The notes under the pieces: model-generated
Databases searched by the model: none
Told to the model about the DNA's origin: nothing
Seen by the model: the letters and a program-made list of their open reading frames with translations, nothing else
In this document: one piece after another, positions 1 to 64,000 of the stretch
Position numbering within the stretch: the first letter of the stretch is position 1
How the letters are laid out: each line of letters begins with the position of its first letter
Source: a virus
Taxonomy: Duplodnaviria; Caudoviricetes
IMG/VR virus record: IMGVR_UViG_3300028591_000146
Span: 1-64,000 of that record
Strand: one strand, 5' to 3'
Length of the DNA: 64,000 bases
Made by a program: the position numbers and the translations under genes

Positions 1-75
1 CTCCCCCCAGCATAGAAAAACGCACTGGTAAGTCCTACTATTTTAGGAACTATATTAATTTAAGGAGGTATAAAT

Positions 76-3000
76 ATGAGTGAGATTCCAAAGAGGAATG
101 AATATTTCTTATCACCGGATGGAGTTCGTAAACTTACACAATTTATGAAGAGCCACTTCGATTCGTATCCGAGTAAAGATAAGTTGTATACAGACTCTAA
201 AGGTTTACAATACAATGGTAGTGTTTATAACTTTGGATCTGAAATATTACTTGAAACGAATAAACTCAAGATGACAAAACCACCTGTGAGAAATCTGACA
301 TATGGAAAAGATACTACGTTCTATTTCGATATACAGTATTCAAGTCTCATCGATACATACGAACAACAGAATCTGTTGATGTGTGTATTGAAGAAAGATA
401 CATTGGTTGCATCACATCAATATCAATTGGTATTCAATAATGTTACTGAACATTTCGTGATCAGGTCCACTAACACAAGTGCTGGAAATACTGTCACACC
501 AAGTATGGCAAATTCAAAAGTATTCAAAGATAAATTCTATGTAACAGATGAATTTCCTATAATGGTTGAATCATATGAAGAAGGTGGTGAAACGGTTACT
601 ATTCAACACGAAATACGTATCAAAGATGGAAATAAATTTCCAAAGTTTTATTTCCACTATAATTCATTGACTATGGGTTATGTTGAAATAGTTGATGGAA
701 CTTTGAGAACTGCATACTTGACTGATGATATGAATGGATTACCATTCATATGGTTTACAACTAAATCATTTGAATATTTACCTGTAATAAGTTTAAGTGA
801 TAATATTGATGCAGAAGGTAGACCGTTCTTGACATTTGGTACTGATGGAAATGGTGTATCAAAAATATTTCCGAATTGTTATGAGAACAATTTTCCGCCA
901 TATATTCCATTGGAGAATCATGAATGGTTTTTGAAGGTTGAGAGTAACAATGATTTCAGTTTCATCAGTGATGATACACCTGGAGACAAATCTAGAAATT
1001 TTCAGATTCCAATAAAGAGTATATCATTATTATATAGCTATCGTATTACGGATAGACCTGACATCGAAATTGTTTTTGATTTTTCAGATATACCAGATGT
1101 CGTTGTATATCTTGACGATTGTAAGAATTACATTGAACGATCCTCTTGGAGATTTAACAAACGAACTTCAAGTGATTGGGATTGGGATCCAATAACATAT
1201 AACAATCCTAATTATGCATGGCATTATTATGAGTTTCCTACTGAACCTGGATATTATAATATATCCGATTTCTCATGTAACCATATGGATGGTAGACCTT
1301 TGAGAGCTGGATTCAGAATCAAATTCTTAAATGAATATCTGTATCGATGGGAAAGTGATTTAGTTGGAGATGTGTCTGGTGTACATGTTGATTCAACTGA
1401 TGAACGTTCTAACAATGCTGTCATTGAACGGAATGGGGTTTCTCATCTGATGGGAGAGTTTGATGGATTACCAGTATACATGAAGATGCAACTTGATGAG
1501 AATATTCATCGTTCTCATGTTGAGTTGTATAGTATTCGTGATCACAATAATAAGTATACTCAACTTCCAATGGATAAACAAACTGCTGGATTGATTATAG
1601 ATTCCTCAGTTCCTCAGAATCAACTTCCATCATTCATTGGAGGTAATTCAAATATCGTATATGATATATTGGTATCGAATCTATATAAAACCGTCGGTGA
1701 AATAGTATCAATGAAAAATGTATTATCTGATATTGTATATGTGGATAATAAACCAAATACATTTGGAGATAAGACTGTTCGTGTATTGGCTAATTATCCG
1801 CAATTCATATATCATGGAAATAACTTCTTCTCAACCGATGTCGTTGCACTTGATCCATATTCAGAATATGGTAGAGTGTATGTTGTATCAAATGATTCTG
1901 CTAAGTATGAAAACAATTCTACTACTGACAATCCTAAACCATTAAGAACAATCGCTCGTATATGTGACATACCAACATCAATGGTTCAATTGACAGATGT
2001 TCCTGATTATGCTCCAGAAGTATTGATCGATTGGAATGATTCGGATTTGAATTATGTCAGAACCTATTGCAATTACTCAACTGAAGACAAAAACAAAGTA
2101 TTGAATTCAAATGATAATTGGATAAAGAATGGTGATGATGTTGTATTCCCGAATGATTATGATCTGTCGATTGTATTGACTGACGATTATAAAATCATTG
2201 AGAATATCAATGTACCGATCAATATCAACTTCAACAACAATGATACTATTACTATCACAAATGGTGGCAGTGGTTACAATGATACTGGTACAGCCAAATT
2301 CAATATCGGTGGTAGATACTTTGAGATTGAATATACTGCTGTGGGAGGAGTAGTTCAAACAATCGCTCCAACAGAAACACTTTACTCTAGTATCAATCCT
2401 GCAAACCTTGAAGGAGCTGACACTGTATTCCATACTACTGATATGAGTGGTACTGGTACAGGACTCAATATCAAGATACATATTGACAACTGGGCTGGAA
2501 AGACTCAACATGTGACAAATGAATATCGTCATGGATTATATCTGTTCAAGTTCGATGAATATAATCATGTGTGGATTTGGATATATGATGGAACTGAATG
2601 GAAGCAACATATTCAGTTTACTGGTACTAATGTTACACCGAATCCATATGATTTGGTTGATACTGACAAACGTCGACTCAATGATGTGTACCTGTGTAAT
2701 GCATTAAATGCAAATCGTAAATTATACTATGAAACATTCTCCAGTAAACCTGGTTCTGTATATGGTATTGATTTAGCATCAACTGGAACGATAGTTCCTA
2801 AATCTGAAATCGGTATGGATGATATATCCGATTGGTTATCCACAATACGTCAGAATGTTCAGAATACATTCTATATGTTCAAACCTGATCCAGATTCTAA
2901 TTTCTCAATACTTGATTCTGGTAATAGATATTCATATGATGTTCAGAATCATAGAGTTGGAAATTACCATGATTTGAAACTTCCAAGATACAATACACTC

Positions 3001-3792
3001 AATCTCCGTACTTATTTCAATATTGAAAGAATATCATATTCAATAAATAAAGATAAACTGAAATCACAACCTGATGTTTACTGGTACAATCCAATTGGTA
3101 CTAACGTCAATACATTGACTAATGTATCTGGTGATGTGTATACTGTTAATGAAACACATAAATTATCATTGGCTGATTTAGTTCCGACATGGATGAATAA
3201 ACAATCCAACTTGTACATCATCAAGGAGAATATCTATCGTTATGATGAAACTGAAAATCCTGAATACTATGATGAGATGTTGGAAAAGTTTGAATCAATG
3301 ACTCGAGATCAACTCATTGCATATATCATAGAGACATTCGGTAGTAATGCACTTCCATTGATGTACGAGACAAGTATCATCAAATACACAATACCAATGT
3401 TGATTGACTATTGTATGATGATTACATGGAATGCTAAGAAGAATGAACCAAGTATGTTTGCTCAGAAGTATCAGAATGTTGCTCAGGAAATTGAGAATGA
3501 TGATGGAACTAAAACTCTTACTCCAGTAAATGGATATGAATGTAAAGGAATGGTTGAATCATTATCAGCTGATATACATCCATTGGATTATGAACTTGAA
3601 TCCAGTACAGCAGAGATTGCACCAAACATTTTATTCATATTCAATATTCAACGTCAATCAAGTCTGATATCTCTCAGACACTTCCATATGCTCGATGAGA
3701 ATGGTGTGGACATCTCAGAACATTCGTTACTTATATACGATGGACACAAATATCTATTCAATTCATCAACAGATAATTGGGATATCATTTAA
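76..3792 (+). CDS. Large putative virion (tail/baseplate-associated) protein; paralog of 3990..7346
   Basis: 1238 aa, SD AAGGAGG; shares blocks GRVYV(V/I)SND, RT(I/V)ARICDIPTS and a GSGY-type module with the next ORF. Confidence 0.55.
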   Translation: MSEIPKRNEYFLSPDGVRKLTQFMKSHFDSYPSKDKLYTDSKGLQYNGSVYNFGSEILLETNKLKMTKPPVRNLTYGKDTTFYFDIQYSSLIDTYEQQNLLMCVLKKDTLVASHQYQLVFNNVTEHFVIRSTNTSAGNTVTPSMANSKVFKDKFYVTDEFPIMVESYEEGGETVTIQHEIRIKDGNKFPKFYFHYNSLTMGYVEIVDGTLRTAYLTDDMNGLPFIWFTTKSFEYLPVISLSDNIDAEGRPFLTFGTDGNGVSKIFPNCYENNFPPYIPLENHEWFLKVESNNDFSFISDDTPGDKSRNFQIPIKSISLLYSYRITDRPDIEIVFDFSDIPDVVVYLDDCKNYIERSSWRFNKRTSSDWDWDPITYNNPNYAWHYYEFPTEPGYYNISDFSCNHMDGRPLRAGFRIKFLNEYLYRWESDLVGDVSGVHVDSTDERSNNAVIERNGVSHLMGEFDGLPVYMKMQLDENIHRSHVELYSIRDHNNKYTQLPMDKQTAGLIIDSSVPQNQLPSFIGGNSNIVYDILVSNLYKTVGEIVSMKNVLSDIVYVDNKPNTFGDKTVRVLANYPQFIYHGNNFFSTDVVALDPYSEYGRVYVVSNDSAKYENNSTTDNPKPLRTIARICDIPTSMVQLTDVPDYAPEVLIDWNDSDLNYVRTYCNYSTEDKNKVLNSNDNWIKNGDDVVFPNDYDLSIVLTDDYKIIENINVPININFNNNDTITITNGGSGYNDTGTAKFNIGGRYFEIEYTAVGGVVQTIAPTETLYSSINPANLEGADTVFHTTDMSGTGTGLNIKIHIDNWAGKTQHVTNEYRHGLYLFKFDEYNHVWIWIYDGTEWKQHIQFTGTNVTPNPYDLVDTDKRRLNDVYLCNALNANRKLYYETFSSKPGSVYGIDLASTGTIVPKSEIGMDDISDWLSTIRQNVQNTFYMFKPDPDSNFSILDSGNRYSYDVQNHRVGNYHDLKLPRYNTLNLRTYFNIERISYSINKDKLKSQPDVYWYNPIGTNVNTLTNVSGDVYTVNETHKLSLADLVPTWMNKQSNLYIIKENIYRYDETENPEYYDEMLEKFESMTRDQLIAYIIETFGSNALPLMYETSIIKYTIPMLIDYCMMITWNAKKNEPSMFAQKYQNVAQEIENDDGTKTLTPVNGYECKGMVESLSADIHPLDYELESSTAEIAPNILFIFNIQRQSSLISLRHFHMLDENGVDISEHSLLIYDGHKYLFNSSTDNWDII

Positions 3793-3989
3793 GAAAAAAC
3801 TTTCCCTAATTATTTTCATGGTAGTCAGTACAACCTTGAATCTGTTTCTGGTTAGATGTTCATTTATGAACATCAATCAGAAACTTGATTCAGTTTCATA
3901 TCGAAGATATGAAAACCAATAACAAAAATATTTTCTAATGAAAATAAATATATATCAAAAATCAAAATTCTAGAAAAGGAGGATTTGAT

Positions 3990-6900
3990 ATGTCTTTACA
4001 TAAGATATATAACTTCGTTGGATATAACAACTTGGGTTTGATTCTTGAGCAAGAAAGAAAACATTGGTTGTTGAAACCTGATAAGAAATTGAATGTTCAA
4101 GATTCTGCAACAGGTTCAATATTCCAAGGAAGATTAGATAATCTCGGAAATGAGGTTGTGGTCGAAACCAATAAGACTGAAGCTTATACTGGTTCAGATA
4201 TGTTCAGATTCGTTCAGGATATTGCAAATAATATATTCGAACCACTGTCATCCGGATTACCATACAACAATGCATTGAATGGTTTGATGTATGAATGTAT
4301 CATTGCATCCAAAGCTGTATACATTGAAGATGACACTCCTTCATATAAGAACTACAAAGTCAAATTCATTGACTGTGAAGAAGTTATCATTCCATTCGGT
4401 AATTCACTTGACAGCAGTGAGATATATGCTGGTAAGTGGATTCGTACAACCAGACCACCTATACTTGTTCTTCCTGATGATAATACTGCATTCACAATTG
4501 AGATACCACTTCGATATGAAACAAGTGTCACTAATTGTGTATTCTATTATCCATTGGAAGAAAACATGCAACCTTTGACATTGACTAATGAATCCACTGG
4601 TGTATACGTAACAGAAGCAGTTACTGATCATACATTCATTGGCTATCCGATTTACTGGTTTACTTCTGATAATACCAATGTCGGACCTCACTTCACATTT
4701 GATGAAACTCAAATCGTTGTCAATGATAAAACTCTGATGTATTTGGCAAGTCCTGGAAATACTTCAAAGTATACTGCTCAGGTATTCTGCTCAGTCGATG
4801 GAGATTATGATGCAACTCCTGATGGTTCATCAACAGCTGCTTGGGAGGTTGTTTGTAAAACTGTATCCGGTTCATTCACTGGAACAACTTCAGATGCTAA
4901 TGTTCCTATTGATATCGGTAGCATCAAATTTGTTAAAATATCAACAGGAGACGAATATCCTATCAGTATCAACCATCAACAGTATGACGTATTAAATATC
5001 ACATCTGTTGATAGATGGAGTCGTTCTGGTAATACTGCTAGAACTGTGATGTCTAGTTTCGATGAGAATAGCTATACAAATAGTAATGGTTATGCAACGC
5101 CACTTGTACCATTATTCAACGTATACCTTGATAGAAATGTATCATTTATGCATAATACTACTGATGTAGGATATGCTGGTGTACATATGTCAAGTGAACC
5201 ACAATCAGAGACATCAACCAGATATCCATATGATCTGAATAAGTGGAGTGGATTACCTCAATGGCTTCAGGATAACGAAGCTGGAGTTCCACAACACGTT
5301 GCTGTATATGCAATACACAATACACCTAACTACAATCCTAATGATCCAGAGTCTCGTCAAACAGCTGCATTGTTACTTGATCCTGGTAAACCCAAAACTT
5401 CAGAAGATGTAGAACTTGCAAATGATGAACGTGGTCGTGTTTATGTAATATCCAATGATGATATTGAATATCACAACAATGCTACATATGAATATCAGAA
5501 ACCTGAAAGAACAGTTGCACGTATCTGTGATATACCAACATCGATCATTGCATTGACTGACATATCAGGTCTTGCACCAACCACTGTTGTTGATAAGAGT
5601 TACGTTCATACAGATACATCATATACAACTGATGAAAAGAATAAACTCAATAACATTTTAGCATCCAGATGGGTTCGTCCTGTACATCTTGATGAGAATG
5701 GTATTCCGATTACAGAACATGAAACTTCAGACAATGATTTCATATTCAATAATGAAGATGATCTGAATGCGGTTGATTTGATTTCACATAATGATTTCCG
5801 TGAACATGTCAATCTGAATAAAACTGTTGATCCTCAATATATTCGTGCTGGATATATATCTGAACCCGGTTCGAATTACTCTGTAAATGATACTGGTGTT
5901 ATCATTATCGGTGGTGTACCATTGAACTATTCAATCGATGAAGTAAATGAAGATGGTGGTGTTATTGATCTCACTATCGCTGGAGCTACTCGTGATTGGA
6001 TCAATCTCTCCAACTTCAATATCCCAAACGGTTCACATGGTTCTACTGCAATATATGGTACATCTCCATCATACAGTCAAGATCCATCAGCTGGAGGTTT
6101 GAAACTCTCATTGTTCATTGATAATTATGAAGATATCAAACCAAAGCTTGGAAATGTATATGATGATCTGTTTGCATTTATCAAAGCATCCGATGGTATC
6201 TGGTTATATAAGTACAATGGTACATGGAATAAACATGTACTTGTATCTGATGCCGAATCATCTTCAATCATTACAAGTGATGGAGGTTTGAGCACTACAG
6301 ATTCATATATGACATCAATCATTCCAAGTGTTCGTTTGTTAAAAGCATATCCTGCTGCAACTCATCAAGATCCAATATCATTAAAAGTATTCGCAACTGC
6401 ATCATGTGTGAATATTGTAGATACTGAACACGTTCCGTACAAGTTACCTCAAACACATGCATCATATGATAATCGTCTTCAGGTTGATTTCAATAAGATG
6501 GTTTGTTATGCAATATCAGAATCTAAGTCACAATACAAAACAGTCGATTCAGCATTCACCAAGATGAGAGAACTTGGTGTTCTTATGTATGACTGCTATG
6601 TTGGATTCAGATGGAAGTATCCTAATGATGATAACAACACAACGTTCGAATATTGTATAATCCAGCGCGCATTCAATAACTACGTATCCAGCGATACAAC
6701 AACATTACTTCCTGGAAACAAACTCAGATACAATAAGTTCGTTCACACCAATGAGCAGAGTTCTGTTATTTGGGATTGTGGAGATGTCGGTCCAATGCTT
6801 TGGGTTTATGATCCTAAATCTACAATTCAGGAAACATACACACTTAATGAATCAACATCTGAAATCAATATAACACGAAAGACTCGTTCATGGGCTGATA

Positions 6901-7346
6901 TTGATATGAGAAATGGTAATGATAAACTGGTTGATACTAACGGTAAATTGTTATTCAATATCTACACCAACAATCCACATCAGAATGTCGACTACGTGTT
7001 ATCTCCAACAGATCCAATCTATCAACAACCTGAATTCAATTACGGTGCTACTGATCATCCAGTTGCTGTTATTGGTGATCTGGCTACCAACAATCCTCCA
7101 GTTGGAACATGGAGATTGGTATTCCCACGCACGAATTCATACACATTTACCAATAGTCAGAATGGACAACAGTTTGATGCAATCAAAATGGATGTTCTCC
7201 GTGGTGACAATCTTGGAAACCTTGGAAATGTTAAAGCATCCAATGGACATATAGTCAATAATAAGATACTCGTTATCGACAGACAGGCTAAAGGAAATGT
7301 ACTCAGAGCATACAACGCACAAACCAATTCATGGGATAATGTTTAA
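3990..7346 (+). CDS. Large putative virion protein; paralog of 76..3792
   Basis: 1118 aa, SD AAGGAGG, T/S/N/D-rich beta-type composition, shared motifs with ORF 76..3792. Confidence 0.55.
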   Translation: MSLHKIYNFVGYNNLGLILEQERKHWLLKPDKKLNVQDSATGSIFQGRLDNLGNEVVVETNKTEAYTGSDMFRFVQDIANNIFEPLSSGLPYNNALNGLMYECIIASKAVYIEDDTPSYKNYKVKFIDCEEVIIPFGNSLDSSEIYAGKWIRTTRPPILVLPDDNTAFTIEIPLRYETSVTNCVFYYPLEENMQPLTLTNESTGVYVTEAVTDHTFIGYPIYWFTSDNTNVGPHFTFDETQIVVNDKTLMYLASPGNTSKYTAQVFCSVDGDYDATPDGSSTAAWEVVCKTVSGSFTGTTSDANVPIDIGSIKFVKISTGDEYPISINHQQYDVLNITSVDRWSRSGNTARTVMSSFDENSYTNSNGYATPLVPLFNVYLDRNVSFMHNTTDVGYAGVHMSSEPQSETSTRYPYDLNKWSGLPQWLQDNEAGVPQHVAVYAIHNTPNYNPNDPESRQTAALLLDPGKPKTSEDVELANDERGRVYVISNDDIEYHNNATYEYQKPERTVARICDIPTSIIALTDISGLAPTTVVDKSYVHTDTSYTTDEKNKLNNILASRWVRPVHLDENGIPITEHETSDNDFIFNNEDDLNAVDLISHNDFREHVNLNKTVDPQYIRAGYISEPGSNYSVNDTGVIIIGGVPLNYSIDEVNEDGGVIDLTIAGATRDWINLSNFNIPNGSHGSTAIYGTSPSYSQDPSAGGLKLSLFIDNYEDIKPKLGNVYDDLFAFIKASDGIWLYKYNGTWNKHVLVSDAESSSIITSDGGLSTTDSYMTSIIPSVRLLKAYPAATHQDPISLKVFATASCVNIVDTEHVPYKLPQTHASYDNRLQVDFNKMVCYAISESKSQYKTVDSAFTKMRELGVLMYDCYVGFRWKYPNDDNNTTFEYCIIQRAFNNYVSSDTTTLLPGNKLRYNKFVHTNEQSSVIWDCGDVGPMLWVYDPKSTIQETYTLNESTSEINITRKTRSWADIDMRNGNDKLVDTNGKLLFNIYTNNPHQNVDYVLSPTDPIYQQPEFNYGATDHPVAVIGDLATNNPPVGTWRLVFPRTNSYTFTNSQNGQQFDAIKMDVLRGDNLGNLGNVKASNGHIVNNKILVIDRQAKGNVLRAYNAQTNSWDNV

Positions 7347-7351
7347 GAATA

Positions 7352-7375
7352 ATACCCGGGGATATCCCCGGGTAT
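7352..7375. terminator. GC-rich perfect palindrome (terminator-like), same core as 44413..44442
   Basis: ATACCCGGGGATATCCCCGGGTAT directly after the stop codon. Confidence 0.7.
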
Positions 7376-7429
7376 ATTCAATTCATTTTGAGTTACAATC
7401 TAGTAATATTTTTGTCTGGAGGTAATAAT

Positions 7430-7924
7430 ATGAGCGACATATTAAATGACACTGAATGGTTGAATAAGATGAAAGATTCGATGAAACCTGATGAAGCTGT
7501 ATTCCCAATTGCTATCAGAATTGGTAAATCTTTTTATAAGATTCATGAGATTGCTGATGATACTATATTCAAGGATACATCTATAACAGCATCGAACTTC
7601 AGAGTCGTCTTTGGTTCAATCTATAACATGTTCAGACTCAGAGCGTCATTCCCAATAAGTAAAAGTATTGAATACAATATACTGAAACGAATTCAAACTA
7701 TCGATGAGAAAACTCAAGTGGATACTTTGTTTTTTGTATTCGAATCTGATTACATTGAATACAATAATAATGAAAAGATTTCAAAGTTCGATGAAGAAAT
7801 CAATGACAACTACGTGATGTTGTTTGATTATGTTAAATCGATAACTGACATCAATCGTAAGAAACGACTTGCATCATTCAGAGAAATGGTAGATAATATA
7901 AAGGATAAATTAAATGAGGATTAA
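7430..7924 (+). CDS. Hypothetical protein
   Basis: ORF 7388..7924; SD GGAGG favours ATG 7430. Confidence 0.75.
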   Translation: MSDILNDTEWLNKMKDSMKPDEAVFPIAIRIGKSFYKIHEIADDTIFKDTSITASNFRVVFGSIYNMFRLRASFPISKSIEYNILKRIQTIDEKTQVDTLFFVFESDYIEYNNNEKISKFDEEINDNYVMLFDYVKSITDINRKKRLASFREMVDNIKDKLNED

Positions 7925-7935
7925 TTCACAATTCT

Positions 7936-7956
7936 ATATTTATATGATTTAAATGT
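7936..7956 (+). promoter_or_regulatory. Early-type phage promoter (ATATWTATATNATT class)
   Basis: ATATTTATATGATTTAAATGT, identical at 26588 and near-identical at 29153; upstream of primase. Confidence 0.6.
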
Positions 7957-7981
7957 AATTCATATAAAGGAGGTTGTTTGT

Positions 7982-8926
7982 TTGAACATCATTGATTTCA
8001 AACGTATGTTATTGGACAATTGTTGTTTGCGACCTGGTGGTAAAGGAGTCTGGTGGCGAGCACAAACATGTCCATTCTGTGGACATAACAAATGGAAGTT
8101 TTATTTGTACATCGATATCAATAATGAATCTTCAGTTGGTTACGATTGTAAACGTTGTAATCGTAAAGGATTTGCAATTGATAAAACTATCCTCGAAGGA
8201 CTCGGTATCAGAGATGTTGAAGTTCCTAGGTTCAAAGGTGGAAACTTTATAAGGCAGAACTCAGAAGCATTCAATGATATCGTATTATTACCTGATGATG
8301 CAAACATATCAAAGATTCAGGATTATATCTACGAACGTATTGGAGTTGTACCAACATTCGATGAATTGAGAATGTTCCAGTATGTTGCAGATCCTGTTAA
8401 GTATTGTAGTATGATATCCAGTAAAGGATTCAATAAGAATGTATTCATCAATAGATTCTGTTTCAAATTATCAAATGGAGCACTTGCATGTAGGTATCAT
8501 AATGATACTAGACAGCGATGGTTAAAGTATTCAGTCACTAAAGATAATGGTCCTGGAATATATACCATCAAGAGCGAGTTCTCATATGATCAACCATTTG
8601 AGGTTTGTATATCAGAAGGAATCTTCGATGCAATAGGTTTGTATTATCATTTGAATAATCCTAATAATGTATACATTGCATGCGAAGGAACGAACTATGC
8701 TGCTGGTATCAACCACATGATATCGAAAGGATTATTCGGTAAACATGTTTCTATTGGAATCTATAAAGATGGAGATGTAAAGAATCATGAAATCCGATAT
8801 AATAAACGATATAAGAAATTATTCAAATCGATTACAATATATGAGAATGTAATAGCTCATGATTATGGACATCCAAAGAGTGAAGTGGAAATACATAAAT
8901 CATTAACGGAAGGAGTTTTAGAATGA
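7982..8926 (+). CDS. DNA primase (Zn-finger + TOPRIM)
   Basis: CPFC...CKRC zinc finger; TOPRIM motifs ISEGIFD and YKDGD; TTG start after AAGGAGG. Confidence 0.8.
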   Translation: MNIIDFKRMLLDNCCLRPGGKGVWWRAQTCPFCGHNKWKFYLYIDINNESSVGYDCKRCNRKGFAIDKTILEGLGIRDVEVPRFKGGNFIRQNSEAFNDIVLLPDDANISKIQDYIYERIGVVPTFDELRMFQYVADPVKYCSMISSKGFNKNVFINRFCFKLSNGALACRYHNDTRQRWLKYSVTKDNGPGIYTIKSEFSYDQPFEVCISEGIFDAIGLYYHLNNPNNVYIACEGTNYAAGINHMISKGLFGKHVSIGIYKDGDVKNHEIRYNKRYKKLFKSITIYENVIAHDYGHPKSEVEIHKSLTEGVLE

Positions 8927-9693
8927 AGATTACACAAATCAAACGTCATTACAATGATGGAAATAAAAAGTTATCTGGAATGATTGATGAAACTTTACAG
9001 TCTGGAAGCTATAACGAATCTTTGTATTATCAGTATACGATCATGGTTGACATTGAAGTTGAATCAAATAGTGATCATCTGTTACTGTTATACTACAAAG
9101 CATTCTGGGAAAGTATTGGTGATGGAAAAGAATTGTACTCTCGTGATGATAACTTCAAGAAGTTCAGTTTCATGATGTCACTGATGACTGCAATCGATTT
9201 CATATATGAAGCAACTCCGCCATTGCTTCAGAGTGAAATTAAATCATCAATAATATCAATCGATAATATCATTGAGGTTCTCAATACTTATCTGCTTGAG
9301 AATAACTCTGACAAGAAACTCCGTACATCAATATTCTTTAAGAAGAATGGATTATTTGAGTATGGTAGTATCTGGAATGATTCAAATGGTAAGACAGATT
9401 TCATTCGTTCCATTGTAGACAAGAATGCTTATCAACCAACGATTGCATATGTTGATATTGAGAAGGATGATTTCAGACAGTACATCATATCAGGACCGAT
9501 GAGCCAGATTGCTCGTATCCATATGATTGTCAAGAATCTGTATATCACACATGTATTCGTTAAGAAAGCTGAGTCATTAACAAAGAATGATATCATATAC
9601 ATTAAAGGATACTGTACATCATTCCGTGCTAGAAACTACGAATTCAAAACATTGGATACGTTATGTTTCAACACTTTAAAAATGCTGGAATAA
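8923..9693 (+). CDS. Hypothetical protein
   Basis: 256 aa, ATGA overlap with primase stop, SD AAGGAG. Confidence 0.75.
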   Translation: MKITQIKRHYNDGNKKLSGMIDETLQSGSYNESLYYQYTIMVDIEVESNSDHLLLLYYKAFWESIGDGKELYSRDDNFKKFSFMMSLMTAIDFIYEATPPLLQSEIKSSIISIDNIIEVLNTYLLENNSDKKLRTSIFFKKNGLFEYGSIWNDSNGKTDFIRSIVDKNAYQPTIAYVDIEKDDFRQYIISGPMSQIARIHMIVKNLYITHVFVKKAESLTKNDIIYIKGYCTSFRARNYEFKTLDTLCFNTLKMLE

Positions 9694-9716
9694 GGATGGG
9701 GCGTAAAGCCCCATCC
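9694..9716 (+). terminator. Stem-loop terminator
   Basis: GGATGGGGC-GTAAA-GCCCCATCC; same GGGGCGTAAAGCCCC core at 52761. Confidence 0.7.
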
Positions 9717-9843
9717 AATAATTTTATATTTCGATATATATTTAATTATATTGCAATGCCTGAAGATATTGCCAAAATGATGAATCGTACTCATTGCGCA
9801 AGAGTATGATATATCAAATTTATTATGAAAGGGAGTGATTGGA

Positions 9844-12087
9844 ATGACTTATGTTGGAGAAAATGATCGAGGCTCCAACGATAATAGTGGTATTATAACC
9901 ACGGTGATATCGTTAATAATTGCGGTTATAAATGTATCAGATAGAATAATTAAATATGTGAAAACTAAAAAAGATGAAGAATCAAAACGTTCTGAAAATC
10001 AACCTATCGAATTATATTATAACCCGAACACAAACAGTTATCAATACAAGGCATATGATAACAAATTAAAATATGTAAATGGAGGAAGTAAAATGAACAA
10101 CAATTTTGCGTATGACGTTTATGGCAGTCTGATGAATCCAGATATGCCAGTAAGCGACAACAGTCGTAGACATATGGCTAATAATTATGGATACGACCCA
10201 AATAAAAGAGACTATGTATGGACCAATATGACTCTCGGTCAGGTTCCATCAACATCCGAATATACACCATATGGTGGAAGAACAATGTTCGACCCAACAC
10301 CATTTCTCAGACAGACATCAAGTTATGTAAGAGATCCATATTATCCTTACAGCAATGAAGATATGTCAAATAACTGGAGCATGCCTAAGTTAAACACTGA
10401 GTTCGACAATGATCCTTATGCTGGTATCATTTATAGAAATTTCAAGAATCATTGGACTAGAAGAACTTATAATCCATATGAGCCTGCTAGACCGTTTGCA
10501 ACTTATGATCCTCATTCTATAAATGCAAATGATCCTAACCACAACCCTTTTGGTTGGTCTCAGGGAGTAATTGATGGAATGGTTAATCGTACAAATTATT
10601 ACAAAGATTACATTCTGAATATCAACCGTGAGAATCCATTTGGTGCTCCAAATGATATTGATAATCCTTTCAATACCATGGCTGGTCCTTCTTATATAGG
10701 TCCTGATGGTAGAATGTATACAAGACCGATGCCTGCAGAGCCTGAGGAACATGTCACACGTAATTTTCTCAGAAGAGATGTACCGTGGATGTCTAAAGGT
10801 CCTGAGTGGTTTGGCTGGAATCCTTATGGATTCGGACTTAGCGTATTTAATTCTGATGGAACTCCTAACTACTATAATACCAATAGTAATGGAGGTAGTT
10901 TTGTGAACGTTATGTCAAATACAAGAAGTCAGGTAATGCCTGGTGATACATTAGCACAGCCACTTGGTTCAGATCCATATGTAAGTAAATATTGGCAGGA
11001 TATTGAGAACGCTCGCACATCATATACTCGTCCGATGAGTAATATAAATCTCAATGAAGCAGTATTTAGCAAATGTCAGACAATACAGTCTGATCCAAAC
11101 AAAATGAATCCGAATATGTTTACAAATCCATATTCATCAGCTGTACAGAATCATATTGATCGTAGTCAGCTTGTTATTAATCCTCAGACTGGAATGGACA
11201 TAAATAATTTTAGTCCTAATCAGCCATTGGCTCATGATTCAAATCCGACAATCGATGCATTACTCAACATCACTCCTCAGCAAGCATCTGCTATTAGTCA
11301 GGGCGCTCCAATGCCGGGAACTCAGAACATGCCAATGTATCAGCAGTATCAGCCACAGATGACTCCAAATTATAATTATTCAAATTATAATTATCAGAAT
11401 AATTATCCAAACTATCAGAATAGCTATCCAAACTATAGTCAGCCGCAGTATAATTATGGATATTCTCAGAATCAGGATATAAATAATTATGGTGGTATGC
11501 AGCAGAGCTGTCTTGGTCCTAATGTATATGCTGGTATTCCAGGAAATGATATGGTGATGAGACAGAAGTTCAATGCATATAATGCTCAGGTTAATTATCA
11601 GGCTCCATATCAGTCAGCTTCTTATGGAAATGACTATGGTATGAATCAGGGTTATAATGATAGACGTCAGAGCATGTTTGTTGATAATTATAAGTATGAT
11701 TCACCTAATTACAGAAGTAGCACATACAATCCTAATTATGGTATGAATCCTCAGCCACAACAGCCACAGCCACAGCAGAATGGTGAGAATCCGAATTATG
11801 GAATGTATCAGCCGGTAAACAACAATGTATCAACTTCTGATATATATAACAATGCCACAACGACAGAATCATCATTCTCATTCTCTCATAGCAGTCCTGA
11901 AGTTCAGCGTGCAGCTATGGAAGCTGATATGAAGACAAAGGGTCTTAATGAAATGATGGCTCAGGCATTCTGTAGTGTAGCAGCTGGTGAAGAACCACCA
12001 CAGTTCACAATGCCTGAGAATCAGATGAGCCAGAATGAAACTAATAAGAGTGTATTTGGAATCAATTTTGGCAGCGATGAAGCATAA
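9844..12087 (+). CDS. Low-complexity N/Y/Q/P/M-rich (prion-like) protein with N-terminal hydrophobic helix; second SD-led in-frame start at 10093
   Basis: ORF 9835..12087; e.g. NYNYSNYNYQNNYPNYQNSYPNYSQPQYNYG; SD GGGAG before ATG 9844 and GGAGG before ATG 10093. Confidence 0.8.
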   Translation: MTYVGENDRGSNDNSGIITTVISLIIAVINVSDRIIKYVKTKKDEESKRSENQPIELYYNPNTNSYQYKAYDNKLKYVNGGSKMNNNFAYDVYGSLMNPDMPVSDNSRRHMANNYGYDPNKRDYVWTNMTLGQVPSTSEYTPYGGRTMFDPTPFLRQTSSYVRDPYYPYSNEDMSNNWSMPKLNTEFDNDPYAGIIYRNFKNHWTRRTYNPYEPARPFATYDPHSINANDPNHNPFGWSQGVIDGMVNRTNYYKDYILNINRENPFGAPNDIDNPFNTMAGPSYIGPDGRMYTRPMPAEPEEHVTRNFLRRDVPWMSKGPEWFGWNPYGFGLSVFNSDGTPNYYNTNSNGGSFVNVMSNTRSQVMPGDTLAQPLGSDPYVSKYWQDIENARTSYTRPMSNINLNEAVFSKCQTIQSDPNKMNPNMFTNPYSSAVQNHIDRSQLVINPQTGMDINNFSPNQPLAHDSNPTIDALLNITPQQASAISQGAPMPGTQNMPMYQQYQPQMTPNYNYSNYNYQNNYPNYQNSYPNYSQPQYNYGYSQNQDINNYGGMQQSCLGPNVYAGIPGNDMVMRQKFNAYNAQVNYQAPYQSASYGNDYGMNQGYNDRRQSMFVDNYKYDSPNYRSSTYNPNYGMNPQPQQPQPQQNGENPNYGMYQPVNNNVSTSDIYNNATTTESSFSFSHSSPEVQRAAMEADMKTKGLNEMMAQAFCSVAAGEEPPQFTMPENQMSQNETNKSVFGINFGSDEA

Positions 12088-12133
12088 TATATTAATTTAA
12101 TATATATTATAGAAATAAGAAGGAGGAGAACTT

Positions 12134-12592
12134 ATGTTCGAAAACACAAGAGCGTGGTCAACGGTTTGTGATTGTCTTGAAATCGCCAACAGAGCAATTC
12201 GTTCAATCGCATTACAGCAGCCGTTCTATCCACAGCAGGGCTACGGATATCCGGAAGTACCGCCACAGCATGCATCACGTCGTGATGCACAGTATGGTGC
12301 ACCTGTATATCCACAGCAGAATCAGTATACTGCGTATCCGAACCCGCAGTATCCACCACAGTTTCCTCAGGGTTATGCAACACCGTATATCCCAGGAAAG
12401 ACAAACCCCAATTATGGTATCAGTGGTGCTGCAGCGTATGCTCAGCCTCAGCAGGGACATGCTAACTATGACGCATACTTCCATCCCATGACATACCAGC
12501 AGCAGGCACCTCCTGATCCGAATATAACTTGCTCATTCGGATATGGTGCAGTACCAATCAAGAACAACAACGGAGGACAGTATGGCTATTGA
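12134..12592 (+). CDS. Low-complexity Q/P/Y/G-rich protein
   Basis: 152 aa, SD AGGAGGAG; YPQQ/YPNPQYPPQ repeats. Confidence 0.8.
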   Translation: MFENTRAWSTVCDCLEIANRAIRSIALQQPFYPQQGYGYPEVPPQHASRRDAQYGAPVYPQQNQYTAYPNPQYPPQFPQGYATPYIPGKTNPNYGISGAAAYAQPQQGHANYDAYFHPMTYQQQAPPDPNITCSFGYGAVPIKNNNGGQYGY

Positions 12593-12947
12593 GTTTAAAG
12601 AATACTGTGATAATTTCGCAGTGGTTGAGAATGTTACTATCACAGATGATAGAACTATTCCGGATGAATATAAGAAGACTGTTGAGAAGGTAATTGATGA
12701 TCTCAAGCTGAGAGTCGATGACTTTGATGAGGTATCAATCAATTATATCCAGCTCACTCTCGATGCAGTTAAGGATTTTGAGACAGCTCTCAGTCATACC
12801 AAGGGAAATATTCCTGATGGTATTATGAATGTTCTCGCTATTGAGTTATACGGTAAAGAGTTCAATGAGCTTGATGATGATAAGAAGTCGATAATAATAA
12901 CCGTATCGACATACATCTGTGTAGCAAGAAATAAGAAACTGCAATAA
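12582..12947 (+). CDS. Hypothetical acidic protein
   Basis: ORF 12543..12947; SD GGAGG favours ATG 12582. Confidence 0.75.
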   Translation: MAIEFKEYCDNFAVVENVTITDDRTIPDEYKKTVEKVIDDLKLRVDDFDEVSINYIQLTLDAVKDFETALSHTKGNIPDGIMNVLAIELYGKEFNELDDDKKSIIITVSTYICVARNKKLQ

Positions 12948-12954
12948 GCTTAAT

Positions 12955-13076
12955 GGGGAATGCATTTAAGTCGATAAATTTAATAAAGGAGGATATACTG
13001 GCAAGATGCATTCCCGACATTATCCGAACGACGACGGATACTATCGTCAGATAGATTGTCAGTAAAATGTACCATG
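12955..13076 (+). ncRNA. Structured cis-acting leader RNA, copy 1 (pseudoknot enclosing SD)
   Basis: P1 GGGAATGCATTT/AGATGCATTCCC; P2 TACTGGCAA/TTGTCAGTA; hairpins TATCCG/CGGATA and CTATC/GATAG; same topology as 31138..31264. Confidence 0.65.
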
Positions 13077-13712
13077 AATAAAGGTAACATTAAAATGGAT
13101 GAACTTAAGAAAGGCTGGGTAACAGCAGCCGAGGTTCATGCACATCTCGAGAGTGTTCTCAAGTGTCCAATCAAGAGTGACTTCAAGGTGATCACAGGAG
13201 CAAACCCTTTTGACGTTTATGTCAGAATGCGTATCGCAATCGAGGATAAGTATGCACTCGACACAACAGGTGCAAACAGCTATGTTGATCAGGTTCTGGC
13301 TGCTAACTGCAGTGAGCTTCCCCTGAGAGATTCTATCTATAAGAAGCTCCTGAAGTTCATGTATCCTCAGGATGTAAATGATCTTCGTCAGTTCATCCTC
13401 AATCAGAATCCACAGAAGCTTCTCAACAAGGGTATCTATGGTGCGAATCTTAAGGAACTTCTCGACAACGCAACACCTCACCACAGTGCAAAGTATTCAG
13501 AGATCGCTGTATATGTAATGCCTGAGGCAATCATCAGAGACATGGTTGTTGATCCCGCAGATGATGACGATGTTGACTTCTTCATCGATCTCGTTACAAA
13601 TGATCCTACAAACGGCGTACGCTGGAGAGCTTGCACAGTTAAGTATGTTGCTAAGACAATCATGACAACACATGATGATGCAACAATCCAGAAGATTTAC
13701 GAATCTCTTTAA
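13074..13712 (+). CDS. Hypothetical protein behind structured leader
   Basis: ORF 13056..13712; in-frame ATG at 13074 in conserved TACCATG context; codon usage resembles abundant structural genes. Confidence 0.75.
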   Translation: MNKGNIKMDELKKGWVTAAEVHAHLESVLKCPIKSDFKVITGANPFDVYVRMRIAIEDKYALDTTGANSYVDQVLAANCSELPLRDSIYKKLLKFMYPQDVNDLRQFILNQNPQKLLNKGIYGANLKELLDNATPHHSAKYSEIAVYVMPEAIIRDMVVDPADDDDVDFFIDLVTNDPTNGVRWRACTVKYVAKTIMTTHDDATIQKIYESL

Positions 13713-13726
13713 TTAAAATATGGAAG

Positions 13727-13750
13727 TGCACGGGATATATATCCCGTGTA
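13727..13750 (+). terminator. Stem-loop terminator
   Basis: TGCACGGGAT-ATAT-ATCCCGTGTA. Confidence 0.6.
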
Positions 13751-13773
13751 TCTTCTATTATGGAGGTGATAAA

Positions 13774-14862
13774 ATGATAGTTGAAATTAGTCAGATGATA
13801 ACTATGATAGAGGATTTCATAAGAGATCAGTCTCGTTATGTTATGGATGTTGGGGGTTGTGTTGGCACAGGTATTTTCAGAATATGTATTGAGACTGTAG
13901 CTCAGTTCTATGATTTCTCTAGAATACTCGTCATTGAAGGTTGCCAAGATTTCGTTGAGATGCAAAGACATCGTTTACCGAATCAGATTTTCTATGCTGA
14001 AAGCGTGACGAGTGAATTGGATGATACATTCTACAAACTGGATGATCCTAACACTCCTAAGTTTATGCGTAGTGATTTAACAGTCACAACAAATCCAAAC
14101 GACTTGAATATGTTTGATATCATCATCATTAATGATGCTCATCTTATACCGAGTGAAACTTTAAAGATGATTCGTAATAGATTCTATGCGAAGATAATCA
14201 ATATTGTAGATCCGTTTGATTATAAGAGTGAACAGTGGATGAGTGCTCCTACAGTAATTGATTCATTGAATAAATTATCTCTCATTCAAGCATATGCCAG
14301 AAGAGTATATAAGATTGAGACTCGTGCAATTGATAAGAATGTTTCATGTGGATTCAAGGATGTTGGTAATATATCAATACGAAGTGTTGGTAAACGTGAT
14401 AAACATCAGTATGTTACTCCATCGAAAGATATTATCGATTTAATCAATAAGCGTCGTAAACAAGACTTGAGACGTGGACAGAAGATAATCTGCACGAATA
14501 AATACATCGATGTATTGAAGGGTGAAGATGGTTTTGATCATGTATTCACAAATCATTCGATGGGAATCCTTCAATCTAATAGACAGCTTCTCAATAGTGG
14601 TAGTTATAATGTCAGACTTCATAACAGTATTCACAATGTCAATACTCAGTTGACATTTGATGCTGAACATGCTTATCACTTTGATACTACATGTATACCT
14701 GCTGATATTATATCTATTGATGAGATGAGACATCATAAGTTTAATTCGATTGTATTAGTATTACCCGACGACAAAGGTATAACCCTTCGCGAGATGTATA
14801 GTGTACTCAGATGCACAAACAATCTCACAGTGGGACATCTTAAAATGAAAGCGGGTAATTGA
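13774..14862 (+). CDS. Degenerate RecD/Dda-like (SF1B) helicase-fold protein, probably catalytically inactive
   Basis: Walker A-like GCVGTGIF (no Lys), Walker B-like IIIINDA, motif III-like IVDPFD, GQKIICTNK; SD GGAGGTG before ATG 13774. Confidence 0.5.
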   Translation: MIVEISQMITMIEDFIRDQSRYVMDVGGCVGTGIFRICIETVAQFYDFSRILVIEGCQDFVEMQRHRLPNQIFYAESVTSELDDTFYKLDDPNTPKFMRSDLTVTTNPNDLNMFDIIIINDAHLIPSETLKMIRNRFYAKIINIVDPFDYKSEQWMSAPTVIDSLNKLSLIQAYARRVYKIETRAIDKNVSCGFKDVGNISIRSVGKRDKHQYVTPSKDIIDLINKRRKQDLRRGQKIICTNKYIDVLKGEDGFDHVFTNHSMGILQSNRQLLNSGSYNVRLHNSIHNVNTQLTFDAEHAYHFDTTCIPADIISIDEMRHHKFNSIVLVLPDDKGITLREMYSVLRCTNNLTVGHLKMKAGN

Positions 14863-14863
14863 C

Positions 14864-15460
14864 ATGTTCTCTATAAAGAAATTAATGAATCGAAAAACTG
14901 ATGAAAAACAATGCATCTCATATAAGCATCTGGTATTCGACATTCGTAATTGTTCTGAAACCACATTAGCCTCATTCATTGAGCATACTGATGTTCAATC
15001 GATGAAAGCTGCTGATAAGTTAAGTGAATTGGTTGATCACATTGTTGCATCAATTGATTTATATGCTGAGAATAAATTTGCAGTTCCATCAACAATCCTC
15101 GGATTGAGAAATGGAGCTGTAAAGCTCAGTGATGGAACAAGAATGTTCATAGCTGCGTTGTTTGATAATCTCTCCAATCGTGAGTGTGAAATCAATGAAC
15201 TCATGCAGAGATTCATCAAAGCAACAGATCTTATCATGACAGCTAGAAAGATAATAATGCATTCAATAGAACTTGAATTCAGAATGGTTCAGTATGATGT
15301 CGATATCATCGAGCGTTACTATCAACAACAAAAGCATCCTAATAAAGACATAATATTCAATGTGTCATTTAAACAACCTTCACATATTCTAAAAACTCAA
15401 AAGGAGGACAAGCCTAATGGGTCAGTTAAACGAAACGGAACTCAGAGCAATGGGATATGA
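14864..15460 (+). CDS. Hypothetical protein
   Basis: 198 aa ORF in operon. Confidence 0.7.
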   Translation: MFSIKKLMNRKTDEKQCISYKHLVFDIRNCSETTLASFIEHTDVQSMKAADKLSELVDHIVASIDLYAENKFAVPSTILGLRNGAVKLSDGTRMFIAALFDNLSNRECEINELMQRFIKATDLIMTARKIIMHSIELEFRMVQYDVDIIERYYQQQKHPNKDIIFNVSFKQPSHILKTQKEDKPNGSVKRNGTQSNGI

Positions 15461-17219
15461 ACAGAAGTTCGATTACTCCCAATTCAGTCATGACAATGAC
15501 ATCAATGTTATCCCGAAGAAAGATTTCAAACGTCTCATTCGTGATACATTTAAAACAATCACAACTGTTGTCAAAGAAACATACGGACCGTATGGATCTA
15601 CATATACACTCAATGAGTTGAATCAGACTTCTTCAACAAAGGATGGATACAATTCATTTGAAGCTATTCACTTCTCCCATCAGTATAAGCAGATGGTTAA
15701 ACTCACAATCGGAAAGATATGTTCGCGTGTAAATGAAGTAGTAGGTGATGGCACAACATCATGCTTACTTCTTGCAGACAAGATATTCGATTCGATAGAT
15801 GAGACATTGAAGACCCCTGAGGATGAGAGACTTATCAATGACATTCTTACAGATGTACAGAAGTTCTTCAATGACAGTTTGGCTTTCGCAACTGATTATG
15901 ATTATATCAAACCTTTGAATCATGAATCTCTTGAGAGTGTATTGATGATGGCTTCCAATCATGACAAGAAACTCCGCGATACTCTTATCGATGCTCTTGA
16001 TGTAAAGTATGCTTCAGATGGATCAGTTACATCAATCAACAACATCAATGTTCAGACAAGAATCGATCAGAGTGTTTCAACAAAGTATGAGATACTCAAG
16101 ATGCCTGGTGACTATCGTGTCGAAGTTGGTATGTTCCCGAATGACATTGCTTTGTTACTCGAGAAACAGAACGTTGTGATTATTGCATATGATCATAACT
16201 TCAGTGAAGCTGATTTCACAAGCTTCATCACTACATATAAGGATAAGTATTGTCTGAATAATAAAGCTCATAAGATTCTGAATACGGATGGTACATTATC
16301 TGATGAGAGTGAAGCTAGCAATATTCCCCGTCCGATTATTCTTTTATGTGCAACGAATTTCAATCAGCGTGTAATCGATGATTACATGGTAACCTTCCTC
16401 AAGAGTGAAGCTATCTATAATCGTTCACATAACATCATACCTGTAACAGTCAAAGGTTCATACGCACGTAATGAGATACGTGATCTTGCTGCAGTTGCTG
16501 GAGTTCCATGTCACACTGTATATACACCAACAATCAAGTTTGAAGACTTTGATAAGTTCACTACTGTCACAGTATTCAACAATGATTGTCTCTGCATGTA
16601 TGATGTAAAACCTCCGGCTAATTATATTGAAGCTCTCAATATTGATATGCAGAATGAGGAAACTTCCAGTCGTCGTATACAGATGAAGAAGCGTATTGAT
16701 GCTTTGATGATGACTAAGTCAGACACTACTATCAATCTCACAGTTCCTAACAGTCTTGAACAGAAGATGCTTGAGGATAAGATTGATGACTGTGTTTCTA
16801 TCATCGAATCCGCATTCGAACATGGATGCGTTCCGAACTTATTCAAGTTCGCTCATACAATTCTGAAGATGTATAAGACAACAGACGACCGTACGGCAAC
16901 TGTTATTAATTCTATAATCAAATCTATTGAAGGAATCTTTACTGATGTTTGGATTTCCAAATATGGTGATGATGAGAATCTTATAACAGAACGCACAAAC
17001 AGAATGACATCATTCTATGAATCATATGACGTTTCATATGATATAATAAATGATGACTTCATACCACTCGAGAAACTCTCTACATCAGTACAATATGATG
17101 TCGAGGTTGTATGTGCAACTCTCGAAATCGTTAAATTCTTACTCACATCCAGAGGTCTTATATTTGATTCATGCTTACTGCAGATGCATGGAGATAATGG
17201 ACGTTATGTACCTACATGA
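15417..17219 (+). CDS. GroEL-like phage chaperonin
   Basis: TYGPYG, TKDG, VGDGTTS ATP-binding motif, KIDD; 600 aa. Confidence 0.85.
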   Translation: MGQLNETELRAMGYEQKFDYSQFSHDNDINVIPKKDFKRLIRDTFKTITTVVKETYGPYGSTYTLNELNQTSSTKDGYNSFEAIHFSHQYKQMVKLTIGKICSRVNEVVGDGTTSCLLLADKIFDSIDETLKTPEDERLINDILTDVQKFFNDSLAFATDYDYIKPLNHESLESVLMMASNHDKKLRDTLIDALDVKYASDGSVTSINNINVQTRIDQSVSTKYEILKMPGDYRVEVGMFPNDIALLLEKQNVVIIAYDHNFSEADFTSFITTYKDKYCLNNKAHKILNTDGTLSDESEASNIPRPIILLCATNFNQRVIDDYMVTFLKSEAIYNRSHNIIPVTVKGSYARNEIRDLAAVAGVPCHTVYTPTIKFEDFDKFTTVTVFNNDCLCMYDVKPPANYIEALNIDMQNEETSSRRIQMKKRIDALMMTKSDTTINLTVPNSLEQKMLEDKIDDCVSIIESAFEHGCVPNLFKFAHTILKMYKTTDDRTATVINSIIKSIEGIFTDVWISKYGDDENLITERTNRMTSFYESYDVSYDIINDDFIPLEKLSTSVQYDVEVVCATLEIVKFLLTSRGLIFDSCLLQMHGDNGRYVPT

Positions 17220-17228
17220 TATAGTTGT

Positions 17229-17254
17229 TCAACCCCGGGAATTCCCGGGGTTGA
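17229..17254. terminator. Palindromic stem-loop
   Basis: TCAACCCCGGG-AATT-CCCGGGGTTGA. Confidence 0.65.
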
Positions 17255-17315
17255 TTAATTAAAGTATCACATTAACAGTTCATTACATGAATCAAAAATG
17301 AAGGATGTGATTGGA

Positions 17316-19830
17316 ATGAAACAACTCAAACAATCGATATATAAAAATATATTATCGGTTATTACACAGCACCAGTTCAGGACTTCACAGAACATGATTC
17401 TGTTTTCAAGAATCCTGACTGCATATCCAACGAACAAAGGAAGTTACTACTTAACAACTCAACGTGTTATCTCGTATCTTGAACGTGGAGTCAGAGATAT
17501 ATCGTTGATGATTGAAACGATGAAAGTTGAGGGTGAAGATGAAGAGATATATAATACTCTTGCAGACATTGTAAGAAACCCAACCATTACTACAATTCCG
17601 GAAGTGGTTCATCTTACAAAGATATTATCTACATATCTGAAGTATGCAAACATTCTGAAAGTAAAGAACACATTCATCACATCGATGGATATGATTGATG
17701 ATGAGAATGAGGAGAATCTCTCTGAGTCAGTTGAAAGAGTTCACGAGTTTGCTAAGCAGATATGTGATGCATATGATGTAGCAAACGTATCAGTATCACA
17801 ACATCAATTTGATACTGGACAACCGGAATTAATGGAAAACGTTGTTGCTCATGCTCAGGATTCTACAAACATATCAAATGTTGTCGTTACTGGAGTCAGA
17901 GCACTCAACACATTACTTTCACCAGGTTATGTAAATGGAGCTTTGTATGTATATGCAGCTCTTCCAGCTAACTATAAATCTGGTATCCTACTTGAATCAC
18001 ATATCGATGTTCTTCGTTATAATGATCATCTGAAAGAATCGTTAAATGGAAAACGCCCAGTATCCATTTACATATCAATGGAGAACAACATGTCTCAGAC
18101 TATCAAACGTCTGTGGAGTATTCTTTATCCGAATACAGATATGAGATCATATACAGCTTCAGAAGCAACAAAGATGTTCAATACAGCTTTGAATTCACAT
18201 GGATTCCGTTCTGTAATATTGTATTATGGATATCGAGAGAAATCTACTAAAGATATCCGTGATATCATCAATACATTCAATACTGATAAAGAACAGGTTG
18301 TTGCAGTATTCTTTGATTATATAAAGCGAGTTCGTCCAGGTCGCACAGATGCTTCAACTCTCAGTAGTGAAAAGTCTGAGTTAAATGTTATCATGAACGA
18401 ATTCAAAAGTATTGCTGTTGAATTGGATATTCCATTCATAACAGCTCATCAGTTAAACCGTTCAGGAGCTCAAGCACTTGATGATGCATATCGTAATCGT
18501 GCTAATGGAAATGTACGTTCTGACATATTACTTGGTAGAAGTAATATTTCTGTTGCGTAAACAAAACTGCGCCACATACAAGTGATTGTATGTGCAAACC
18601 TATTTAACTGCTGGGATCACGTAACGTAATGTCGGGATGACATAACAGTGTATCAGCCACCAAATTAAATTTCGGAATTATATCAATATGAAAGGAGTGA
18701 TGATTATTAAAGATAATACTTCTGAGATTATTTATCAATATCTAAAGACTGTGAAATGGAAACCAGTTGTATATGCTGATATAAAACCCGGAATGTATGA
18801 GGTTTCTAATTATGGATTCATACGAAATATTCATAGTGGAAATATCATGTCAATATGCTTATCTGAAAAAGGATATGCGATGGTTGAATTGATGTCAGTC
18901 TCTGGTAGAGCAAAAACAAAGAAACTTCATCGAATAGTTGCAAAACATTTCGTTGATGGTGAAACTTCTGAAAAATGTGAAGTTGATCATCTTGATGGTA
19001 ATAAGATGAATAATAGAGCTTCTAATCTTGAATGGGTTACACATTTGGAAAACATTCGCAGAGCTTATAAACACAATCTCATACCTATCAAGAAATGTGA
19101 AGACCATCCACATTCAATATTAACCAATAAAGAAGTTCATGAAATATGTAAGACTCTTGTTAAATTTGATGGTGATTGTAAGAAAACTCTTGTTGAGTTA
19201 CGAGATCATATAAATTGTACACTAAGTCTTATTCATGGTATAAAATATAAGAATTGCTATAAGTCAATATCTGATTTATACTTTAATAAAAATTCATTTC
19301 CGAAATTTAAAAGGTTCAACGACTATCGAAACTAACTCAATCATACTAACACGTCGGGAGACGTCTTGATTGGAATAAGGATGTCATATCCGAAAGGAGT
19401 AGAGTAGCGCCAAAGCGATGTGTGGTTCTGGTTGAGAGTAATAATCTCATAATTCCAGATTAAAGCGAAATGGTAGGGTTCTTGTTAAAGAACGTGATAT
19501 AGTCTCACCGTCTGTTATAATGACAGAGAAGTTCATAAGAGAACTGCATGACGTAGCGAATCATGTGAAGATTTTGGGGAGATTCTTGAAGTTGCAGACT
19601 GGTTAGGAATCATAAATATTGATATGGTTGGTGATGAAAAATATCTTATGATAAAAGCTGCAAAGCAACGTGAGAAAGATCAAGCAGATCAATCAACATG
19701 TATTGCTTATAGACAACCATTCCTCACACCAACATCATTTGCGTTGAGAACTGATATAACTGAAAATGTTCCTCTGGGTCAGCCGTTATATACAGAACTT
19801 CAGCAACTCAATTACGCTAGAGCTCAATAA
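17316..19830 (+). CDS. DnaB-like replicative helicase, spliced: join(17316..18558,19577..19830), 498 aa
   Basis: Walker A-like ALPANYKS, YISMEN, VFFDYI, ITAHQLNR; splicing gives SNISVA-W-EILEVAD (DnaB S..IEQDAD motif) in frame. Confidence 0.85.
18559..19576 (+). mobile_element. Group I intron in DnaB-like gene
   Basis: P1 exon GCGU with IGS GCGC (U.G at splice site); core elements AACTGCTGGGA, TTCAACGACTA, GATATAGTC; terminal G 19576; removal restores frame. Confidence 0.85.
18688..19335 (+). CDS. Intron-encoded HNH homing endonuclease (NUMOD4-HNH type)
   Basis: YEVSNYG, LHRIVAKHF, VDHLDGNKMNNRASNLEW; ORF reads into intron core (FNDYR). Confidence 0.9.
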   Translation: MKGVMIIKDNTSEIIYQYLKTVKWKPVVYADIKPGMYEVSNYGFIRNIHSGNIMSICLSEKGYAMVELMSVSGRAKTKKLHRIVAKHFVDGETSEKCEVDHLDGNKMNNRASNLEWVTHLENIRRAYKHNLIPIKKCEDHPHSILTNKEVHEICKTLVKFDGDCKKTLVELRDHINCTLSLIHGIKYKNCYKSISDLYFNKNSFPKFKRFNDYRN

Positions 19831-19836
19831 TCCAAT

Positions 19837-19858
19837 CAAGCTTGGTAGGGCAAGCTTG
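19837..19858. terminator. Stem-loop after helicase
   Basis: CAAGCTTG-GTAGGG-CAAGCTTG. Confidence 0.4.
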
Positions 19859-19874
19859 TAAAAATATATAAACG

Positions 19875-19894
19875 ATATTTATATTGTTAAAATG
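19875..19894 (+). promoter_or_regulatory. Early-type promoter
   Basis: ATATTTATATTGTTAAAATG. Confidence 0.5.
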
Positions 19895-19944
19895 GATAAC
19901 AGAAGGATACTGTTATCTGAAATCAGAAATAGGAGGAAAATACA

Positions 19945-20562
19945 ATGATTAGATCTTTACAGACCAAGATCTGGTATGCGGATGATATCATCCCATACGA
20001 TCAGCTGATTACCACTTCATATCCGGTTCAGGTAATTCAGGGAGATCAGCTGATAGGTTTGAAAATCAGTCTCGCTGACCATGTCAGAATGCCAGCGGCA
20101 GAAAGAATCGTACGTCTCGAACAGATTCTTCCTAACATTCTTGCAGGTACAAGATGCATGTTAAGAGAGACACCAATCACAGCCCCATTCGGCTATTATC
20201 TGTTAACCATGCCGGTTCCTAAGGATCAGCTCCGTGGAATAATAAACGAGGTTATCAGAGTTTTGACAATACTTGAACGTGACTTCGGAATTACAGTCAC
20301 AAAAGAGTATGAGATCAATGTATCGGGACAGTGTTCACCGATGGAGACTGAGTACAAACTTGCAAGATTCGATGTTCCATCAGAATATATCGGAATGCTT
20401 GTACACCAGCCTGGATCTCCGTATTCAATCGGATATGTTGAACGTATCAATGAAGGATATATCACAGTGAGAACGCTTTGGTCATATCCTGTTAATACTA
20501 ACATAATCTCAGATCTCGAGCATATCAAGATGCTTGCATACTTGATTGCTGGAATATTTTAA
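19945..20562 (+). CDS. Hypothetical protein
   Basis: 205 aa, SD AGGAGG. Confidence 0.8.
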   Translation: MIRSLQTKIWYADDIIPYDQLITTSYPVQVIQGDQLIGLKISLADHVRMPAAERIVRLEQILPNILAGTRCMLRETPITAPFGYYLLTMPVPKDQLRGIINEVIRVLTILERDFGITVTKEYEINVSGQCSPMETEYKLARFDVPSEYIGMLVHQPGSPYSIGYVERINEGYITVRTLWSYPVNTNIISDLEHIKMLAYLIAGIF

Positions 20563-20576
20563 AGGAGGATTTTAAA

Positions 20577-21272
20577 ATGAGTAACGAATTTCCAAATCCT
20601 GATGCTCCTGAATTAGGTAAACAGCAGTTTATCAAATATCAGTATCAGGAAACACCAATGGCAACACAGGGATACTACTATGGTGGTGGAGCTGTAGATC
20701 CATTCGCACAGATGCAGTATCAGCAGTATCAGCCTCAGGCTGTAGAGAGTAGAAGATTCATGGGTCCTGACATATCACAGATGCAGCAGAGTCAGCAGCA
20801 GTTCTTCCCTCAGCAGCCTGTTAACACACAGATACTCAACAGATTTATCGAACAGGATAGACAGGTTCCTCAGTATCAGCAGCCTGCAGTTCCTATGAAT
20901 CAGCAGTATCCACAGCCATCTCCGGTAAGTCCTTGGGCACAGCTTACAGCTCCTGTCGGTCCTATGAACAACAACAATGCTTTCATGCAGCCATTCTATG
21001 ATGAAGCATATCTCTCAAGACCATATGGAAATTATGCAGATGCATCTCAGGGTCTGATTGTTCCACCTATCAACAAGAAGGAAATGTGGGATCCAGCATA
21101 TGCAACTCCTGTTGTATATGATAGCCCTCAGATTAACTGGAGCAATCCTAACCCACAGCAGGCTTACTGTTATACAACACCACAACCTCAGCAGTATGTA
21201 TCACCTTTCAAAGGTGCTTCACAGGAACAGCCTGGTTCATGGTATGCTCGTGCACAGGAGAACTGGAAGTAA
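20577..21272 (+). CDS. Low-complexity Q/P/Y-rich (prion-like) protein
   Basis: 231 aa, SD AAGGAGG; QMQYQQYQPQ, QQSQQQFFPQQP. Confidence 0.8.
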   Translation: MSNEFPNPDAPELGKQQFIKYQYQETPMATQGYYYGGGAVDPFAQMQYQQYQPQAVESRRFMGPDISQMQQSQQQFFPQQPVNTQILNRFIEQDRQVPQYQQPAVPMNQQYPQPSPVSPWAQLTAPVGPMNNNNAFMQPFYDEAYLSRPYGNYADASQGLIVPPINKKEMWDPAYATPVVYDSPQINWSNPNPQQAYCYTTPQPQQYVSPFKGASQEQPGSWYARAQENWK

Positions 21273-21281
21273 TGATTGATG

Positions 21282-21305
21282 TATGCGGGGATATATCCCC
21301 GCATA
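21282..21305. terminator. Palindromic stem-loop
   Basis: TATGCGGGG-ATATAT-CCCCGCATA. Confidence 0.6.
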
Positions 21306-21333
21306 TCATTTTATGTTAAGGAGACATGTATTC

Positions 21334-22116
21334 ATGCTTTATACATATAGATCAAGACTGAACCAACTACCACTTGATTTGAAGTGTGAATTAGGTGAAC
21401 TTGTATATCAAAAAGGAATGCTACCAGAATCTAGAAAGAGTAAAGCTGTTGAATTATTCACAAAGTATAAAGTAGAGTTCATAGAAGTAGGAACTGGTAC
21501 TAATCGGTTCATTGTTAAATATGACGATTATGCTTTGAAGATTGCTCTTGATAATGATGGTGTGGCAGACAATAAACAAGAATATGCAATGTGTGATATT
21601 CTCAAACATGGAATGTCATATTCACACGAGATATCTAAAGGTGGAAATCTATTAACAGCTGAGTATTGCCCAGCGATGACTTCATATCAGGAATTATATA
21701 ATCATCGAGATGAGATAAAAGCGATTCTTGCAGATTGGAGTTCTAGATGTATCCTTGGTGACGTAGGTATCAGTCGAATAAATTATGCGAATTGGGGATT
21801 ACGTAATGGAGTGGAGCCCGTGTGTATAGATTATGCGTACGTATTTCCATCAACTACGAAGATATTCAAATGTATTTGCGGTGCATCCGATATTGCTCAT
21901 ACAGATGAAACCTATACAGTGTATAAATGTTTGTCTTGTGGAAGAATAATCGAAGATTCAACACTCAGACAGAGAATAACTCCAGAAGCAAGAATGAGAA
22001 TGCTTGCGAACGCAACTCTCGGTTCTATCGAGATGACAGAAAAGACTAAGACTGTTGAGATTCCTGATATGTATATCAAGAAACCAGTTCTTAGTGATGA
22101 CCCAGACTTTGTTTAA
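21334..22116 (+). CDS. Protein-kinase-like protein with C-terminal Zn ribbon
   Basis: Gly loop GTGTNR, ALKIA (Lys), helix C Glu in NKQE, catalytic D...N in GDVGISRINYANWG, IDY; CIC...CLSC; SD AAGGAG before ATG 21334. Confidence 0.7.
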   Translation: MLYTYRSRLNQLPLDLKCELGELVYQKGMLPESRKSKAVELFTKYKVEFIEVGTGTNRFIVKYDDYALKIALDNDGVADNKQEYAMCDILKHGMSYSHEISKGGNLLTAEYCPAMTSYQELYNHRDEIKAILADWSSRCILGDVGISRINYANWGLRNGVEPVCIDYAYVFPSTTKIFKCICGASDIAHTDETYTVYKCLSCGRIIEDSTLRQRITPEARMRMLANATLGSIEMTEKTKTVEIPDMYIKKPVLSDDPDFV

Positions 22117-22136
22117 TATTTAAGGAGGTACTTGTT

Positions 22137-22565
22137 ATGTACTATAAGAAGATCATTCGTCGTTGTGCTCCAGAAACAAATGAAGCACCTGTAACACCCC
22201 AGCCACAGGTAGTTACCGTTGAACCAACATATTCATTGACTGAAGAACAGGGTAAGAGATTACTCAACTTCTTTGAGTATCTAAAGACGGAATGCTTCAC
22301 TGATATTCCTTATAATAAGGATATTGATATACATTTCCTGAGAATGATTCCTAAGGGAGTATATAATCATTTCGAAAGTGTCGAAGCTAAGAATGGTCCG
22401 TTAACTGCAAATCCGATCACACTTCTGTATGGATTCTGTCTGAATGATATCAACATGTATCCGAACTTCCTTGAGAGATATCTTGAGATAAATCTGGAAG
22501 AACATGCAGATTTCACAGACTGGATTACAAACAATATCTCGTATGTTGAAAAGGATGATGAATAA
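22137..22565 (+). CDS. Hypothetical protein
   Basis: 142 aa, SD AAGGAGG. Confidence 0.8.
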   Translation: MYYKKIIRRCAPETNEAPVTPQPQVVTVEPTYSLTEEQGKRLLNFFEYLKTECFTDIPYNKDIDIHFLRMIPKGVYNHFESVEAKNGPLTANPITLLYGFCLNDINMYPNFLERYLEINLEEHADFTDWITNNISYVEKDDE

Positions 22566-23483
22566 ATGTTATTGATGTCGCTGAGATGTTATATCAATTG
22601 CATGGTACCGACAACCGAGAAAGATGTATTGTTAAAATCTCAGTATTATATTCTTGACGTATCGAAAGGAAGTTCATATGATACAAGTGATAGTATCAGT
22701 TGGACTGACTATGGGGATATCGTAAAGAATGCACCGCCACAAAATAACAACTATAGAATCTCATATGTGAATGTAATGAATCCAGCACCGCATACTGGAA
22801 ATGAACAGTATATCAGAACTCCTGGTGGACCATCGCTTATAAACAAACAGGCTGGTTATCTCAAGCATCTCATGAACTCTGACACTATGATCAAAGTGTA
22901 TAATGAGTTATTTAATACGAATGAGACGATTGATTATCCGGTAATATTGCTGATGTTCTCTGAGCATTATATTGTTGAATATGGACACATCATTGCTAAT
23001 TATCTATCGAATGTATTCGGTGAAGATGTTACGTTCTTGGATCCGACACTGAGACCAAATGTTCCTGGTAATAGGAACGGATTCTATCCAGGCAACAAAG
23101 AAATGGGAAACAAGAACCGATTGATGTGTAGAAATAAAAAGCTCATGAATGATATGCGTTTCATGCTGGATTCTACATCACGTGAAAGCACTGAATCGAA
23201 TATAATTAACCAGCTCACATGTTATACAGTACCTGATATGATCAATCTGTATAATACAATATATCCTGATAAACCATTACATGCGGGATATTATACTAAG
23301 CAAGACATGATCGATATCATAATTGGTAGTATCACGAGAGATATGCACTTCTCTACATCTACAGATGAAGAATATCGAAATGAAGTCGCTGAGTATGAGC
23401 AAGAGCTTACTGACTGGGAGCAGTTACAAGAAGATTTCAGAACTGAAATGCTCAATGAAGCAGTTAATTATGCAGGGCTGTAA
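22566..23483 (+). CDS. Hypothetical protein
   Basis: 305 aa, abuts upstream stop. Confidence 0.75.
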   Translation: MLLMSLRCYINCMVPTTEKDVLLKSQYYILDVSKGSSYDTSDSISWTDYGDIVKNAPPQNNNYRISYVNVMNPAPHTGNEQYIRTPGGPSLINKQAGYLKHLMNSDTMIKVYNELFNTNETIDYPVILLMFSEHYIVEYGHIIANYLSNVFGEDVTFLDPTLRPNVPGNRNGFYPGNKEMGNKNRLMCRNKKLMNDMRFMLDSTSRESTESNIINQLTCYTVPDMINLYNTIYPDKPLHAGYYTKQDMIDIIIGSITRDMHFSTSTDEEYRNEVAEYEQELTDWEQLQEDFRTEMLNEAVNYAGL

Positions 23484-23505
23484 AGCCCTGCTAATCTTCT
23501 TTTTT
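23472..23505 (+). terminator. Intrinsic terminator
   Basis: GCAGGGC-TGTAAA-GCCCTGC then T-rich tail. Confidence 0.65.
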
Positions 23506-23544
23506 GTTCACGATTTGATAATCTTATAGAAAGGATTGACCCTT

Positions 23545-26439
23545 ATGGATATAAATAAAGCTGTGAACCCAATGTCTGAATATTTATTGAAATTACAGAT
23601 GATTGTATCAAATACAGAATTCAAGAATAAAGCAGAAGCTAAACTTTATGAGACTCCTGAATCTAAACTCAGAGGTGAAGCTTATGTAAATGCTGTAAAC
23701 CGCACCGACTCATTTACTTCATATACATATCCTCGTTCATTAATGATTTCTGTAATGACAAATCTCAAATATTCAGAAGATAAAATCAAACGTTATCTTG
23801 ATGCTCCAGTTCTCATGCCTCAGTTATGCAAGGACACATTACAAGCAATAGCGCGTAAGAATTACATCGATACGTATAAAGAATCAAATAGGTATTATTT
23901 GGAACTTACTGGACAACCTGCTGAGGGTGATGATATCGTACTCGTACCGGATGAGTTCTATGACATCTATGCAGGTGATAACTCATTACAACGCAACATG
24001 CCACTTCATGAAATGCCTTATAAGTATCAAGAGTTGTTCATTAACTCTGATTACTATAAGGAGACCTTGGCAAAGTATCCTAATGTCACATACATTAGAT
24101 ACCTTGGAAGTTATTCAATACCGTTGGAGATTTCTCGTCCTGCAAAGGATGGAGCAATCATGAAAATCAATACTGGAAAACTCTCAACATACCACAAGAC
24201 ATTCGGTAATGTTACAGTTGAATCCGATTTGATTCATGTATTTGTTAATACATATAATCAGACTCGTGATTATGTATACAACACGCTTAGAGGTAACTTC
24301 TCATCTATTTATGAGAACTATGATTCATTTATCAGATTCCTCACAATATATCTTTCAATAGGTAATACTCTGAATGAGTTATCTAGAAAAGCATCATCCA
24401 TGATGTACATGAATAACGTTGCTGCTAACAACTATTTCGAATTGTACGGATTACCATCATCATTGATGGAAGGAACAAACATTATCAAGTTTCTCAAAAA
24501 GTTCCGTCTGATACTTATGGACAAAGGAACCAATACAGTGTATAGAGTGAAAGATCTCATCGGTTATGAGAGTACGGATATCTATTCATTGATAATGGTT
24601 AAACAACAGAAGTTTGAAGATGGAGTTCCTGTATACAAGGATGGAAAACCGGTAACCAGAATTGTATTCCGTCGTTCAGGTGTTGCTGATGAGAATACTT
24701 CATACTTCAAATTCCGTGAAGAACATAAAGAATATTCTATTGAAGAAATCACATCTGGAGATCCTCGTTGGTGGAATGGTAAAGATGTTGAACAGATGAT
24801 CAATGAAATGAATTATACTTTATCAAATTCAAAGTATATCCAGTTATCAACTCACATGTCAGCTGAAGATATATTCTGGCAGGTATCTATATTACTTAGA
24901 GGATTACTCGACAGAAAACAAGAAACTGCATATACCAAGATCAGTATCAATTATAATGTAGATGGGTCATCCAGTATCAGTGTATTCGATGCTGTAAATG
25001 TATTGATCATTCTGATGGATTGGATGTTGATTGATGTTCAAGGACGTTCAATCAAGGGTGAACTTTATGTACCTAATGGAAACTATCTTGGTCAACCTGC
25101 TTGCATTGATATGTTATTCAATGGATTGAATGATGATGGTTCTCCTAAGGAACTCAAACCAGGACTTCCATTCAAGATAACTTCATTCAATTTCGATATT
25201 AAATCTGATTACATTTTCTATGCTAAGATGGATAAGATGGAATACATCGAACCCACTAAGTTCAAACCAATGTTGGAAAAGGTTATTCAGATGCAAAACA
25301 ACAATGTTGGTGAAGTATTAATGACTGATGCAAAGAACATCTGGACATATCTCAGAGATAAGCTTCTCAATGCAACAACCATTCGTGAGTACAGACAAGT
25401 CACTGATGTATATTCGCATGTATTCTTAGTTGATCCTATGAGACGTTGGTATACTGATGATGACTATGATCCGGATGATATAATTTGTAAAGAATTCCAA
25501 TTAGGTCAATCTGAATACATGGGATTCAAAAACTTCTTCAAACCAAACGTTGCTGATTTCTATGTGTACTTCGAAGAACTCTCATATCCAATATCGCTTT
25601 ACAATGTTCTGAATAAAGATGTTACTAAACTTAAGATACAAGATACATATCCATTTACAAATGATGACTTCTTGGATAAATTCTATAGAACTTTAGAAGA
25701 TATCGATTTACAAGATGTCAGAACATCAGATATACTTTCAACTACAATCCGTCTTAAGTATAAAGAGATTATCTCATCTAAAGTTATACTTGATACTGGT
25801 AATAGCGACTATGGTCCAACAACATTCGAAGCATTACTCTTCAGATCAAATCCTGTACTGTATGGAAGATTGCTTGAAACCAAGAAAGACAGTAATGCGA
25901 TGGCAATGTTAATTCGTTCTATAATTAAAGGACTTGAATCATATACGAACAGTTCACTTGGTGGATTACAGTTCAAGACTCTTGGAGAAGAATATTTCAA
26001 AACTCTGAAAGAAGTCATTGGTTATTTCAAATCATATATGGTTGAATTCACCAAGGACGAATTCGTGTATATCTTTGGTGGTATATTTGATAACGGTGGA
26101 AACTCTGATATGCTGAAACTTTTCGATGAAGTTGTTCATGCTCGTGTTAAAATGACTCCAAAAGACTCATTAGCATTGTTTGATGTATCCAAATGGAGAA
26201 CTAAACTCAAAATGGCTGATAACAATGTTGACATGATGCATGATGAAGCATTGTTCAGACTCAGAGGTACATATGCTAAGATCAAAACTGTCGGCTATGA
26301 GATATGGTATGATGATGGTACATGGATAACAACAACTCCGTTACGTGAACTGACGAATGATTCTATCATCGTAGCTAACGTAGTACCTGCTGGAAACACA
26401 TATAGAATCATAATCAATAAAGAAAATATAATTTCGTGA
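23545..26439 (+). CDS. Large virion protein, putative baseplate wedge subunit
   Basis: About 964 aa; YKESNRYYLELTGQP and KGTN motifs resemble jumbo-phage baseplate proteins as I recall them; late-type promoter at 23509. Confidence 0.45.
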   Translation: MDINKAVNPMSEYLLKLQMIVSNTEFKNKAEAKLYETPESKLRGEAYVNAVNRTDSFTSYTYPRSLMISVMTNLKYSEDKIKRYLDAPVLMPQLCKDTLQAIARKNYIDTYKESNRYYLELTGQPAEGDDIVLVPDEFYDIYAGDNSLQRNMPLHEMPYKYQELFINSDYYKETLAKYPNVTYIRYLGSYSIPLEISRPAKDGAIMKINTGKLSTYHKTFGNVTVESDLIHVFVNTYNQTRDYVYNTLRGNFSSIYENYDSFIRFLTIYLSIGNTLNELSRKASSMMYMNNVAANNYFELYGLPSSLMEGTNIIKFLKKFRLILMDKGTNTVYRVKDLIGYESTDIYSLIMVKQQKFEDGVPVYKDGKPVTRIVFRRSGVADENTSYFKFREEHKEYSIEEITSGDPRWWNGKDVEQMINEMNYTLSNSKYIQLSTHMSAEDIFWQVSILLRGLLDRKQETAYTKISINYNVDGSSSISVFDAVNVLIILMDWMLIDVQGRSIKGELYVPNGNYLGQPACIDMLFNGLNDDGSPKELKPGLPFKITSFNFDIKSDYIFYAKMDKMEYIEPTKFKPMLEKVIQMQNNNVGEVLMTDAKNIWTYLRDKLLNATTIREYRQVTDVYSHVFLVDPMRRWYTDDDYDPDDIICKEFQLGQSEYMGFKNFFKPNVADFYVYFEELSYPISLYNVLNKDVTKLKIQDTYPFTNDDFLDKFYRTLEDIDLQDVRTSDILSTTIRLKYKEIISSKVILDTGNSDYGPTTFEALLFRSNPVLYGRLLETKKDSNAMAMLIRSIIKGLESYTNSSLGGLQFKTLGEEYFKTLKEVIGYFKSYMVEFTKDEFVYIFGGIFDNGGNSDMLKLFDEVVHARVKMTPKDSLALFDVSKWRTKLKMADNNVDMMHDEALFRLRGTYAKIKTVGYEIWYDDGTWITTTPLRELTNDSIIVANVVPAGNTYRIIINKENIIS

Positions 26440-26533
26440 TTACGGTACAACGTAATAATGAAGGTTGAATCATAAGATTCGTGATATGGTTCGGAAACAT
26501 ATCATCCTTCGTCTTCCTCTTTCTGATAAATTA

Positions 26534-26556
26534 TTGGCGGGCGAAATGCCCGCCAA
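26534..26556 (+). terminator. Stem-loop terminator
   Basis: TTGGCGGGC-GAAAT-GCCCGCCAA. Confidence 0.7.
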
Positions 26557-26587
26557 CTAATTTGTTTCTTTGATATTATTGGAACCG

Positions 26588-26608
26588 ATATTTATATGAT
26601 TTAAATGT
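26588..26608 (+). promoter_or_regulatory. Early-type promoter
   Basis: ATATTTATATGATTTAAATGT identical to 7936..7956. Confidence 0.6.
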
Positions 26609-26627
26609 ATTCTATAAGGAGGCTATT

Positions 26628-29138
26628 ATGAAAATCAAAAGTATTAGATTAATTAATTTCAGTAGTATTTATGCTTGTAGGAATCTTAAAGAAGTCTACT
26701 ATGAATTTGATAATACTGATAAGACGATCAATCAGATCTGTGGACCTAATAGAAGTGGTAAGACTGTTCTTATTCAACAACTGCATCCATTCTCGTCAAT
26801 AAATCTCAGTGGCGATGAACGTTCTGATTTACAATTGATAATTCCTGGTGAGACTGGTGTCAAAGAAATAACATATGAAGTTGGTGGTAAAGAATATCAT
26901 ATCAATCATACATATAAACCCAGTGGCAAATCTCATTCAGTTATATCATCCATTGTATGTGATGGTAAAGAACTCAATAGCAGTGGTGGAGTTAATACGT
27001 TCAATTCAGTAATTGAGAAAGTGTTTGGATTGAATAGATATGCATTCCAGTTTACTATTAATGGAACTCAATTGAATTCTCTCAGTACAATGAATGCTAC
27101 TCAACGAAAGACATTACTTAATAAAGCTCTCGGTGTTGATATTTATGATAAGATTCATAAACTGTCAACTGCAGACCATCGATATATCAGCAAGACCATT
27201 TCATCATTGAATAATACTAAAGAATTTATATTAAAGAAGTATGGTTCATATGAGAATCTTCAGATGATGTTAAGTGAGAAACAGAAAGAATACACAGCAT
27301 TGATTAACTCGATGAGTAGTGTTAAATCCAATATGGATAGATTATTTGGAATGATCACATCCATAAAGAATCAAGATCCATACAATGAATTACAGCGACT
27401 CAATATGATACTCGAAGATGTCAATGAAGTTAGTAAACGCATCGGTTCATATGATGATTCTACATATACCAGATTATCTGAAGAGAGTATAGAGTTGAAT
27501 AAAAAGCTTGAACAGTTGAAGACTAAGTATCATGATCTGCTTGTTGAGATGGATAAGTTTGATGAAAAGAAAGATGATATTGTAGCATCAATGGCTAAAG
27601 CTAAAAGGATGAAAGATGATTACGATGATATGAAACGAGTGAAAGAAAGACTCGAAGAACAGATAAAATCTATCAAGGTTAATAAGATCATATCATTAGC
27701 TCCAGACTTCTATAGAGCAGCTTTGAATCTCACTCAGACAATCAATTCCATGGCAAGTGAAATAGTGACAACTCTTAATGATGATCTATTGGATATGGTT
27801 GTCAGGATGGTTCTTGATAATGTTGACATTCCTGCATTCCTGATACGAGAAGGAGCTGTATTGAATGACGGTGAAAAAGAAAGAAATGCAATGAATCGTC
27901 TCAATGTGATATTGTCATCAGTACCTGGTGAGTATCCAAAATGTAATCATGAGAATTGTATATACAAGAACACATATGACAAATTCCAAGTATACTTCAA
28001 ATCATATCAATCTGCGACCAAAAGTAAATTGACTATTGATGATTTGGAGAATATTGATCATTGTTGGAAGAATATAACATCAATCAAAAGACTCATCAAT
28101 ACTGAGTATCCGGATGAATTGAAGAATACATTTAATATTGAAACCATTATGCTTAATATCAAATCAAGTAAATGGGGAGTAGACTTTGATTATGTGAAAT
28201 CATTATATGAAGCTGCTGTTGACAATGAGCAACGTCGTAAGTTAATTGAACAACTTCAGAATGTTGAGAATAATATAAAGATGATTGAATCTGTTATGAT
28301 AGATGATACAGACCCAACTCAAGCTATCAATGATATCAACAAACATCTTGATGAATTAAGTGATAAACGTGAAATGATGTTGAGAGAAAAGGTTAAACTT
28401 GAAGAAGCTATATTGGCTAATGATAAGAATCGAGCATTGATATCACATCTGAATGGAGTAAATGTTGGAGAGGTTCATGCTAAGATAGATAAGCTTACTG
28501 AGACTATTAAAACATTAGATCAACTTCAGCAAACTCATGATGAACATTATAGAACATATCATGATTATCTATCTCAACAATCAGAATTATCAATTCAACT
28601 TGATTCATTAAAGAAAGATGATTCACACTGTAAGATGACAATGAATGAACTGATGACCAATAAAGAACAGGATACTCAATGTCGTTTGATAGCAGATGCT
28701 ACATCATCAACAAAAGGTCTTCCAGTTGTAATGATTCACAATACATTGGATGAATCTGTAAAGATTGCAAATCATCTATTGGATGTTATTTATGATGGAT
28801 CTGTTAAACTTAATGATCCAGAAGTATCTGAGTCTACATTAAACATTCCATTCACACATGATCTTATTCAATCCAATGATATCAGATATGGATCTCAATC
28901 AGAAGCTACTATATTTGCATTGGTATTGTCATTAGCATTGTCTACCCAATTGACTAACTACAATATCATTCTGATAGATGAGATCGATGCATATCTTGAT
29001 CATGAGTTCAAAGATAAGTTCATATCAATGCTTGATGAAGTATCTAAACTTCTTCATATAGATCAACTATTCGTTATATCACATAACATCAATACCGATC
29101 AATATTCGAATATCATAAATAAGATATCATTAATCTAA
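26628..29138 (+). CDS. SbcC/Rad50-like (T4 gp46-like) ABC ATPase
   Basis: Walker A GPNRSGKT, long coiled coil with central CNHENC, signature-like GSQSE, Walker B IILIDEID, H-loop ISH. Confidence 0.85.
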   Translation: MKIKSIRLINFSSIYACRNLKEVYYEFDNTDKTINQICGPNRSGKTVLIQQLHPFSSINLSGDERSDLQLIIPGETGVKEITYEVGGKEYHINHTYKPSGKSHSVISSIVCDGKELNSSGGVNTFNSVIEKVFGLNRYAFQFTINGTQLNSLSTMNATQRKTLLNKALGVDIYDKIHKLSTADHRYISKTISSLNNTKEFILKKYGSYENLQMMLSEKQKEYTALINSMSSVKSNMDRLFGMITSIKNQDPYNELQRLNMILEDVNEVSKRIGSYDDSTYTRLSEESIELNKKLEQLKTKYHDLLVEMDKFDEKKDDIVASMAKAKRMKDDYDDMKRVKERLEEQIKSIKVNKIISLAPDFYRAALNLTQTINSMASEIVTTLNDDLLDMVVRMVLDNVDIPAFLIREGAVLNDGEKERNAMNRLNVILSSVPGEYPKCNHENCIYKNTYDKFQVYFKSYQSATKSKLTIDDLENIDHCWKNITSIKRLINTEYPDELKNTFNIETIMLNIKSSKWGVDFDYVKSLYEAAVDNEQRRKLIEQLQNVENNIKMIESVMIDDTDPTQAINDINKHLDELSDKREMMLREKVKLEEAILANDKNRALISHLNGVNVGEVHAKIDKLTETIKTLDQLQQTHDEHYRTYHDYLSQQSELSIQLDSLKKDDSHCKMTMNELMTNKEQDTQCRLIADATSSTKGLPVVMIHNTLDESVKIANHLLDVIYDGSVKLNDPEVSESTLNIPFTHDLIQSNDIRYGSQSEATIFALVLSLALSTQLTNYNIILIDEIDAYLDHEFKDKFISMLDEVSKLLHIDQLFVISHNINTDQYSNIINKISLI

Positions 29139-29152
29139 AATTCTAATATAGC

Positions 29153-29173
29153 ATATTTATATGATTAAAGTGT
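29153..29173 (+). promoter_or_regulatory. Early-type promoter for tubulin operon
   Basis: ATATTTATATGATTAAAGTGT. Confidence 0.55.
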
Positions 29174-29226
29174 AATAACGGTAGGGTACCGTTTATTATA
29201 AATACATTCAGAAAGAGGTAATCTAA

Positions 29227-29919
29227 ATGACTATCAACAAAACAATCCAGGAAATGCTTGCAGAGAAAGCAAAGGCTCGTGAGGTTGCAATGCAGCCATA
29301 TGAGAATAATGTGATTCTCATCAAGGAAATTCCCGAGATTGCCAAAGGAATCTTCGAAGAAGAGTTTGGTATCAAGGTTAGAATTCCTGCAGCATTCCCA
29401 CTCGCATTCATCCTTGGCTGGGAAGCAGTAACTAAGTTTGCACAGGAACAGCCAACACCTGAGTTCGCTATCACAGTTGCCGGTGTATCTCTCGAGTATA
29501 TCACGAACCTTTCCGAATCTGATAAAGCTCGTAACATCGTTCCACAGCTGGTACACAAAGAAGACCCAATCTTCAAGTCAAACAATCATCAGGATTCAAT
29601 CGGAATCAAGAGTAACTCTGATATGATTGAGGCTTATGAGAGATGGAGAACTGAGAATCTGACAGAGACTGTTAGCAAGATTGAGACTGATGTTTATAAG
29701 GCATTACTCGATGATTATGGCATTGATCTCTGTGTATCCAATGCAATTATCCCGATGATGGCTGCAACTTATACAGCCGGTCTGGCAATCGCTAGACGTA
29801 CAAAGCAGACTGTTAATATGTATAATATCTTCCAGATAGATATTGCTGATGGTGATATCGTTGTACTGACTCCTCTGGCAGATATCAAGTACAGAATCAA
29901 ATGTGACGACAAACACTAA
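29227..29919 (+). CDS. Hypothetical protein (weak resemblance to tandem HU/IHF-like fold)
   Basis: 230 aa, SD AGAGG; helix-helix-beta pattern appears twice; function call is weak. Confidence 0.6.
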   Translation: MTINKTIQEMLAEKAKAREVAMQPYENNVILIKEIPEIAKGIFEEEFGIKVRIPAAFPLAFILGWEAVTKFAQEQPTPEFAITVAGVSLEYITNLSESDKARNIVPQLVHKEDPIFKSNNHQDSIGIKSNSDMIEAYERWRTENLTETVSKIETDVYKALLDDYGIDLCVSNAIIPMMAATYTAGLAIARRTKQTVNMYNIFQIDIADGDIVVLTPLADIKYRIKCDDKH

Positions 29920-29931
29920 ACATTATGAATA

Positions 29932-29952
29932 GGGAGTCTCATAGAGACTCCC
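29932..29952. terminator. Stem-loop
   Basis: GGGAGTCTC-ATA-GAGACTCCC. Confidence 0.55.
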
Positions 29953-29986
29953 GATATAAATTATATTACGAAAGGACTTAATTAAA

Positions 29987-31042
29987 ATGAATAAAGTAAT
30001 TATAGGCTTAGGCAATACAGGTAGCGTTATCGTTCGTGAGGTTGCAAAGAAGAATCTCAATGATGTTATACTGTTCGCAATCGACTCACAGACAAGACAT
30101 ATATCACTTGATGATGTTGCTTCAATCAAGTATATTCCGATCATCGCTGATGACAATGATGGTTCCGGTAGAGACCGTGAGCGTGGTCGTGAAATGTTCC
30201 TCTGGAATAGCAATAACGGCAAGCTTGATGAGATGTATGAAATCTGTAAAGAGACTGATACAATCTTCGTTGTTACATCAGCTGCAGGTGGTACAGGTTC
30301 TGGTAGCTGTCCAGCACTTTGCAAACAGCTCAAAACACGTAATGAATATTGCAACATCATCCCAATAATCATATGCCCGAACATGGATGATCCGGATGCA
30401 TATCACCTCAACACAACAGACCTCATGGTTGAGCTCGGTGATGTTGGTATCAGAACATACATGATCTTCCGTAATCCTAATTCATCAGACTACAGAAAGG
30501 TCAATGCTGAAATCGTTGAAGCTATTGATATTTTGCTTGGTAATAAGTATGAGACAACAGACAACGATTCAATCGATGCATCAGATCTGAATAACATCCT
30601 CATGGTTGATGGAAGGCTCTTCGCAATATCTGTATCAGGAGATTCTGTTGATGAAGTTAGTAGAAAGCTTGCAAAGGAAATAGTATCATCATATCAGCCG
30701 ACATGGGATCCTTCTGATAGAGGTTACGGAGTTGCAGCATTCTCAATGAAATCCATCAATGCTGGAGAAGATTCAAAGATTGTATTTGATGATATCCTTC
30801 CTAAGATTGAGCATTGTTCAGACAGATACAAGAATATCGTTATAGATGATAATAATGGTAAGATCGATGTATCTCTCATAGTTGCAGGACTTCAGCCAGT
30901 AGACTTCAAGACCATAGAAGTTAACTATACAGAGACAGCATCAATCAGTGAGAACCTCAAGAAAGCAGAGCGTCCAGCATTCATGACAAAACGCAAGAGA
31001 CGTTCATTTGCAGAATTCGAAAAAGAAATGAGTAAGAAATAA
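29987..31042 (+). CDS. Tubulin/FtsZ-family GTPase (PhuZ/TubZ-like)
   Basis: IIGLGNTG, GSGRDRERG, tubulin signature AGGTGSG, T7-loop IDASDL, basic C-terminal tail. Confidence 0.9.
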   Translation: MNKVIIGLGNTGSVIVREVAKKNLNDVILFAIDSQTRHISLDDVASIKYIPIIADDNDGSGRDRERGREMFLWNSNNGKLDEMYEICKETDTIFVVTSAAGGTGSGSCPALCKQLKTRNEYCNIIPIIICPNMDDPDAYHLNTTDLMVELGDVGIRTYMIFRNPNSSDYRKVNAEIVEAIDILLGNKYETTDNDSIDASDLNNILMVDGRLFAISVSGDSVDEVSRKLAKEIVSSYQPTWDPSDRGYGVAAFSMKSINAGEDSKIVFDDILPKIEHCSDRYKNIVIDDNNGKIDVSLIVAGLQPVDFKTIEVNYTETASISENLKKAERPAFMTKRKRRSFAEFEKEMSKK

Positions 31043-31054
31043 TGTATAAAATCC

Positions 31055-31086
31055 GTCCGGATTGTAGCCCTACCTATAATCCGGAC
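31055..31086. terminator. Long stem-loop after tubulin gene
   Basis: GTCCGGATTGTAG/CTATAATCCGGAC. Confidence 0.55.
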
Positions 31087-31137
31087 TTGACATATACATA
31101 TAATTATTCTGGTAACACGGTACAGCTGTGTATCCAA

Positions 31138-31264
31138 AATAGGATCAATTGATTGTCGAATAAATTAATAAAGGAGGATATACTGACGGATTGGTTCTAT
31201 TAAATCTCATGTCGACAGTGAGATAGCTTGGTTCCTCCCAAGTAGTCAGTAGAAATTTACCATG
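31138..31264 (+). ncRNA. Structured cis-acting leader RNA, copy 2
   Basis: P1 AATAGGATCAATT/GATTGGTTCTATT; P2 TACTGAC/GTCAGTA; hairpins ATCTCA/TGAGAT and CTTGG/CCAAG; conserved GTCGA..TAAATT..AATAAAGGAGGATATACTG and AAAT.TACCATG. Confidence 0.65.
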
Positions 31265-32149
31265 GTAAGACTTATGGACACGGATGAAGTGTGTCTGGAT
31301 TCTGTAGAGTCATATCTCAGAAGAACAGGTGCACCAATTCCAAGAAACCCGGAAGAAGAACTTGTCATCAAAAAGCATGCACGTGACATGTTATATTCCG
31401 ACATCGCCAACAGACTCCCAAGAATTTCAGCATATCTGCTTGAAGTCGGAGACTCTGAAGAAAAGGCTAAAGCACTGAGATTCGCAATCGAACATCATTG
31501 TATGGATGCAGCATTTGTGAATGTTGTAATGCAAAGACTTGCAACAAACGGATTCCTTGAAGATGCACATCTTGTTGGAGCACTGTTTGTGACAGTAATC
31601 AATAAGTATTTTGAGGATCACAAACCTACATCCAAGATGAAGGCTGAAGAGATTGAGGATCTTCAGAAGAAGAATGTTCGTGAGACTCAGCATCTCAAGA
31701 ATGCAATCTCTGTACTTCTCAAGGATATCATTGTTAATGTAAGAGAGCTCTGTCCAGGACTCGACGAAGACGTTGAAGTTCCAGCAATCGCAGGAGCAAT
31801 CGCTGTAAACAATGAGACAACTCTTACAGAACTCATGAACTTTGAGAAACAGCTCACTGCTGATATCTTCAAGGTATATACAGATCCTGAGAAGATCATC
31901 AGAGCAGCACTTCTGATGAAGAAGAACAACTATCTGAAGCTCACAGCTAATCAGCAGAAGTTCGTTCAGTCTCTCAAGGATTTCGTATTCAGCAAGCTCG
32001 ATAGTCTCGATATGACACAGTGCTACAGATTCCTCTTATCTGTATATAATGATATGAAGCCTAAGACTGCAGAATATCTTATATGCATTACAGATGTATC
32101 TAAGGCACAGTATCCTAATCTTCACGAAGTCGTAAATCAGTTCAAATAA
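31262..32149 (+). CDS. Hypothetical alpha-helical protein behind structured leader
   Basis: 295 aa; no SD at normal spacing; ATG in TACCATG context. Confidence 0.8.
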   Translation: MVRLMDTDEVCLDSVESYLRRTGAPIPRNPEEELVIKKHARDMLYSDIANRLPRISAYLLEVGDSEEKAKALRFAIEHHCMDAAFVNVVMQRLATNGFLEDAHLVGALFVTVINKYFEDHKPTSKMKAEEIEDLQKKNVRETQHLKNAISVLLKDIIVNVRELCPGLDEDVEVPAIAGAIAVNNETTLTELMNFEKQLTADIFKVYTDPEKIIRAALLMKKNNYLKLTANQQKFVQSLKDFVFSKLDSLDMTQCYRFLLSVYNDMKPKTAEYLICITDVSKAQYPNLHEVVNQFK

Positions 32150-32163
32150 GGAGGACGAAAATA

Positions 32164-32709
32164 ATGGATAACAACGCACAGTTCAGAATCTCGCCTCAGG
32201 TAGTTGAAGCACTGAGACCGATTATCTCTGATATGACAAGAGTCATGGCATTCCAGCAGGCACACGCTGGTGACACAAACTATAAGGTTCCCGACTGGGT
32301 ATCAGCTGCAAAGAGATGCTGCTGTCATGTAGTATTCGATGGACGTCAGCAGGCTAAGCTTGCAATCGCAAAGCGTTCTGATGGAAAACTCTGGTGCACA
32401 GCATGTGGAAGAGAGATCTCAACTGATTTCGGAAAGGATTCAACTGAGAAACTTCTTGCTGCAATCGCAGAAGTAAACAAGGTTCTTCTCTTCGGAGTTA
32501 TTAATGGTCTTGATCCTAAGGCTGCTCAGTCTATCGTATCTGTAAAGGCTGTAATGCCTGATATCGTTCAGATGAATACAGAACTCAACCAGAAGCTTGA
32601 TAACAACCAGAAGGCCGCTAAGGTTACAGGTGCTATCGGCGATGAGTACAGAGGCGAATTCGCAGCAATGTACAATACAGGTGATGCATTCACAACAATG
32701 CACGGTTGA
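32164..32709 (+). CDS. Hypothetical protein with probable Zn-binding site
   Basis: 181 aa, SD AAGGAGG; CCCH...CTAC. Confidence 0.75.
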   Translation: MDNNAQFRISPQVVEALRPIISDMTRVMAFQQAHAGDTNYKVPDWVSAAKRCCCHVVFDGRQQAKLAIAKRSDGKLWCTACGREISTDFGKDSTEKLLAAIAEVNKVLLFGVINGLDPKAAQSIVSVKAVMPDIVQMNTELNQKLDNNQKAAKVTGAIGDEYRGEFAAMYNTGDAFTTMHG

Positions 32710-32715
32710 TGATTT

Positions 32716-32745
32716 AGAGGAGGGCGTGAAGCCCTCCTCTTTTTT
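32716..32745 (+). terminator. Intrinsic terminator between convergent genes
   Basis: AGAGGAGGGC-GTGAA-GCCCTCCTCT-TTTTT. Confidence 0.8.
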
Positions 32746-34013
32746 CAACATAAACTTATTGTCGTTTTACCAGTGAACTTACCACTGCCAATGTTCGTAA
32801 ATACATCAGTAACTTGCATCGGTCTGTAAACTCTATCGATATTTATTCCACGTGGAAGATTATCGAATGTAAATGTAAATCTGTTGAATGCATGATATAA
32901 AACAGGACGTATGTAAGCAAGATCCATTGAAACATCGATCTGAGTATTCTTTTCTTCAACAAGTGTTTTGTACATTGATGTCAAGAAATTATTTTTTGTT
33001 TTGTGGATTAAACTTGGAGCTGTAATGTTTGATGAATATGAACGTTTGAATGTTTCTTTTAATTCAGATGATTCGACATCAAAATCTTCAACATTGATTG
33101 CTGAGAATATCTTTGGATTGACAGTTTGTTCAATATCTGTAGCACTCTTGATTGATACAGCTGTATCGGTAGTTATTGCTGTGCAAGACAATTCACCCGT
33201 AAGATTTGAATTATAATATAAACCTGAAAATGTATTTCCAGCTTTATATGAAGTGACTCTGATGTTTATTGTGTTATTGTGTAATAATTGGATATCTCGA
33301 CTTAATGGACCTAATATTATATAACCAGATCCAGCATCAGTTGTTAACATCGCTCCAGATTTGTATAAACCATAATATGAATCCAAATAGGAAATTGCAT
33401 CGATAAACGATAGATTCGGTATGAGTATCTGATCAAATTTTTCATTGTTATCTAATGAAGCTACTGTACCTTTCAAATTACATTCATTAGCCATGTAATT
33501 GATTACTTCCATAAGTGTTGTGTTCTTGAATATCGATGTGACTTTGCGTTTGATATTCCTTATAGCTTCTTCATCATAACAGTATAGAGTTATTGGTACC
33601 TTCGATGTAGTATTCAGAGAATCATCTTTTTTGATACCTTGTTGATAGTTATCGTACTCAGAGTACGGTGTATTCTTGGATTCAATGTAACATCTAAGCT
33701 TTTTATTTTGATATATACCAAATGCTGATGTTTCTAATGTTCTTCCGAAAGTTTTATCTTCCTGATTGATTTCACAAATATCTCGAGTTGCACTGATAGT
33801 CATGTCGAGATTCTTAGGATTCTCATTTATATATGTGAGAGTTGTGATATCAGTATAGAGACGAATACGAAACATTGGAAAGATGTTGTTATTGAAATCC
33901 TGTTGTATTGAAATAGAAACGACATCATCCTTAGATATTAACAACGGTGATGATACATTATTTATTAGAGTGATATCGAATCTGAGAATTGTGGCACACA
34001 TTAAATTATCCAT
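32745..34013 (-). CDS. Putative baseplate hub / tail-tip protein
   Basis: FPMFRIRL, FDQILIPNL, YLDSYYGLYKSG resemble jumbo-phage hub proteins as I recall them; ATG 34013. Confidence 0.45.
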   Translation of the reverse strand: MDNLMCATILRFDITLINNVSSPLLISKDDVVSISIQQDFNNNIFPMFRIRLYTDITTLTYINENPKNLDMTISATRDICEINQEDKTFGRTLETSAFGIYQNKKLRCYIESKNTPYSEYDNYQQGIKKDDSLNTTSKVPITLYCYDEEAIRNIKRKVTSIFKNTTLMEVINYMANECNLKGTVASLDNNEKFDQILIPNLSFIDAISYLDSYYGLYKSGAMLTTDAGSGYIILGPLSRDIQLLHNNTINIRVTSYKAGNTFSGLYYNSNLTGELSCTAITTDTAVSIKSATDIEQTVNPKIFSAINVEDFDVESSELKETFKRSYSSNITAPSLIHKTKNNFLTSMYKTLVEEKNTQIDVSMDLAYIRPVLYHAFNRFTFTFDNLPRGINIDRVYRPMQVTDVFTNIGSGKFTGKTTISLC

Positions 34014-34086
34014 TATAAGACCCCCAGACAAAATTGTAATCTCGCTTTATAAAGCGTTATGAATATTAAATAAAGGACGTGAATTT

Positions 34087-35031
34087 ATGATTCAGATTAT
34101 ACAGGAAACAGCACTACCGAAATTATCTCAGACTTCATTGTATGAGAAATTCAACGAAACTTCTGATCTCAGTAATGGTGTTCGTGAAGAGATCAAGAAG
34201 ATGAAAGAGTATAGAGTAAACCCTGAACATATTCAGGAGGTTATTTCAATAATGAAACTCAATGGTGATGCTATCTGCAAGAAAGCAATCGAAGCTGTCA
34301 TCAAAGGTGAAATCATCATTCTTGATAATAAGGAAACATCTAAGATTCCAGTATGTCTTCCATACATCATAATCTCTAAGGATGGTAAACATACAGCATT
34401 TGTATTTGCTAATACATTCCTTGACGTTATTACATCACTACAAGAAACACCTAAACTCATGGCTGTACTTGAAGCTGCGTATCTTGCATTATGTATCACT
34501 CGTAAACAGAATGATTTCATAATGAACTCACAGCTAATGTTAACTTTGTGTAAGGTTTGGTTGGTAATGGTTACAGCTCCACTCCAACAAAAACTCTACA
34601 TGAAGGGTGATAATCTTAACAAAGCGATGTTGTATCTCATCACATATTTCTACATGTTATTCAGAGATGTCAATGAGCTTGATGCTACATCAATCCCATA
34701 TGCAAAGATTATGGATGACAAGATTGATGCTAAGATTGCAGCTTCTATTATTGAAGATGCTAAAACTATAGGTTCTCAGAACTTCATGGATATTATCAAT
34801 AAGATTAAGAAGATAAATGCTATACGTTATAAAGACTTGGATTCCATGTATATGTCATACTTCACAACTGTATGTGGAACCCCATTGATATTCAGTATCG
34901 AAAATATCTCATATCTGTTCTTGTTGCTTACTTCTTCAGCATACAAAACTAACATGACTGGATATGGTCTGAATAAACTTGTGCAACTCACATCAAGAAA
35001 GATACTCAATGTAATGTCAAGTATAGTATAA
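34087..35031 (+). CDS. Hypothetical protein, probably virion-associated
   Basis: 314 aa, first gene of an operon with late-type promoter at 34027. Confidence 0.65.
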   Translation: MIQIIQETALPKLSQTSLYEKFNETSDLSNGVREEIKKMKEYRVNPEHIQEVISIMKLNGDAICKKAIEAVIKGEIIILDNKETSKIPVCLPYIIISKDGKHTAFVFANTFLDVITSLQETPKLMAVLEAAYLALCITRKQNDFIMNSQLMLTLCKVWLVMVTAPLQQKLYMKGDNLNKAMLYLITYFYMLFRDVNELDATSIPYAKIMDDKIDAKIAASIIEDAKTIGSQNFMDIINKIKKINAIRYKDLDSMYMSYFTTVCGTPLIFSIENISYLFLLLTSSAYKTNMTGYGLNKLVQLTSRKILNVMSSIV

Positions 35032-35049
35032 TCCCAAGGTGGTGATTAT

Positions 35050-36630
35050 ATGGCAAAGAATAAAAAAGACTATAAAGAAGGATGGATGACTGATGTTCTG
35101 CTGCACCCAGATACACACAATGCTGGTGGTTATCCTAGAACTGATACTCCTCCGTATTTGAGTCCTGAAGAAAAAACTCTCACTCCTGAAGATCATTTTG
35201 TTCATGCTGTCGAAGCTATCAGGATCAGTAAAGAAAATTTCTATACTACAGATCCAAGTATGCATCTGACAAAGGATATCAATGACATGAATCTGGCAGA
35301 TATACCAGCATATCATAAAGAATTAAAGAATGATGGTAGTATCATGGATGTTCCTGATTTCACTGGTAGTACAACGAATGTGAATCCGTTGAATGATCCT
35401 GTGAAACAGGAAATACTTGATACTGAGATGGCTTATTATGAAGAGACTAATGATCGTACCAAGATATCACCTATAGCACCATTCATTCGTTCGGATCCGA
35501 AGATTGCTCATAGATCCATCATGTTCTCATATAATAGAACAAAGACTCCAGTTGCTGATGTTGAATGGCGGAAAGGATTCCGCCATTTATTTTTCACTCG
35601 TCCTGAGTGTTATGTAATGTGCAGAGACAATGGAATCAAGCTTTGTTCACAAGCTGAGAATGATGAGGAATTCGCCTCAACATATACAAGACTCCCACAT
35701 GTTGTTCAGATGTTAGCTCCTGTATATGTAACAGGCTCATTTGATAATGATAAGCTTATATCTAATTGGCATTATCTATTATCTAACAGAATAGATGGAT
35801 TCAACTCGACTGGTACAACAATTGGTATCAATGAAAATACCGGCAAATCAGCACGGGGTTATTCAATCACTCCGGGTACATTCATAAATTCAAATATTGG
35901 TTCTACATTTGAAGCGTCATTCAGTGAAACCAAAAATCTTGAATGTTATGAAACATTGAGATTATGGATGATGTATATCAGTAAACGTCACAGTGGTATG
36001 TTTGCTCCATCATATAATGGATATCTGTACGATAATAATTTCTATGAACCTGGTAAAGTAGTTGGTGAAGGAAAGATATTACATCCATACGATAGAGCAC
36101 TTGATTATGCTGCAACATTATTTGACATTGTAACGAATGAATCTGGTACAAAGATTCTGTACTGGTGCAAATATTATGGAATATTCCCAGTATCTGCAAC
36201 ACCGTCATTAACAAATTCAAACAATGGTCCAATCACAAATGTTAAAACATCAGCTACATTCAGGTATATGTTCAAAGTTGAAAACACTAACAAAGCTTTG
36301 TTGGAGTTCAACTACAACGCTGGTATTGTTGGTAAGACTGGAAAGCTTAATCCAGCGGGTGAAACACTTGCAAGTGATGTACAAGAGTCATTACCATTCC
36401 TTTTGAAAGATGAAGTCAATGACAAATATATCGGTGCTGCAGGAATGTTTACTGGTTCACCATATATTGTAATGGGACCTGATTACCAGACAGATCTTCT
36501 TAGTGCTAGTACACTTACAGTACCATACTTGAGATTTGCAAATATCAATAACAAATCTGTCAATAAGGAAATGAACCAGAATATCATCAATGATAACACT
36601 TACATATCATTGAATCCAATATCATTATAA
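35050..36630 (+). CDS. Putative tail-tube-fold baseplate/structural protein
   Basis: FFTRPE, LLSNR, LRLWMMYI, ILYWCKYYGIFP; pattern parallels tube-like ORF 52796..53977. Confidence 0.45.
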   Translation: MAKNKKDYKEGWMTDVLLHPDTHNAGGYPRTDTPPYLSPEEKTLTPEDHFVHAVEAIRISKENFYTTDPSMHLTKDINDMNLADIPAYHKELKNDGSIMDVPDFTGSTTNVNPLNDPVKQEILDTEMAYYEETNDRTKISPIAPFIRSDPKIAHRSIMFSYNRTKTPVADVEWRKGFRHLFFTRPECYVMCRDNGIKLCSQAENDEEFASTYTRLPHVVQMLAPVYVTGSFDNDKLISNWHYLLSNRIDGFNSTGTTIGINENTGKSARGYSITPGTFINSNIGSTFEASFSETKNLECYETLRLWMMYISKRHSGMFAPSYNGYLYDNNFYEPGKVVGEGKILHPYDRALDYAATLFDIVTNESGTKILYWCKYYGIFPVSATPSLTNSNNGPITNVKTSATFRYMFKVENTNKALLEFNYNAGIVGKTGKLNPAGETLASDVQESLPFLLKDEVNDKYIGAAGMFTGSPYIVMGPDYQTDLLSASTLTVPYLRFANINNKSVNKEMNQNIINDNTYISLNPISL

Positions 36631-36648
36631 GAAAGGAGTGTGATATAA

Positions 36649-38991
36649 ATGCCTACTAATAATCAAGATATCATCAATGGTTTGATGGCGGATCTTACTG
36701 GTAAACCTGCAATGTCTGGTGGTGGTGTATCTATCACCAAAGAAGAGATTCAGGATACGATTACCAGAATCTTCAAACAATACAATCTGTCAACAGACAA
36801 ATCATTTGTTACTAAGATTGCTCAGATCAAATGGGATGATAAGACTCAAGGAATTGATCTTGATTCAATTCCTCAGGAACTTCAAGATGCTGCATTTCTT
36901 CCAGTTAATACTATAGCAGATATAGCATTACGTCAAGACTTGGATCTGGTTATATCACAGATACCAGAATGGTTCGTTGCATTACAGATTACTCGTGATG
37001 CAATATGTGAGTCAGATGTTGTTACTGGTAGAATGGCAAGAAATATCACATTTGATAGAACCAATCTTCCTGAAGAAGAAGTCAATAGCATTATGGAGAA
37101 GATCAATGATGTTGAAGAACGTCTCGATCTTGATTCTATTATAAAGAACCACGTCGTATTCAACACACTCGAATATGGTGAAGGTTATTTGTATACAATC
37201 CCATATGCTAAAGTATTCCAGGATCTCTATAAGTTCAAAAACTCAAAGAGTACAAAGAACAAAAAAGACAAGTCCAACATAATGACCAACATGTTTCAAC
37301 ACCAACAGAACATGAAAGGTTATGGTTACAGTGAAACATTTGAAGTATCTTTGAAAGATGCTATTATAAATGAACACACTGTTCATGGTACTCCCGAAAG
37401 TGTATTCACTGAATCGGAAATCATGGATCTCTACCCCTGGTATCATGATTCATCTGTTAAAGATCAGAAGAAATTCTCTGATGATGTTGATAATGATATC
37501 GATTACATCTCTCAGAATATCACATATGTTGAACAGGATGTTGCACTTCCAGTAATTGAAGAGAGTGAATTTGAAATCCGTGAAGCCTACAAAGCCCATA
37601 TGAACAAAGGTAAATATGATGGATTCAATTCATTTGTTCAAGAACATGATATCTTCACTGAAGTAAATAATCAGGATGATAACAATGATGGAATTCTTAA
37701 TGAATTCTCTAATATCAGAGGTATCTATCTTAGAATACTTCCATCAACAAAACTGATTCCAATCAGAATTGATAGAGAAGTAATTGGTTATTACTACATA
37801 TCTGATATGACTAAGACTGAGGAATCTGGTCAGCGTAAGAACTCTGGATTGACTGGATATACTCTTAGATCTCCATCAGTTGGATATGATACATTCTCAC
37901 CAGACCAGATGTTCTGTGAGAAGCTTGCAACTAAGATAATCAATAACTTCAACATCAAGTTCATGAGAGACAATACAACTCTTCACAAACAGATTGTCTC
38001 AATACTCATGTCTCATAAGTTTAATGAAGCAATGTTGAGATTCATATTCATTCCTGCTGAACATGTTATCCAGTTCTCTATCAATAAGGATGGTATGAAT
38101 AAAGGACATTCAATGCTCGAACCTGGTTTGGTTACTGCGAGAATGTACATGTTCTTGAAACTGTATTCATTGTTATTCCAGATAAACAATTCTGCTGTCA
38201 GAGTTTACTATCTCCACATGTCAGGTATTGATCACGACTACAGACAACTTATCCAGAATACAATAAGAAAATTTGCAGCTCGTCGTATTACTGCAAATGA
38301 TATCTTTAATTACAGATCATCAATGAACAAAGTATCCGGTGGTTCTGAATTGATTATGCCTATGGGTGCTGGTGATAAAGCTCCTATTACATTCGATAAG
38401 ATCGAACCAGCTGATGCTCCGATCAATAATGAACTGCTTGAGCAGCTCAAGAATGAAGCAATCAACTCAACTCCAGTTCCTTCATTGATGGTTCAGACTG
38501 GTGGTCAATCTGAAATTGAGTTTGCTAAAGAAACTGAACTTGCAAACACAAGATTCAATACAATGATTTCTTCATATAAACTTGATTTCAATAAAGATGC
38601 AACCTGGTTGTATCGTCGTATCATGAGATGGGAGACTGATATTCCTGAAGAACTTATTGCAACAATGCATTATGTTCTTAGAATGCCTATGAGAAAACAG
38701 CTTGAAGTTACAAGTGAAATGATTCAGAACTTTGAATCATTAACTGAAATGCTTGTTAAGACATTCCTTACAGCTGATGAAGCTAAACCTCCACAGAACA
38801 GTGAAGGATATTCAGATACAGTTCGTGAGTTCAGAAAGTTGTCTCTTGCAGATCAGATTCCACAACTCGACATTGATCATTATGAAGAACTTGCAAACAA
38901 GGCTCGTGAGAATGCTGGTAAGCTTAAACTTGCGGCTACAAATAAAGCTGAGAATCTTGTACAACAAGATGAAGAGAATATGGAAATGTAA
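36649..38991 (+). CDS. Putative portal protein
   Basis: 780 aa; NTLEYGEGYLY, LIPIRI..IGYYYI, FIPAE, GHSMLE, RVYY, VPS follow the portal motif order. Confidence 0.55.
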   Translation: MPTNNQDIINGLMADLTGKPAMSGGGVSITKEEIQDTITRIFKQYNLSTDKSFVTKIAQIKWDDKTQGIDLDSIPQELQDAAFLPVNTIADIALRQDLDLVISQIPEWFVALQITRDAICESDVVTGRMARNITFDRTNLPEEEVNSIMEKINDVEERLDLDSIIKNHVVFNTLEYGEGYLYTIPYAKVFQDLYKFKNSKSTKNKKDKSNIMTNMFQHQQNMKGYGYSETFEVSLKDAIINEHTVHGTPESVFTESEIMDLYPWYHDSSVKDQKKFSDDVDNDIDYISQNITYVEQDVALPVIEESEFEIREAYKAHMNKGKYDGFNSFVQEHDIFTEVNNQDDNNDGILNEFSNIRGIYLRILPSTKLIPIRIDREVIGYYYISDMTKTEESGQRKNSGLTGYTLRSPSVGYDTFSPDQMFCEKLATKIINNFNIKFMRDNTTLHKQIVSILMSHKFNEAMLRFIFIPAEHVIQFSINKDGMNKGHSMLEPGLVTARMYMFLKLYSLLFQINNSAVRVYYLHMSGIDHDYRQLIQNTIRKFAARRITANDIFNYRSSMNKVSGGSELIMPMGAGDKAPITFDKIEPADAPINNELLEQLKNEAINSTPVPSLMVQTGGQSEIEFAKETELANTRFNTMISSYKLDFNKDATWLYRRIMRWETDIPEELIATMHYVLRMPMRKQLEVTSEMIQNFESLTEMLVKTFLTADEAKPPQNSEGYSDTVREFRKLSLADQIPQLDIDHYEELANKARENAGKLKLAATNKAENLVQQDEENMEM

Positions 38992-39002
38992 GGTGATCAT
39001 GT

Positions 39003-40445
39003 ATGAAGATAGAGAAAACGACAACTGGTATCATTATACACGATCCATCAGATGAGATGAAACGTAAAGTATTGAGATATTTTTCACTGAAAGGTCCTGT
39101 TCGTGAATTCTTTATCTATACTGGTAAGGAATCTGCATTTCCAATATTTGGAAATCACGATACTATCTATATCACATCTGGTATTCTTGGTATTAAAGAT
39201 GAAGCTCTTCAACATATGTTGAGAGGATACAAAACTCTTGATGTTCCAACTCCAGCATCTGTTGATATTGAGGTTAATATGAAACCTCGTTCCAGATTCC
39301 AAGAAGATTGTATAAATGCTATGCTGCATTCTACTAAACCCAAACTTGCTATTGAAGCTAAGGGTGGATCCGGTAAAACGTTCATGGCATCATATGCAAT
39401 ATCTAAACTTCATCTCAAACCATTGATCATTGCACCAACTGCCAATTTGAAGAATCAGTGGATTGAGAACTTTGAAAACTTTGGTATCGACCGTAAGGAC
39501 ATCGCAACCAATATTCATGATGGAAAAAATAAGAAGATGACAATTGTTACGATTGCTGCACTTGGTAATGAACTTCGTAATGATTGGCAACAACTTATGA
39601 AATCCATCGAGGATGCTCGTTATGGTATTAAAGTTATCGATGAAGCTCACTTAGCACTCAAAGCTATTATGAGATTCGATGCTATATGTAATATCAAACA
39701 TAACTGGTATTTGTCTGCAACACTTGGTCGTAGTAGTATTGAAGAAGATGATATCCTGAATCGTATGTATCTTGATGCTGATAGATTTGTTGGAAATGCT
39801 TCATATGAAGAATACCAAAAAGAATATATCAATATCTATTTACAAGATATTCATTATAATCCGTCAAGGTTTACATGTAAACAATATTTGAAGTTTGGTA
39901 AAAAGGGTATCATAAAAGCTTCATACTATAATATGTTGATGCATTACAGAAATGGACAACCGTTCTTGAATAATGTATTGCGAATGGCTAAGATTGCAAA
40001 AAAGACTGAAACTTATGATGGTCGTATACTTATACTATTACCGATGTTGGAAATCATTGATACAGTTGCCAATATGATGAGAAAAGATCCTTTCTTTGCT
40101 GGTGCTAAGATTGGTGTCATCAATGGTAAAATGCCAATGAGAGAACGTATTCAAAGTATGGAATGTGACTACATATTATCAACAGCAGCATCCGCTGGTA
40201 CTGGTGTTGACTTTAAGAATCTTGGTTGTGTTGTAAACTTTGATCAAGCAGCATCATTAATCATCACTGAACAAATTGTAGTTCGTTTGAGAGATCGTGG
40301 AAATGAATGTTGGTATTTCGATATACGTGACATTGTTAGATATGCTAGATCTTTTGAACACTGGGGTCGTAATAGACGAATGGTATTAAGTTACATCCCT
40401 GGAGTGTATGCTGATCTCAAGAAGCTTCCAGATATACGTTGTTAA
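39003..40445 (+). CDS. SF2 DExH helicase (UvsW-like)
   Basis: GGSGKT, IIAPT, IDEAH, LSAT, GTGVD, Q..vRL.R. Confidence 0.85.
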   Translation: MKIEKTTTGIIIHDPSDEMKRKVLRYFSLKGPVREFFIYTGKESAFPIFGNHDTIYITSGILGIKDEALQHMLRGYKTLDVPTPASVDIEVNMKPRSRFQEDCINAMLHSTKPKLAIEAKGGSGKTFMASYAISKLHLKPLIIAPTANLKNQWIENFENFGIDRKDIATNIHDGKNKKMTIVTIAALGNELRNDWQQLMKSIEDARYGIKVIDEAHLALKAIMRFDAICNIKHNWYLSATLGRSSIEEDDILNRMYLDADRFVGNASYEEYQKEYINIYLQDIHYNPSRFTCKQYLKFGKKGIIKASYYNMLMHYRNGQPFLNNVLRMAKIAKKTETYDGRILILLPMLEIIDTVANMMRKDPFFAGAKIGVINGKMPMRERIQSMECDYILSTAASAGTGVDFKNLGCVVNFDQAASLIITEQIVVRLRDRGNECWYFDIRDIVRYARSFEHWGRNRRMVLSYIPGVYADLKKLPDIRC

Positions 40446-40448
40446 CAA

Positions 40449-40483
40449 GAAAAAAGAGCTCCCTGTGTGGGAGCTCTTTTTTC
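40449..40483. terminator. Bidirectional intrinsic terminator
   Basis: GAAAAAAGAGCTCCC-TGTGT-GGGAGCTCTTTTTTC. Confidence 0.85.
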
Positions 40484-40608
40484 GTTAATCTGCCGTACAT
40501 TAACAGTATATTTTACATCCCCTGTTGATATGGGATGTTGAGCTTATAGGTTAGATCAGTCCTTTAAGGACCATGATCATAACCTCGAGTATTTTTCTGC
40601 CAAACATA

Positions 40609-41079
40609 TTAGTTCTTATCGCTGTCAGTCATACCTGCGATCTTGTTTCTGATTCCTTTCACGTGATCAACCGCAGATTTTATGTTTGCGATCTCATTTG
40701 TGATTGACATTGCATAGGTGTCGATGCCTTTTACTATATCATTGGTTCTGCTTTCCTGAGAGTTTATTCTGTTTTCGAGCTTCTGGAATTTCGCATCAGA
40801 ATCGATGCGATTGAGACGAGTATTACGCTCTCTCATTTCCTCGAGCTCCTTTTCAGACTTTCTTCTTGCCTCAGCCTGCTCAGCATCGTGCTTGTTCTGC
40901 TGAGCAAGAACCTCTTTGATGAGAGTTCCTACTACAGGCAGCGCCTTGTTAAGTGTCTCACCTGAGGTCTTCATGTCCTCAGCGGATACTTCAGTTGCGA
41001 GATTGAGTTCGTCGAGATTGACGTTTACACCACTGTCGTTGAAGTTGAAGCCCTTGATTGAAATGTTGAAGTTTGCCAT
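40609..41079 (-). CDS. Small coiled-coil protein in early cassette
   Basis: 156 aa, SD AAGGAGG; own promoter and leader. Confidence 0.8.
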   Translation of the reverse strand: MANFNISIKGFNFNDSGVNVNLDELNLATEVSAEDMKTSGETLNKALPVVGTLIKEVLAQQNKHDAEQAEARRKSEKELEEMRERNTRLNRIDSDAKFQKLENRINSQESRTNDIVKGIDTYAMSITNEIANIKSAVDHVKGIRNKIAGMTDSDKN

Positions 41080-41115
41080 AATGATCCTCCTTAAAAGATC
41101 ACACTCCGAAGAGTG

Positions 41116-41134
41116 GGGGTTGACTAGACCCCTA
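41116..41134 (-). repeat. 19-nt leader hairpin TAGGGGTCTAGTCAACCCC (copy A)
   Basis: Identical to 46942..46960 on the + strand. Confidence 0.85.
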
Positions 41135-41181
41135 GTAAAATATAAATATGTATACTTTGAATACTTGAGCCATTCTGCTCT

Positions 41182-41225
41182 TTCTTCATATTAATAATAT
41201 ATATATGGAATTATAAAATTCTAGA
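41182..41225 (-). promoter_or_regulatory. Early-type promoter, extended version
   Basis: rc CTAGAATTTTATAATTCCATATATATATTATTAATATGAAGAA, near-identical to 46856..46898. Confidence 0.7.
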
Positions 41226-41329
41226 TATAAATATATTCTTATAACTATATCATACTGAATTTGTAATTAGATATACACTGTATATCTATATGAACAGATA
41301 ATATTATTTCAAAGGACGGGTGATAATTA

Positions 41330-43201
41330 ATGCCTAACGACAAGCTTGATGAATTACTGCGTAGACACGCAGAAGCTAATGATATCACTACACCTGATAC
41401 AGTAGAGAACACTCCTCAGGTTAATGATTTCAAGGAAACCCCAGTAAAACCTACACCACAGCAAGCACCTTCTATATCAACTGATCCTCAGGTTGATGAA
41501 ATCGATGATGATGATACTGATTATGATCCATACATCGATTATGGTGATGATGATCAGGAAGCTGAACTCAAAGCTGAAGAAGAAGCTATCATGAGTGAAC
41601 GTGAGAAGCTCTATAAGGAAGCTACAAAGAATAAGATTCCTGATGCTTTCCAACCACCGGATGAAAAGGATATGAATTACAACAGAGAAGCTATTGGATT
41701 TCAATCTGAAAAACTCGCAATCGTTGCACAGATGGTCAATAGAGTTGTTGCGAAGTATCATATTATATCCGGAGAAATTCCACCTGTAAGAGAACTCGAC
41801 AACGGTATGGTTGTCCAGAAGATGCATATCATGGGTGAACTCATTGATATCTATCACACCAGCGGTGAGAAGATTACTCCTGAATTTGAGAGTCTCATTC
41901 TCAACAACTGGGTTCTTCCTAATGGTAAAACTGCAAGAGAAGAACTCGATGAGAAAGGTTCAATCGGTGATGTAGCTCCGGCTAATAACAACACGACTCA
42001 GACTCCTGTTGTTGCTGAAGCTCCTGACGTTGCAGCTGAGATCAACATCAATGTTGAACCCAATACTCCGGTTACATTGAATATCGATGAATCTCTTACC
42101 GCTAATATCAATAAGAGCCGTGAGATCAATGTAAACGTTAAAGAGATTTCTTCTGAAGATCTCAGTAAACGTGTCATTGTTAACAACTCTATTGAACAAG
42201 GTGTTATCAAGCCATATGATAGTGGTATCAATGATCAACCTTTGACACTCCCTCGCTCAGCATACAGATGTACTGTATCTGCAATAAACTGGTTCGACTT
42301 TATTAAACTTACAATGGCTGCACCAACTGCAAGTATGGGTGATGAAGAACTTCGTAAGTGGAGTATCATTTATAAACATATTAAGAATGTATCAATCGGT
42401 GAGTTCGCAGACTTTGCAGACTTCTTACAGAAGACAAAGTTTGGTGATAGAGAACTTCTGATGTGGGCGTTACTCGTTGCAACTGCAAATCCTGAAGAGA
42501 CTATTCCTCTCAGATGTGGTAATCCTGATTGTAAAAAGGTAACCACTGTGAAGTACATGCCATCAAAGCTTATTCACTTTAATGAAGACGCTCTTCCTAA
42601 ACACTATAAGGATATCGCTGAAGCTGTTGGTGAACAGGCTGTACAGTTATTCAAAGAAAAGTCTGATACTCATGTTCTCTATACACTTCCGACTACTGGT
42701 ATTACAGTAGAACTCAGAGAACCAAGTGTTTGGGAACAGATCTATGAGAAGATGCCTCTGATGAATGATCTTTATAAACGTTATAAGCCTACAGGTGATA
42801 TGACAGCTGATATGAAGAGACATGCTGAAGAAACTGGTGAAGCTGGATTCGATGACGATATGATGGAATTCCAGGTCATGCTTTCAATGATGCTCACAAT
42901 CTCAGCTATCATCATTCATAAAGACGGTACTGATTATCGTTATGATAAATGGGATAGAATCGAAGAGATCATAACAACATCTCTCGATACTGTTGATTCC
43001 GGAGTTCTTATCAAACTTGCTCAGGTTGTAAGTGAAAAGAGTAACTGTTTCTCATTCTATATCGAAGATTTCGTTTGTCCACACTGTGGTCGCCGCGAGC
43101 CTCGTGTTCCGATAACAGACATCTCGAACACACTGCTTTCCCAATTATCTCGACGGCTGACCAATATAGAAATCAACTTGAACGAAATGGGATTGAGTTG
43201 A
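41330..43201 (+). CDS. Putative baseplate hub assembly protein (T4 gp26/gp51-like C-terminal part) with acidic N-terminal extension
   Basis: CGNPDC and CPHCG Zn motifs, LPTTGITVELREPS; D/E/P-rich N-terminus. Confidence 0.45.
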   Translation: MPNDKLDELLRRHAEANDITTPDTVENTPQVNDFKETPVKPTPQQAPSISTDPQVDEIDDDDTDYDPYIDYGDDDQEAELKAEEEAIMSEREKLYKEATKNKIPDAFQPPDEKDMNYNREAIGFQSEKLAIVAQMVNRVVAKYHIISGEIPPVRELDNGMVVQKMHIMGELIDIYHTSGEKITPEFESLILNNWVLPNGKTAREELDEKGSIGDVAPANNNTTQTPVVAEAPDVAAEININVEPNTPVTLNIDESLTANINKSREINVNVKEISSEDLSKRVIVNNSIEQGVIKPYDSGINDQPLTLPRSAYRCTVSAINWFDFIKLTMAAPTASMGDEELRKWSIIYKHIKNVSIGEFADFADFLQKTKFGDRELLMWALLVATANPEETIPLRCGNPDCKKVTTVKYMPSKLIHFNEDALPKHYKDIAEAVGEQAVQLFKEKSDTHVLYTLPTTGITVELREPSVWEQIYEKMPLMNDLYKRYKPTGDMTADMKRHAEETGEAGFDDDMMEFQVMLSMMLTISAIIIHKDGTDYRYDKWDRIEEIITTSLDTVDSGVLIKLAQVVSEKSNCFSFYIEDFVCPHCGRREPRVPITDISNTLLSQLSRRLTNIEINLNEMGLS

Positions 43202-43401
43202 TCAACACGGCTCAACTATTGAAGCATATTATACCAATAGAGGTACTGATGAACCTACCTTTGTCATTTGTACATCGCCTAAGAGACTTAAGAATTGAGC
43301 AATTAAAGGTACAGAATCAGGAAGAAGAAGCTGCAGCTCGATCAAATAAAATATCGTTCGATGCAGATACCTTGAATGACATACTCGAGGAAGGCATGTG
43401 A
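43198..43401 (+). CDS. Small protein, possible assembly-chaperone partner
   Basis: TTG overlapping upstream TGA (TTGA); IEVLMNLP..HRLRDLR. Confidence 0.5.
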   Translation: MINTAQLLKHIIPIEVLMNLPLSFVHRLRDLRIEQLKVQNQEEEAAARSNKISFDADTLNDILEEGM

Positions 43402-43549
43402 TCATATAGAGGTGATCTATATGTATACCACATTAAATGCATACGTTTATATGATAATATTGTCGAACGGATGGAGTTACGTAGTTAACAACTATGAACA
43501 AATCCGTTCCGACTATTATGCTAATAAATCAGAATCGAAGGAGTAAACC

Positions 43550-44404
43550 ATGTTTAATATAAACAGATCTCATGTTGAGGAGTTCGATAAGATTCATAAT
43601 CTCCATCGATACTTAATCAACAGAATGAATATATTCTCTCTGAATATATCTCTTATAAATAAGAAGCATCGTCATCTTGATCTGGACACATACAACAAGT
43701 GTTTCAGAAATGCCCTCAGTGATATCGAACTTAAGAGTGATCCGATTGAGACCATTGTTCCATATACTGATGAGGAAACTGATGGATTCAAGAATGACAG
43801 AAGTTTCTATTTGAACTTTGAAAATGAAGAAGCTAAGACGATCGTTGAACGTATTGATGCTGATACAATGCGTGACACATTGCTTCCTGGAAGTGAATTG
43901 CAGGCTAAGTTCGTTAACAACGAAGTATCTTTACAGGATCTTCTTGATGATGTATATCTTTATTTCATCATAACTAAATATTGTGAACAAATCGATCTAT
44001 TAAGACTTCAAGCTTTTTCAAATGCAACACCACTCATTGAATATACTGTCGACTTTGTCACAACCAAAGAACTGAAGAACTACATCAATACCAAAAGACT
44101 GAACCCAGAGAAATATGCTGAGAAATGTCAGGACATGATATTCAATCCATCGTTTGCTAAACAGGTTGAGTTCTATAAGAATGAAGAGAACTTGAAAGCA
44201 TTCGATATCAAACCTTTCGATCTTCAGGAGTTCATGATGTTAGTTGCAACCAATACAGCCATCAAGACTGATATATTGATGCTGCTTGGAATATATGGAG
44301 CTTTATCATTTGCAATCACTGAGATCAAGAAAGGTGATACCGAGAAAGTTTCACCATGTGTTGATTTCGTTAAACGTGTATCAAACGAATTTATCAACAA
44401 ATAA
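43550..44404 (+). CDS. Hypothetical protein
   Basis: 284 aa, SD AAGGAG. Confidence 0.8.
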   Translation: MFNINRSHVEEFDKIHNLHRYLINRMNIFSLNISLINKKHRHLDLDTYNKCFRNALSDIELKSDPIETIVPYTDEETDGFKNDRSFYLNFENEEAKTIVERIDADTMRDTLLPGSELQAKFVNNEVSLQDLLDDVYLYFIITKYCEQIDLLRLQAFSNATPLIEYTVDFVTTKELKNYINTKRLNPEKYAEKCQDMIFNPSFAKQVEFYKNEENLKAFDIKPFDLQEFMMLVATNTAIKTDILMLLGIYGALSFAITEIKKGDTEKVSPCVDFVKRVSNEFINK

Positions 44405-44412
44405 TGTTACTG

Positions 44413-44442
44413 AATATACCCGGGGATATCCCCGGGTATATT
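44413..44442. terminator. 30-bp perfect palindrome (terminator-like)
   Basis: AATATACCCGGGGATATCCCCGGGTATATT. Confidence 0.7.
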
Positions 44443-44450
44443 TCTCATTG

Positions 44451-44465
44451 ATATTTATATCATTA
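44451..44465 (+). promoter_or_regulatory. Early-type promoter for RNAP beta-C
   Basis: ATATTTATATCATT, same as 60411. Confidence 0.55.
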
Positions 44466-44513
44466 TTTCGGTAACAGTCATGTACTGTCCAATATTCAGA
44501 AGGAGGATTACAT

Positions 44514-46772
44514 ATGGCATATGAACTCAAAAAAGTTACATTCCACAAAGTAATGAACAACAGTTCAGACATCAAACAGAAAATGGAGTCTGTTAATAAA
44601 TACAGTCTCTGTGGAGTATCAGCACTTGGTTTCCCAGGTAAGATATCATCTGTTCGTAGCCTGATGTTCTCAAAACATGCATCTCAGAGAGTTGTTCTGA
44701 CATCTGGTGAAGTTGCTCGTATCTTTACAGGTGCAGAAGATGCATACGGAGTTTATTCATCTTACTTTGTAACAGCTAAGGATGACTACGTTCTTGAAAG
44801 GAAATTCGTCAAGTATCCTGACACACCTTATTCATCAATCTTGTATATATTCCGAAATACAAAGACTGGTAAATATGTATGTCACTTAGCTGAAGCTGTT
44901 CATTGGAACACAGAGAAGTATGGATTCCAGAACATCGATCTGTTAAATAAACCATACAGAGAAGGTTCTACAATCCCAGCAGGTACAGTAATGTCAAAGA
45001 CTACATCATACGATAAGGTTAATCATTATTGTGCTGGAGCAAATCTCAGAATACTCTACACAACACTTCATGACCTTACCGAGGATGCTATCATCTTATC
45101 ACAGTCAGCATGTGACAAGCTCAAGTATTCTATGGTAGATAAGGTTGTTGTTGATATCTCTGAGAAGATGTTTATGCTTAATAACTACGGTACACTCGAT
45201 AGTTATAAGTCATTCCCTGATATCGGTGAATCAATTCAGGATGGCGTATTATGTTCACTCAGAGAGATATCAGCCCTCTCATCTCTCAGTGAAGCGATGA
45301 TTCCTCATATCAATGATATCAACTATTACACAGATGGAATTATTACTGATATTGATATCTATAGTAATGCTACTGAGATTCAGGACAAACAGCTCAACTA
45401 TTATCATCAGCATCTCATGAGATGGTATCAGGATATCTATTCATACATATCAACTATAATATCTGATATTGACCAGGATGATTCCAAGCTTCTTGATATC
45501 TATCACAAAGCTGAGAAATATCTCACAAATGCTAAATGGTCTACCAAGGAGAAACTCCCATACATCTATGTCGTATTCAAGATACTTCAACCAAAGACCA
45601 TTGAGAAAGGTCAGAAGATTACCGGTCGTCATGGTAATAAGTCTGTAATCTCTAAGATCATCCCAGATGAACTCATGCCAAAAGATCAGTATGGTAATCA
45701 TGTTGAGATGCTTGCTAATGGATTCTGCCCGACTAACAGAATCGTTGCATTCGCACTCTATGAAGCTACTATCACTTTCCAGATGGAATGTATTCATCGT
45801 TATATTGTTGAGAATAAACTTTCTAAAGAAGAAACATTTGATATGATTATTGGATATATGGAATTATTCAATCATCAGTATGCTGCTAAGATATCAAGAA
45901 AGTGTAATCTCAACCCAGATAAAGCTTATGCTGATATCGTAAAGAATGGTCTGTATCTTATGCTTCCACCATTCCAGGAGGAAAATGTTAGAGATGCTAT
46001 TATTGCTGCATATGAGAAATGGGATGTATTCGAATACTTCGATCTTTATACAAAGCTTCGTCATCGTTGGATCAAACAGAAAGAATCATATCCAATTGGT
46101 TATCAGTATACATGGGTACTCAAACAGGAAGCTTCTAAGAACATGTCTGCAGTTGCTACTGGTAGGACTACACTTTACGATTTACCTATCAAGACATCTA
46201 ACTATAAGAATCGTAAGATGAAGTATTCTGATAATGCCATCAAGTTCGGTGAATATGATACATACGGATTCCTTCAGGTTGTTGATGTTGAGACGTTTGC
46301 TAAACTCACAACATATTATCGTGGATCTCAGTATGAGCAGAACAGCTTACTCATGTCACATCTTAATGATATGCCTATACCAGAAGGAGCAATGAACCAG
46401 TTCCCTCAGCTTGACTGTCTGAAAGCATATCTCAAAGCAATTGGTATTAAACTGGAAGATGACTTCACAGTTAACTCAATCAATGCTATAGATAAGATAG
46501 AGAATTTCAAGATAGGTAATCATGATATTGATATATCCGGAGGACATCTCAGAACTGCACTGGTTGTATATTCATACTATTCACAGTATAAGAACTATCT
46601 GAGACTTCGTAACAACAAACCAGAAGCTACTATCGATATGAATGTATTTGTACAGAAGATGCTTACATGTACAGATGTATTCATTAATAAGAATCCTGAT
46701 TTCATAAATACTGTATTCGCAATCTTCTTTGAATTGAGACCAATCTTCGATGAAGAAAAGTTCCTTAAATAA
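44514..46772 (+). CDS. Multisubunit RNA polymerase beta subunit, C-terminal part (probably non-virion RNAP)
   Basis: RSLMFSKHASQ, EDAIILS, GQKITGRHGNKSVISKI.PDELMP, IKFGEYD. Confidence 0.9.
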   Translation: MAYELKKVTFHKVMNNSSDIKQKMESVNKYSLCGVSALGFPGKISSVRSLMFSKHASQRVVLTSGEVARIFTGAEDAYGVYSSYFVTAKDDYVLERKFVKYPDTPYSSILYIFRNTKTGKYVCHLAEAVHWNTEKYGFQNIDLLNKPYREGSTIPAGTVMSKTTSYDKVNHYCAGANLRILYTTLHDLTEDAIILSQSACDKLKYSMVDKVVVDISEKMFMLNNYGTLDSYKSFPDIGESIQDGVLCSLREISALSSLSEAMIPHINDINYYTDGIITDIDIYSNATEIQDKQLNYYHQHLMRWYQDIYSYISTIISDIDQDDSKLLDIYHKAEKYLTNAKWSTKEKLPYIYVVFKILQPKTIEKGQKITGRHGNKSVISKIIPDELMPKDQYGNHVEMLANGFCPTNRIVAFALYEATITFQMECIHRYIVENKLSKEETFDMIIGYMELFNHQYAAKISRKCNLNPDKAYADIVKNGLYLMLPPFQEENVRDAIIAAYEKWDVFEYFDLYTKLRHRWIKQKESYPIGYQYTWVLKQEASKNMSAVATGRTTLYDLPIKTSNYKNRKMKYSDNAIKFGEYDTYGFLQVVDVETFAKLTTYYRGSQYEQNSLLMSHLNDMPIPEGAMNQFPQLDCLKAYLKAIGIKLEDDFTVNSINAIDKIENFKIGNHDIDISGGHLRTALVVYSYYSQYKNYLRLRNNKPEATIDMNVFVQKMLTCTDVFINKNPDFINTVFAIFFELRPIFDEEKFLK

Positions 46773-46782
46773 TACACTTATA

Positions 46783-46808
46783 TTTGGAGGGGGTTAAACC
46801 CCTCCAAA
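46783..46808. terminator. Stem-loop terminator
   Basis: TTTGGAGGGG-GTTAAA-CCCCTCCAAA. Confidence 0.65.
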
Positions 46809-46855
46809 CTGTGTAATTTTTGTATGCTGAAAAGGAAGAGAGAGGTTGATAATTC

Positions 46856-46899
46856 CTAGAATTCTGAAATTCGATATATATATTATTAATGTGAAGAAG
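46856..46899 (+). promoter_or_regulatory. Early-type promoter, extended version
   Basis: CTAGAATTCTGAAATTCGATATATATATTATTAATGTGAAGAAG. Confidence 0.7.
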
Positions 46900-46941
46900 G
46901 AGTAGAAGACTACTCTGGAATCAAAGATAAACCAATTTAAA

Positions 46942-46960
46942 TAGGGGTCTAGTCAACCCC
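46942..46960 (+). repeat. 19-nt leader hairpin TAGGGGTCTAGTCAACCCC (copy B)
   Basis: Identical to reverse complement of 41116..41134. Confidence 0.85.
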
Positions 46961-46985
46961 TTCGGATTTCAAAGGAGGAAATCTT

Positions 46986-47429
46986 ATGTTAAATATCTTT
47001 ACAATCATCAATCTCGCTGCAAACGCTGTTAACATGGGCGCAAATGCATACAGCCTTAACGGAAACAGAAGAAGACGTAAGGAAAACAAGCAGCTTGCTG
47101 ATCGTCTCGATAAGCTTGAAAGCAGCTATAAGGCTGACATGAGCAACATCCAGAAAGATCTGGATGGCATTGCAAACGGCATGAAGGAAGTTAACACAAA
47201 GCTCGAAACCATTGGTACTTGTACCAATGGAATGGGCTATGACCTTCAGCATCTGCAGGATGACACAAAGATGCTTCAGGGTAAGCTTGAAGCACTCTAT
47301 CACCAGCAGCCACAGGTTCAGCCGGTTCAGGTACAGCAGCCACAGGTTCAGGTACAGCAGCCACAGGTTCAGGTACAGCAGCCACAGGTTCAGGTACAGC
47401 AGCCACAGCAGCCAGTGTCAAATTCATAA
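46986..47429 (+). CDS. Small coiled-coil protein with N-terminal hydrophobic helix and QQPQVQV repeats
   Basis: 147 aa, SD AAGGAGG. Confidence 0.8.
   Translation: MLNIFTIINLAANAVNMGANAYSLNGNRRRRKENKQLADRLDKLESSYKADMSNIQKDLDGIANGMKEVNTKLETIGTCTNGMGYDLQHLQDDTKMLQGKLEALYHQQPQVQPVQVQQPQVQVQQPQVQVQQPQVQVQQPQQPVSNS
47304..47413 (+). repeat. 21-nt coding tandem repeat CAGCAGCCACAGGTTCAGGTA
   Basis: Three perfect units plus degenerate flanking units, encoding QQPQVQV. Confidence 0.9.
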
Positions 47430-47534
47430 AGCCGGTTGAACCGGCACGAACAGACACAAAATGGAAACTGCTTAAGATCAGAGTCGCATTAGCGGCTCTG
47501 ATCAATGGCTTTGGCGACAATGTTCAGACGGTAT

Positions 47535-47563
47535 AGAGAGCTAATTTAATTAGCTCTCTTTTT
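47535..47563 (+). terminator. Intrinsic terminator
   Basis: AGAGAGCTAATT-T-AATTAGCTCTCT-TTTT. Confidence 0.75.
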
Positions 47564-47568
47564 CTTCT

Positions 47569-49698
47569 TCAGAAGTTGTTTACTTCGTTGAAGAAACTGA
47601 TCAATGATGCTTTGGTTCTAGCAGCATATGGGTCATCTTTGTATGCTAAAGCACCGGCATATTCAGATTTGGTATAACCATACTCATCGAACTCATGCAT
47701 ATTTTTATTTGCACGAATAATGTCACGACGAATCTGTTCTTCATGTCCAGTTGTCGGAACCATGTTGTTTATAGTATCTTCTTTTGTTTTTTCTTCATAT
47801 TCATTCATAGCTTGTTTACCTGAATCGAATGTACATAAATCACGATTGATGCCAAATCTCTGAAGATCCTTACCATAGAACAATACAAATACTGTATGCA
47901 AGTATGACATTACACAGTCATCATGTGCACCAGATTCAGCAGCAATCTTACCATTCTTCAGAATAGTGAGAGTGTTCAGATCTTGTACAAGGTTTGGTGT
48001 ATTGATCTTATCACGGTGATCACGTACAAGTGTTTTCAACAATGTCATCATTTCAGTACGAACCGATGGTGATACATTGGTTCCGATGTATTGTCTACTA
48101 ATAGCTTTCTGCTTCAGAGTTGTTTCAATAGGATCAATGATAGTTGCGTTCTTAGAGATGTCAAGTCTTGGATCATGATAAACTCTTCCTATCAGACTAC
48201 CTTCCTGGAAGAAGTCCATTATAGGTTTACCAACACCATTTGCTTCTGGACAGAACAATGCACGAGGAAGCATTCTTGCAAGTTCAGTAATAACACGCAT
48301 CAAATCGAATGGACCCATGTATGGAGATTTACATTCTGCAACAACCTGAAGTGTGTATGGATGTAATATTGTAATAGCACTGTTGTCTCCACCAGTACCT
48401 GCAGCAATATCAATACCTATGAGATATGGAATAGTCAAATCAAAGTAAGGTTGATCTGACATCAAGTCTACGTTATGAACTTCGTGTTTATATACGAGCA
48501 TAACAAACTTGTTGAGAAGAAGTATCTCATAGTCATGACGTATAACATGATTGTTGATATAATCAATATCTTCCTGACGGAACAGAACTTGTTCAGCACC
48601 ACGATATCTTTGTAACAAGATACCACGACGGAACTCGTCCATCTTGTTAGCTTGGAGTGCAGCCTGATATTGTTCATTCAACCAAGCTTCACTCTTACGG
48701 AGTTGCTTGTAATCGAATTCGATATAGAATTTTGTAAGTGGAACACCATCATTTGCTGCAGATGTACCAGCAAACATTTCTTCAAGTTGATCATCCGGTA
48801 CATCATAATATTTCTCAGAGAATCGAGGAGTCGCCTCAATCATCTTCATTGCAGCTTTACCTGGAGCTGAGTCCAAGTTACCAGGTGTAGATGTATACAA
48901 TATACAAGTACGACCATGGTTCATTCTAGCAATACCACGAGCTGAGATGATAGCAGGAGAACAACCTTCGACAACGTTATCAATGTGAGGAATATATTCC
49001 CACTCATCAATGAATGCCATAAACAACGTATCACCACGAAGCAAGTCTCGAGCTGTATCAGGAGAATCTGATGAAGCTTTTACAGCGATAGTATTATTAT
49101 GAGCATCATATCTGAGTGATTTAAGTCCTGGTGGTTTACGCCATTTAACCCATGGATTTGCCCACTTAGGTCCAGCCTCAATATAGTCACGAAGCATACC
49201 AGCATTACGAGTTGAATCAGCATCTTTAAGATGTAAGTATGGAATATTGATATTCTTCTGATCATATATGAAAGCATGTTGTACTAATGCAGTTGCTGTA
49301 GTTGTTTTATAGGTCTGACGAGGTTGACATAACTCTATATCGATTGAATGTATATAACACCAGATGGTTGCATGTGCAGCACGATGTAAATAGAATCGAT
49401 ACGGTTGAGGTGCACCCTTAGCAGGAACACGAACAACTTCTCTCATATAGAACCAAACATTTTCTTTTGATTCCAATACTAAAGCTTCTACTTCACGTCT
49501 TGTCAAGTCTTCTTTAAAAGGATCGATATCTTGAACATTAAGATGTGGATACTTAACTTCCAGACACTGATACCATCGTTTTATACCAAGATCTTTTAAC
49601 TCTCGAGCTGTTTCAAGAAATGAACTATTAGATGTTCCAAAATCGTAGTAGCCTTTTTTATTAGTAATTGGATCAATTATCTCAACGATCTTACTCAT
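47569..49698 (-). CDS. terL: Terminase large subunit
   Basis: Walker A PRQTYKTTT, Walker B FIDEWE, TSTPG, RNase H nuclease GIDIAAG, PEANG, HDD. Confidence 0.9.
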   Translation of the reverse strand: MSKIVEIIDPITNKKGYYDFGTSNSSFLETARELKDLGIKRWYQCLEVKYPHLNVQDIDPFKEDLTRREVEALVLESKENVWFYMREVVRVPAKGAPQPYRFYLHRAAHATIWCYIHSIDIELCQPRQTYKTTTATALVQHAFIYDQKNINIPYLHLKDADSTRNAGMLRDYIEAGPKWANPWVKWRKPPGLKSLRYDAHNNTIAVKASSDSPDTARDLLRGDTLFMAFIDEWEYIPHIDNVVEGCSPAIISARGIARMNHGRTCILYTSTPGNLDSAPGKAAMKMIEATPRFSEKYYDVPDDQLEEMFAGTSAANDGVPLTKFYIEFDYKQLRKSEAWLNEQYQAALQANKMDEFRRGILLQRYRGAEQVLFRQEDIDYINNHVIRHDYEILLLNKFVMLVYKHEVHNVDLMSDQPYFDLTIPYLIGIDIAAGTGGDNSAITILHPYTLQVVAECKSPYMGPFDLMRVITELARMLPRALFCPEANGVGKPIMDFFQEGSLIGRVYHDPRLDISKNATIIDPIETTLKQKAISRQYIGTNVSPSVRTEMMTLLKTLVRDHRDKINTPNLVQDLNTLTILKNGKIAAESGAHDDCVMSYLHTVFVLFYGKDLQRFGINRDLCTFDSGKQAMNEYEEKTKEDTINNMVPTTGHEEQIRRDIIRANKNMHEFDEYGYTKSEYAGALAYKDDPYAARTKASLISFFNEVNNF

Positions 49699-49722
49699 TT
49701 AATAAACCTCCTTTGTTGAGAG

Positions 49723-49735
49723 TTATCCGTTGGTT
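49723..49735 (-). promoter_or_regulatory. Late-type promoter AC-N7-TAA
   Basis: rc AACCAACGGATAA upstream of terL; motif recurs before other late genes. Confidence 0.5.
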
Positions 49736-49755
49736 TTCGATAATAATAAGATTCC

Positions 49756-49781
49756 ATATATATATTATTAATGTGGAGAAG
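49756..49781 (+). promoter_or_regulatory. Early-type promoter
   Basis: ATATATATATTATTAATGTGGAGAAG. Confidence 0.65.
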
Positions 49782-49846
49782 TAGAAATACTTCACCAGTA
49801 TGAATACCCACATTTCAAGCTTTCCACTTTTGAAAGGAGTGATCTA

Positions 49847-50221
49847 ATGAAAGCTGTATTATGCGAAGCTCGTCACGAGCATCCTGCAATCAATGGTTTA
49901 CCCGCAATATACCCCAAGCAGGTGAACCCCATGGACTTTGGTCAGCTTGATCAGTTAGCGGCTGACTTCATGCTGTCACCTGTCAATTCAACCGATCTGG
50001 CTCTTAACGGGCTTGACCTGTACGTCACAGGTCTGACCCCGGCGGTCATCGCCGTAGTGCGTCAGTCTATCAATCTGAGTGTTGAGTTAAGGCTATGGCA
50101 TTATGATCGTCAGACTGACGATTATGTCTGCCAGCCTGTAATCAGCACATGTATCGAGGAGCAGGCGTACGATTCCTATGGGGTCACAGTACCCTATGCT
50201 CCGAAGCTCTCAACTAACTGA
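49847..50221 (+). CDS. Hypothetical accessory protein
   Basis: 124 aa, SD AAGGAG; LDLYVTGLT motif; visibly higher GC than neighbours. Confidence 0.75.
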   Translation: MKAVLCEARHEHPAINGLPAIYPKQVNPMDFGQLDQLAADFMLSPVNSTDLALNGLDLYVTGLTPAVIAVVRQSINLSVELRLWHYDRQTDDYVCQPVISTCIEEQAYDSYGVTVPYAPKLSTN

Positions 50222-50234
50222 AGGGAGGAGTTTT

Positions 50235-50444
50235 ATGATCGTAAGTTTAATGATTCTCAGTCTTGTAATTATCCTCATTAACACGGTCAAGCCAAGTATC
50301 AGCGGTACGCAGATCGTTAGCGTTATCGCAACGATATACGTTATGCCAGCACTCATGGCAATGGTTGCAGGTGCAATGGTAATCATACCCATTAAGCGCC
50401 TGACAAAGCTGTTCAAGAAGAAGGGAGGAGGTGAAGCTGCATGA
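50235..50444 (+). CDS. Small membrane protein (two hydrophobic helices)
   Basis: SD GGAGGAG before ATG 50235; hydrophobic segments, basic tail. Confidence 0.7.
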   Translation: MIVSLMILSLVIILINTVKPSISGTQIVSVIATIYVMPALMAMVAGAMVIIPIKRLTKLFKKKGGGEAA

Positions 50445-50902
50445 CAGCCTATGAAAGACGAGAGCATGTCCTCAATACTTTTAACGACATGAAAAAATGG
50501 TGGCCGGATGCAAAACCCAGCCACACACCTGGACAGCTCGACGGATTTATGCTGGAGGGTGGAATCTCAATGTGTCTGTGTGAAACTGGATGGAATATCC
50601 ATTTCGCATGCACCTTTAGAAGTAAACCGATAGCCCACTACATATTCAATACAGACTCTGGAATATGTATCTGTAATTTAGATTTCTCTATCACTGAGGA
50701 GATCACAGACGTAAGAAACATACTCAGTGATATCATTCCGTCAATGATGCATAAATATGACGAGGATTGTAATCTGGTGTCTGTATTTGAATGTCCAAAC
50801 AAACCGGTTCGCATCGATTTAGATGCTGAGCCAGTCGAGAGATTATCAGCTGAGGAGATTGCGAAACGTATAATCGCATCTCTGAACAACGACAACGAAT
50901 AA
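50441..50902 (+). CDS. Hypothetical protein
   Basis: 153 aa, ATGA overlap, SD GGAGGTG. Confidence 0.75.
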   Translation: MTAYERREHVLNTFNDMKKWWPDAKPSHTPGQLDGFMLEGGISMCLCETGWNIHFACTFRSKPIAHYIFNTDSGICICNLDFSITEEITDVRNILSDIIPSMMHKYDEDCNLVSVFECPNKPVRIDLDAEPVERLSAEEIAKRIIASLNNDNE

Positions 50903-50910
50903 TAATTATA

Positions 50911-50945
50911 AAAAAGAACCCCGATTAACACCCGGGGTTCTTTTT
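50911..50945. terminator. Intrinsic terminator
   Basis: AAAAAGAACCCCG...CGGGGTTCTTTTT. Confidence 0.75.
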
Positions 50946-50987
50946 CTTGTTCCGTATTTATATCATTAATGTGAAAGGAGTGATAGT

Positions 50988-51689
50988 ATGATTGATTTTG
51001 ATAAACTTAAAACAATCAATACATCAATAGATCACATATTCCATGGTAAGATAATGGAATGTGATATGCGAGAAGCATCATTACAGATAGCAGAAAAATT
51101 CAATCTGTTATCCAGAGAGGAACTCGAAAGACTTAAGGTTCTTCCAAAGGAACAACGTGTTGTACAGGTAGGATGTATACAGCGAGATCATCCGGAATTC
51201 ACAGAAGCGTATTACAGTAAGCTCAAGGAAATCAGAAAACATTTCATCGAAGTAAATAAACTCACGGATGATAATATCATAGCACTTCATTCCGATGCAT
51301 TGTTTGTAAATACGAAACGAAAACTCAAGTTGGTAATCGATGGCATTGAGTTCCGTATCAAAGGTCAATGGACATCATTCATGAGATTTGATAATCTGGA
51401 GTTCTTTTATGATGATGACAATGAAGAGATGACGTATAAGAATGTACCGGATAGCTTGCTCAAGCTTCATACAATCGGATTATGTAAACACATTCTCACA
51501 GTATTCAAAATGATTGAGAATAATGATGAACGTATATTCGATTATCTGTCAGACTTCCAATCGAGGTATCTTAAAGGAGAACTCAGTTCGAACTATTACA
51601 TACCATTTGCAAAGATCAATGGTGTTCCTTTGCAGGACAATCTCAAATTACTTTCATTCTTATGTTTGATGGCAATAAAGGAGTGTTAA
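50988..51689 (+). CDS. Small protein with family-B DNA polymerase palm-like motifs
   Basis: MECDMREASLQI (motif A-like) and IIALHSDALFV (motif C-like); early-type promoter at 50954. Confidence 0.45.
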   Translation: MIDFDKLKTINTSIDHIFHGKIMECDMREASLQIAEKFNLLSREELERLKVLPKEQRVVQVGCIQRDHPEFTEAYYSKLKEIRKHFIEVNKLTDDNIIALHSDALFVNTKRKLKLVIDGIEFRIKGQWTSFMRFDNLEFFYDDDNEEMTYKNVPDSLLKLHTIGLCKHILTVFKMIENNDERIFDYLSDFQSRYLKGELSSNYYIPFAKINGVPLQDNLKLLSFLCLMAIKEC

Positions 51690-51690
51690 T

Positions 51691-52326
51691 ATGAATGATA
51701 TATTTGAAATCGTCATACCATATCTGACTTCAAGTAAGAAGAAGACGATGCTGACGATTAGAGTCTATACCGATAAGCAGGAATGGGTTGAACTATTCGT
51801 CAAACAGCACAACATCAAAGTTTACGATGTTAATATCTTAGAACCTGAATCATTCGGTAGAGATTTCCCAGATACTGAAATGCTGGATAGATTCGTATTC
51901 GAATCAAATGTAGATGGACAACAATATACCATTATAACATCAGAAGAGTTATTAGACAAAGCTATCGACTATGTCGGTTCTCAGTTCTCGGGTGTATGTG
52001 TGTTCGGAGATGCAATATTTAGAACAGATATCCCAATCATTGACATTATCAATAGACTGATCGAGAAAGTAAAACATGCTAGCATATTGGATTACTTTAT
52101 GCTGGAAGGTTTACCGGATGATGATATACGAGAAAGATATAAGGCGTTCTCCGTTAAAGTATTCGATACATTACCAAATTCTCCATGTGAAGACGATCTC
52201 GTGGATGATTATATTTATGAAAGTCTTCATGTAAATTCATACTTACATGGAAAAGGTCCAGAAGCAATTACAGTAGAAGGATATGTTGAATACATGGCAA
52301 TGTTACTATCTGATAGCGTTGATTGA
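51691..52326 (+). CDS. Hypothetical acidic protein
   Basis: 211 aa, SD AAGGAG. Confidence 0.75.
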   Translation: MNDIFEIVIPYLTSSKKKTMLTIRVYTDKQEWVELFVKQHNIKVYDVNILEPESFGRDFPDTEMLDRFVFESNVDGQQYTIITSEELLDKAIDYVGSQFSGVCVFGDAIFRTDIPIIDIINRLIEKVKHASILDYFMLEGLPDDDIRERYKAFSVKVFDTLPNSPCEDDLVDDYIYESLHVNSYLHGKGPEAITVEGYVEYMAMLLSDSVD

Positions 52327-52340
52327 AAGGAATGATTACA

Positions 52341-52748
52341 ATGGCTAAGAATCTTTCACCGGAAGAGTTAATAATGACTCATATACCAAAGAAGATTGAG
52401 AAATATAAGTTCATCATCAAGGATGATGAATTGTTTGATGAACTTGTAAAATCTGAATCATTTGATATGGAGATACTCGATACCATTAAGAATGATAAAC
52501 TCGTAGATGTTGGATATCATATGAACTTCATGACATTTGATAGGACAGTTGTAGCAAAGGCTAAACAACCGACTACGATTGATGAGGATAAAGGTATTGT
52601 AGTATCAAAGCAGCTTATAACCAAAGCAGACAAGAAGCTATTATCAGTTGGAGTTGCTACATTCGGATATGAGAATGCATCATATGTAATGGTAAAGTTC
52701 GAGTATGAAAAGTTCGACATTGTCGAGATATTCTTATTAGTAGAATAA
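52341..52748 (+). CDS. Hypothetical protein
   Basis: ORF 52323..52748; ATG 52341 after AAAGGA. Confidence 0.7.
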   Translation: MAKNLSPEELIMTHIPKKIEKYKFIIKDDELFDELVKSESFDMEILDTIKNDKLVDVGYHMNFMTFDRTVVAKAKQPTTIDEDKGIVVSKQLITKADKKLLSVGVATFGYENASYVMVKFEYEKFDIVEIFLLVE

Positions 52749-52757
52749 CATAAAGTG

Positions 52758-52778
52758 GGTGGGGCGTAAAGCCCCACC
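52758..52778. terminator. Stem-loop between convergent genes
   Basis: GGTGGGGC-GTAAA-GCCCCACC. Confidence 0.7.
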
Positions 52779-52795
52779 ACACAGTATATTTTTTC

Positions 52796-53977
52796 TTACT
52801 CAGTAACGTACTGAGTACCTCTTCTATTTTTGAGACCAGAAGGATTTGTTCCTTTATCTCTGTTGAGATATTCGTTGTTAGGATCAGATGCGTAAGGGTT
52901 GCTGATAGGTGTAGATGTATACATAGGACCATTGTAGATCTTGGAGTGATCTGCAGGTTTGAGATCCTTCTCAGGAGGCATAACACGTGTAGGATCTTCC
53001 AGTACAGAGTTGAATACAGGAGCGTTGCCGACACCACTCTGAACGGAATCGAGATCTGGACGCTTGCCGCCACGGAACATAGCTGCGTTGATATCGCCAT
53101 AGTCTGCAGGAATCTTGTCGTCGAAGAATGCATCTCCAGCACCAGGGTTGAAGTTCATAGCATTTCCGAATACAGCAAACTGACGAACGTATCTTGCAGC
53201 AAGATCGTTTACGTATGTAGATTGAACAAACTGACAGCTGAATACGAGCTGGAGTGTTTCAATCTGTGAATTACCACTAGCGTTAGAGTTGAAGATTGTA
53301 TTACCAACCTTAGCGGAAGGAACACAACCAAGTGCCATAACAGCACCATCACATCTAGCACCTGAACGATCAAGTGCAATGATGAGGAACTCTGCAACCT
53401 CCCAAGCTGGTGATGGCTCCAATGCAGAAGCATTTGCACCAGTGTTAGGAGCGAATACACGCTGAGGTGTCTTATCTTGTTTGCTGACAGAACCAGCAAC
53501 AAGACCGTGGTATGTTGTGAGACCTGTGATAGGATCTGCGATACCATCTATCCACATATTGTGGAAGTTTGCAACAGGACGACCAACAAGTTCAGGAACC
53601 TGAAATGTCAGCTGTTGCTGTTGCTGTTGAGACTGAGTTGTCGGGAAGTTGATTGTTCTACCAGAGAAACCACCCTGAAGCATTGCAGGTGTAAGACCTG
53701 CATCACCGATATTACAAGTAATACCGGTGTTGTAGTATTCAATCATCTTCTTGTAGGTTGCGAACTCCTTATTTGTGAATGCGGAGCCGTTAGCACCTGC
53801 AAAGTAGTGCATCAGGAAGTAAGGACCACGATACATTACTGCGATAACTCTGTTATTGGTTAATGGGTTAAGAGAACGAAGTGTATGCACATCAGGTGTG
53901 AGACCACCGAGCATACCAGTGTAGTGTGAGAGATCACCAGTATATTCTCTTATGCCGGTTTGTAATCCAATTGGCAT
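52796..53977 (-). CDS. Putative tail tube protein
   Basis: Immediately downstream of sheath; ELVGRPV..FHNMWIDGIADPITG pattern; high-expression-type codon use. Confidence 0.6.
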   Translation of the reverse strand: MPIGLQTGIREYTGDLSHYTGMLGGLTPDVHTLRSLNPLTNNRVIAVMYRGPYFLMHYFAGANGSAFTNKEFATYKKMIEYYNTGITCNIGDAGLTPAMLQGGFSGRTINFPTTQSQQQQQQLTFQVPELVGRPVANFHNMWIDGIADPITGLTTYHGLVAGSVSKQDKTPQRVFAPNTGANASALEPSPAWEVAEFLIIALDRSGARCDGAVMALGCVPSAKVGNTIFNSNASGNSQIETLQLVFSCQFVQSTYVNDLAARYVRQFAVFGNAMNFNPGAGDAFFDDKIPADYGDINAAMFRGGKRPDLDSVQSGVGNAPVFNSVLEDPTRVMPPEKDLKPADHSKIYNGPMYTSTPISNPYASDPNNEYLNRDKGTNPSGLKNRRGTQYVTE

Positions 53978-53999
53978 AAAATGTCACTCCTTTCTTTCA

Positions 54000-56900
54000 T
54001 TATGCACGACGATTTACATTGACGATAATCGGTACACGTACAATCAAGCCACGGAATGTAACATTCACTGTGCAGATTACGATGTCACCGCCATCAACGT
54101 TTACGTCACGTTCGAAGTCGATTCTAAGTGTTTGAACGATATTTCCAACCCAGTTGGAGAACATGTTCTCACATTCAACCTTCATAGTCTTGAGAATTGA
54201 ATCATCAGAATACTCGAACAGATAACGCTCGATCTTCTGACGAAGCAGATATGTCAACTGAGAAAGTGTTCTCATGTTGGACTCCCAGATGAGATCAGAT
54301 GTCTCATCGTCACCCTTCATGGTTCTCTGTGACATTCTACGAACAGTACCATTCTCATCCATGATCCAAGCATTACCGCCGAAGTTCCAGAGATCTTCTC
54401 TCTCTTCCCAGCTGTCGCCATCGATATCAGGGAATATAGATACGTACTCGGAAGAAGACATAGCTGTGTAGTCATTTGTGAATGGCTTGTTGATTGAATA
54501 TGTCTTGCAGTGTGTGATAAGATTATCAGCACTACGCTTAGCATATGTGTATGTTACACCATCAAAAGTTGTGTAACCACCAACATCCCATGATGCATTC
54601 GGGTTAGTGAATCTTGAGTTGAATGAGTTATTGATGAGAACAGATGTATTGCCATCAGCGAAGCAACTGTCGAAGAGAACACTGAATCCTGAACCAGGTC
54701 CGATAGGTCTCTTAGACTCGGGAATACGATCGTATACACGCTCGATCATCAGATCATACATAGCCTGCTTAACATCAAGGTCAGCTGGTGAAAGATTCTT
54801 TATAAGTGAAGGATCGAAGAGAACCTCATCCTTTTCCTCATCAGTGAAGATAACTGAACCATTGATCCAGTCAGAAACTGAGTGATTGATCATTGTTGAG
54901 AATGCAGAACCAACTACAGTGTTATATGCAGCATCAAAGAGGAATTTAGCAGGAGTTCTGATAGGTGACATGATTCTAGGGTCGATCTGACCTCTGAATG
55001 CTTTTGTAAGCATTGCAGCATATCTGTACTTGAACTCAATCTCGTTGATTGTAGGATCATCGAGGAATCCAGCGTTACCGCCTTCAAGTTGTACACCACC
55101 ACTCTTAGCATCAAGATTGATACCATAATCGTCAGAGTAATAGTCGTTAGGAATTACAGTACCTCTATCCCATTCGATCTTGTAGAGTGAACCTACAATA
55201 TTAGAGATGATGTATCTGTTGATTTCCTCAGGGTTACCTGTAACGAGCGGAGTGTTAGTGCTGTCAACAGCAATCTTCCAATCTACATCTTCGATCTTAA
55301 GCTGACAACCTGTACCAGAACCTGTTGTAGTTGTGTCAAGTGCTGTACCTGTGATTCTGTCACCGTTTACACGTCTTTCACCTTCAGTATCAGAAGGAAC
55401 AACCTCAGCAACACCACCTGTTGTGTTAGAACCAGTAATCTTAGTTACTGTGAACTTAATGCTATTGCTCGAAGAGTCTGTAACTGTAAGAATGTCGCCA
55501 ACAGCATAACCTGAACCAGCATGATCTTCAGTTACCTTAGCACCCGTGTTCTCCCAAGTGTTGACATTTTCTGCATCATATGACAGTATATCATACTTAG
55601 AGTCGAAGATACCATCAACAACTGCACCAGTCTTAGTAGGAACAGGACCGAACTTACAAGAATAATTTCCAAGTATGTCTCTGTGACCGTTAGTTCCAGG
55701 GAACGCAGTATCTGATGTAGTAACATCATAGTTATTGAGATATATCAAGCCATTCTGCTTATCGATAACTGCAAAGCCTGGAATGAATCCACGCTTAACA
55801 TATTTCTCATCAGTTGTAGAACCGTCATAGATAGATATAACGTTCTCGATACCGTACTTATCTTCGTAAGGAAGCTTCTTAATTATATCAGCCATACTAT
55901 AAGCTGTTCCAAGTACAGGTACATCTTGGTCTTGTGCGTCAGCATTTACAGGATACAGTGTGAATGAAGTAATTGTGACTCCATCTTGACCTGTAATGAG
56001 CTGAGCAACCATTTCACCAGGTTTAACACCGTCTGCTTGAAGTTGAGTTGTGTTAATAACTGTATTTGAGTCATAAACCTTAACGATTTTTGACTTGATA
56101 AATCCAGTACCACCTTCAACAGTCATTGTGTGGTAGATAGAATCAAATGTTACTGAAGTAACAGCCTGTGAATACTGGTTGATTGCACAAACTATTGAGA
56201 TTCTTGGATTCGAGTTCGATGAACCTTGAGTTGTGAGATATACATCACCGATGTATACAGACTGACCAGGTGTGTTAATACCATAAGCCATGTTGATCAT
56301 CTTATCCTTAAGAACAACATAATCAGCTGGTTGATCAGGATTGTGTGAAACCTCAAGATTATAAAGACGATACTCCTTTGGCAGCTGAGGAACGTCAGTG
56401 TCAATTGCATCAACCTGATAGAATGGAAGATTTACATCAAGACCTCCATCGTACAGATACTTACCTGTGATCATATCAAATGTGTTGATGCTGAGAGTTT
56501 TGATAGGCTTTGTGTACTGATCTGTAGTATACTCACCAGTCTGCATTTCACCGTTGTAACACTTCATGTATGCTTCGAAGATCTCAGCAACACACTTCTC
56601 ATTGATAATAGGCTTTACAACAGAGCTACCAGCTTCACGAGCTGCGATCTGGTTGTTAACGGTCTCGATGTAATCAAGTCTGTCAACATTATCAATGTTT
56701 ACAAGAGAAGCTGTAAACTCCTCAATTACATCAGATGTACGGCTGTCAAGTGTAGCGAATACATATGCAGCGTTAGCAGGGTTTCTTGCCTGGTTTACAG
56801 TGTCGATAGAAAGATGCATGTTGTTGTAAACAGCACCACGACCAGCAGCTACTACAACAGCGAAGACTCTTTCAGTCCAGCCGTCAGCTCCCTGACCCAG

Positions 56901-57401
56901 TTTAGCGTTCTGAGAAATAATAGCCTGAGCGAGTTTCTCAGGGCTCTTGAAGTTACTCATGATTGCACCAGTAGGTTCAACGTGTGCCTTGAGGAACTTA
57001 ACATGGAACAGTTTTGCAACTGGATCCCACTTATATTTAGCTGTGATTGTCTCGAATGCGTATACTGAATCCTCAGGAGTTACACGCATCAGCTGTACAG
57101 GTGCACCTTGTGCGATAAGTGAAGTAGGATATTCAATTGCCTGACCATACTTCTTACGGTCGCTTGTGGTAATCTTGTTGATACCGTATGCAACACGTGG
57201 AATATCTGATCTAGCAACCTTGATCATCTTGCCGTCTTCACCCATTGGGAAACCGCTAACTACCATTGTTGCGAAAACTGAAGGATCATCAGCGAATACG
57301 ACAGGAGTCTGACCATTGAAACCGGATCTGTCTACAATATGTATGATGGTGTGCGGAAAATGATATTTCATTCCGTATTTAGCCTCAATCATATTTTTCA
57401 A
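54000..57401 (-). CDS. Contractile tail sheath protein
   Basis: 1133 aa; N-terminal PHTIIHIVDRS, KYGQA, RVTPED; C-terminal LRQKIERYLFEY..D and VNVTFRGLIVRVPIIVNVNR. Confidence 0.8.
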   Translation of the reverse strand: MKNMIEAKYGMKYHFPHTIIHIVDRSGFNGQTPVVFADDPSVFATMVVSGFPMGEDGKMIKVARSDIPRVAYGINKITTSDRKKYGQAIEYPTSLIAQGAPVQLMRVTPEDSVYAFETITAKYKWDPVAKLFHVKFLKAHVEPTGAIMSNFKSPEKLAQAIISQNAKLGQGADGWTERVFAVVVAAGRGAVYNNMHLSIDTVNQARNPANAAYVFATLDSRTSDVIEEFTASLVNIDNVDRLDYIETVNNQIAAREAGSSVVKPIINEKCVAEIFEAYMKCYNGEMQTGEYTTDQYTKPIKTLSINTFDMITGKYLYDGGLDVNLPFYQVDAIDTDVPQLPKEYRLYNLEVSHNPDQPADYVVLKDKMINMAYGINTPGQSVYIGDVYLTTQGSSNSNPRISIVCAINQYSQAVTSVTFDSIYHTMTVEGGTGFIKSKIVKVYDSNTVINTTQLQADGVKPGEMVAQLITGQDGVTITSFTLYPVNADAQDQDVPVLGTAYSMADIIKKLPYEDKYGIENVISIYDGSTTDEKYVKRGFIPGFAVIDKQNGLIYLNNYDVTTSDTAFPGTNGHRDILGNYSCKFGPVPTKTGAVVDGIFDSKYDILSYDAENVNTWENTGAKVTEDHAGSGYAVGDILTVTDSSSNSIKFTVTKITGSNTTGGVAEVVPSDTEGERRVNGDRITGTALDTTTTGSGTGCQLKIEDVDWKIAVDSTNTPLVTGNPEEINRYIISNIVGSLYKIEWDRGTVIPNDYYSDDYGINLDAKSGGVQLEGGNAGFLDDPTINEIEFKYRYAAMLTKAFRGQIDPRIMSPIRTPAKFLFDAAYNTVVGSAFSTMINHSVSDWINGSVIFTDEEKDEVLFDPSLIKNLSPADLDVKQAMYDLMIERVYDRIPESKRPIGPGSGFSVLFDSCFADGNTSVLINNSFNSRFTNPNASWDVGGYTTFDGVTYTYAKRSADNLITHCKTYSINKPFTNDYTAMSSSEYVSIFPDIDGDSWEEREDLWNFGGNAWIMDENGTVRRMSQRTMKGDDETSDLIWESNMRTLSQLTYLLRQKIERYLFEYSDDSILKTMKVECENMFSNWVGNIVQTLRIDFERDVNVDGGDIVICTVNVTFRGLIVRVPIIVNVNRRA

Positions 57402-57520
57402 TTCCTTTCATATAAGATTTATCTGTACAATCATATGAATCGCAAATATAATCAATACAAATATTATTCATCTATCTCTATATTTATAGAATCGCGATAT
57501 AACTATAGAAGGTTAGATGC

Positions 57521-57533
57521 TTATTGATTCGTT
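57521..57533 (-). promoter_or_regulatory. Late-type promoter for sheath operon
   Basis: rc AACGAATCAATAA. Confidence 0.5.
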
Positions 57534-57536
57534 AGT

Positions 57537-57562
57537 ATAACCGGGGGAAGTCCCCCGGTTAT
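57537..57562. terminator. Stem-loop terminator
   Basis: ATAACCGGGGG-AAGT-CCCCCGGTTAT. Confidence 0.7.
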
Positions 57563-57566
57563 CTGA

Positions 57567-58523
57567 TTATATTTCATCTTCGCTAACTCTTACAACTGGA
57601 TATGATCTGGACATTTCATCAGTTGCATTTTCACTTACAAAATCAACATCATTGATTGTTGCAGTTGGTAAGTTTGATTCGTCATCAAGTAAATTGTATT
57701 TACCACTTACTGGATCTTTGACAGCGTTTGCATAGTAAGCATCTTCAACACCACGACTTGATACTACAACCTGAACAACACCATCACGTTCATGCTGAAT
57801 ATTTACATTTGGATTTGATATGTCATCCAGAAGTTGTTCAGCTGCTGTTACGTCTGCAGTGACATATTGCTGTGGTTGCTGTGGAACAACAGTTCCTTTA
57901 CTGAGTGAATCAAATATTGAATCAAGAACCATTGTATCATTTGCTGGAGATCCACCGAGTGTTGATTCTGGAGTTTTACCATATGCTGAACCACCTGAAG
58001 CTGTATTTGAGACTTGTTGCTGTTTGATCTTGATATCCGCAATGTTCTTCTTAACAGCAACCTTTTCTTTGTTGATTGCAGTTATTGCATTACGTGCTGC
58101 GGTGATAGCTTGGAATGCAGCTATATCATCTTCGGTAAGACCATACTTATTTTTATCATTGATAGATTCCATGAATTTCTTTTCGAAAGCTTTCAATGTT
58201 CTGAGTTGATCTGCAGCGGTAGCATTCAATGCAGTTATATCAGATGAGAATATTCTATTAGGATCGATCTTGTCACTGAGTGGTGGCATGAATGATTGAT
58301 CGTTCATAGTGTGTAATATAGGAGATGAACTCTCCCAATGTGATGACGCATATGGTGACACGTATTGATTCAACCTGTAGTATGTTGGTTGGGTTCTTAA
58401 CATGTCATAGTTTCCTTCCCATGAAGGGCATTCACTTGAACCCACTGACAGTTCAACAGATTCAGGTTCTTCTTCAGATGTTCCATACTTATTGAAACAT
58501 CCATAGATATCTGCTAATGACAT
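57567..58523 (-). CDS. Hypothetical protein with central coiled coil
   Basis: 318 aa, SD AGAGG. Confidence 0.75.
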   Translation of the reverse strand: MSLADIYGCFNKYGTSEEEPESVELSVGSSECPSWEGNYDMLRTQPTYYRLNQYVSPYASSHWESSSPILHTMNDQSFMPPLSDKIDPNRIFSSDITALNATAADQLRTLKAFEKKFMESINDKNKYGLTEDDIAAFQAITAARNAITAINKEKVAVKKNIADIKIKQQQVSNTASGGSAYGKTPESTLGGSPANDTMVLDSIFDSLSKGTVVPQQPQQYVTADVTAAEQLLDDISNPNVNIQHERDGVVQVVVSSRGVEDAYYANAVKDPVSGKYNLLDDESNLPTATINDVDFVSENATDEMSRSYPVVRVSEDEI

Positions 58524-58527
58524 AAGT

Positions 58528-58842
58528 TTACCTCTCTTCGATAGTATTCATCCAACGTTGAATACAATGGAAACAATCACAGGTTTCATCATCGTTGAAT
58601 GTACATTTAGGTTTTGATCCAAGTAATGATAATATACAATATTTATTATCATCATGATACTTGGTGAGGTTATCATTCATAGTTATCAGAATATCGAATG
58701 TGTTGTATTTATTCAATGATAAGTAATGAGGCTTTCCATTTTCCATTCGGAATAATGGACGTTGTTGCATTTTCTTTTTCGGTAATGGCTTTCGATATTT
58801 CTTTAATATATTTGGTATATCAAACATATTAAACCACTCCAT
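58528..58842 (-). CDS. Small Cys-rich hypothetical protein
   Basis: 104 aa, C...C...CDCFHC. Confidence 0.6.
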   Translation of the reverse strand: MEWFNMFDIPNILKKYRKPLPKKKMQQRPLFRMENGKPHYLSLNKYNTFDILITMNDNLTKYHDDNKYCILSLLGSKPKCTFNDDETCDCFHCIQRWMNTIEER

Positions 58843-58845
58843 TCA

Positions 58846-60348
58846 TCATAGTTTAGTCAAAGTATATAATGCTGAAGTAAACTCCTTTCCTGTTGAATAA
58901 ACTCCAGTACCCTGTAAACGTACGTTATTGACTTTGGCTAACATTAAACGTTCAGCTTCTTCATTAGCTTCGTCGGTCATCAAACCACAACTCTTAACGG
59001 TATCACCATCATAGTCGCCATTCCATTTAGGGAGGTTGCTATTGGATGGTGTAAGAGTATCCTTGAAGAATGTTGCAACCTGGTGATGATCCATTGTAAC
59101 ATCGACATACGGATAGTACGGAAAACGTTCATTCTGGAATGTAATGTCACAAGTTTTGTTTGTTGACAAGATTACAACTCTAGTGAAGAACGCACCGAGG
59201 TAGTTGCCGATAGGATATCGAACAGTATAGCACATACGTTTCGCATCAACGATACCATGCTTTGCAGCAATGTAAATGACATCTGTCAATGTGAGTGGTC
59301 TTGTAAATGTTTCCTGTTTACGATTATCATACATTGTAATCATGATTGGATGTTGATGTTCAGCATCAAGATACAGAATACGGAAACGAGCTCCATAGTT
59401 TTCACGATACACATCAAGCATATCAGCAATAGCACGTTCATCATACATGTTTGCCAATACAGAACCATTGACTTCTTCTGGGTTATTGTGAATAGCTTTG
59501 ATGTTATTGTATGATAAGAATTCCTTGATCTGATATCTAAGGATTGGATTGAATAATGTACACAACGAATGGAGAGGATAACCAGTATCAAAGATACCAA
59601 TCGGAGGTTCGTCTTCTTTATAGGTTGGAGCTGAGATAACGTTTCTCGCAGTCCATACAGCAGTCTTTGCGAGGAGATTCTTCTGAAGGAATCCATTCTT
59701 GGTTCCAAGATACTTCTGAATGTATGTATACAATTCAATGATTGAATCTTGGAGTTTGTTGTGAACCTGTGCAGCGGTTGTAGTAACTCTTGCAGTGATA
59801 CTTTTGAAACCGAGTATCTTCATATAGATAGAATTGATTTCCGATTTAACAGCACGACCATTCTTCATACCGATAGGACGGAAGTTTGGAGGTAATACAA
59901 GAAGCTTATTAATGAAGATAAGATCTCTTGGACACTTTGTCAGGATGTCAACATTGTCATCATTTCTGGTTTTAAGTGTTTTAGCAATATCGATATCATT
60001 CCATATCTTATACAGATCAACAATTCCCGAATACTGACCATCCTGTGATTCAACAAGAACTCCATCTTCAAGATTGAATCTAGCTAAACCATATGCACAT
60101 TTACGAAGAACACCACCACTTCTATTGATGATTGTCTTTGCTACTGTTGGATTGAATACTCTGATAGGAAGTTTGATGTATCCACATTTGTACCAGCGTT
60201 CTTTTGGAGTAACACCAAAGATCTCTTCAGAGAATAATCCATCTGGATTGTATACATTCTGAGCTCTGTAAATGACAGATGAAGTTACCTCTTTCAAATC
60301 ATTTACTTTGATATCTTCTTCTATATTATACAAACCTTGAACTTTCAT
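58846..60348 (-). CDS. Multisubunit RNA polymerase beta' fragment with catalytic motif (probably virion RNAP)
   Basis: DGLFSEEIFG, GYIKLP, VLPPNFRP, ARNVI, RYP, NGDYDGD (NADFDGD); ATG 60348; late-type promoter. Confidence 0.9.
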   Translation of the reverse strand: MKVQGLYNIEEDIKVNDLKEVTSSVIYRAQNVYNPDGLFSEEIFGVTPKERWYKCGYIKLPIRVFNPTVAKTIINRSGGVLRKCAYGLARFNLEDGVLVESQDGQYSGIVDLYKIWNDIDIAKTLKTRNDDNVDILTKCPRDLIFINKLLVLPPNFRPIGMKNGRAVKSEINSIYMKILGFKSITARVTTTAAQVHNKLQDSIIELYTYIQKYLGTKNGFLQKNLLAKTAVWTARNVISAPTYKEDEPPIGIFDTGYPLHSLCTLFNPILRYQIKEFLSYNNIKAIHNNPEEVNGSVLANMYDERAIADMLDVYRENYGARFRILYLDAEHQHPIMITMYDNRKQETFTRPLTLTDVIYIAAKHGIVDAKRMCYTVRYPIGNYLGAFFTRVVILSTNKTCDITFQNERFPYYPYVDVTMDHHQVATFFKDTLTPSNSNLPKWNGDYDGDTVKSCGLMTDEANEEAERLMLAKVNNVRLQGTGVYSTGKEFTSALYTLTKL

Positions 60349-60377
60349 TATTATCATTCCTTTCTGAACGAATGTTA

Positions 60378-60425
60378 TTACGATGGAGTTTTTCCAATTA
60401 TTTCGAAACAATATTTATATCATTT
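60378..60425. promoter_or_regulatory. Back-to-back late (minus, 60378..60390) and early (plus, 60411..60425) promoters
   Basis: rc AACTCCATCGTAA; ATATTTATATCATT. Confidence 0.5.
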
Positions 60426-60481
60426 TTTTGTACTGAGGATCAACATCTTTGTACACTTATAATCAGAAGGAGGAATATAAG

Positions 60482-63271
60482 ATGATAGACTACATTATCG
60501 ACAACGATGACAACCCAATGATGGATATCAAGATTAACCTTGGTACTGATAAGCCATTATATAAGTATGTCATCAAAGCTCTCAAGTCATTGGAGATAAT
60601 CAATCTCTTAAGATTGTATCCAATCAAAGAAGCACCAATCAACACATATCCGTTTCTGTATGTAGGTAACTTCAAATGGAACCCACACCCTCATCCATCA
60701 GAGTTACAGACCAGACGTAGAGAAACAGGTACAAAGATCCAGACTAAAAGTATTGCTGATATCCGAGTTGGCTTACTCGACTTTGATATAGTCTGGGGTG
60801 CAAGGGATAAGAACAAATGTCTTGAAAAACACATCGACCATAATGTTATCATGGTTCCTATTGCAGATGAACATGGACGTTATATGCTGGACAACATTTT
60901 GTATGCTGAATGGCAGTTGGTTGATAAATTCCTGTATCCATCCGGTAAGAACTCAGTAACACTTAAATCATTACTTCCGATTGTGGTTCGGCGTTCTGAG
61001 CATGACCTTGTATCAATGGATGGATATGCTATTACCTGTACCAAGGTAATGGATGTAATGATATTCAAAACATACGAACCAATCATATCATGTTTCATGC
61101 ATATCACATCTCCACTGTCATTCCTTGGAGTATATCCAATCGTACAGTTTACAGATACGATCATCAATGATAAGATGGACTATGAATATTATCAGCCGAA
61201 TCCGGATGTTGAGGTATATATCAAAGCATATCGTAAAGGTCTGGAAGAATTCGAATATGTTCGTTCCATTGTATACATGCTCGTATCACTGATAAAGGAA
61301 TATGAACCTAAGAATCTTGATGAACTCACAGATCCATCATGGTGGGTATATCAGCTTTCATATTATCCGAATAATGAAATCGAACATCGTGGTGCATGTA
61401 ATGTAATGCATGTAGCAAGAATGCTTGACACAATATCAGCGTGGGAACTTCCGATACCTGCATCTGATAAAAGTCATATGGTTTCATTGTTAAGATATGT
61501 ACTTCAGACTGAGTTCACAGATATCAATATCTATTCATTCGAAAATAAACGTATCAGATTAAACGAAGTCGTTTCTACAATAGTGACTGCTAGAGTATCA
61601 GACAATCTCAAACGTTTATTCAGATATGGAATACTTGCAAAGACAAAAGATGCTGAAGCTAGTATGAAGTTTGCTCCGAATCTCATCATATCAAAGATTC
61701 ATTCACTTGGCACTATTCATACAACAGACTTCACAAATGACATGGACTTCTATCAGTCTATGAAGCTCACGAGAAAAGGTCAATTAGCGGCCTGACATCT
61801 CATATATGCGGGAACGTCTCGTGCTACGTGAGGGAAGAACGAGAGGCGACTTATAGTTTACGAACAGAATAAGCGTTGGGTAAAGCTTTAACTACCAAAT
61901 GTCGAATGGTAATGCTGTAGACTTCCGAAAGGTATGGTAATAAGGTTAAAGATATATCCTCAATCCGCAGGGAATCTTCTATCCAATTATAATATGAGGA
62001 GGTGATAATATGACAGATTTCAAAACGATAATCATCGATGGATGTGAAACAAATTATACCGTTGACACGTCTGGTAGAATCTATAGTGGTTTTAGAAAAA
62101 GATTTTTAAAACCATATCCAAATAAAAATGGATATTTACTTATAGATATTAATCACTGTGGCAAAGTGTATACACGTCAAGTACATAGACTTGTTGCTAA
62201 GGCATTTATTCCAAATCCACTACATCTTGAAACGGTTAATCACAAAAATGGAAATAAAACTGATAATTCAGTTACCAATTTGGAATGGATGACTATAAAA
62301 GATAATGTAAGACATGCATGGAAAACAGGATTAGCAAAACCTAGATGTGGGGAACTTAATCCTGCAAATGTATATCCAGAACAACTGATTCATTTGGTTT
62401 GTCAGTTAATCGAAGAACGATATTATTCAAATAAAGAAATAGCTGAGATGTGTGGTGTGAACGTCACACTTATCCGTGATATAAAATTTCGTGGTAAATG
62501 GAAACAGGTATCATCATTATATGATATACCACATGTACCAAAATATTATGAACATACTAAACATCGAGATTTCATAGATAAATGCATTTCTAATGGAATG
62601 AGTAATATTGATATACTAATCGAACTTAATCCAACCGATGAATCACGTCATTCATTTCATAGGTATATTCAAAGACGACGTGATATTTATAATCATGATA
62701 GAAGAACCCTCAACGACTATCCCAGCGATGGGAGTACACTCGCAAGCTAATGGTGGGTGGATACGAGATGCATATGATTGTCGGGATGATAAGCATATGA
62801 AGATATAGTCTGCTCTTTAGGGAAATCCTAAAGAAGTTCATAAGAGAACTGCGTGAAGTTGCGACTCACGTGAACACAAGGCCTAATTCGCTTGGCAATA
62901 CTGATGCTCACAAGATAGGATTCTCACATAAACAACTCAACCCAAGTCAGATTGGAAAGATAGATTTGTTTGAATCTGTTAAGGATGTTGGACAAACATC
63001 GATGCTTTCACCATATGCAGATCTCTCAGATTTCAGAAAGTATGACAGAGATAAATATCCGAACATTAAGTATGACTTATATAAATTCATCAAGACTGAA
63101 TTTGATGAGATTGTATCGGTTGAATTCAATTGTTCATCTATCGAAGAATACAATGATATTATTGATAAACTTTGTCATGAATCAATAATTACACTTGATC
63201 ACTTCATTCCTGATCTGATAAATAATTCAGAATTCTTCAACTTTATCAAAAATAGTAAAGGAGGATTCTAA
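60482..63271 (+). CDS. RNA polymerase beta subunit N-terminal part, spliced: join(60482..61780,62882..63271), 562 aa
   Basis: Splicing gives LTRKG-PNSLG (beta GPGGL region) followed by NPSQIGKID..DVGQ (HPSHYGRIC..NIGL-like); PIADEHGRYMLD..QLVD. Confidence 0.8.
61781..62881 (+). mobile_element. Group I intron in RNAP beta-N gene
   Basis: P1 exon AGGU with GCCU; P10 AATTAG with 3' exon CTAATT; core ATATGCGGGAA, AATCCGCAG, CTCAACGACTA, AAGATATAGTC; terminal G 62881. Confidence 0.9.
62010..62750 (+). CDS. Intron-encoded HNH homing endonuclease
   Basis: VHRLVAKAFIPNP, VNHKNGNKTDNSVTNLEW, HTH-like SNKEIAEMCGV; reads into intron core (LNDYP). Confidence 0.9.
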   Translation: MTDFKTIIIDGCETNYTVDTSGRIYSGFRKRFLKPYPNKNGYLLIDINHCGKVYTRQVHRLVAKAFIPNPLHLETVNHKNGNKTDNSVTNLEWMTIKDNVRHAWKTGLAKPRCGELNPANVYPEQLIHLVCQLIEERYYSNKEIAEMCGVNVTLIRDIKFRGKWKQVSSLYDIPHVPKYYEHTKHRDFIDKCISNGMSNIDILIELNPTDESRHSFHRYIQRRRDIYNHDRRTLNDYPSDGSTLAS

Positions 63272-63819
63272 TGAACCCACGCATATACTATACGTTGATG
63301 TATGGTACAATCAACAAGGATCTCAGAGTCGACTTTTGTTTTACTTACGACAAAGATCCAGAAAGTAAATTCAGAACCGTCAAAGAGAATGATGAAAAAC
63401 AAACAGTCTATATCAGACCGAGTTATTCGGTAACAATCTCAGAAGGATTTGATAAACCTAGACTGTTTATTCCAGGTGCTCATCTTCCATATGTCACTGA
63501 TATAATATCTAAGACTTTGAAAGCGGTATCAAAACATATGATGGAATTATATCCTAAGATAGGAAACCCAGAATTTGATGTTGATATCGTCGCACTTGAA
63601 ACATTCACAAAAGAACATGTGGTATCTGTTAATGGATACAATGCAGTGCCATGTATTTATGTTACTAGAGAGAATGAATGCAAACCTGCTATCAGAGTTA
63701 ACAATCCTAAAGGTGAATCTATTAAGTTACCACTTACGGATGCTATCATCATATCAAGAAAGTTTGAGACACTTGATCCAGATACATTCGGACTTACATT
63801 ATTTAATATGATACGATAA
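63271..63819 (+). CDS. Hypothetical protein coupled to RNAP beta-N gene
   Basis: 182 aa, TAATG overlap, SD AAGGAGG. Confidence 0.8.
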   Translation: MNPRIYYTLMYGTINKDLRVDFCFTYDKDPESKFRTVKENDEKQTVYIRPSYSVTISEGFDKPRLFIPGAHLPYVTDIISKTLKAVSKHMMELYPKIGNPEFDVDIVALETFTKEHVVSVNGYNAVPCIYVTRENECKPAIRVNNPKGESIKLPLTDAIIISRKFETLDPDTFGLTLFNMIR

Positions 63820-63820
63820 A

Positions 63821-63859
63821 TCTGGAATTCTAAAATTCCATATTTATATTATTTAAGTG
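63821..63859 (+). promoter_or_regulatory. Early-type promoter
   Basis: TCTGGAATTCTAAAATTCCATATTTATATTATT, matching extended copies at 46856 and 41225. Confidence 0.6.
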
Positions 63860-64000
63860 GATATGCAATAGTGTATTCAAAGAATCCGGTTTAAACACTA
63901 TCAGAAATCTGTACCGGATTCATCCCTCCGTGGTAATTGGTCATGCCTCGGAAGGATGGTACATAAAAACAGCGGGACCTCGAGTAACCTGTTAAATGGA

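Follow-up and report, generated by a model that had tools for sequence, protein, structure and literature searches.

The linker of ZipA, which tethers FtsZ to the membrane in E. coli, is rich in proline and glutamine. As outlined in one account, ZipA has its transmembrane region at the N-terminus and its binding domain at the C-terminus, with an unstructured domain between them (PMC6016244). The phi29 membrane proteins p1 and p16.7 are described as anchoring the replication machinery at the membrane (PMC4974454), and ChmC (PhiPA3 gp61, phiKZ gp67) is reported to have a Whirly RNA-binding domain and a conserved Asn-rich disordered C-terminal region that drives the formation of RNA condensates in vitro (PMC11077065). 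PLAAC flagged 5040 of 370,617 phage proteins as prion-like, and the catalogued domains, as presented in that survey, are mostly parts of attachment, penetration or release proteins (PMC5694896).

The DNA analysed here, a window of 64,000 nucleotides at positions 1 to 64,000 of a 94-kb record that is ~35% complete, is from an uncultured, ~260-kb jumbo phage of ruminant guts that encodes tubulin and a multisubunit RNA polymerase (RNAP). The only hint of a host comes from co-binning: the MAG concerned is titled Spirochaetaceae. Three ORFs resemble the phage prion-like (Q/N-rich) domains in composition, but here whole proteins are biased, the genes lie in a replication-gene region and a linear motif is common to two of them. 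The order of parts in ORF1 matches that of ZipA as outlined above, and this layout is found alongside an FtsZ/tubulin-family gene in the phage genome. However, ORF1 has no sequence or Pfam relationship to ZipA, exceeds twice its length and includes an additional conserved P/N/Y/D-rich region of 390 residues. Like p16.7 and p1 as described, it is phage-encoded and a predicted membrane protein, and it adjoins primase- and helicase-type genes, but it is not homologous to either. Both phi29 proteins, unlike ORF1, are small and not of low complexity, and they have folded or coiled-coil parts. In contrast to ChmC as reported, ORF1–3 have no recognised domain, and phiKZ gp67 has no match in the record. 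Our best explanation, a tentative one with a probability of about 0.35, is that, during infection, ORF1 is a disordered scaffold tethered to the membrane, with ORF2 and ORF3 as its motif-bearing partners.

Three low-complexity genes under purifying selection

ORF1 (9844..12087, + strand; 747 aa, largely disordered, with a predicted membrane anchor), ORF2 (12134..12592, +; 152 aa, P/Q/Y/G-rich, disordered) and ORF3 (20577..21272, +; 231 aa, Q/P/Y-rich, fully disordered) are all present where the initial annotation had placed them, and their positions are kept in six related contigs (ORF3 in all five loci extending that far). The ATG of ORF1 at 9844 agrees with the MTY start of its homologues. 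Values of dN/dS were 0.05–0.32 in 9 of 9 comparisons (GroEL, for reference, 0.08–0.13), and a 15-nt in-frame insertion behind 11751 in ORF1 was seen in a DNA run. The synteny, low dN/dS and in-frame indels establish ORF1–3 as real genes under purifying selection. RNA-library contigs cover parts of the genes, with DNA carry-over a possible source.

The proteins had been described as dominated by Q, N, Y, P, G and M with little charge, and the counts bear this out. These residues make up 0.489 of ORF1, 0.553 of ORF2 and 0.541 of ORF3, compared with a mean of 0.269 (s.d. 0.067) for the 77 ORFs of ≥100 aa in the 94-kb record, among which the three take ranks 1–3. D+E+K+R amount to 0.09–0.16 (ORF mean 0.25) and I+L+V to 0.09–0.11 (ORF mean 0.22). 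The prion-like, disordered nature is likewise supported by prediction: AlphaFold2 gave no confident fold for ORF1 or ORF3, the two modelled (mean pLDDT 35 and 48.5), with almost no secondary structure in ORF3, and the confidence of the ESM Atlas model was also low (0.33). The aromatic residues, thought to be regularly spaced, have the gap variation of shuffled sequences (fraction at or below the observed value 0.79, 0.41 and 0.06 for ORF1, ORF2 and ORF3). An N-terminal helix common to ORF1 and ORF2 was not recovered (local alignment z=0.3; hhalign 0.4%), nor was a single family, since profile comparisons among the three all gave <1% probability in hhalign. Judged by sequence, they are three unrelated, clade-restricted families of uncharged Q/N/P/Y(M)-rich proteins.

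Gene neighbourhood and flanking hairpins

The neighbours of the three genes are replication genes (primase-like, GroEL, DnaB and SbcC), and a PhuZ-like tubulin gene lies 9–20 kb from them. The recognisable virion genes of the record are not beside them but at 35050–38991 and 52796–53977. In phiKZ-like phages the gene neighbourhood is a poor pointer to function, which counts against the scaffold. Conserved hairpins bracket an operon in which ORF1 and ORF2 are followed by genes for a 121-aa and a 218-aa protein. The first hairpin, just 5′ of ORF1 (9694..9716, +), is G+C-rich, perfect and terminator-like, with nine pairs, seven of them GC, and a T-rich tail, and has a counterpart in 5 of 7 loci; the closing one (13729..13748, +), also terminator-like, occurs in all six loci that extend to the site. 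In each of the six related loci, the ORF1 homologue is immediately followed by an ORF2 orthologue. The 121-aa gene (12582..12947, +) begins with its ATG inside the last 11 nt of ORF2, and on these coordinates the two are apparently translationally coupled. Its product is acidic (net charge −5 to −10), is present in 6 of 6 loci (alignment A5) and has no family or PDB match; it is a candidate partner of ORF2. The 218-aa gene (13056..13712, +; 212 aa from the ATG at 13074) is the last of the unit. ORF3 follows a conserved 205-aa gene (19945..20562, +; dN/dS 0.02–0.04) after a gap of 14 nt, and a terminator-like hairpin immediately 3′ of ORF3 (21282..21305, +) is present in 6 of 6 loci.

A hydrophobic N-terminal helix followed by a long flexible chain recalls membrane-inserting ejection or tape-measure-type proteins. 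ORF1–3 might accordingly be virion-borne, loaded into the head or tail and then ejected into the cell, with the ORF1 helix inserting into the host membrane at DNA delivery, although we think this unlikely. Unfolded chains would fit threading through a tail, and ORF1 lies behind its own hairpin and an AT-rich upstream region without the ATATTTATAT[GC]ATT motif that precedes several replication and RNAP genes. The published survey, which reported phage prion-like domains chiefly in proteins for attachment, penetration and release (PMC5694896), points the same way. Set against this are the position of ORF1–3 among replication genes and away from recognisable virion genes, the lack of a match between any of them and a virion PHROG, and the coupling of ORF2 to a small acidic protein.

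Predicted architecture of ORF1

Residues 18–36 of ORF1 (9895..9951, +) form a hydrophobic N-terminal helix that is predicted from hydropathy to be a signal anchor (N-out, C-in). The Kyte–Doolittle maximum over 19 residues is 1.85 in this helix and 1.85–2.56 in 15 of 16 homologues, K+R number 0–3 before it and 4–7 within the 20 residues after it, and the AlphaFold2 helix spans residues 15–49. ORF1 is thus probably a bitopic membrane protein with a short outward N-terminus and ~700 cytoplasmic residues, a topology called solely from hydropathy and the positive-inside rule, and one that fits the membrane-tethered option of the initial annotation. The sixteenth lineage instead has the anchor as its own low-complexity protein (333 aa), located upstream, which suggests that the parts are modular and associate. 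The cytoplasmic part would comprise a length-constrained P/N/Y/D-rich region, then a flexible N/Q-rich spacer bearing Tyr/Phe-Gly ‘stickers’, and lastly a small module for docking at the C-terminus.

The P/N/Y/D-rich core (residues 86–478; 10099..11277, +) is conserved, with a near-constant length of 364–393 aa in 16 sequences, 46% identity to eight distant homologues and the majority of the 58 columns that are invariant in the ORF1 alignment (A1). It matches just five cluster representatives among 1.84 billion, and [ND]P[YFW] occurs in it nine times against 1.7 expected. By its near-fixed length and its identity to distant homologues, the core goes beyond mere low complexity. The constraint suggests that the core has an ordered structure which AlphaFold2, given 16 sequences, failed to detect, and the core could have an activity other than scaffolding; this counts against the scaffold. 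Its length, invariant columns and distant identity, and its lack of internal repeats, would also suit an ordered domain of new fold (an enzyme, a binding module or a self-assembling lattice) for which the low-complexity parts are mere linkers and the ‘prion-like’ aspect is incidental. However, neither AlphaFold2 nor ESM gives a fold, I+L+V is only ~11%, and such a core is lacking from ORF2 and ORF3; we regard this account as quite unlikely.

The spacer (residues 479–672; 11278..11859, +), in which the insertion noted above falls, is a variable N/Q/Y(M)/P/G low-complexity region of 103–214 aa among homologues (33% gaps). Its composition is retained despite the change in length, with Met in place of Tyr in distant members; [YF]G dipeptides are enriched in every one of the 16 homologues (p≤0.028), and Y632 and G633 are invariant. 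In GLFG/FG-type nucleoporins, uncharged spacers rich in N and Q carry recurrent aromatic-Gly dipeptides, and the ORF1 spacer is like them, although the resemblance is compositional only. The conserved C-terminal module (residues 673–747; 11860..12087, +; 13% gaps) is predicted to be helical at 685–713 and 730–738 and ends in a hydrophobic [LIV]F[GDN][ILV] tail.

The spacer has 31 Q/N per 80 aa; ORF2 and ORF3, with 19 and 27, fall below 30, which counts against the scaffold. The Q/N and [YF]G content of the spacer and the low charge of ORF1–3 would fit a true condensate, that is, a tubulin-positioned replication/transcription compartment replacing or lining a chimallin shell. Such a phase might be YG/N/Q-rich and selective, like that of FG-nucleoporins. 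ChmC, with its Asn-rich condensate-forming tail, is a precedent in chimalliviruses. The search for chimallin proposed in the initial annotation, with HMMs PF25677 and phrog_4795, gave no match, which would agree with this reading. It covered the 94-kb record and a MAG that contains no fewer than three contigs from a relative; neither is complete, so that absence of chimallin cannot be concluded. With the record at ~35% and the phage very distant from phiKZ (just 4 of 22 tested phiKZ proteins give any match in the record), a divergent chimallin could be missed. The irregular aromatic patterning, a point against the scaffold too, also speaks against a condensate, which we judge improbable.

The [ST]RR motif and a possible membrane-tethered scaffold

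ORF2 (dN/dS 0.05–0.21) has a conserved N-terminal helix-like segment, an invariant SRR and a GGxYGY C-terminus, and ORF3 has several conserved short islands; both are probably soluble disordered proteins built from such islands. An isolated SRR had been recognised in ORF1, ORF2 and ORF3, and there is exactly one in each; the ORF set (28,411 residues) has five in total. Of the tripeptides common to ORF1–3, SRR is the least probable, a level reached in 7 of 3000 composition-preserving shuffles. Its sharing by ORF2 and ORF3 alone is modestly improbable (112 of 3000 shuffles) and takes its weight from conservation in orthologues. In ORF2 (S48 R49 R50; 12275..12283, +), where the chance of SRR from composition is 0.0045, it is invariant in 8 of 8 family members. 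In ORF3 (S58 R59 R60; 20748..20756, +) it lies within [ST]RRF[ML](G)PD, and [ST]RR is found in 8 of 9 aligned members; L006 has ASRRNMP a few residues upstream, and a further copy, LNAFxESRR[QN][VI]xP, is seen in distant members. The ORF1 copy (S107 R108 R109; 10162..10170, +; chance from composition 0.09) is not conserved, the site being IRRYM in close and NRNL in distant homologues. Conservation therefore holds for ORF2 and ORF3, and the non-conservation in orthologues that the initial annotation had named as evidence against its own proposal was found for ORF1 only. One island common to the ORF2 and ORF3 families is an extended motif, [ST]RR-x-hydrophobic-(x)-Pro, with 15 matches in 65,079 residues of the derived ORF sets of seven loci (+ strand ORFs only for L008), 15 of 15 in ORF2 or ORF3 proteins. 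The ORF2 of this genome and its L002 orthologue lack the Pro; this, and the non-conservation of SRR in ORF1 orthologues, count against the scaffold.

Short conserved motifs of this kind resemble mimicry of host docking sites, and the alternation of S and T at the first position fits a modified residue. ORF1–3 might on these grounds seize or guard the host envelope, ORF1 acting from the membrane on host machinery, for instance that of division, secretion or superinfection exclusion, and ORF2 and ORF3 offering their [ST]RR to a host protein as decoys or inhibitors. The predicted anchor of ORF1 and the confinement of all three families to one clade would agree with such a role. A Tat signal peptide was considered, but the sequence, while resembling the Tat consensus, fails the signal-peptide test, and a role at the host envelope seems rather improbable to us.

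The earlier observation is thus partly confirmed and its interpretation partly supported. In favour of the scaffold are the conservation of the genes, the predicted disorder and compositional bias, the predicted anchor, the [YF]G dipeptides and the behaviour of the spacer, the [ST]RR motif, the operon, and the replication genes and tubulin gene nearby, with p1 and p16.7, ZipA and ChmC as precedents. For the membrane-tethered scaffold, we propose that ORF1 would anchor a multivalent, cohesive protein layer at the cytoplasmic face of the membrane, to which ORF2 and ORF3 may be recruited through composition-driven contacts. Their [ST]RR would dock on one common folded partner, for which the acidic 121-aa protein and the acidic ORF1 core are candidates. 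Whether or not such a hub is a liquid condensate, its outcome would be that phage machinery is concentrated or positioned near the membrane in the replication phase.

Composition, kinship and conservation of ORF1, ORF2 and ORF3

ORF1 (9844-12087, + strand, 747 residues), ORF2 (12134-12592, + strand, 152 residues) and ORF3 (20577-21272, + strand, 231 residues) are all present as the initial annotation described them. Their dominance by Q, N, Y, P, G and M was borne out, with fractions of 0.489, 0.553 and 0.541, respectively, that are the three highest among the 77 non-overlapping ORFs of at least 100 residues in the whole record (mean 0.269, s.d. 0.067), as was their low charge (0.09–0.16 versus 0.25 in the record's ORFs). 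The combined content of I, L and V is also low (0.09–0.11 versus 0.22 in the record's ORFs). Aromatic residues are plentiful (13–16%), yet they are no more evenly placed than in shuffled sequences, and the regular spacing ascribed to them was not found. The threshold for a Q/N-rich prion-like domain is 30 Q/N per 80 residues; the best windows contain 31 in ORF1, 27 in ORF3 and 19 in ORF2. That the three proteins form a true condensate compartment we consider improbable.

The three proteins had also been taken for one homologous family. Among the three family alignments hhalign probabilities are 0.4%, 0.1% and 0.1%, and shuffle-controlled local alignments among ORF1–3 give z≤2.2. The N-terminal helix pattern said to unite ORF1 and ORF2 is within chance (z=0.3 by local alignment; hhalign 0.4%). 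ORF1–3 have composition and one short motif in common, without detectable shared ancestry.

A search of 5.8 billion proteins returned 15 homologues of ORF1 besides itself, on contigs of up to 255 kb and with BLAST identities of 36–53% in all but one, together with four homologues of ORF3 and two of ORF2 beyond their own clusters. None of the three proteins has a match in Pfam or PHROGs, and no relatives were found when IMG/VR was scanned with ORF1, ORF3 and the ORF1-family alignment. The gene order of the window is kept in all six related loci (L002–L006 and L008), which come from one metagenome scan and one genome scan. It runs from two paralogous proteins of 1100–1250 residues through a 152-residue gene, a primase-like gene and a 254-residue gene (listed in four of the six loci) to ORF1 and ORF2 homologues, genes of 121, 216/218, 360–380 and 198 residues, GroEL, DnaB, a 205-residue gene, an ORF3 homologue and a 277-residue gene. 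Locus L002 stops short of ORF3, and ORF2 of L005 is masked by a spurious minus-strand ORF. Among three close relatives, dN/dS is 0.07–0.21 for ORF1, 0.05–0.21 for ORF2 and 0.15–0.32 for ORF3, against 0.08–0.13 for GroEL and 0.02–0.04 for DnaB. The length changes within ORF1 seen in DNA runs are all in-frame (3 nt at 10096 and 15 nt behind 11751). ORF1–3 are conserved, selected and compositionally extreme proteins.

The viral record is 94,039 bases long with a completeness of 35% (CheckV), and the window is its first 64 kb. A protein identical to ORF1 is recorded on a contig of 261,215 bases. The window encodes a tubulin/FtsZ-family protein (29987-31042; PF00091, 4e-9; PHROG 'tubulin PhuZ', 1.6e-10), split multisubunit RNA polymerase beta-type subunits (44514-46772 and 58846-60411) and a GroEL-type chaperonin (15417-17219), as well as a DnaB-like helicase, a primase-like protein, an SbcC-like protein, a large terminase and a tail-tube protein. 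Most genes are preceded by strong AGGAGG ribosome-binding sites. phiKZ is very distant, with any match to the record for four of the 22 phiKZ proteins tried, and the 50,697 GenBank phage records gave no match to the region, ORF1, the tubulin or P0016 (the ORF1 homologue of locus L006) by megablast and tblastn with the low-complexity filter on. Seventeen runs of sheep, cattle and goat gut contain near-identical DNA with at least half of the sampled words; the rows with such DNA number 20, belong to 13 studies and may include the source sample as one of them. Contigs of a relative (L008; G001 C22 and C53) that carry the ORF1 locus, terminase (75% identity) and tubulin (65%) are binned in a MAG titled uncultured Spirochaetaceae, a weak hint at the host.

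Architecture of ORF1

The alignment of 16 ORF1-family sequences and region statistics divide ORF1 into four parts. In the first (residues 1–85), a hydrophobic helix precedes a K/R-rich stretch and a conserved hairpin. In 15 of the 16 sequences the 19-residue hydropathy maximum of the helix is 1.85–2.56, with 0–3 K/R before it and 4–7 within 20 residues after it. Since the K/R cluster follows the helix, the positive-inside rule predicts that ORF1 has a signal anchor and that most of the protein is cytoplasmic. The sixteenth sequence, P0016, lacks the helix. Directly upstream of it in L006, the most distant of the relatives, lies a gene for a 333-residue protein; it has a like helix (2.17), its body is Q/P/Y-rich and its end is rich in GYGY. 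The L006 equivalent of ORF1 (L006 8944-11902) therefore comprises separate polypeptides, a 333-residue anchor/low-complexity gene and a 641-residue core/spacer/tail gene, with 31 nt between them. The split is stable, as the 641-residue form represents a cluster of 79 members.

The second part (residues 86–478) is a P/N/Y/D-rich core that contains the majority of the 58 invariant columns and is 46% identical to eight distant homologues. [ND]P[YFW] occurs nine times in the core versus 1.7 expected, and no internal repeats were detected (z≤2.4). A core profile run against 1.84 billion representatives matched five cluster representatives, all of this clade. The length of the core is fixed (364–393 residues), which argues that it is ordered in some context, and the AlphaFold2 fold negative, which derives from 16 sequences, is not decisive. 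The reading that the core is an ordered novel fold and the low-complexity linkers are incidental seems to us distinctly unlikely.

The third part (residues 479–672) is a spacer of 103–214 residues with 33% gaps in the alignment, N/Q/Y/P-rich in the window and N/M/Q-rich with 5–8% aromatics in distant members. [YF]G dipeptides are enriched in the spacers of all 16 sequences (p≤0.028) and one YG is invariant (Y632, G633). From its sequence character, the spacer may act like the linker of a sticker-and-spacer protein. The fourth part (residues 673–747) is a less biased module that is predicted to be helical and has a hydrophobic tail at its end.

AlphaFold2, supplied with the family alignment, gave ORF1 a mean pLDDT of 35.2 and a pTM of 0.19. 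The ESM Atlas model has a pLDDT of 0.33, with no usable feature match in the Atlas and structure matches only at TM≤0.29, and no PDB sequence matched the alignment profile. ORF1–3 might instead be ejected or virion proteins, which we consider unlikely.

The [ST]RR motif and the gene units

As first noted, each of the three proteins contains exactly one isolated SRR, at residue 107 in ORF1, 48 in ORF2 and 58 in ORF3, with Q/P/Y-rich flanks in ORF2 and ORF3. The record's ORF set (28,411 residues) contains five SRR, three of them within ORF1–3. Eleven tripeptides are common to the three proteins, and none is as improbable on composition as SRR. This improbability was reached in 7 of 3000 composition-preserving shuffles of ORF1–3 and in 112 of 3000 for ORF2 and ORF3 alone. 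Conservation of the motif in orthologues held for ORF2 (8 of 8 sequences) and, as [ST]RR, for ORF3 (8 of 9) but failed for ORF1, where SRR is confined to the window's protein (1 of 16) and the site reads IRRYM in close homologues and NRNL in distant ones. Hence [ST]RR is a real short linear motif common to ORF2 and ORF3, while the SRR of ORF1, being found in one member of its family, is probably coincidental or lineage-specific.

The eight ORF2 sequences have a conserved N-terminal segment, the invariant S48-R49-R50, a PxIPGxxDPxYG island and a GGxYGY end. The nine ORF3 sequences have 32 invariant columns distributed over about seven short islands. AlphaFold2 gave ORF3 a pLDDT of 48.5 with scarcely any secondary structure, and the ESM Atlas yielded one lead at 0.77 without a family. 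To judge from these islands, ORF2 and ORF3 may be chains of short docking motifs. In ORF3 the motif has the form [ST]RRF[ML](G)PD in eight of nine aligned members, with Thr in the four closest relatives; the L006 protein has ASRRNMP slightly upstream of the aligned site, and a second copy, LNAFxESRR[QN][VI]xP, is present in the distant members from L003, L004, L006 and L008. Across seven ORF sets totalling 65,079 residues (the window and the six loci, with + strand ORFs for L008), the extended pattern [ST]RR-x-[LIVMFA]-(x)-P has 15 hits, every one in an ORF2- or ORF3-family protein. Its proline is missing from the window's ORF2 and the L002 orthologue.

In Tat signal peptides a hydrophobic h-region comes after an [ST]RRxFLK-like motif that lies close to the N-terminus. 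The motif of ORF2 and ORF3 resembles this consensus, but the hydrophobic stretch after it is absent and a Tat signal was therefore rejected. The best 19-residue hydropathy is 0.73 in ORF2 (residue 9, ahead of the motif) and −0.06 in ORF3.

G+C-rich perfect hairpins lie just before ORF1 (9694-9716; in five of seven loci), just after the 218-residue gene (13729-13748; in six of six) and just after ORF3 (21282-21305; in six of six), and no hairpins beside genes are listed between these three points. Delimited in this way, ORF1, ORF2 and the 121- and 218-residue genes (12582-12947 and 13056-13712) look like one unit, and ORF3 looks to terminate another. According to the coordinates, the ATG of the 121-residue gene overlaps the ORF2 stop by 11 nt in the window, L002, L003, L005 and L006. 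This overlap suggests translational coupling of the two genes and places the acidic 121-residue protein (net charge −5 to −10) first among candidate partners for ORF2. The operon partners and ORF3's neighbour have no significant match in the PDB (best E-value 0.14), and Rfam has no match in 7000-23000.

ATATTTATAT[GC]ATT is over-represented in the window (20 versus 8.5 expected at ≤2 mismatches), for example at 7936-7949, 26588-26601, 29153-29166, 44451-44464 and 60411-60424. As exact copies precede the primase-like, SbcC-like, 29227, RNAP-beta and 60482 genes, it is likely to represent a phage promoter class; no copy lies upstream of ORF1. A TATG-before-RBS pattern is too rare for use as a promoter class. 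A leader starting TTAATAAAGGAGGATATACTG is common to the 13074 and 31262 genes (about 12950-13073 and 31138-31264). Contigs from the RNA-library run X19 are 100% identical to 12407-13856, 20256-20764 and 20931-21362, and X19 has depth in two ORF1 bins; these data are contigs that may include DNA carry-over and are uninformative on expression level, and they give only a hint of expression.

The DnaB-like helicase gene is interrupted: an HNH/NUMOD4 endonuclease ORF (18688-19335) separates its N-terminal part (17298-18560) from a short C-terminal ORF (19624-19830). The HNH ORF is absent from L004, L005 and L008 and a remnant in L003, the helicase is a single 497-residue ORF in L006, and two runs contain a form without 18680-19301 that has 12 other letters there. 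The interruption has the look of an inserted mobile endonuclease, perhaps inside an intron; the helicase region has no Rfam intron match. The 277-residue gene after ORF3 (21283-22116) encodes highly conserved GTGTNRF, AxK and IDYAY motifs and a Cys4 zinc-ribbon-like end. Its start is probably M18 (MLYTYRSRL), as in its homologues, since the hairpin after ORF3 overlaps the first ATG. By eye, and from the motifs only, it recalls a kinase-like fold, an idea that drew no support from a PDB profile search or a Pfam scan. The adjacent paralogues at 76-3792 and 3990-7346 (1238 and 1118 residues, 29–32% mutual identity) have no Pfam or PHROG match; the pair is present at 51–57% identity in five of six relatives, while in L006 the second paralogue is 47% identical and the first is covered at its end only. 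A fourth low-complexity protein (46986-47429, 147 residues) is fourth in Q/N/Y/P/G/M content and reaches 27 Q/N per 80 residues. Its N-terminus is hydrophobic, RRRRK and a coiled-coil-like middle come next, and the tail is (VQQPQ)n; it may be another anchored, Q/P-tailed protein.

A proposed membrane-tethered hub

Neither ORF1 nor ORF3 receives a confident fold from AlphaFold2, and a conserved motif is common to ORF2 and ORF3. We propose, with a probability of roughly one in three, that the proteins build a membrane-tethered multivalent hub. ORF1 would sit in the membrane by its anchor, with most of the chain cytoplasmic, and the [ST]RR motifs of ORF2 and ORF3 would dock onto one common partner.

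By analogy, the proposed hub may be likened to ZipA, to p1 and p16.7 of phi29 and to the tail of ChmC. ZipA joins a binding module to its anchor through an unstructured domain (PMC6016244). ORF1 shares the N-terminal anchor and cytoplasmic bulk of such a tether, as a prediction only, but has no Pfam match that would correspond to the C-terminal FtsZ/tubulin-binding domain. The phi29 proteins are outlined as membrane anchors for replication (PMC4974454) and ChmC as having an Asn-rich condensate-forming tail (PMC11077065). The Whirly-fold nucleic-acid-binding domain of ChmC is not recognised in ORF1–3 (no Pfam or PHROG match), and AlphaFold2 shows no folded domain in ORF1 or ORF3. phiKZ gp67 has no match in the record.

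The chimallin models PF25677 and phrog_4795, which match the phiKZ gp54 control at E=0 and 1e-230, have no match among the 50 window proteins scanned (ORF1–3 and 47 others), in six frames of the 94-kb record, which is only 35% complete, or in the relative's 3.6-Mb MAG, which is incomplete for the phage. The phrog_4795 search of nucleotide targets was silent everywhere, its controls included. As both targets are incomplete and the phrog controls silent, a chimallin may have escaped detection.

In a further reading, the replication zone of this clade of tubulin-encoding jumbo phages, in which no chimallin was detected, would be organised by a lipid-anchored cohesive phase and not by a protein shell alone. 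ORF1 would fasten an N/Q-rich, Tyr/Met-Gly 'sticker' meshwork to the membrane; ORF2 and ORF3 would enter this meshwork and use [ST]RR-x-hydrophobic-Pro to bring in clients. We regard this as highly improbable; if true, it would provide a bacterial-virus analogue of an FG-nucleoporin-like selective phase.

A PLAAC catalogue reports prion-like domains in 5040 of 370,617 phage proteins, chiefly of host interaction (PMC5694896). A takeover of the host envelope by ORF1–3 is a reading to which we give little credence. At the level of titles and abstracts, the literature on prion-like, low-complexity and disordered proteins of jumbo phages and on rumen PhuZ phages does not describe ORF1–3. Low-complexity or disordered phage proteins are of a known kind; new here are a bias across whole proteins, a predicted membrane anchor on one of them and a private linear motif in two.

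Jumbo phages with a PhuZ-like tubulin are models of viral compartment building inside bacteria, an account that has so far centred on the shell protein chimallin, with ChmC among its few partners. This uncultured ruminant-gut clade retains three predicted-disordered proteins under purifying selection. If these are ejected or virion proteins, they would be an example of unfolded chains used for DNA delivery. Should they instead build a tethered scaffold or condensate, this would be a second, sequence-simple route to organising phage replication and a tractable bacterial system of sticker-and-spacer proteins with defined docking motifs. Either way, the [ST]RR motif and the ORF1 anchor provide concrete experimental handles.

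Follow-up and report, generated by a model that had tools for sequence, protein, structure and literature searches.

A conserved leader RNA with a predicted pseudoknot and a candidate split ribosome-binding site in uncultured rumen jumbo phages

Two structured leaders upstream of unrelated genes

The DNA analyzed here (the window) covers 64 kb from the start of a 94-kb fragment of an uncultured jumbo phage, for which CheckV gives a completeness of 35%. Two genes on its plus strand are preceded by copies of the same leader. Gene A (13074–13712, 212 amino acids) begins with an ATG at 13074 downstream of copy 1, and gene B (31262–32149, 295 amino acids) begins with an ATG at 31262 downstream of copy 2. 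The encoded proteins are unrelated to each other, and searches of Pfam and PHROG produced no match for either of them. A structure model for the gene B protein is confident (pLDDT 90) and all-helical, and its comparison with PDB and BFVD yielded no meaningful match, while the model for the gene A protein is poor (pLDDT 59).

The start codons of both genes agree with conserved N-termini, and an alignment of homologues shows that the gene A protein is conserved from its first methionine. These starts are further fixed by in-frame stop codons located just upstream. Specifically, a TAG at 31250–31252 in copy 2 bars any upstream start for gene B, and a TAA lies three codons before the ATG in a gene A orthologue from another phage (locus L021, see below).

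Copy 1 occupies the interval between the stop codon of the upstream gene (12947) and gene A. A contig from an RNA library continues without interruption from this upstream gene through the gene A leader, indicating that copy 1 is intercistronic. Gene B resides directly downstream of a gene for a tubulin/FtsZ-family GTPase (29987–31042; Pfam Tubulin, 4e-9; PHROG ‘tubulin PhuZ’, 1.6e-10) in every phage of the clade and also in distant relatives that lack the leader. The order at copy 2 is tubulin gene, hairpin, conserved promoter-like block, leader and gene B.

The hairpin upstream of the gene B leader falls within 31044–31137 and has a stem that differs between phages and a loop core, CCCTAC, that is similar among them. 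It is adjoined by the block CTTGACATATACATATAATTAT, which occurs only once in the window and is almost identical in all four gene B loci compared (the window and, at ~1780–1870, L006, L010 and L012). A second variable hairpin comes after this block, and the distant orthologous loci L007 and L008 retain ACATACATAATT. The region of the first hairpin and the block has the appearance of a terminator followed by a promoter specific to the phage, and the −35/−10 spacing of the block does not fit sigma-70.

Both leader copies (12950–13076 and 31134–31264) carry, in order, the 5′ strand of a helix P1, the tetranucleotide GUCG, an A-rich loop that includes AAAGGAGGAUA, the 5′ strand of a helix P2, the 3′ strand of P1, two hairpins, the 3′ strand of P2 and 8 to 10 nucleotides that lead to the AUG. 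All of these features are on the plus strand. In copy 1, P1 is formed by 12956–12967 and 13004–13015, which make 12 base pairs with no mismatches. The GUCG at 12970–12973, which would serve as the 5′ strand of a third helix (P3), is complementary to a CGAC at 13029–13032. It is followed by an A/U-rich, single-stranded loop of 22 nucleotides (12974–12995), in which an extended Shine-Dalgarno (SD) sequence, AAAGGAGG, is present at 12985–12992 with AUA immediately after it. The seven base pairs of P2 join UACUGGC (12996–13002) to GUCAGUA (13058–13064). Hairpin 1 (13021–13040) has six base pairs and an eight-nucleotide loop that holds the CGAC, and hairpin 2 (13041–13054) has five base pairs closed by the loop GUCA. 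An unpaired spacer of nine nucleotides then extends to the AUG of gene A (13065–13076).

Copy 2 repeats this arrangement. Its P1 pairs 31138–31149 with 31190–31201 through 12 base pairs, two of which are G-U, and its GUCG (31155–31158) is complementary to CGAC at 31213–31216. The SD loop again has 22 nucleotides (31159–31180), with AAAGGAGG at 31170–31177 followed by AUA, and P2 is made by UACUGAC (31181–31187) and GUCAGUA (31245–31251). Hairpin 1 (31204–31224) has six base pairs and the loop UGUCGACAG, hairpin 2 (31227–31242) has five base pairs and the loop UUCCUC, and a spacer of ten nucleotides precedes the AUG of gene B (31252–31264). Because the G-U pairs of P1 would become C-A mismatches on the other strand, the functional strand is the mRNA sense strand. 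The predicted topology is that of an H-type pseudoknot, wherein the 5′ strand of P1, the SD loop, the 5′ strand of P2, one to three nucleotides, the 3′ strand of P1, the two hairpins and the 3′ strand of P2 follow one another, with an additional contact between a loop and a linker. A first-pass annotation of the window had described both copies and this layout, and its coordinates are borne out.

The position of the SD sequences is unusual for this phage. A proximal SD motif precedes 43 of the 50 genes in the window (86%), and 15 of these motifs are AAGGAGG, whereas the 22 nucleotides that precede the AUG codons of genes A and B are free of any SD motif. The 19-mer AATAAAGGAGGATATACTG that surrounds the leader SD is found exactly twice in the window, compared with 0.05 occurrences expected by chance. 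On the two strands of the window there are 26 AGGAGG sites, 20 of which are located 3–11 nucleotides before a start codon. Judged by coordinates, an intergenic AGGAGG with no start codon 3–15 nucleotides downstream occurs only in the two leaders. Likewise, neither leader has an ATG, GTG or TTG that opens a reading frame of at least 50 amino acids within 3–15 nucleotides after AGGAGG. We read the other exceptions as intragenic or as part of a hairpin between convergent genes. In the latter region (32710–32744), AGGAGG is present on both strands, at 32718 (+) and 32738 (−), and the AGGAGG/CCTCCT hairpin that we read there probably terminates transcription in both directions, as opposed to being an orphan ribosome-binding site.

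Six copies of a covarying fold

Four more distinct copies of the leader were found in related uncultured phages, three before gene B orthologues and one before a gene A orthologue, to give a total of six distinct sequences from at least four phages. Exact-pattern scans of IMG/VR with four patterns returned a single related contig (L004), and a structure-aware pattern located the orthologous copy on it (L004/L006). Another pattern match in IMG/VR, L003, is inside a coding region and was rejected as a chance occurrence. An alignment of 16 gene B homologues led to the further loci L007, L008 and L010–L012. The element is present at L012, where the gene B protein has 78% identity, and at L010 and L011 (57–58%). 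In contrast, the distant orthologues at L007 and L008 (35–36% identity) have no element and carry an ordinary AAGGAGGAnnnnnnnATG site instead. A scan of species-representative genomes added L019, whose element is the same in sequence as those of L010 and L011 and which belongs to a Spirochaetaceae-labelled metagenome-assembled genome (MAG) with contigs of the L010-type phage. Finally, the covariance model R1 uncovered the copy at L021, which is in the same MAG as L019 and lies directly before the gene A orthologue.

The gene A and gene B positions are thus both retained in a phage with a gene B identity of only ~58%, which implies that the leader duplication is old and has been maintained. A covariance-model search had been recommended in the first-pass annotation, and it proved productive beyond the two original copies. 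A model built exclusively from the four gene B copies recovers copy 1 with an E value of 1.6e-8 and the gene A copy of the other phage, L021, with E values of 1.9e-5 and 4e-7. A search of G000–G003 with model R1 revealed no further copy, and three matches with E values of 0.6–1.5 were treated as noise. Searches of IMG/VR for loci with the single proteins of genes A and B gave nothing, as did a gene A alignment there, and tblastn with both proteins against 50,697 GenBank phages found no match. The searches for protein homologues involved 21 protein clusters, and the alignment of the element consists of six sequences from one clade. The known spread of the leader is narrow, being confined to one clade of uncultured rumen jumbo phages.

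DNA nearly identical to that of the phage is present in gut metagenomes from sheep, goat and cattle. A DNA run from goat covers all 30 bins over positions 12400–32399 of the window. Contigs from a sheep-rumen RNA library cover the same interval in patches (23 of 30 bins), taking in both leaders and genes A and B, and none extends over 26407–29074, which holds an SbcC-like gene. This patchy coverage, when set against that of the DNA run, suggests that the library represents real RNA and that phage transcription takes place in the rumen. Since the RNA runs consist of assembled contigs, they provide no 5′ ends, strand or expression levels. The MAG noted above (3.6 Mb, labelled ‘uncultured Spirochaetaceae bacterium’) includes two or more contigs that belong to the jumbo-phage clade, corresponding to the gene B locus L019 and the gene A locus L021/L022. 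Their presence probably reflects faulty binning and not the identity of the host.

All five helices can pair in each of the six sequences, the sole exception being a terminal A·A in P2 of L010. Covariation over the six sequences is extensive in P1, where 9 of the 11 modelled pairs change on both sides, and in hairpin 1, where 4 of 5 do so. The combined value of 13 of 16 pairs was reached by none of 500 shuffles. When P1, hairpin 1 and the invariant P3 are considered together, 99% of cells are paired, compared with 26–52% when the partners are slid. Hairpin 2 has a different stem sequence in every copy and always retains four to six base pairs. These results uphold the proposal, made initially from two copies, that P1 and the hairpins differ in sequence yet preserve pairing. 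The counts for P1 and hairpin 1 were made on a model-fitted alignment and those for P2 and P3 on an end-anchored alignment. In MAFFT alignments, hairpin 2 is out of register, as is the 3′ strand of P2 for L021; the pairs of hairpin 2 were counted after dividing each copy into segments by length, a procedure that gives back the sequences.

P2 reads UACUGRC/GUCAGUA in five copies and AGCUGGC/GUCAGCU in L021, with six or seven base pairs and predicted energies of −7 to −9 kcal/mol. Its variation comprises two adjacent compensatory pairs, both specific to L021, plus G-U/A-U changes. Covariation support for P2 is modest, since it derives from one lineage and the observed value is reached by 28 of 500 shuffles. 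For P3, the complementarity between GUCG and CGAC that the first-pass annotation had pointed out is preserved in six of six copies. Both partners are invariant and hence display no covariation, so we infer this pairing from complementarity. The hairpin 1 loop of copy 1 keeps CGAC but not GUCGA, which indicates that the conserved feature is complementarity to the upstream GUCG and not a repeated motif. In the predicted pseudoknot, P2 and P3 would form simultaneously with P1, although P1 and P2 could instead represent alternative states.

Outside of the helices, the only invariant nucleotides are the SD, the AUA that follows it and the A after GUCG. The segment AAAGGAGGAUA does not vary, while the A/U-rich stretch on its 5′ side does. 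Junctions J1–J5 and the loop of hairpin 2 are variable in both length and sequence, and the leader copies contain no conserved anti-SD and no U-tract. Two pairings noticed at first did not withstand comparison among copies: the anti-SD-like loop of hairpin 2 (UUCCUC or CUCC) occurs in only three of the six, and UAAAUU:AAUUUA pairing is not conserved.

Comparisons with Rfam, which had also been advised, revealed no known family. Rfam 15 searched at gathering scores gave no matches in the whole window. When permissive filters and a cutoff of E≤10 were applied to the 3-kb loci around both copies, six weak matches appeared, none of which overlaps the element. We conclude that the leader is a real, conserved and uncatalogued structured RNA family.

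A possible split ribosome-binding site and its alternatives

The spacing of the conserved parts changes little among the copies. The SD loop has 22–23 nucleotides in all six copies, exactly three nucleotides (AUA) separate GGAGG from P2, and 8–10 nucleotides separate P2 from the AUG. The part that P2 would loop out measures 65–75 nucleotides. As the first-pass annotation had emphasized, a perfect SD sequence thus occurs with no ATG near it and with the start far downstream, at a linear distance of 76–88 nucleotides. With P2 closed this distance would become 11–13 nucleotides (3 plus 8–10), a geometry that agrees with the earlier suggestion that folding juxtaposes the SD and the AUG. In nested folding, the nucleotides of the SD 8-mer are unpaired with a mean probability of 0.62–0.97.

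These characteristics are compatible with a structure-dependent split ribosome-binding site of the type known from T4 genes 38 and 25, in this case with a pseudoknotted insert of 65–75 nucleotides, and we judge the chances that the leader works in this way to be about even. The cis-acting leader in the sense strand of the mRNA would form a compact pseudoknotted domain, in which P1 closes a large loop that displays the extended SD AAAGGAGG within an unpaired, A/U-rich stretch of 22–23 nucleotides. P2, by beginning precisely three nucleotides past the SD and pairing 8–10 nucleotides before the AUG, would loop out the 3′ strand of P1 and the two hairpins, and the GUCG:CGAC loop contact probably locks the fold. 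Because the SD–AUG distance would shrink from 76–88 to 11–13 nucleotides, a 30S subunit bound to the distal SD could place the AUG in the P site, with the folded domain remaining outside the subunit on the platform side. We propose that the distal SD serves the AUG codons of genes A and B in this manner, in which case translation of both genes would depend on correct folding, whether constitutively or under the control of a factor. The direction of the effect that the fold has on translation is likewise one that we infer.

In sequence and predicted structure, the leader resembles the split SD/AUG class, which is defined by function and not by homology. The SD is too distant, no proximal SD is present and a predicted closing helix would restore a working spacing. 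The effective spacing of 11–13 nucleotides is at the long end of the working range, as exemplified by T4 gene 25 at 11 nucleotides, and the looped-out domain is about four times the size of any proven case. Moreover, juxtaposition could be achieved by a plain hairpin, so the additional P1, P3 and two hairpins hint at some other or additional function. A bolder form of the proposal is that the fold represents a new class of ribosome-docking RNA knot, a counterpart in bacterial viruses of the IRES. Such an RNA would present the extended SD, seat itself on the 30S platform and deliver a start codon ~80 nucleotides away, with P2 closure perhaps gated by a phage factor and a small set of unrelated genes forming a translational regulon. 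This form is speculative, and we consider it unlikely.

The main rival of the split site, one absent from the first-pass annotation, is a 5′ stabilizer of the STAB-SD type. Under this rather unlikely alternative, the distal SD would hold a 30S subunit in the stable folded leader and thereby keep RNase J1 of a Firmicute host from degrading the mRNA in the 5′-to-3′ direction, with translation of genes A and B starting independently of an SD. SD-like sequences that bind 30S subunits and stabilize an mRNA without directing initiation are known (PMC4113751), and a phage-derived polypurine 5′ stabilizer has been described (PMC3997798). The phage has strong SD sequences of the Firmicutes type, the leader SD is exposed in a loop beside stable helices, and a stabilizing role would account for an orphan SD in a 5′ leader without a usable start codon. 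However, cry3A, the STAB-SD example, has its own ribosome-binding site at the start codon, whereas genes A and B have no proximal SD in a phage where most genes possess one. A stabilizer also leaves unexplained why P2 ties the 3′ flank of the SD to the 5′ flank of the AUG through linkers fixed at 3 and 8–10 nucleotides, and why P2 carries compensatory changes. The stabilizing and split-site roles are not mutually exclusive.

Another unlikely possibility is that the domain is a factor-controlled operator or switch that co-regulates the two unrelated genes and whose ligand would be a protein of the phage or the host, a small molecule or an ion. The 30S subunit might be trapped on the SD, as with S15 on rpsO, or the RNA might alternate between an OFF state, in which GUCG pairs with UGRC of the P2 5′ strand, and an ON state with GUCG:CGAC formed and P2 closed. 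The same elaborate fold, more complex than juxtaposition requires, is found upstream of two unrelated genes, both of which retain it in a diverged phage, and no variation is seen in the short motifs GUCG(A), CGAC, CUGRC and GUCAG. There is also a precedent in thrS, which joins a split site to repressor binding at the intervening hairpin (PMC3936740). Nested minimum-free-energy folding predicts the local GUCG:UGRC helix in five of six copies (within 12970–13002 of copy 1 and 31155–31187 of copy 2), and this helix is incompatible with P2 as well as with the pairing of GUCG and CGAC. It may correspond to an OFF state or arise transiently during folding. However, the helix has only four base pairs, one or two of them wobbles, and its partners are all invariant and provide no covariation. 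Furthermore, the SD takes part in no conserved sequestering pairing, and neither a partner nor a pocket is seen.

The first-pass annotation had listed a riboswitch or a ribozyme among its possibilities, and the leader copies offer no positive evidence for either. In contrast to riboswitches with their ligand pockets, the leader has hardly any conservation beyond the helices apart from the SD; with invariance limited there to the SD, AUA and a single A, no obvious pocket is evident. No Rfam riboswitch is matched even at E≤10.

It is very improbable that the SD serves a leader mini-ORF beginning at a CUG within the P2 5′ strand, whose translation into a peptide of 3–18 codons would remodel P1 and P2 before re-initiation at the AUG. 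This CUG is located five nucleotides after GGAGG in all six copies, which is an ideal spacing, but its conservation is accounted for by its place in P2. The frames that open there have 18, 13, 6, 6, 3 and 3 codons, encode unrelated peptides and stop at different positions, and ~30–70 nucleotides of structured RNA would separate the stop from the AUG. In addition, CUG start codons are very rare in Firmicutes.

Most improbable of all is that the insert is removed or skipped, by RNA splicing or processing or by hopping as in T4 gene 60, to restore the contiguous site AAGGAGGAUAUACCAUG. The first-pass annotation had noted that a collapse between two TAC triplets yields a textbook site, ‘AAGGAGGATATACCATG’, and this is true of copies 1 and 2, but the repeat is absent from three of the six copies, namely L006 (TTATCATG), L010 (AAC after GGATA) and L021 (ACAATATG). 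Contigs from the sheep-rumen RNA library span 12407–13223 and 30992–31472 with no gaps and with no joint reported at either leader, although contigs may hide rare forms or include DNA. An insert of 65–75 nucleotides is too small for a group I or group II intron, and no ribozyme family is matched. Bypassing in gene 60 requires a nascent peptide and a coding context.

If, as the split-site reading holds, the distal SD truly serves these AUG codons, initiation would be shown to allow a 30S subunit to bear a pseudoknot of several helices where the mRNA exit channel opens. Gene callers presuppose an uninterrupted ribosome-binding site and would register starts of this kind as having no SD. As a portable module that is found at two unrelated genes, the leader could also be useful as a folding-dependent translation part.

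Relation to known leader RNAs and split initiation sites

The leader had been called undescribed. This holds for the RNA family, which is new, but the kind of mechanism proposed here is already known from the split SD/AUG sites of T4 genes 38 and 25 (PMC3014915). Other systems resemble the leader less closely. The paper on the malK-I RNA motif (Rfam RF03069; Weinberg et al. 2017, PMC5737381) states only that its structure lies near an SD. The phage leader gives no Rfam match to RF03069 even at E≤10, and the host genes and taxa differ. The T4 gene 60 bypass is similar in that the ribosome skips tens of nucleotides of folded mRNA. However, that event takes place in elongation between matched codons with the aid of a nascent-peptide signal, whereas the gap in the phage leader precedes the start codon and its TAC triplets are not conserved.

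The operator of E. coli thrS demonstrates that a structured mRNA domain can be tolerated at or next to a ribosome-binding site, with the ribosome accommodating a long hairpin within the split site (PMC3936740). The thrS split separates a single-stranded enhancer, located upstream, from a unit composed of SD and AUG and does not divide the SD from the AUG. Both thrS and rpsO are autoregulated by a known protein, a respect in which the phage leader differs. The rpsO/S15 pseudoknot, which includes the ribosome-binding region, reportedly docks on the platform of the 30S subunit (Marzi and colleagues, 2007).

The STAB-SD of Bacillus thuringiensis cry3A (Agaisse and Lereclus 1996; PMC4113751) shares with the phage leader a perfect SD-like AAAGGAGG that is far from the start codon in a 5′ leader, a setting of the Firmicutes type and an expected ability to bind 30S subunits. 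It differs in that cry3A has a separate, genuine ribosome-binding site and no conserved fold that connects the STAB-SD to the AUG, whereas the phage leader lacks a proximal SD and has a covarying helix.

The closest likeness is to T4 genes 38 and 25. There, intervening structure reduces the SD–AUG distance from 22 to 5 nucleotides and from 27 to 11 nucleotides, respectively, and destabilizing mutations lower translation (PMC3014915; Nivinskas et al. 1999 and Malys and Nivinskas 2009, reviewed there). In both T4 and the rumen phages the SD is too far from the AUG and an intervening RNA structure brings it, or in the leader would bring it, into range (76–88 to 11–13 nucleotides in the latter). 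The setting is a phage in each case, the gene A copy is intercistronic like the 26–25 junction, and the structures occur in close relatives but not in distant ones. The T4 sites and the rumen phage leader share no sequence homology. Moreover, the T4 inserts are single small hairpins, whereas the rumen phage leader loops out 65–75 nucleotides in a predicted fold that also uses sequence upstream of the SD (the P1 5′ strand and GUCG) and so would place the SD inside a pseudoknot, and the module is reused at two unrelated genes. Should the distal SD indeed serve the start codons of genes A and B, the leader would hold by far the largest structured insert between an SD and its AUG, at 65–75 nucleotides compared with ~16–17 nucleotides in T4.

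Follow-up and report, generated by a model that had tools for sequence, protein, structure and literature searches.

A conserved folded leader, possibly a split ribosome-binding site, precedes two unrelated genes of an uncultured ruminant-gut jumbo phage

The locus, its genes, and their relatives

The window, by which the whole analysed stretch of 64,000 nucleotides is meant, is taken from the very start of a 94-kb IMG/VR virus record with an estimated completeness of 35% and a G+C content of 37%. Near-identical DNA has turned up across many studies in the gut metagenomes of sheep, goats, and cattle, and the source is therefore an uncultured ruminant-gut jumbo phage. In most genes of this phage, AAGGAGG precedes the start codon by 7-8 nt, which is the genome norm, and several further genes are without a clear Shine-Dalgarno (SD) sequence. 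A tubulin/PhuZ-like gene (29987-31042) lies just upstream of a leader, copy 2 (31135-31264, + strand), which heads a two-gene unit on the same strand, right behind the tubulin gene, as the initial annotation had proposed. The first gene of the unit (31262-32149, here gene 31262) encodes an all-helical protein of 295 residues (P0001), and the second (32164-32709) encodes 181 residues and has its own SD, AAGGAGG, 8 nt before the ATG. Copy 1 of the leader (12951-13076, + strand) is placed before an unrelated gene, 13074-13712. Other genes near the leaders encode a GroEL-like chaperonin (15417-17219; PHROG 5725, E 9e-36) and an SbcC-like protein (26628-29138; PHROG 77, E 5e-37).

The 295-residue protein has no match in Pfam or PHROG; its AlphaFold model is confident (pLDDT 90), and the Foldseek matches of this model are uncharacterised phage proteins only. 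Searches of Pfam and PHROG also returned no family match for the 181-residue protein, the model of P0002 is of low confidence (pLDDT 59.5), and the ESM Atlas gave no usable lead on the function of the leader-headed proteins. The two proteins that carry a leader had been described as unrelated in appearance, in line with an hhalign probability of 0.3%. In the ESM Atlas, the copy-1 protein begins at residue 8 (ATG at 13095), some 10 nt downstream of a weak AAAGG, which means that the start of this gene (13074-13097) is placed differently by different gene callers. Residues 1-7 (MNKG..K) are conserved in four of four homologues. Gene finders that require a nearby SD may misplace starts of this kind, and copy 1 seems to be a case.

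Protein searches recovered 15 homologues of the 295-residue protein, and orthologous leader DNA was obtained from three distinct loci besides copy 2 of the window, namely L010, L003, and L008, where the orthologous proteins are 77%, 62%, and 57% identical, respectively. L003 is the same contig as L004, L007, and L011, and the leader of L008 is identical to those of L009 and L019. At all three loci the gene is located directly downstream of the tubulin gene and is headed by the same leader. When viral contigs were scanned for single proteins, using P0001, the tubulin protein, or an alignment of P0002, no match was obtained, and a P0002 homologue is absent from the records behind L003 and behind two more distant contigs, L005 and L006. 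The 11-kb contig of L019 (CAYYEN010000053.1, 6520-6780), whose leader and gene start are identical to those of L008, is binned in a MAG labelled uncultured Spirochaetaceae; the contig may be phage DNA that was binned wrongly, or else it hints weakly at the host.

Elements upstream of copy 2

The stop codon of the tubulin gene is followed by a hairpin (31056-31085, + strand) with an 8-bp stem and a 14-nt loop. RNAalifold, applied to the four orthologues, gives here a consensus helix of 12 pairs, several of which are changed on both sides, and the loop carries a conserved CCCUAC. The intrinsic terminators that were called do not include this hairpin, which has no U tract; its role may be in termination or in processing. 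It is directly followed by a 22-nt block, CTTGACATATACATATAATTAT (31086-31107, + strand), which is 100% identical in the four orthologues and unique in the 94-kb record. Within this block no sigma-70 match was found by spacing, and its core, ATACATA(T)AATT, also precedes the distant orthologues that have a plain SD. The block is probably the promoter of the leader-gene unit and is treated as a candidate. Just before the first leader helix, P1, lies another hairpin of the RNAalifold consensus of the four orthologues, P0 (31107-31138, + strand), with a GGACAG-like loop; it is weak in the window, where 6 of 9 pairs form, the orthologous versions being stronger.

Contigs from two RNA libraries span the leader, starting before or within it, and run into the gene with no joint, so nothing is spliced out, DNA carry-over being possible in these libraries. 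The contigs of four runs show no variants and no joints over the leader.

Architecture of the leader

The order of the elements is the same in all five sequences that were compared, which are the four copy-2 orthologues and copy 1. It runs P1a, 2-6 nt, a GUCGA box, an A-rich linker, the SD AAAGGAGG, 3-4 nt, P2a, 1 nt, P1b, P3, P4, P2b, 9-10 nt, and AUG. In the window, the 5' strand of P1 (31138-31150) pairs with its 3' strand (31189-31201) over 13 bp, including three G-U pairs (12-13 bp across the sequences), and encloses the GUCGA box, the SD (31170-31177), and P2a. The box (31154-31159), TGTCGA in the DNA, is complementary to TCGACA (31212-31217) in the loop of P3, a hairpin of 6 bp with the 9-nt loop UGUCGACAG (31204-31224). 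P4 (31226-31243) has 6 bp and the loop UUCCUC. P2 comprises 7 bp between UACUGAC (31181-31187), which starts 3 nt after the SD core and ends 1 nt before P1b, and GUCAGUA (31245-31251). The leader ends with an A/U-rich spacer of 10 nt and the ATG (31252-31264), a segment that is 90% identical to copy 1. All these elements are on the + strand. The pairings and motifs listed in the initial annotation, that is P1, P2, TGTCGA/TCGACA, TTCCTCC, TAAATT/AATTTA, and the CTG, were all located where it had placed them.

Despite differing letters, P1 forms 12 of 12 pairs in each of the five sequences, and P3 and P4 behave alike. Both sides are changed in nine of the 12 P1 pairs (98% of cells paired), in three of the four modelled pairs of P3, and in five of the six pairs of P4, which is found as a hairpin at the same place in every sequence, each time with a different stem. 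Overall, 17 of 34 pairs carry changes on both sides, and none of 500 shuffles reaches the observed values; 94.5% of cells are paired over the five sequences, compared with 24-43% when the partners are slid by 1-3 columns. The pair counts refer to five sequences (four copy-2 orthologues and one paralogue) in a model-fitted alignment, A7, and the helices of the five were checked by hand independently of that alignment. Within this set of sequences, the counts show P1, P3, and P4 to be kept by compensatory substitutions. Read from the opposite strand, the thirteen G-U pairs would become A-C mismatches, and the structure is therefore that of a + strand RNA.

The sequence of P2 is conserved; a single A-to-G change, in copy 1, keeps a G-U pair, and no pair is changed on both sides. 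The GUCGA box is invariant in all five sequences and could form 4-6 bp with the P3 loop, with no covariation; this loop is conserved as UCGAC across the orthologues, and CGAC is retained in copy 1. As P2 and the GUCGA/UCGAC contact are essentially invariant, covariation speaks neither for nor against either of them. The box is a candidate loop-loop partner of P3.

In nested minimum-energy folds, P1, P3, and P4 are present in four of the five sequences and P2 in one. The distances from the SD to P2a, from P2a to P1b (1 nt), and from P2b to the AUG are constant in all five, as is the strand order of an H-type pseudoknot, P1a, P2a, P1b, P2b, with the 1-nt linker between P2a and P1b. While P1 is proven by covariation of the compared sequences, P2 consists of conserved complementarity plus one G-U variant, and the pseudoknot is a plausible candidate.

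Between orthologues, third codon positions of gene 31262 are 39-56% identical, which places synonymous sites near saturation. The block from the SD to P2a is 95-100% identical among them and the 3' block up to the ATG 80-95%; the stems are 52-64% identical, with pairing preserved.

One leader family in two copies

Two unrelated genes are each headed by the same folded RNA cassette of about 126-130 nt, counted from P1a to the AUG. The window contains exactly two occurrences of a 20-mer that spans the SD (12981 and 31166; none expected), and the 94-kb record has no more than two. A covariance model, R1, was built from copy 2 of the window with L010, L003, and L008, and copy 1 was left out. It nevertheless recovers copy 1 (12951-13076) end to end, over all 133 model positions, with 61.9 bits and an E of about 3e-9. 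Because a model made without copy 1 matches it over the full length, the copies are truly homologous, beyond a shared SD, and the reading of 31138-31264 as the second copy of a structured leader is upheld by this match. A scan with R1 of the 94-kb record and three related records found no leader in addition to the known ones, which amount to two in the 94-kb record and one in a 50-kb relative.

Between copy 1 and copy 2 the stems are 32-40% identical, which is the random level, and the unpaired blocks 76-90%. The duplication is therefore old, and it is purifying selection, not recency, that has kept the blocks alike. Copy 1 is internal to an operon, beginning 4-8 nt after the stop codon of the upstream ORF, and it is without the post-tubulin hairpin, the 22-nt block, and P0 that precede copy 2; hence the conserved unit is the cassette of about 126-130 nt from P1a to the AUG.

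No match to Rfam 15 was obtained at gathering score across the whole window, and at E up to 10 on 31040-31290 the sole match was a chance microRNA on the other strand. Comparison with GenBank phages by blastn gave short chance matches only and no relative, and pattern scans of IMG/VR and GTDB genomes returned either members of the same clade (L003, L019) or chance matches in coding regions (L020, L022, L023). By pattern scans and blastn, the family is found in one phage clade alone. As judged from these comparisons, the leader belongs to a small family of structured cassettes for translation initiation that is listed in no catalogue and occurs in a clade of ruminant-gut jumbo phages. The initial annotation had proposed that the genes behind the two copies are co-regulated, which may reasonably be inferred from the shared, selectively conserved blocks.

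Initiation signals of gene 31262

In bacterial initiation, the SD is usually positioned within about 5-13 nt of the start codon. The sole strong SD available to gene 31262 is AAAGGAGG, invariant in the five sequences, and from the end of its GGAGG to the ATG there are 81-88 nt in these sequences as opposed to the 7-8 nt of the genome norm. Within 25 nt of ATG 31262, no SD-like duplex better than -0.9 kcal/mol was found, and near the SD no ATG, GTG, or TTG is conserved in the five sequences. ATG 31262 is the start methionine in all homologues of the 295-residue protein, and an in-frame TAG is located upstream of it at 31250. That the SD is separated from its ATG by a conserved fold, as had been suggested, is confirmed by this distance together with the covariation of P1, P3, and P4. 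With P2 formed, which is a candidate pairing, the unpaired nucleotides between SD and AUG would be 3-4 plus 9-10, about 12-14 in total.

Other proposals on this region fared less well. A CTG lies 79 nt (copy 2) and 76 nt (copy 1) upstream of the ATG, and it had been thought to open a short uORF in a frame shared by both copies; the distance from CTG to ATG modulo 3 is 1, 0, 2, 0, and 1 in the five sequences, by which comparison the common frame of the two window copies is a coincidence. Pairing of TAAATT (31161) with AATTTA (31254) amounts to -1.6 kcal/mol in the window and to at least 0 in the orthologues, and it is not conserved. The loop resembling an anti-SD, TTCCTCC (31232-31238) in P4, does not extend to the family, as CUCC belongs to the P4 loop in three sequences (window, L003, L008) and to the P3 stem in L010, and copy 1 has none. 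CUCC could mask the SD, which may matter for copy 2 and is not a feature of the family. In L010 (1441-1461), the P3 stem now reads ACUCCA/UGGAGU while CUCC is gone from the P4 loop, which looks like a relocation of the motif and not a loss, although it is one instance and may be coincidental.

Age of the leader

In the viral contigs L005 and L006, orthologues with 35-36% identity are again found directly after a tubulin-like gene, and they have an ordinary AAGGAGG 7-8 nt upstream of the ATG and no fold. It had been held against the leader in advance that homologous genes of related phages might show ordinary SD-ATG spacing and no structure. This is so in the distant L005 and L006 but not in the four closer orthologues, all of which have kept the fold. 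The leader is accordingly a clade-specific acquisition, and the plain SD of the distant orthologues dates it rather than refuting it. As these orthologues have a strong proximal SD and still stand beside the tubulin gene, the gene is normally SD-driven. The split site of T4 gene 25 is likewise limited to close T-even phages (PMC3014915). In L005 (1393-1489) and L006 (1393-1489), an intergenic hairpin encloses the core ATACATAATT.

A possible split ribosome-binding site

The reading that we prefer, to which about an even chance is given on the sequence evidence, is that the leader is a structure-dependent split ribosome-binding site of the kind known from T4 genes 38 and 25, possibly a regulated one. 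P2 (UACUGAC with GUCAGUA) would close an insert of about 60 nt and stack on P1 to form the rod of an H-type pseudoknot. The SD strand and the AUG strand would both emerge at the outer end of P2, separated by about 12-14 unpaired nucleotides, and the rest of the fold (P1, P3, and P4) would be directed away from this end. The ribosome would then meet a T4-like arrangement of SD, stem, and AUG in which the stem carries a large cap, and a 30S subunit anchored on the SD would reach the AUG only when the RNA is folded. Since translation would depend on the fold, the cassette would be a natural control point common to the two genes.

The split-site reading is favoured because there is no SD-like sequence in the 25 nt next to the ATG and no usable start near the SD. 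Against it stand the near-invariance of P2 and its presence in one nested fold of five, and also the spacing, as 12-14 nt plus a helix end exceed both the genome norm of 7-8 nt and the spacing of T4 gene 25. To our knowledge there is also no precedent for a multi-helix insert of 75 nt on the 30S platform. The other genes of this phage that are without a clear SD weigh against it too, as initiation at 31262 could be independent of an SD.

The split initiation regions of T4 genes 38 and 25 were reportedly described by Nivinskas et al. in 1999 and by Malys and Nivinskas in 2009. We know of no tested exceptions to the rule on SD spacing other than these two small hairpins. In them, a fold shortens the distance between SD and AUG from 22 to 5 nt (gene 38) and from 27 to 11 nt (gene 25) (PMC3014915). 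The leader resembles these regions in that it is a phage element whose SD and AUG are too far apart in the primary sequence, in that the intervening structure is conserved in close relatives and absent from distant ones, and in that this structure is proposed to bring both signals to a workable distance; copy 1, moreover, is intercistronic like gene 25. It differs from them in scale, as T4 has one small hairpin that turns 22-27 nt into 5-11 nt, whereas here 81-88 nt would be reduced to about 12-14 unpaired nucleotides by a domain of about 60 nt with three covarying helices, a candidate pseudoknot, and a candidate loop contact. The cassette is also modular, with two paralogues before unrelated genes, and has no sequence relationship to the T4 regions, its function being inferred from sequence alone. 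By analogy, the leader would work most like the split regions of T4 genes 38 and 25, and it is a sequence relative of none of the compared systems.

A split ribosome-binding site is also known from E. coli thrS, reportedly through the work of Sacerdot et al. In the model proposed for thrS, two single-stranded parts of the leader would contact the 30S subunit, with the folded domain between them left intact (PMC3936740). The likeness lies in this accommodation of a folded domain between two single-stranded parts by the 30S subunit, and in thrS the domain is also a regulatory operator. In contrast to the leader, thrS has its SD beside the AUG, and its distal part is an upstream region without structure; in addition, the thrS fold mimics the anticodon arm of a tRNA and binds ThrRS, while for the leader no mimicry or partner is known.

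If the split-site reading is true, a pseudoknotted site of more than 80 nt stretches what the 30S platform is thought to accommodate, the cassette is a portable, fold-dependent translation module, and uncultured jumbo phages hold structured regulatory RNAs that are missing from the catalogues.

Alternative explanations

A regulated translational operator or switch, in which exposure of the SD would be set by a trans-acting factor (a phage or host RNA-binding protein, a small molecule, or temperature), overlaps with the split-site reading and is considered rather unlikely as an explanation of its own. Its emphasis is on control, by which both genes would be timed together. It would account for the unpaired blocks (GUCGA, the SD with AUAUACUGAC, the P3 loop, and GUCAGUA), which are conserved far beyond what the shortening of a spacer needs and have survived in both paralogues, an old pair in which the stems diverged completely. 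Since a plain SD suffices for relatives, so elaborate a fold must have some further use, and in each of the four copy-2 orthologues CUCC can pair with the SD (-6.8 to -10.7 kcal/mol). This motif shifts its place and is missing from copy 1, however, and the downstream proteins have no RNA-binding signature, nor was any candidate factor found. The confinement of the family to one narrow phage clade is unlike the known riboswitch classes, and no Rfam family matches. Among known operators, those of the T4 gene 32 leader and of E. coli rpsO/S15 (PMC3985624) similarly use a leader pseudoknot near the initiation region to govern how the 30S subunit gains access to this region or uses it. In both of these, the SD is adjacent to the AUG and the encoded protein regulates its own synthesis; here, the pseudoknot would lie between SD and AUG and be common to two unrelated genes.

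It is also conceivable, though doubtful and somewhat speculative, that the fold is an autonomous domain for ribosome docking and sensing, a bacterial counterpart of an internal entry element that would allow a 30S subunit held by an SD to initiate more than 80 nt away, would be switched by a phage or host factor or a small molecule, and would time a small regulon of unrelated genes. Were this so, it would be a new class of translational control RNA and not an enlarged hairpin of the T4 type.

The SD could instead belong to a stabiliser of the mRNA, to which the 30S subunit binds while the helices block 5'-to-3' decay, the AUG being used without an SD; this is regarded as quite unlikely. The model is the STAB-SD of B. 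thuringiensis cry3A, which Agaisse and Lereclus are said to have described in 1996. In that gene, an SD-like sequence lies far upstream in the 5' leader (PMC4113751), and the phage leader resembles it in its strong SD some 80 nt upstream, the lack of a start codon beside it, and signals of the Firmicutes or Gram-positive type (PMC4113751). The helices P0 and P1, both stable, are close to where the 5' end is presumed to be, and some genes of the phage are without an SD. Nonetheless, cry3A has a separate, functional SD at its start codon, and gene 31262 has none (-0.9 kcal/mol at best), while its distant orthologues depend on a strong proximal one. The STAB-SD needs no surrounding fold and is found near the 5' end of a processed mRNA, unlike copy 1, which is internal to its operon, 4-8 nt after the upstream stop codon. 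The invariant arms of P2 and the fixed distances to SD and AUG would be left unexplained.

That inverted 7-mers (TACTGAC ... GTCAGTA) flank the insert, which is absent from the distant orthologues and present before two unrelated genes, would fit a selfish or neutral mobile insertion with terminal inverted repeats, tolerated between SD and ATG. This is judged very unlikely, as the conserved unit exceeds the inverted repeat, with P1a lying upstream of the SD, and as the 94 kb contain no more than two copies and the 50-kb relative a single one; covarying stems and strong purifying selection on the unpaired blocks are not expected for junk.

There is hardly any case for the conserved 5' block being a promoter (a TCGAT-like -35, 17-18 nt, and a TATACT -10) whose transcript starts past the SD. 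A consensus scan does call TCGATA-17-TATACT in copy 1 (9 of 12 matches), and in the orthologues GUCGA and TATACT remain 17-18 nt apart; yet such promoter-like matches are not above shuffled expectation, and copy 2 is not called. P1 covaries between strands on either side of the supposed promoter, which puts both strands in one RNA, and an invariant AAAGGAGG is not needed in a spacer. The RNA-library contig that runs through the whole region also argues against it, if weakly, DNA carry-over being possible. Translation of the CTG uORF, with initiation at the main ATG by coupling or hopping, is just as improbable: a CTG does stand 5 nt after the SD in all five sequences, but its place in P2a explains this conservation, the reading frames have 3, 3, 6, 6, and 18 codons and lie in frames 1, 0, 2, 0, and 1 relative to the ATG, and CTG is a very poor bacterial start codon.

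A recurrent motif elsewhere in the genome

Apart from the leaders, the motif ATATTTATATGATTTAAATG recurs, with up to two changes, shortly upstream of gene starts at 7941, 26593, 29158, and 63845 of the window and at 73620 of the record. These recurrences probably represent a class of phage promoters.
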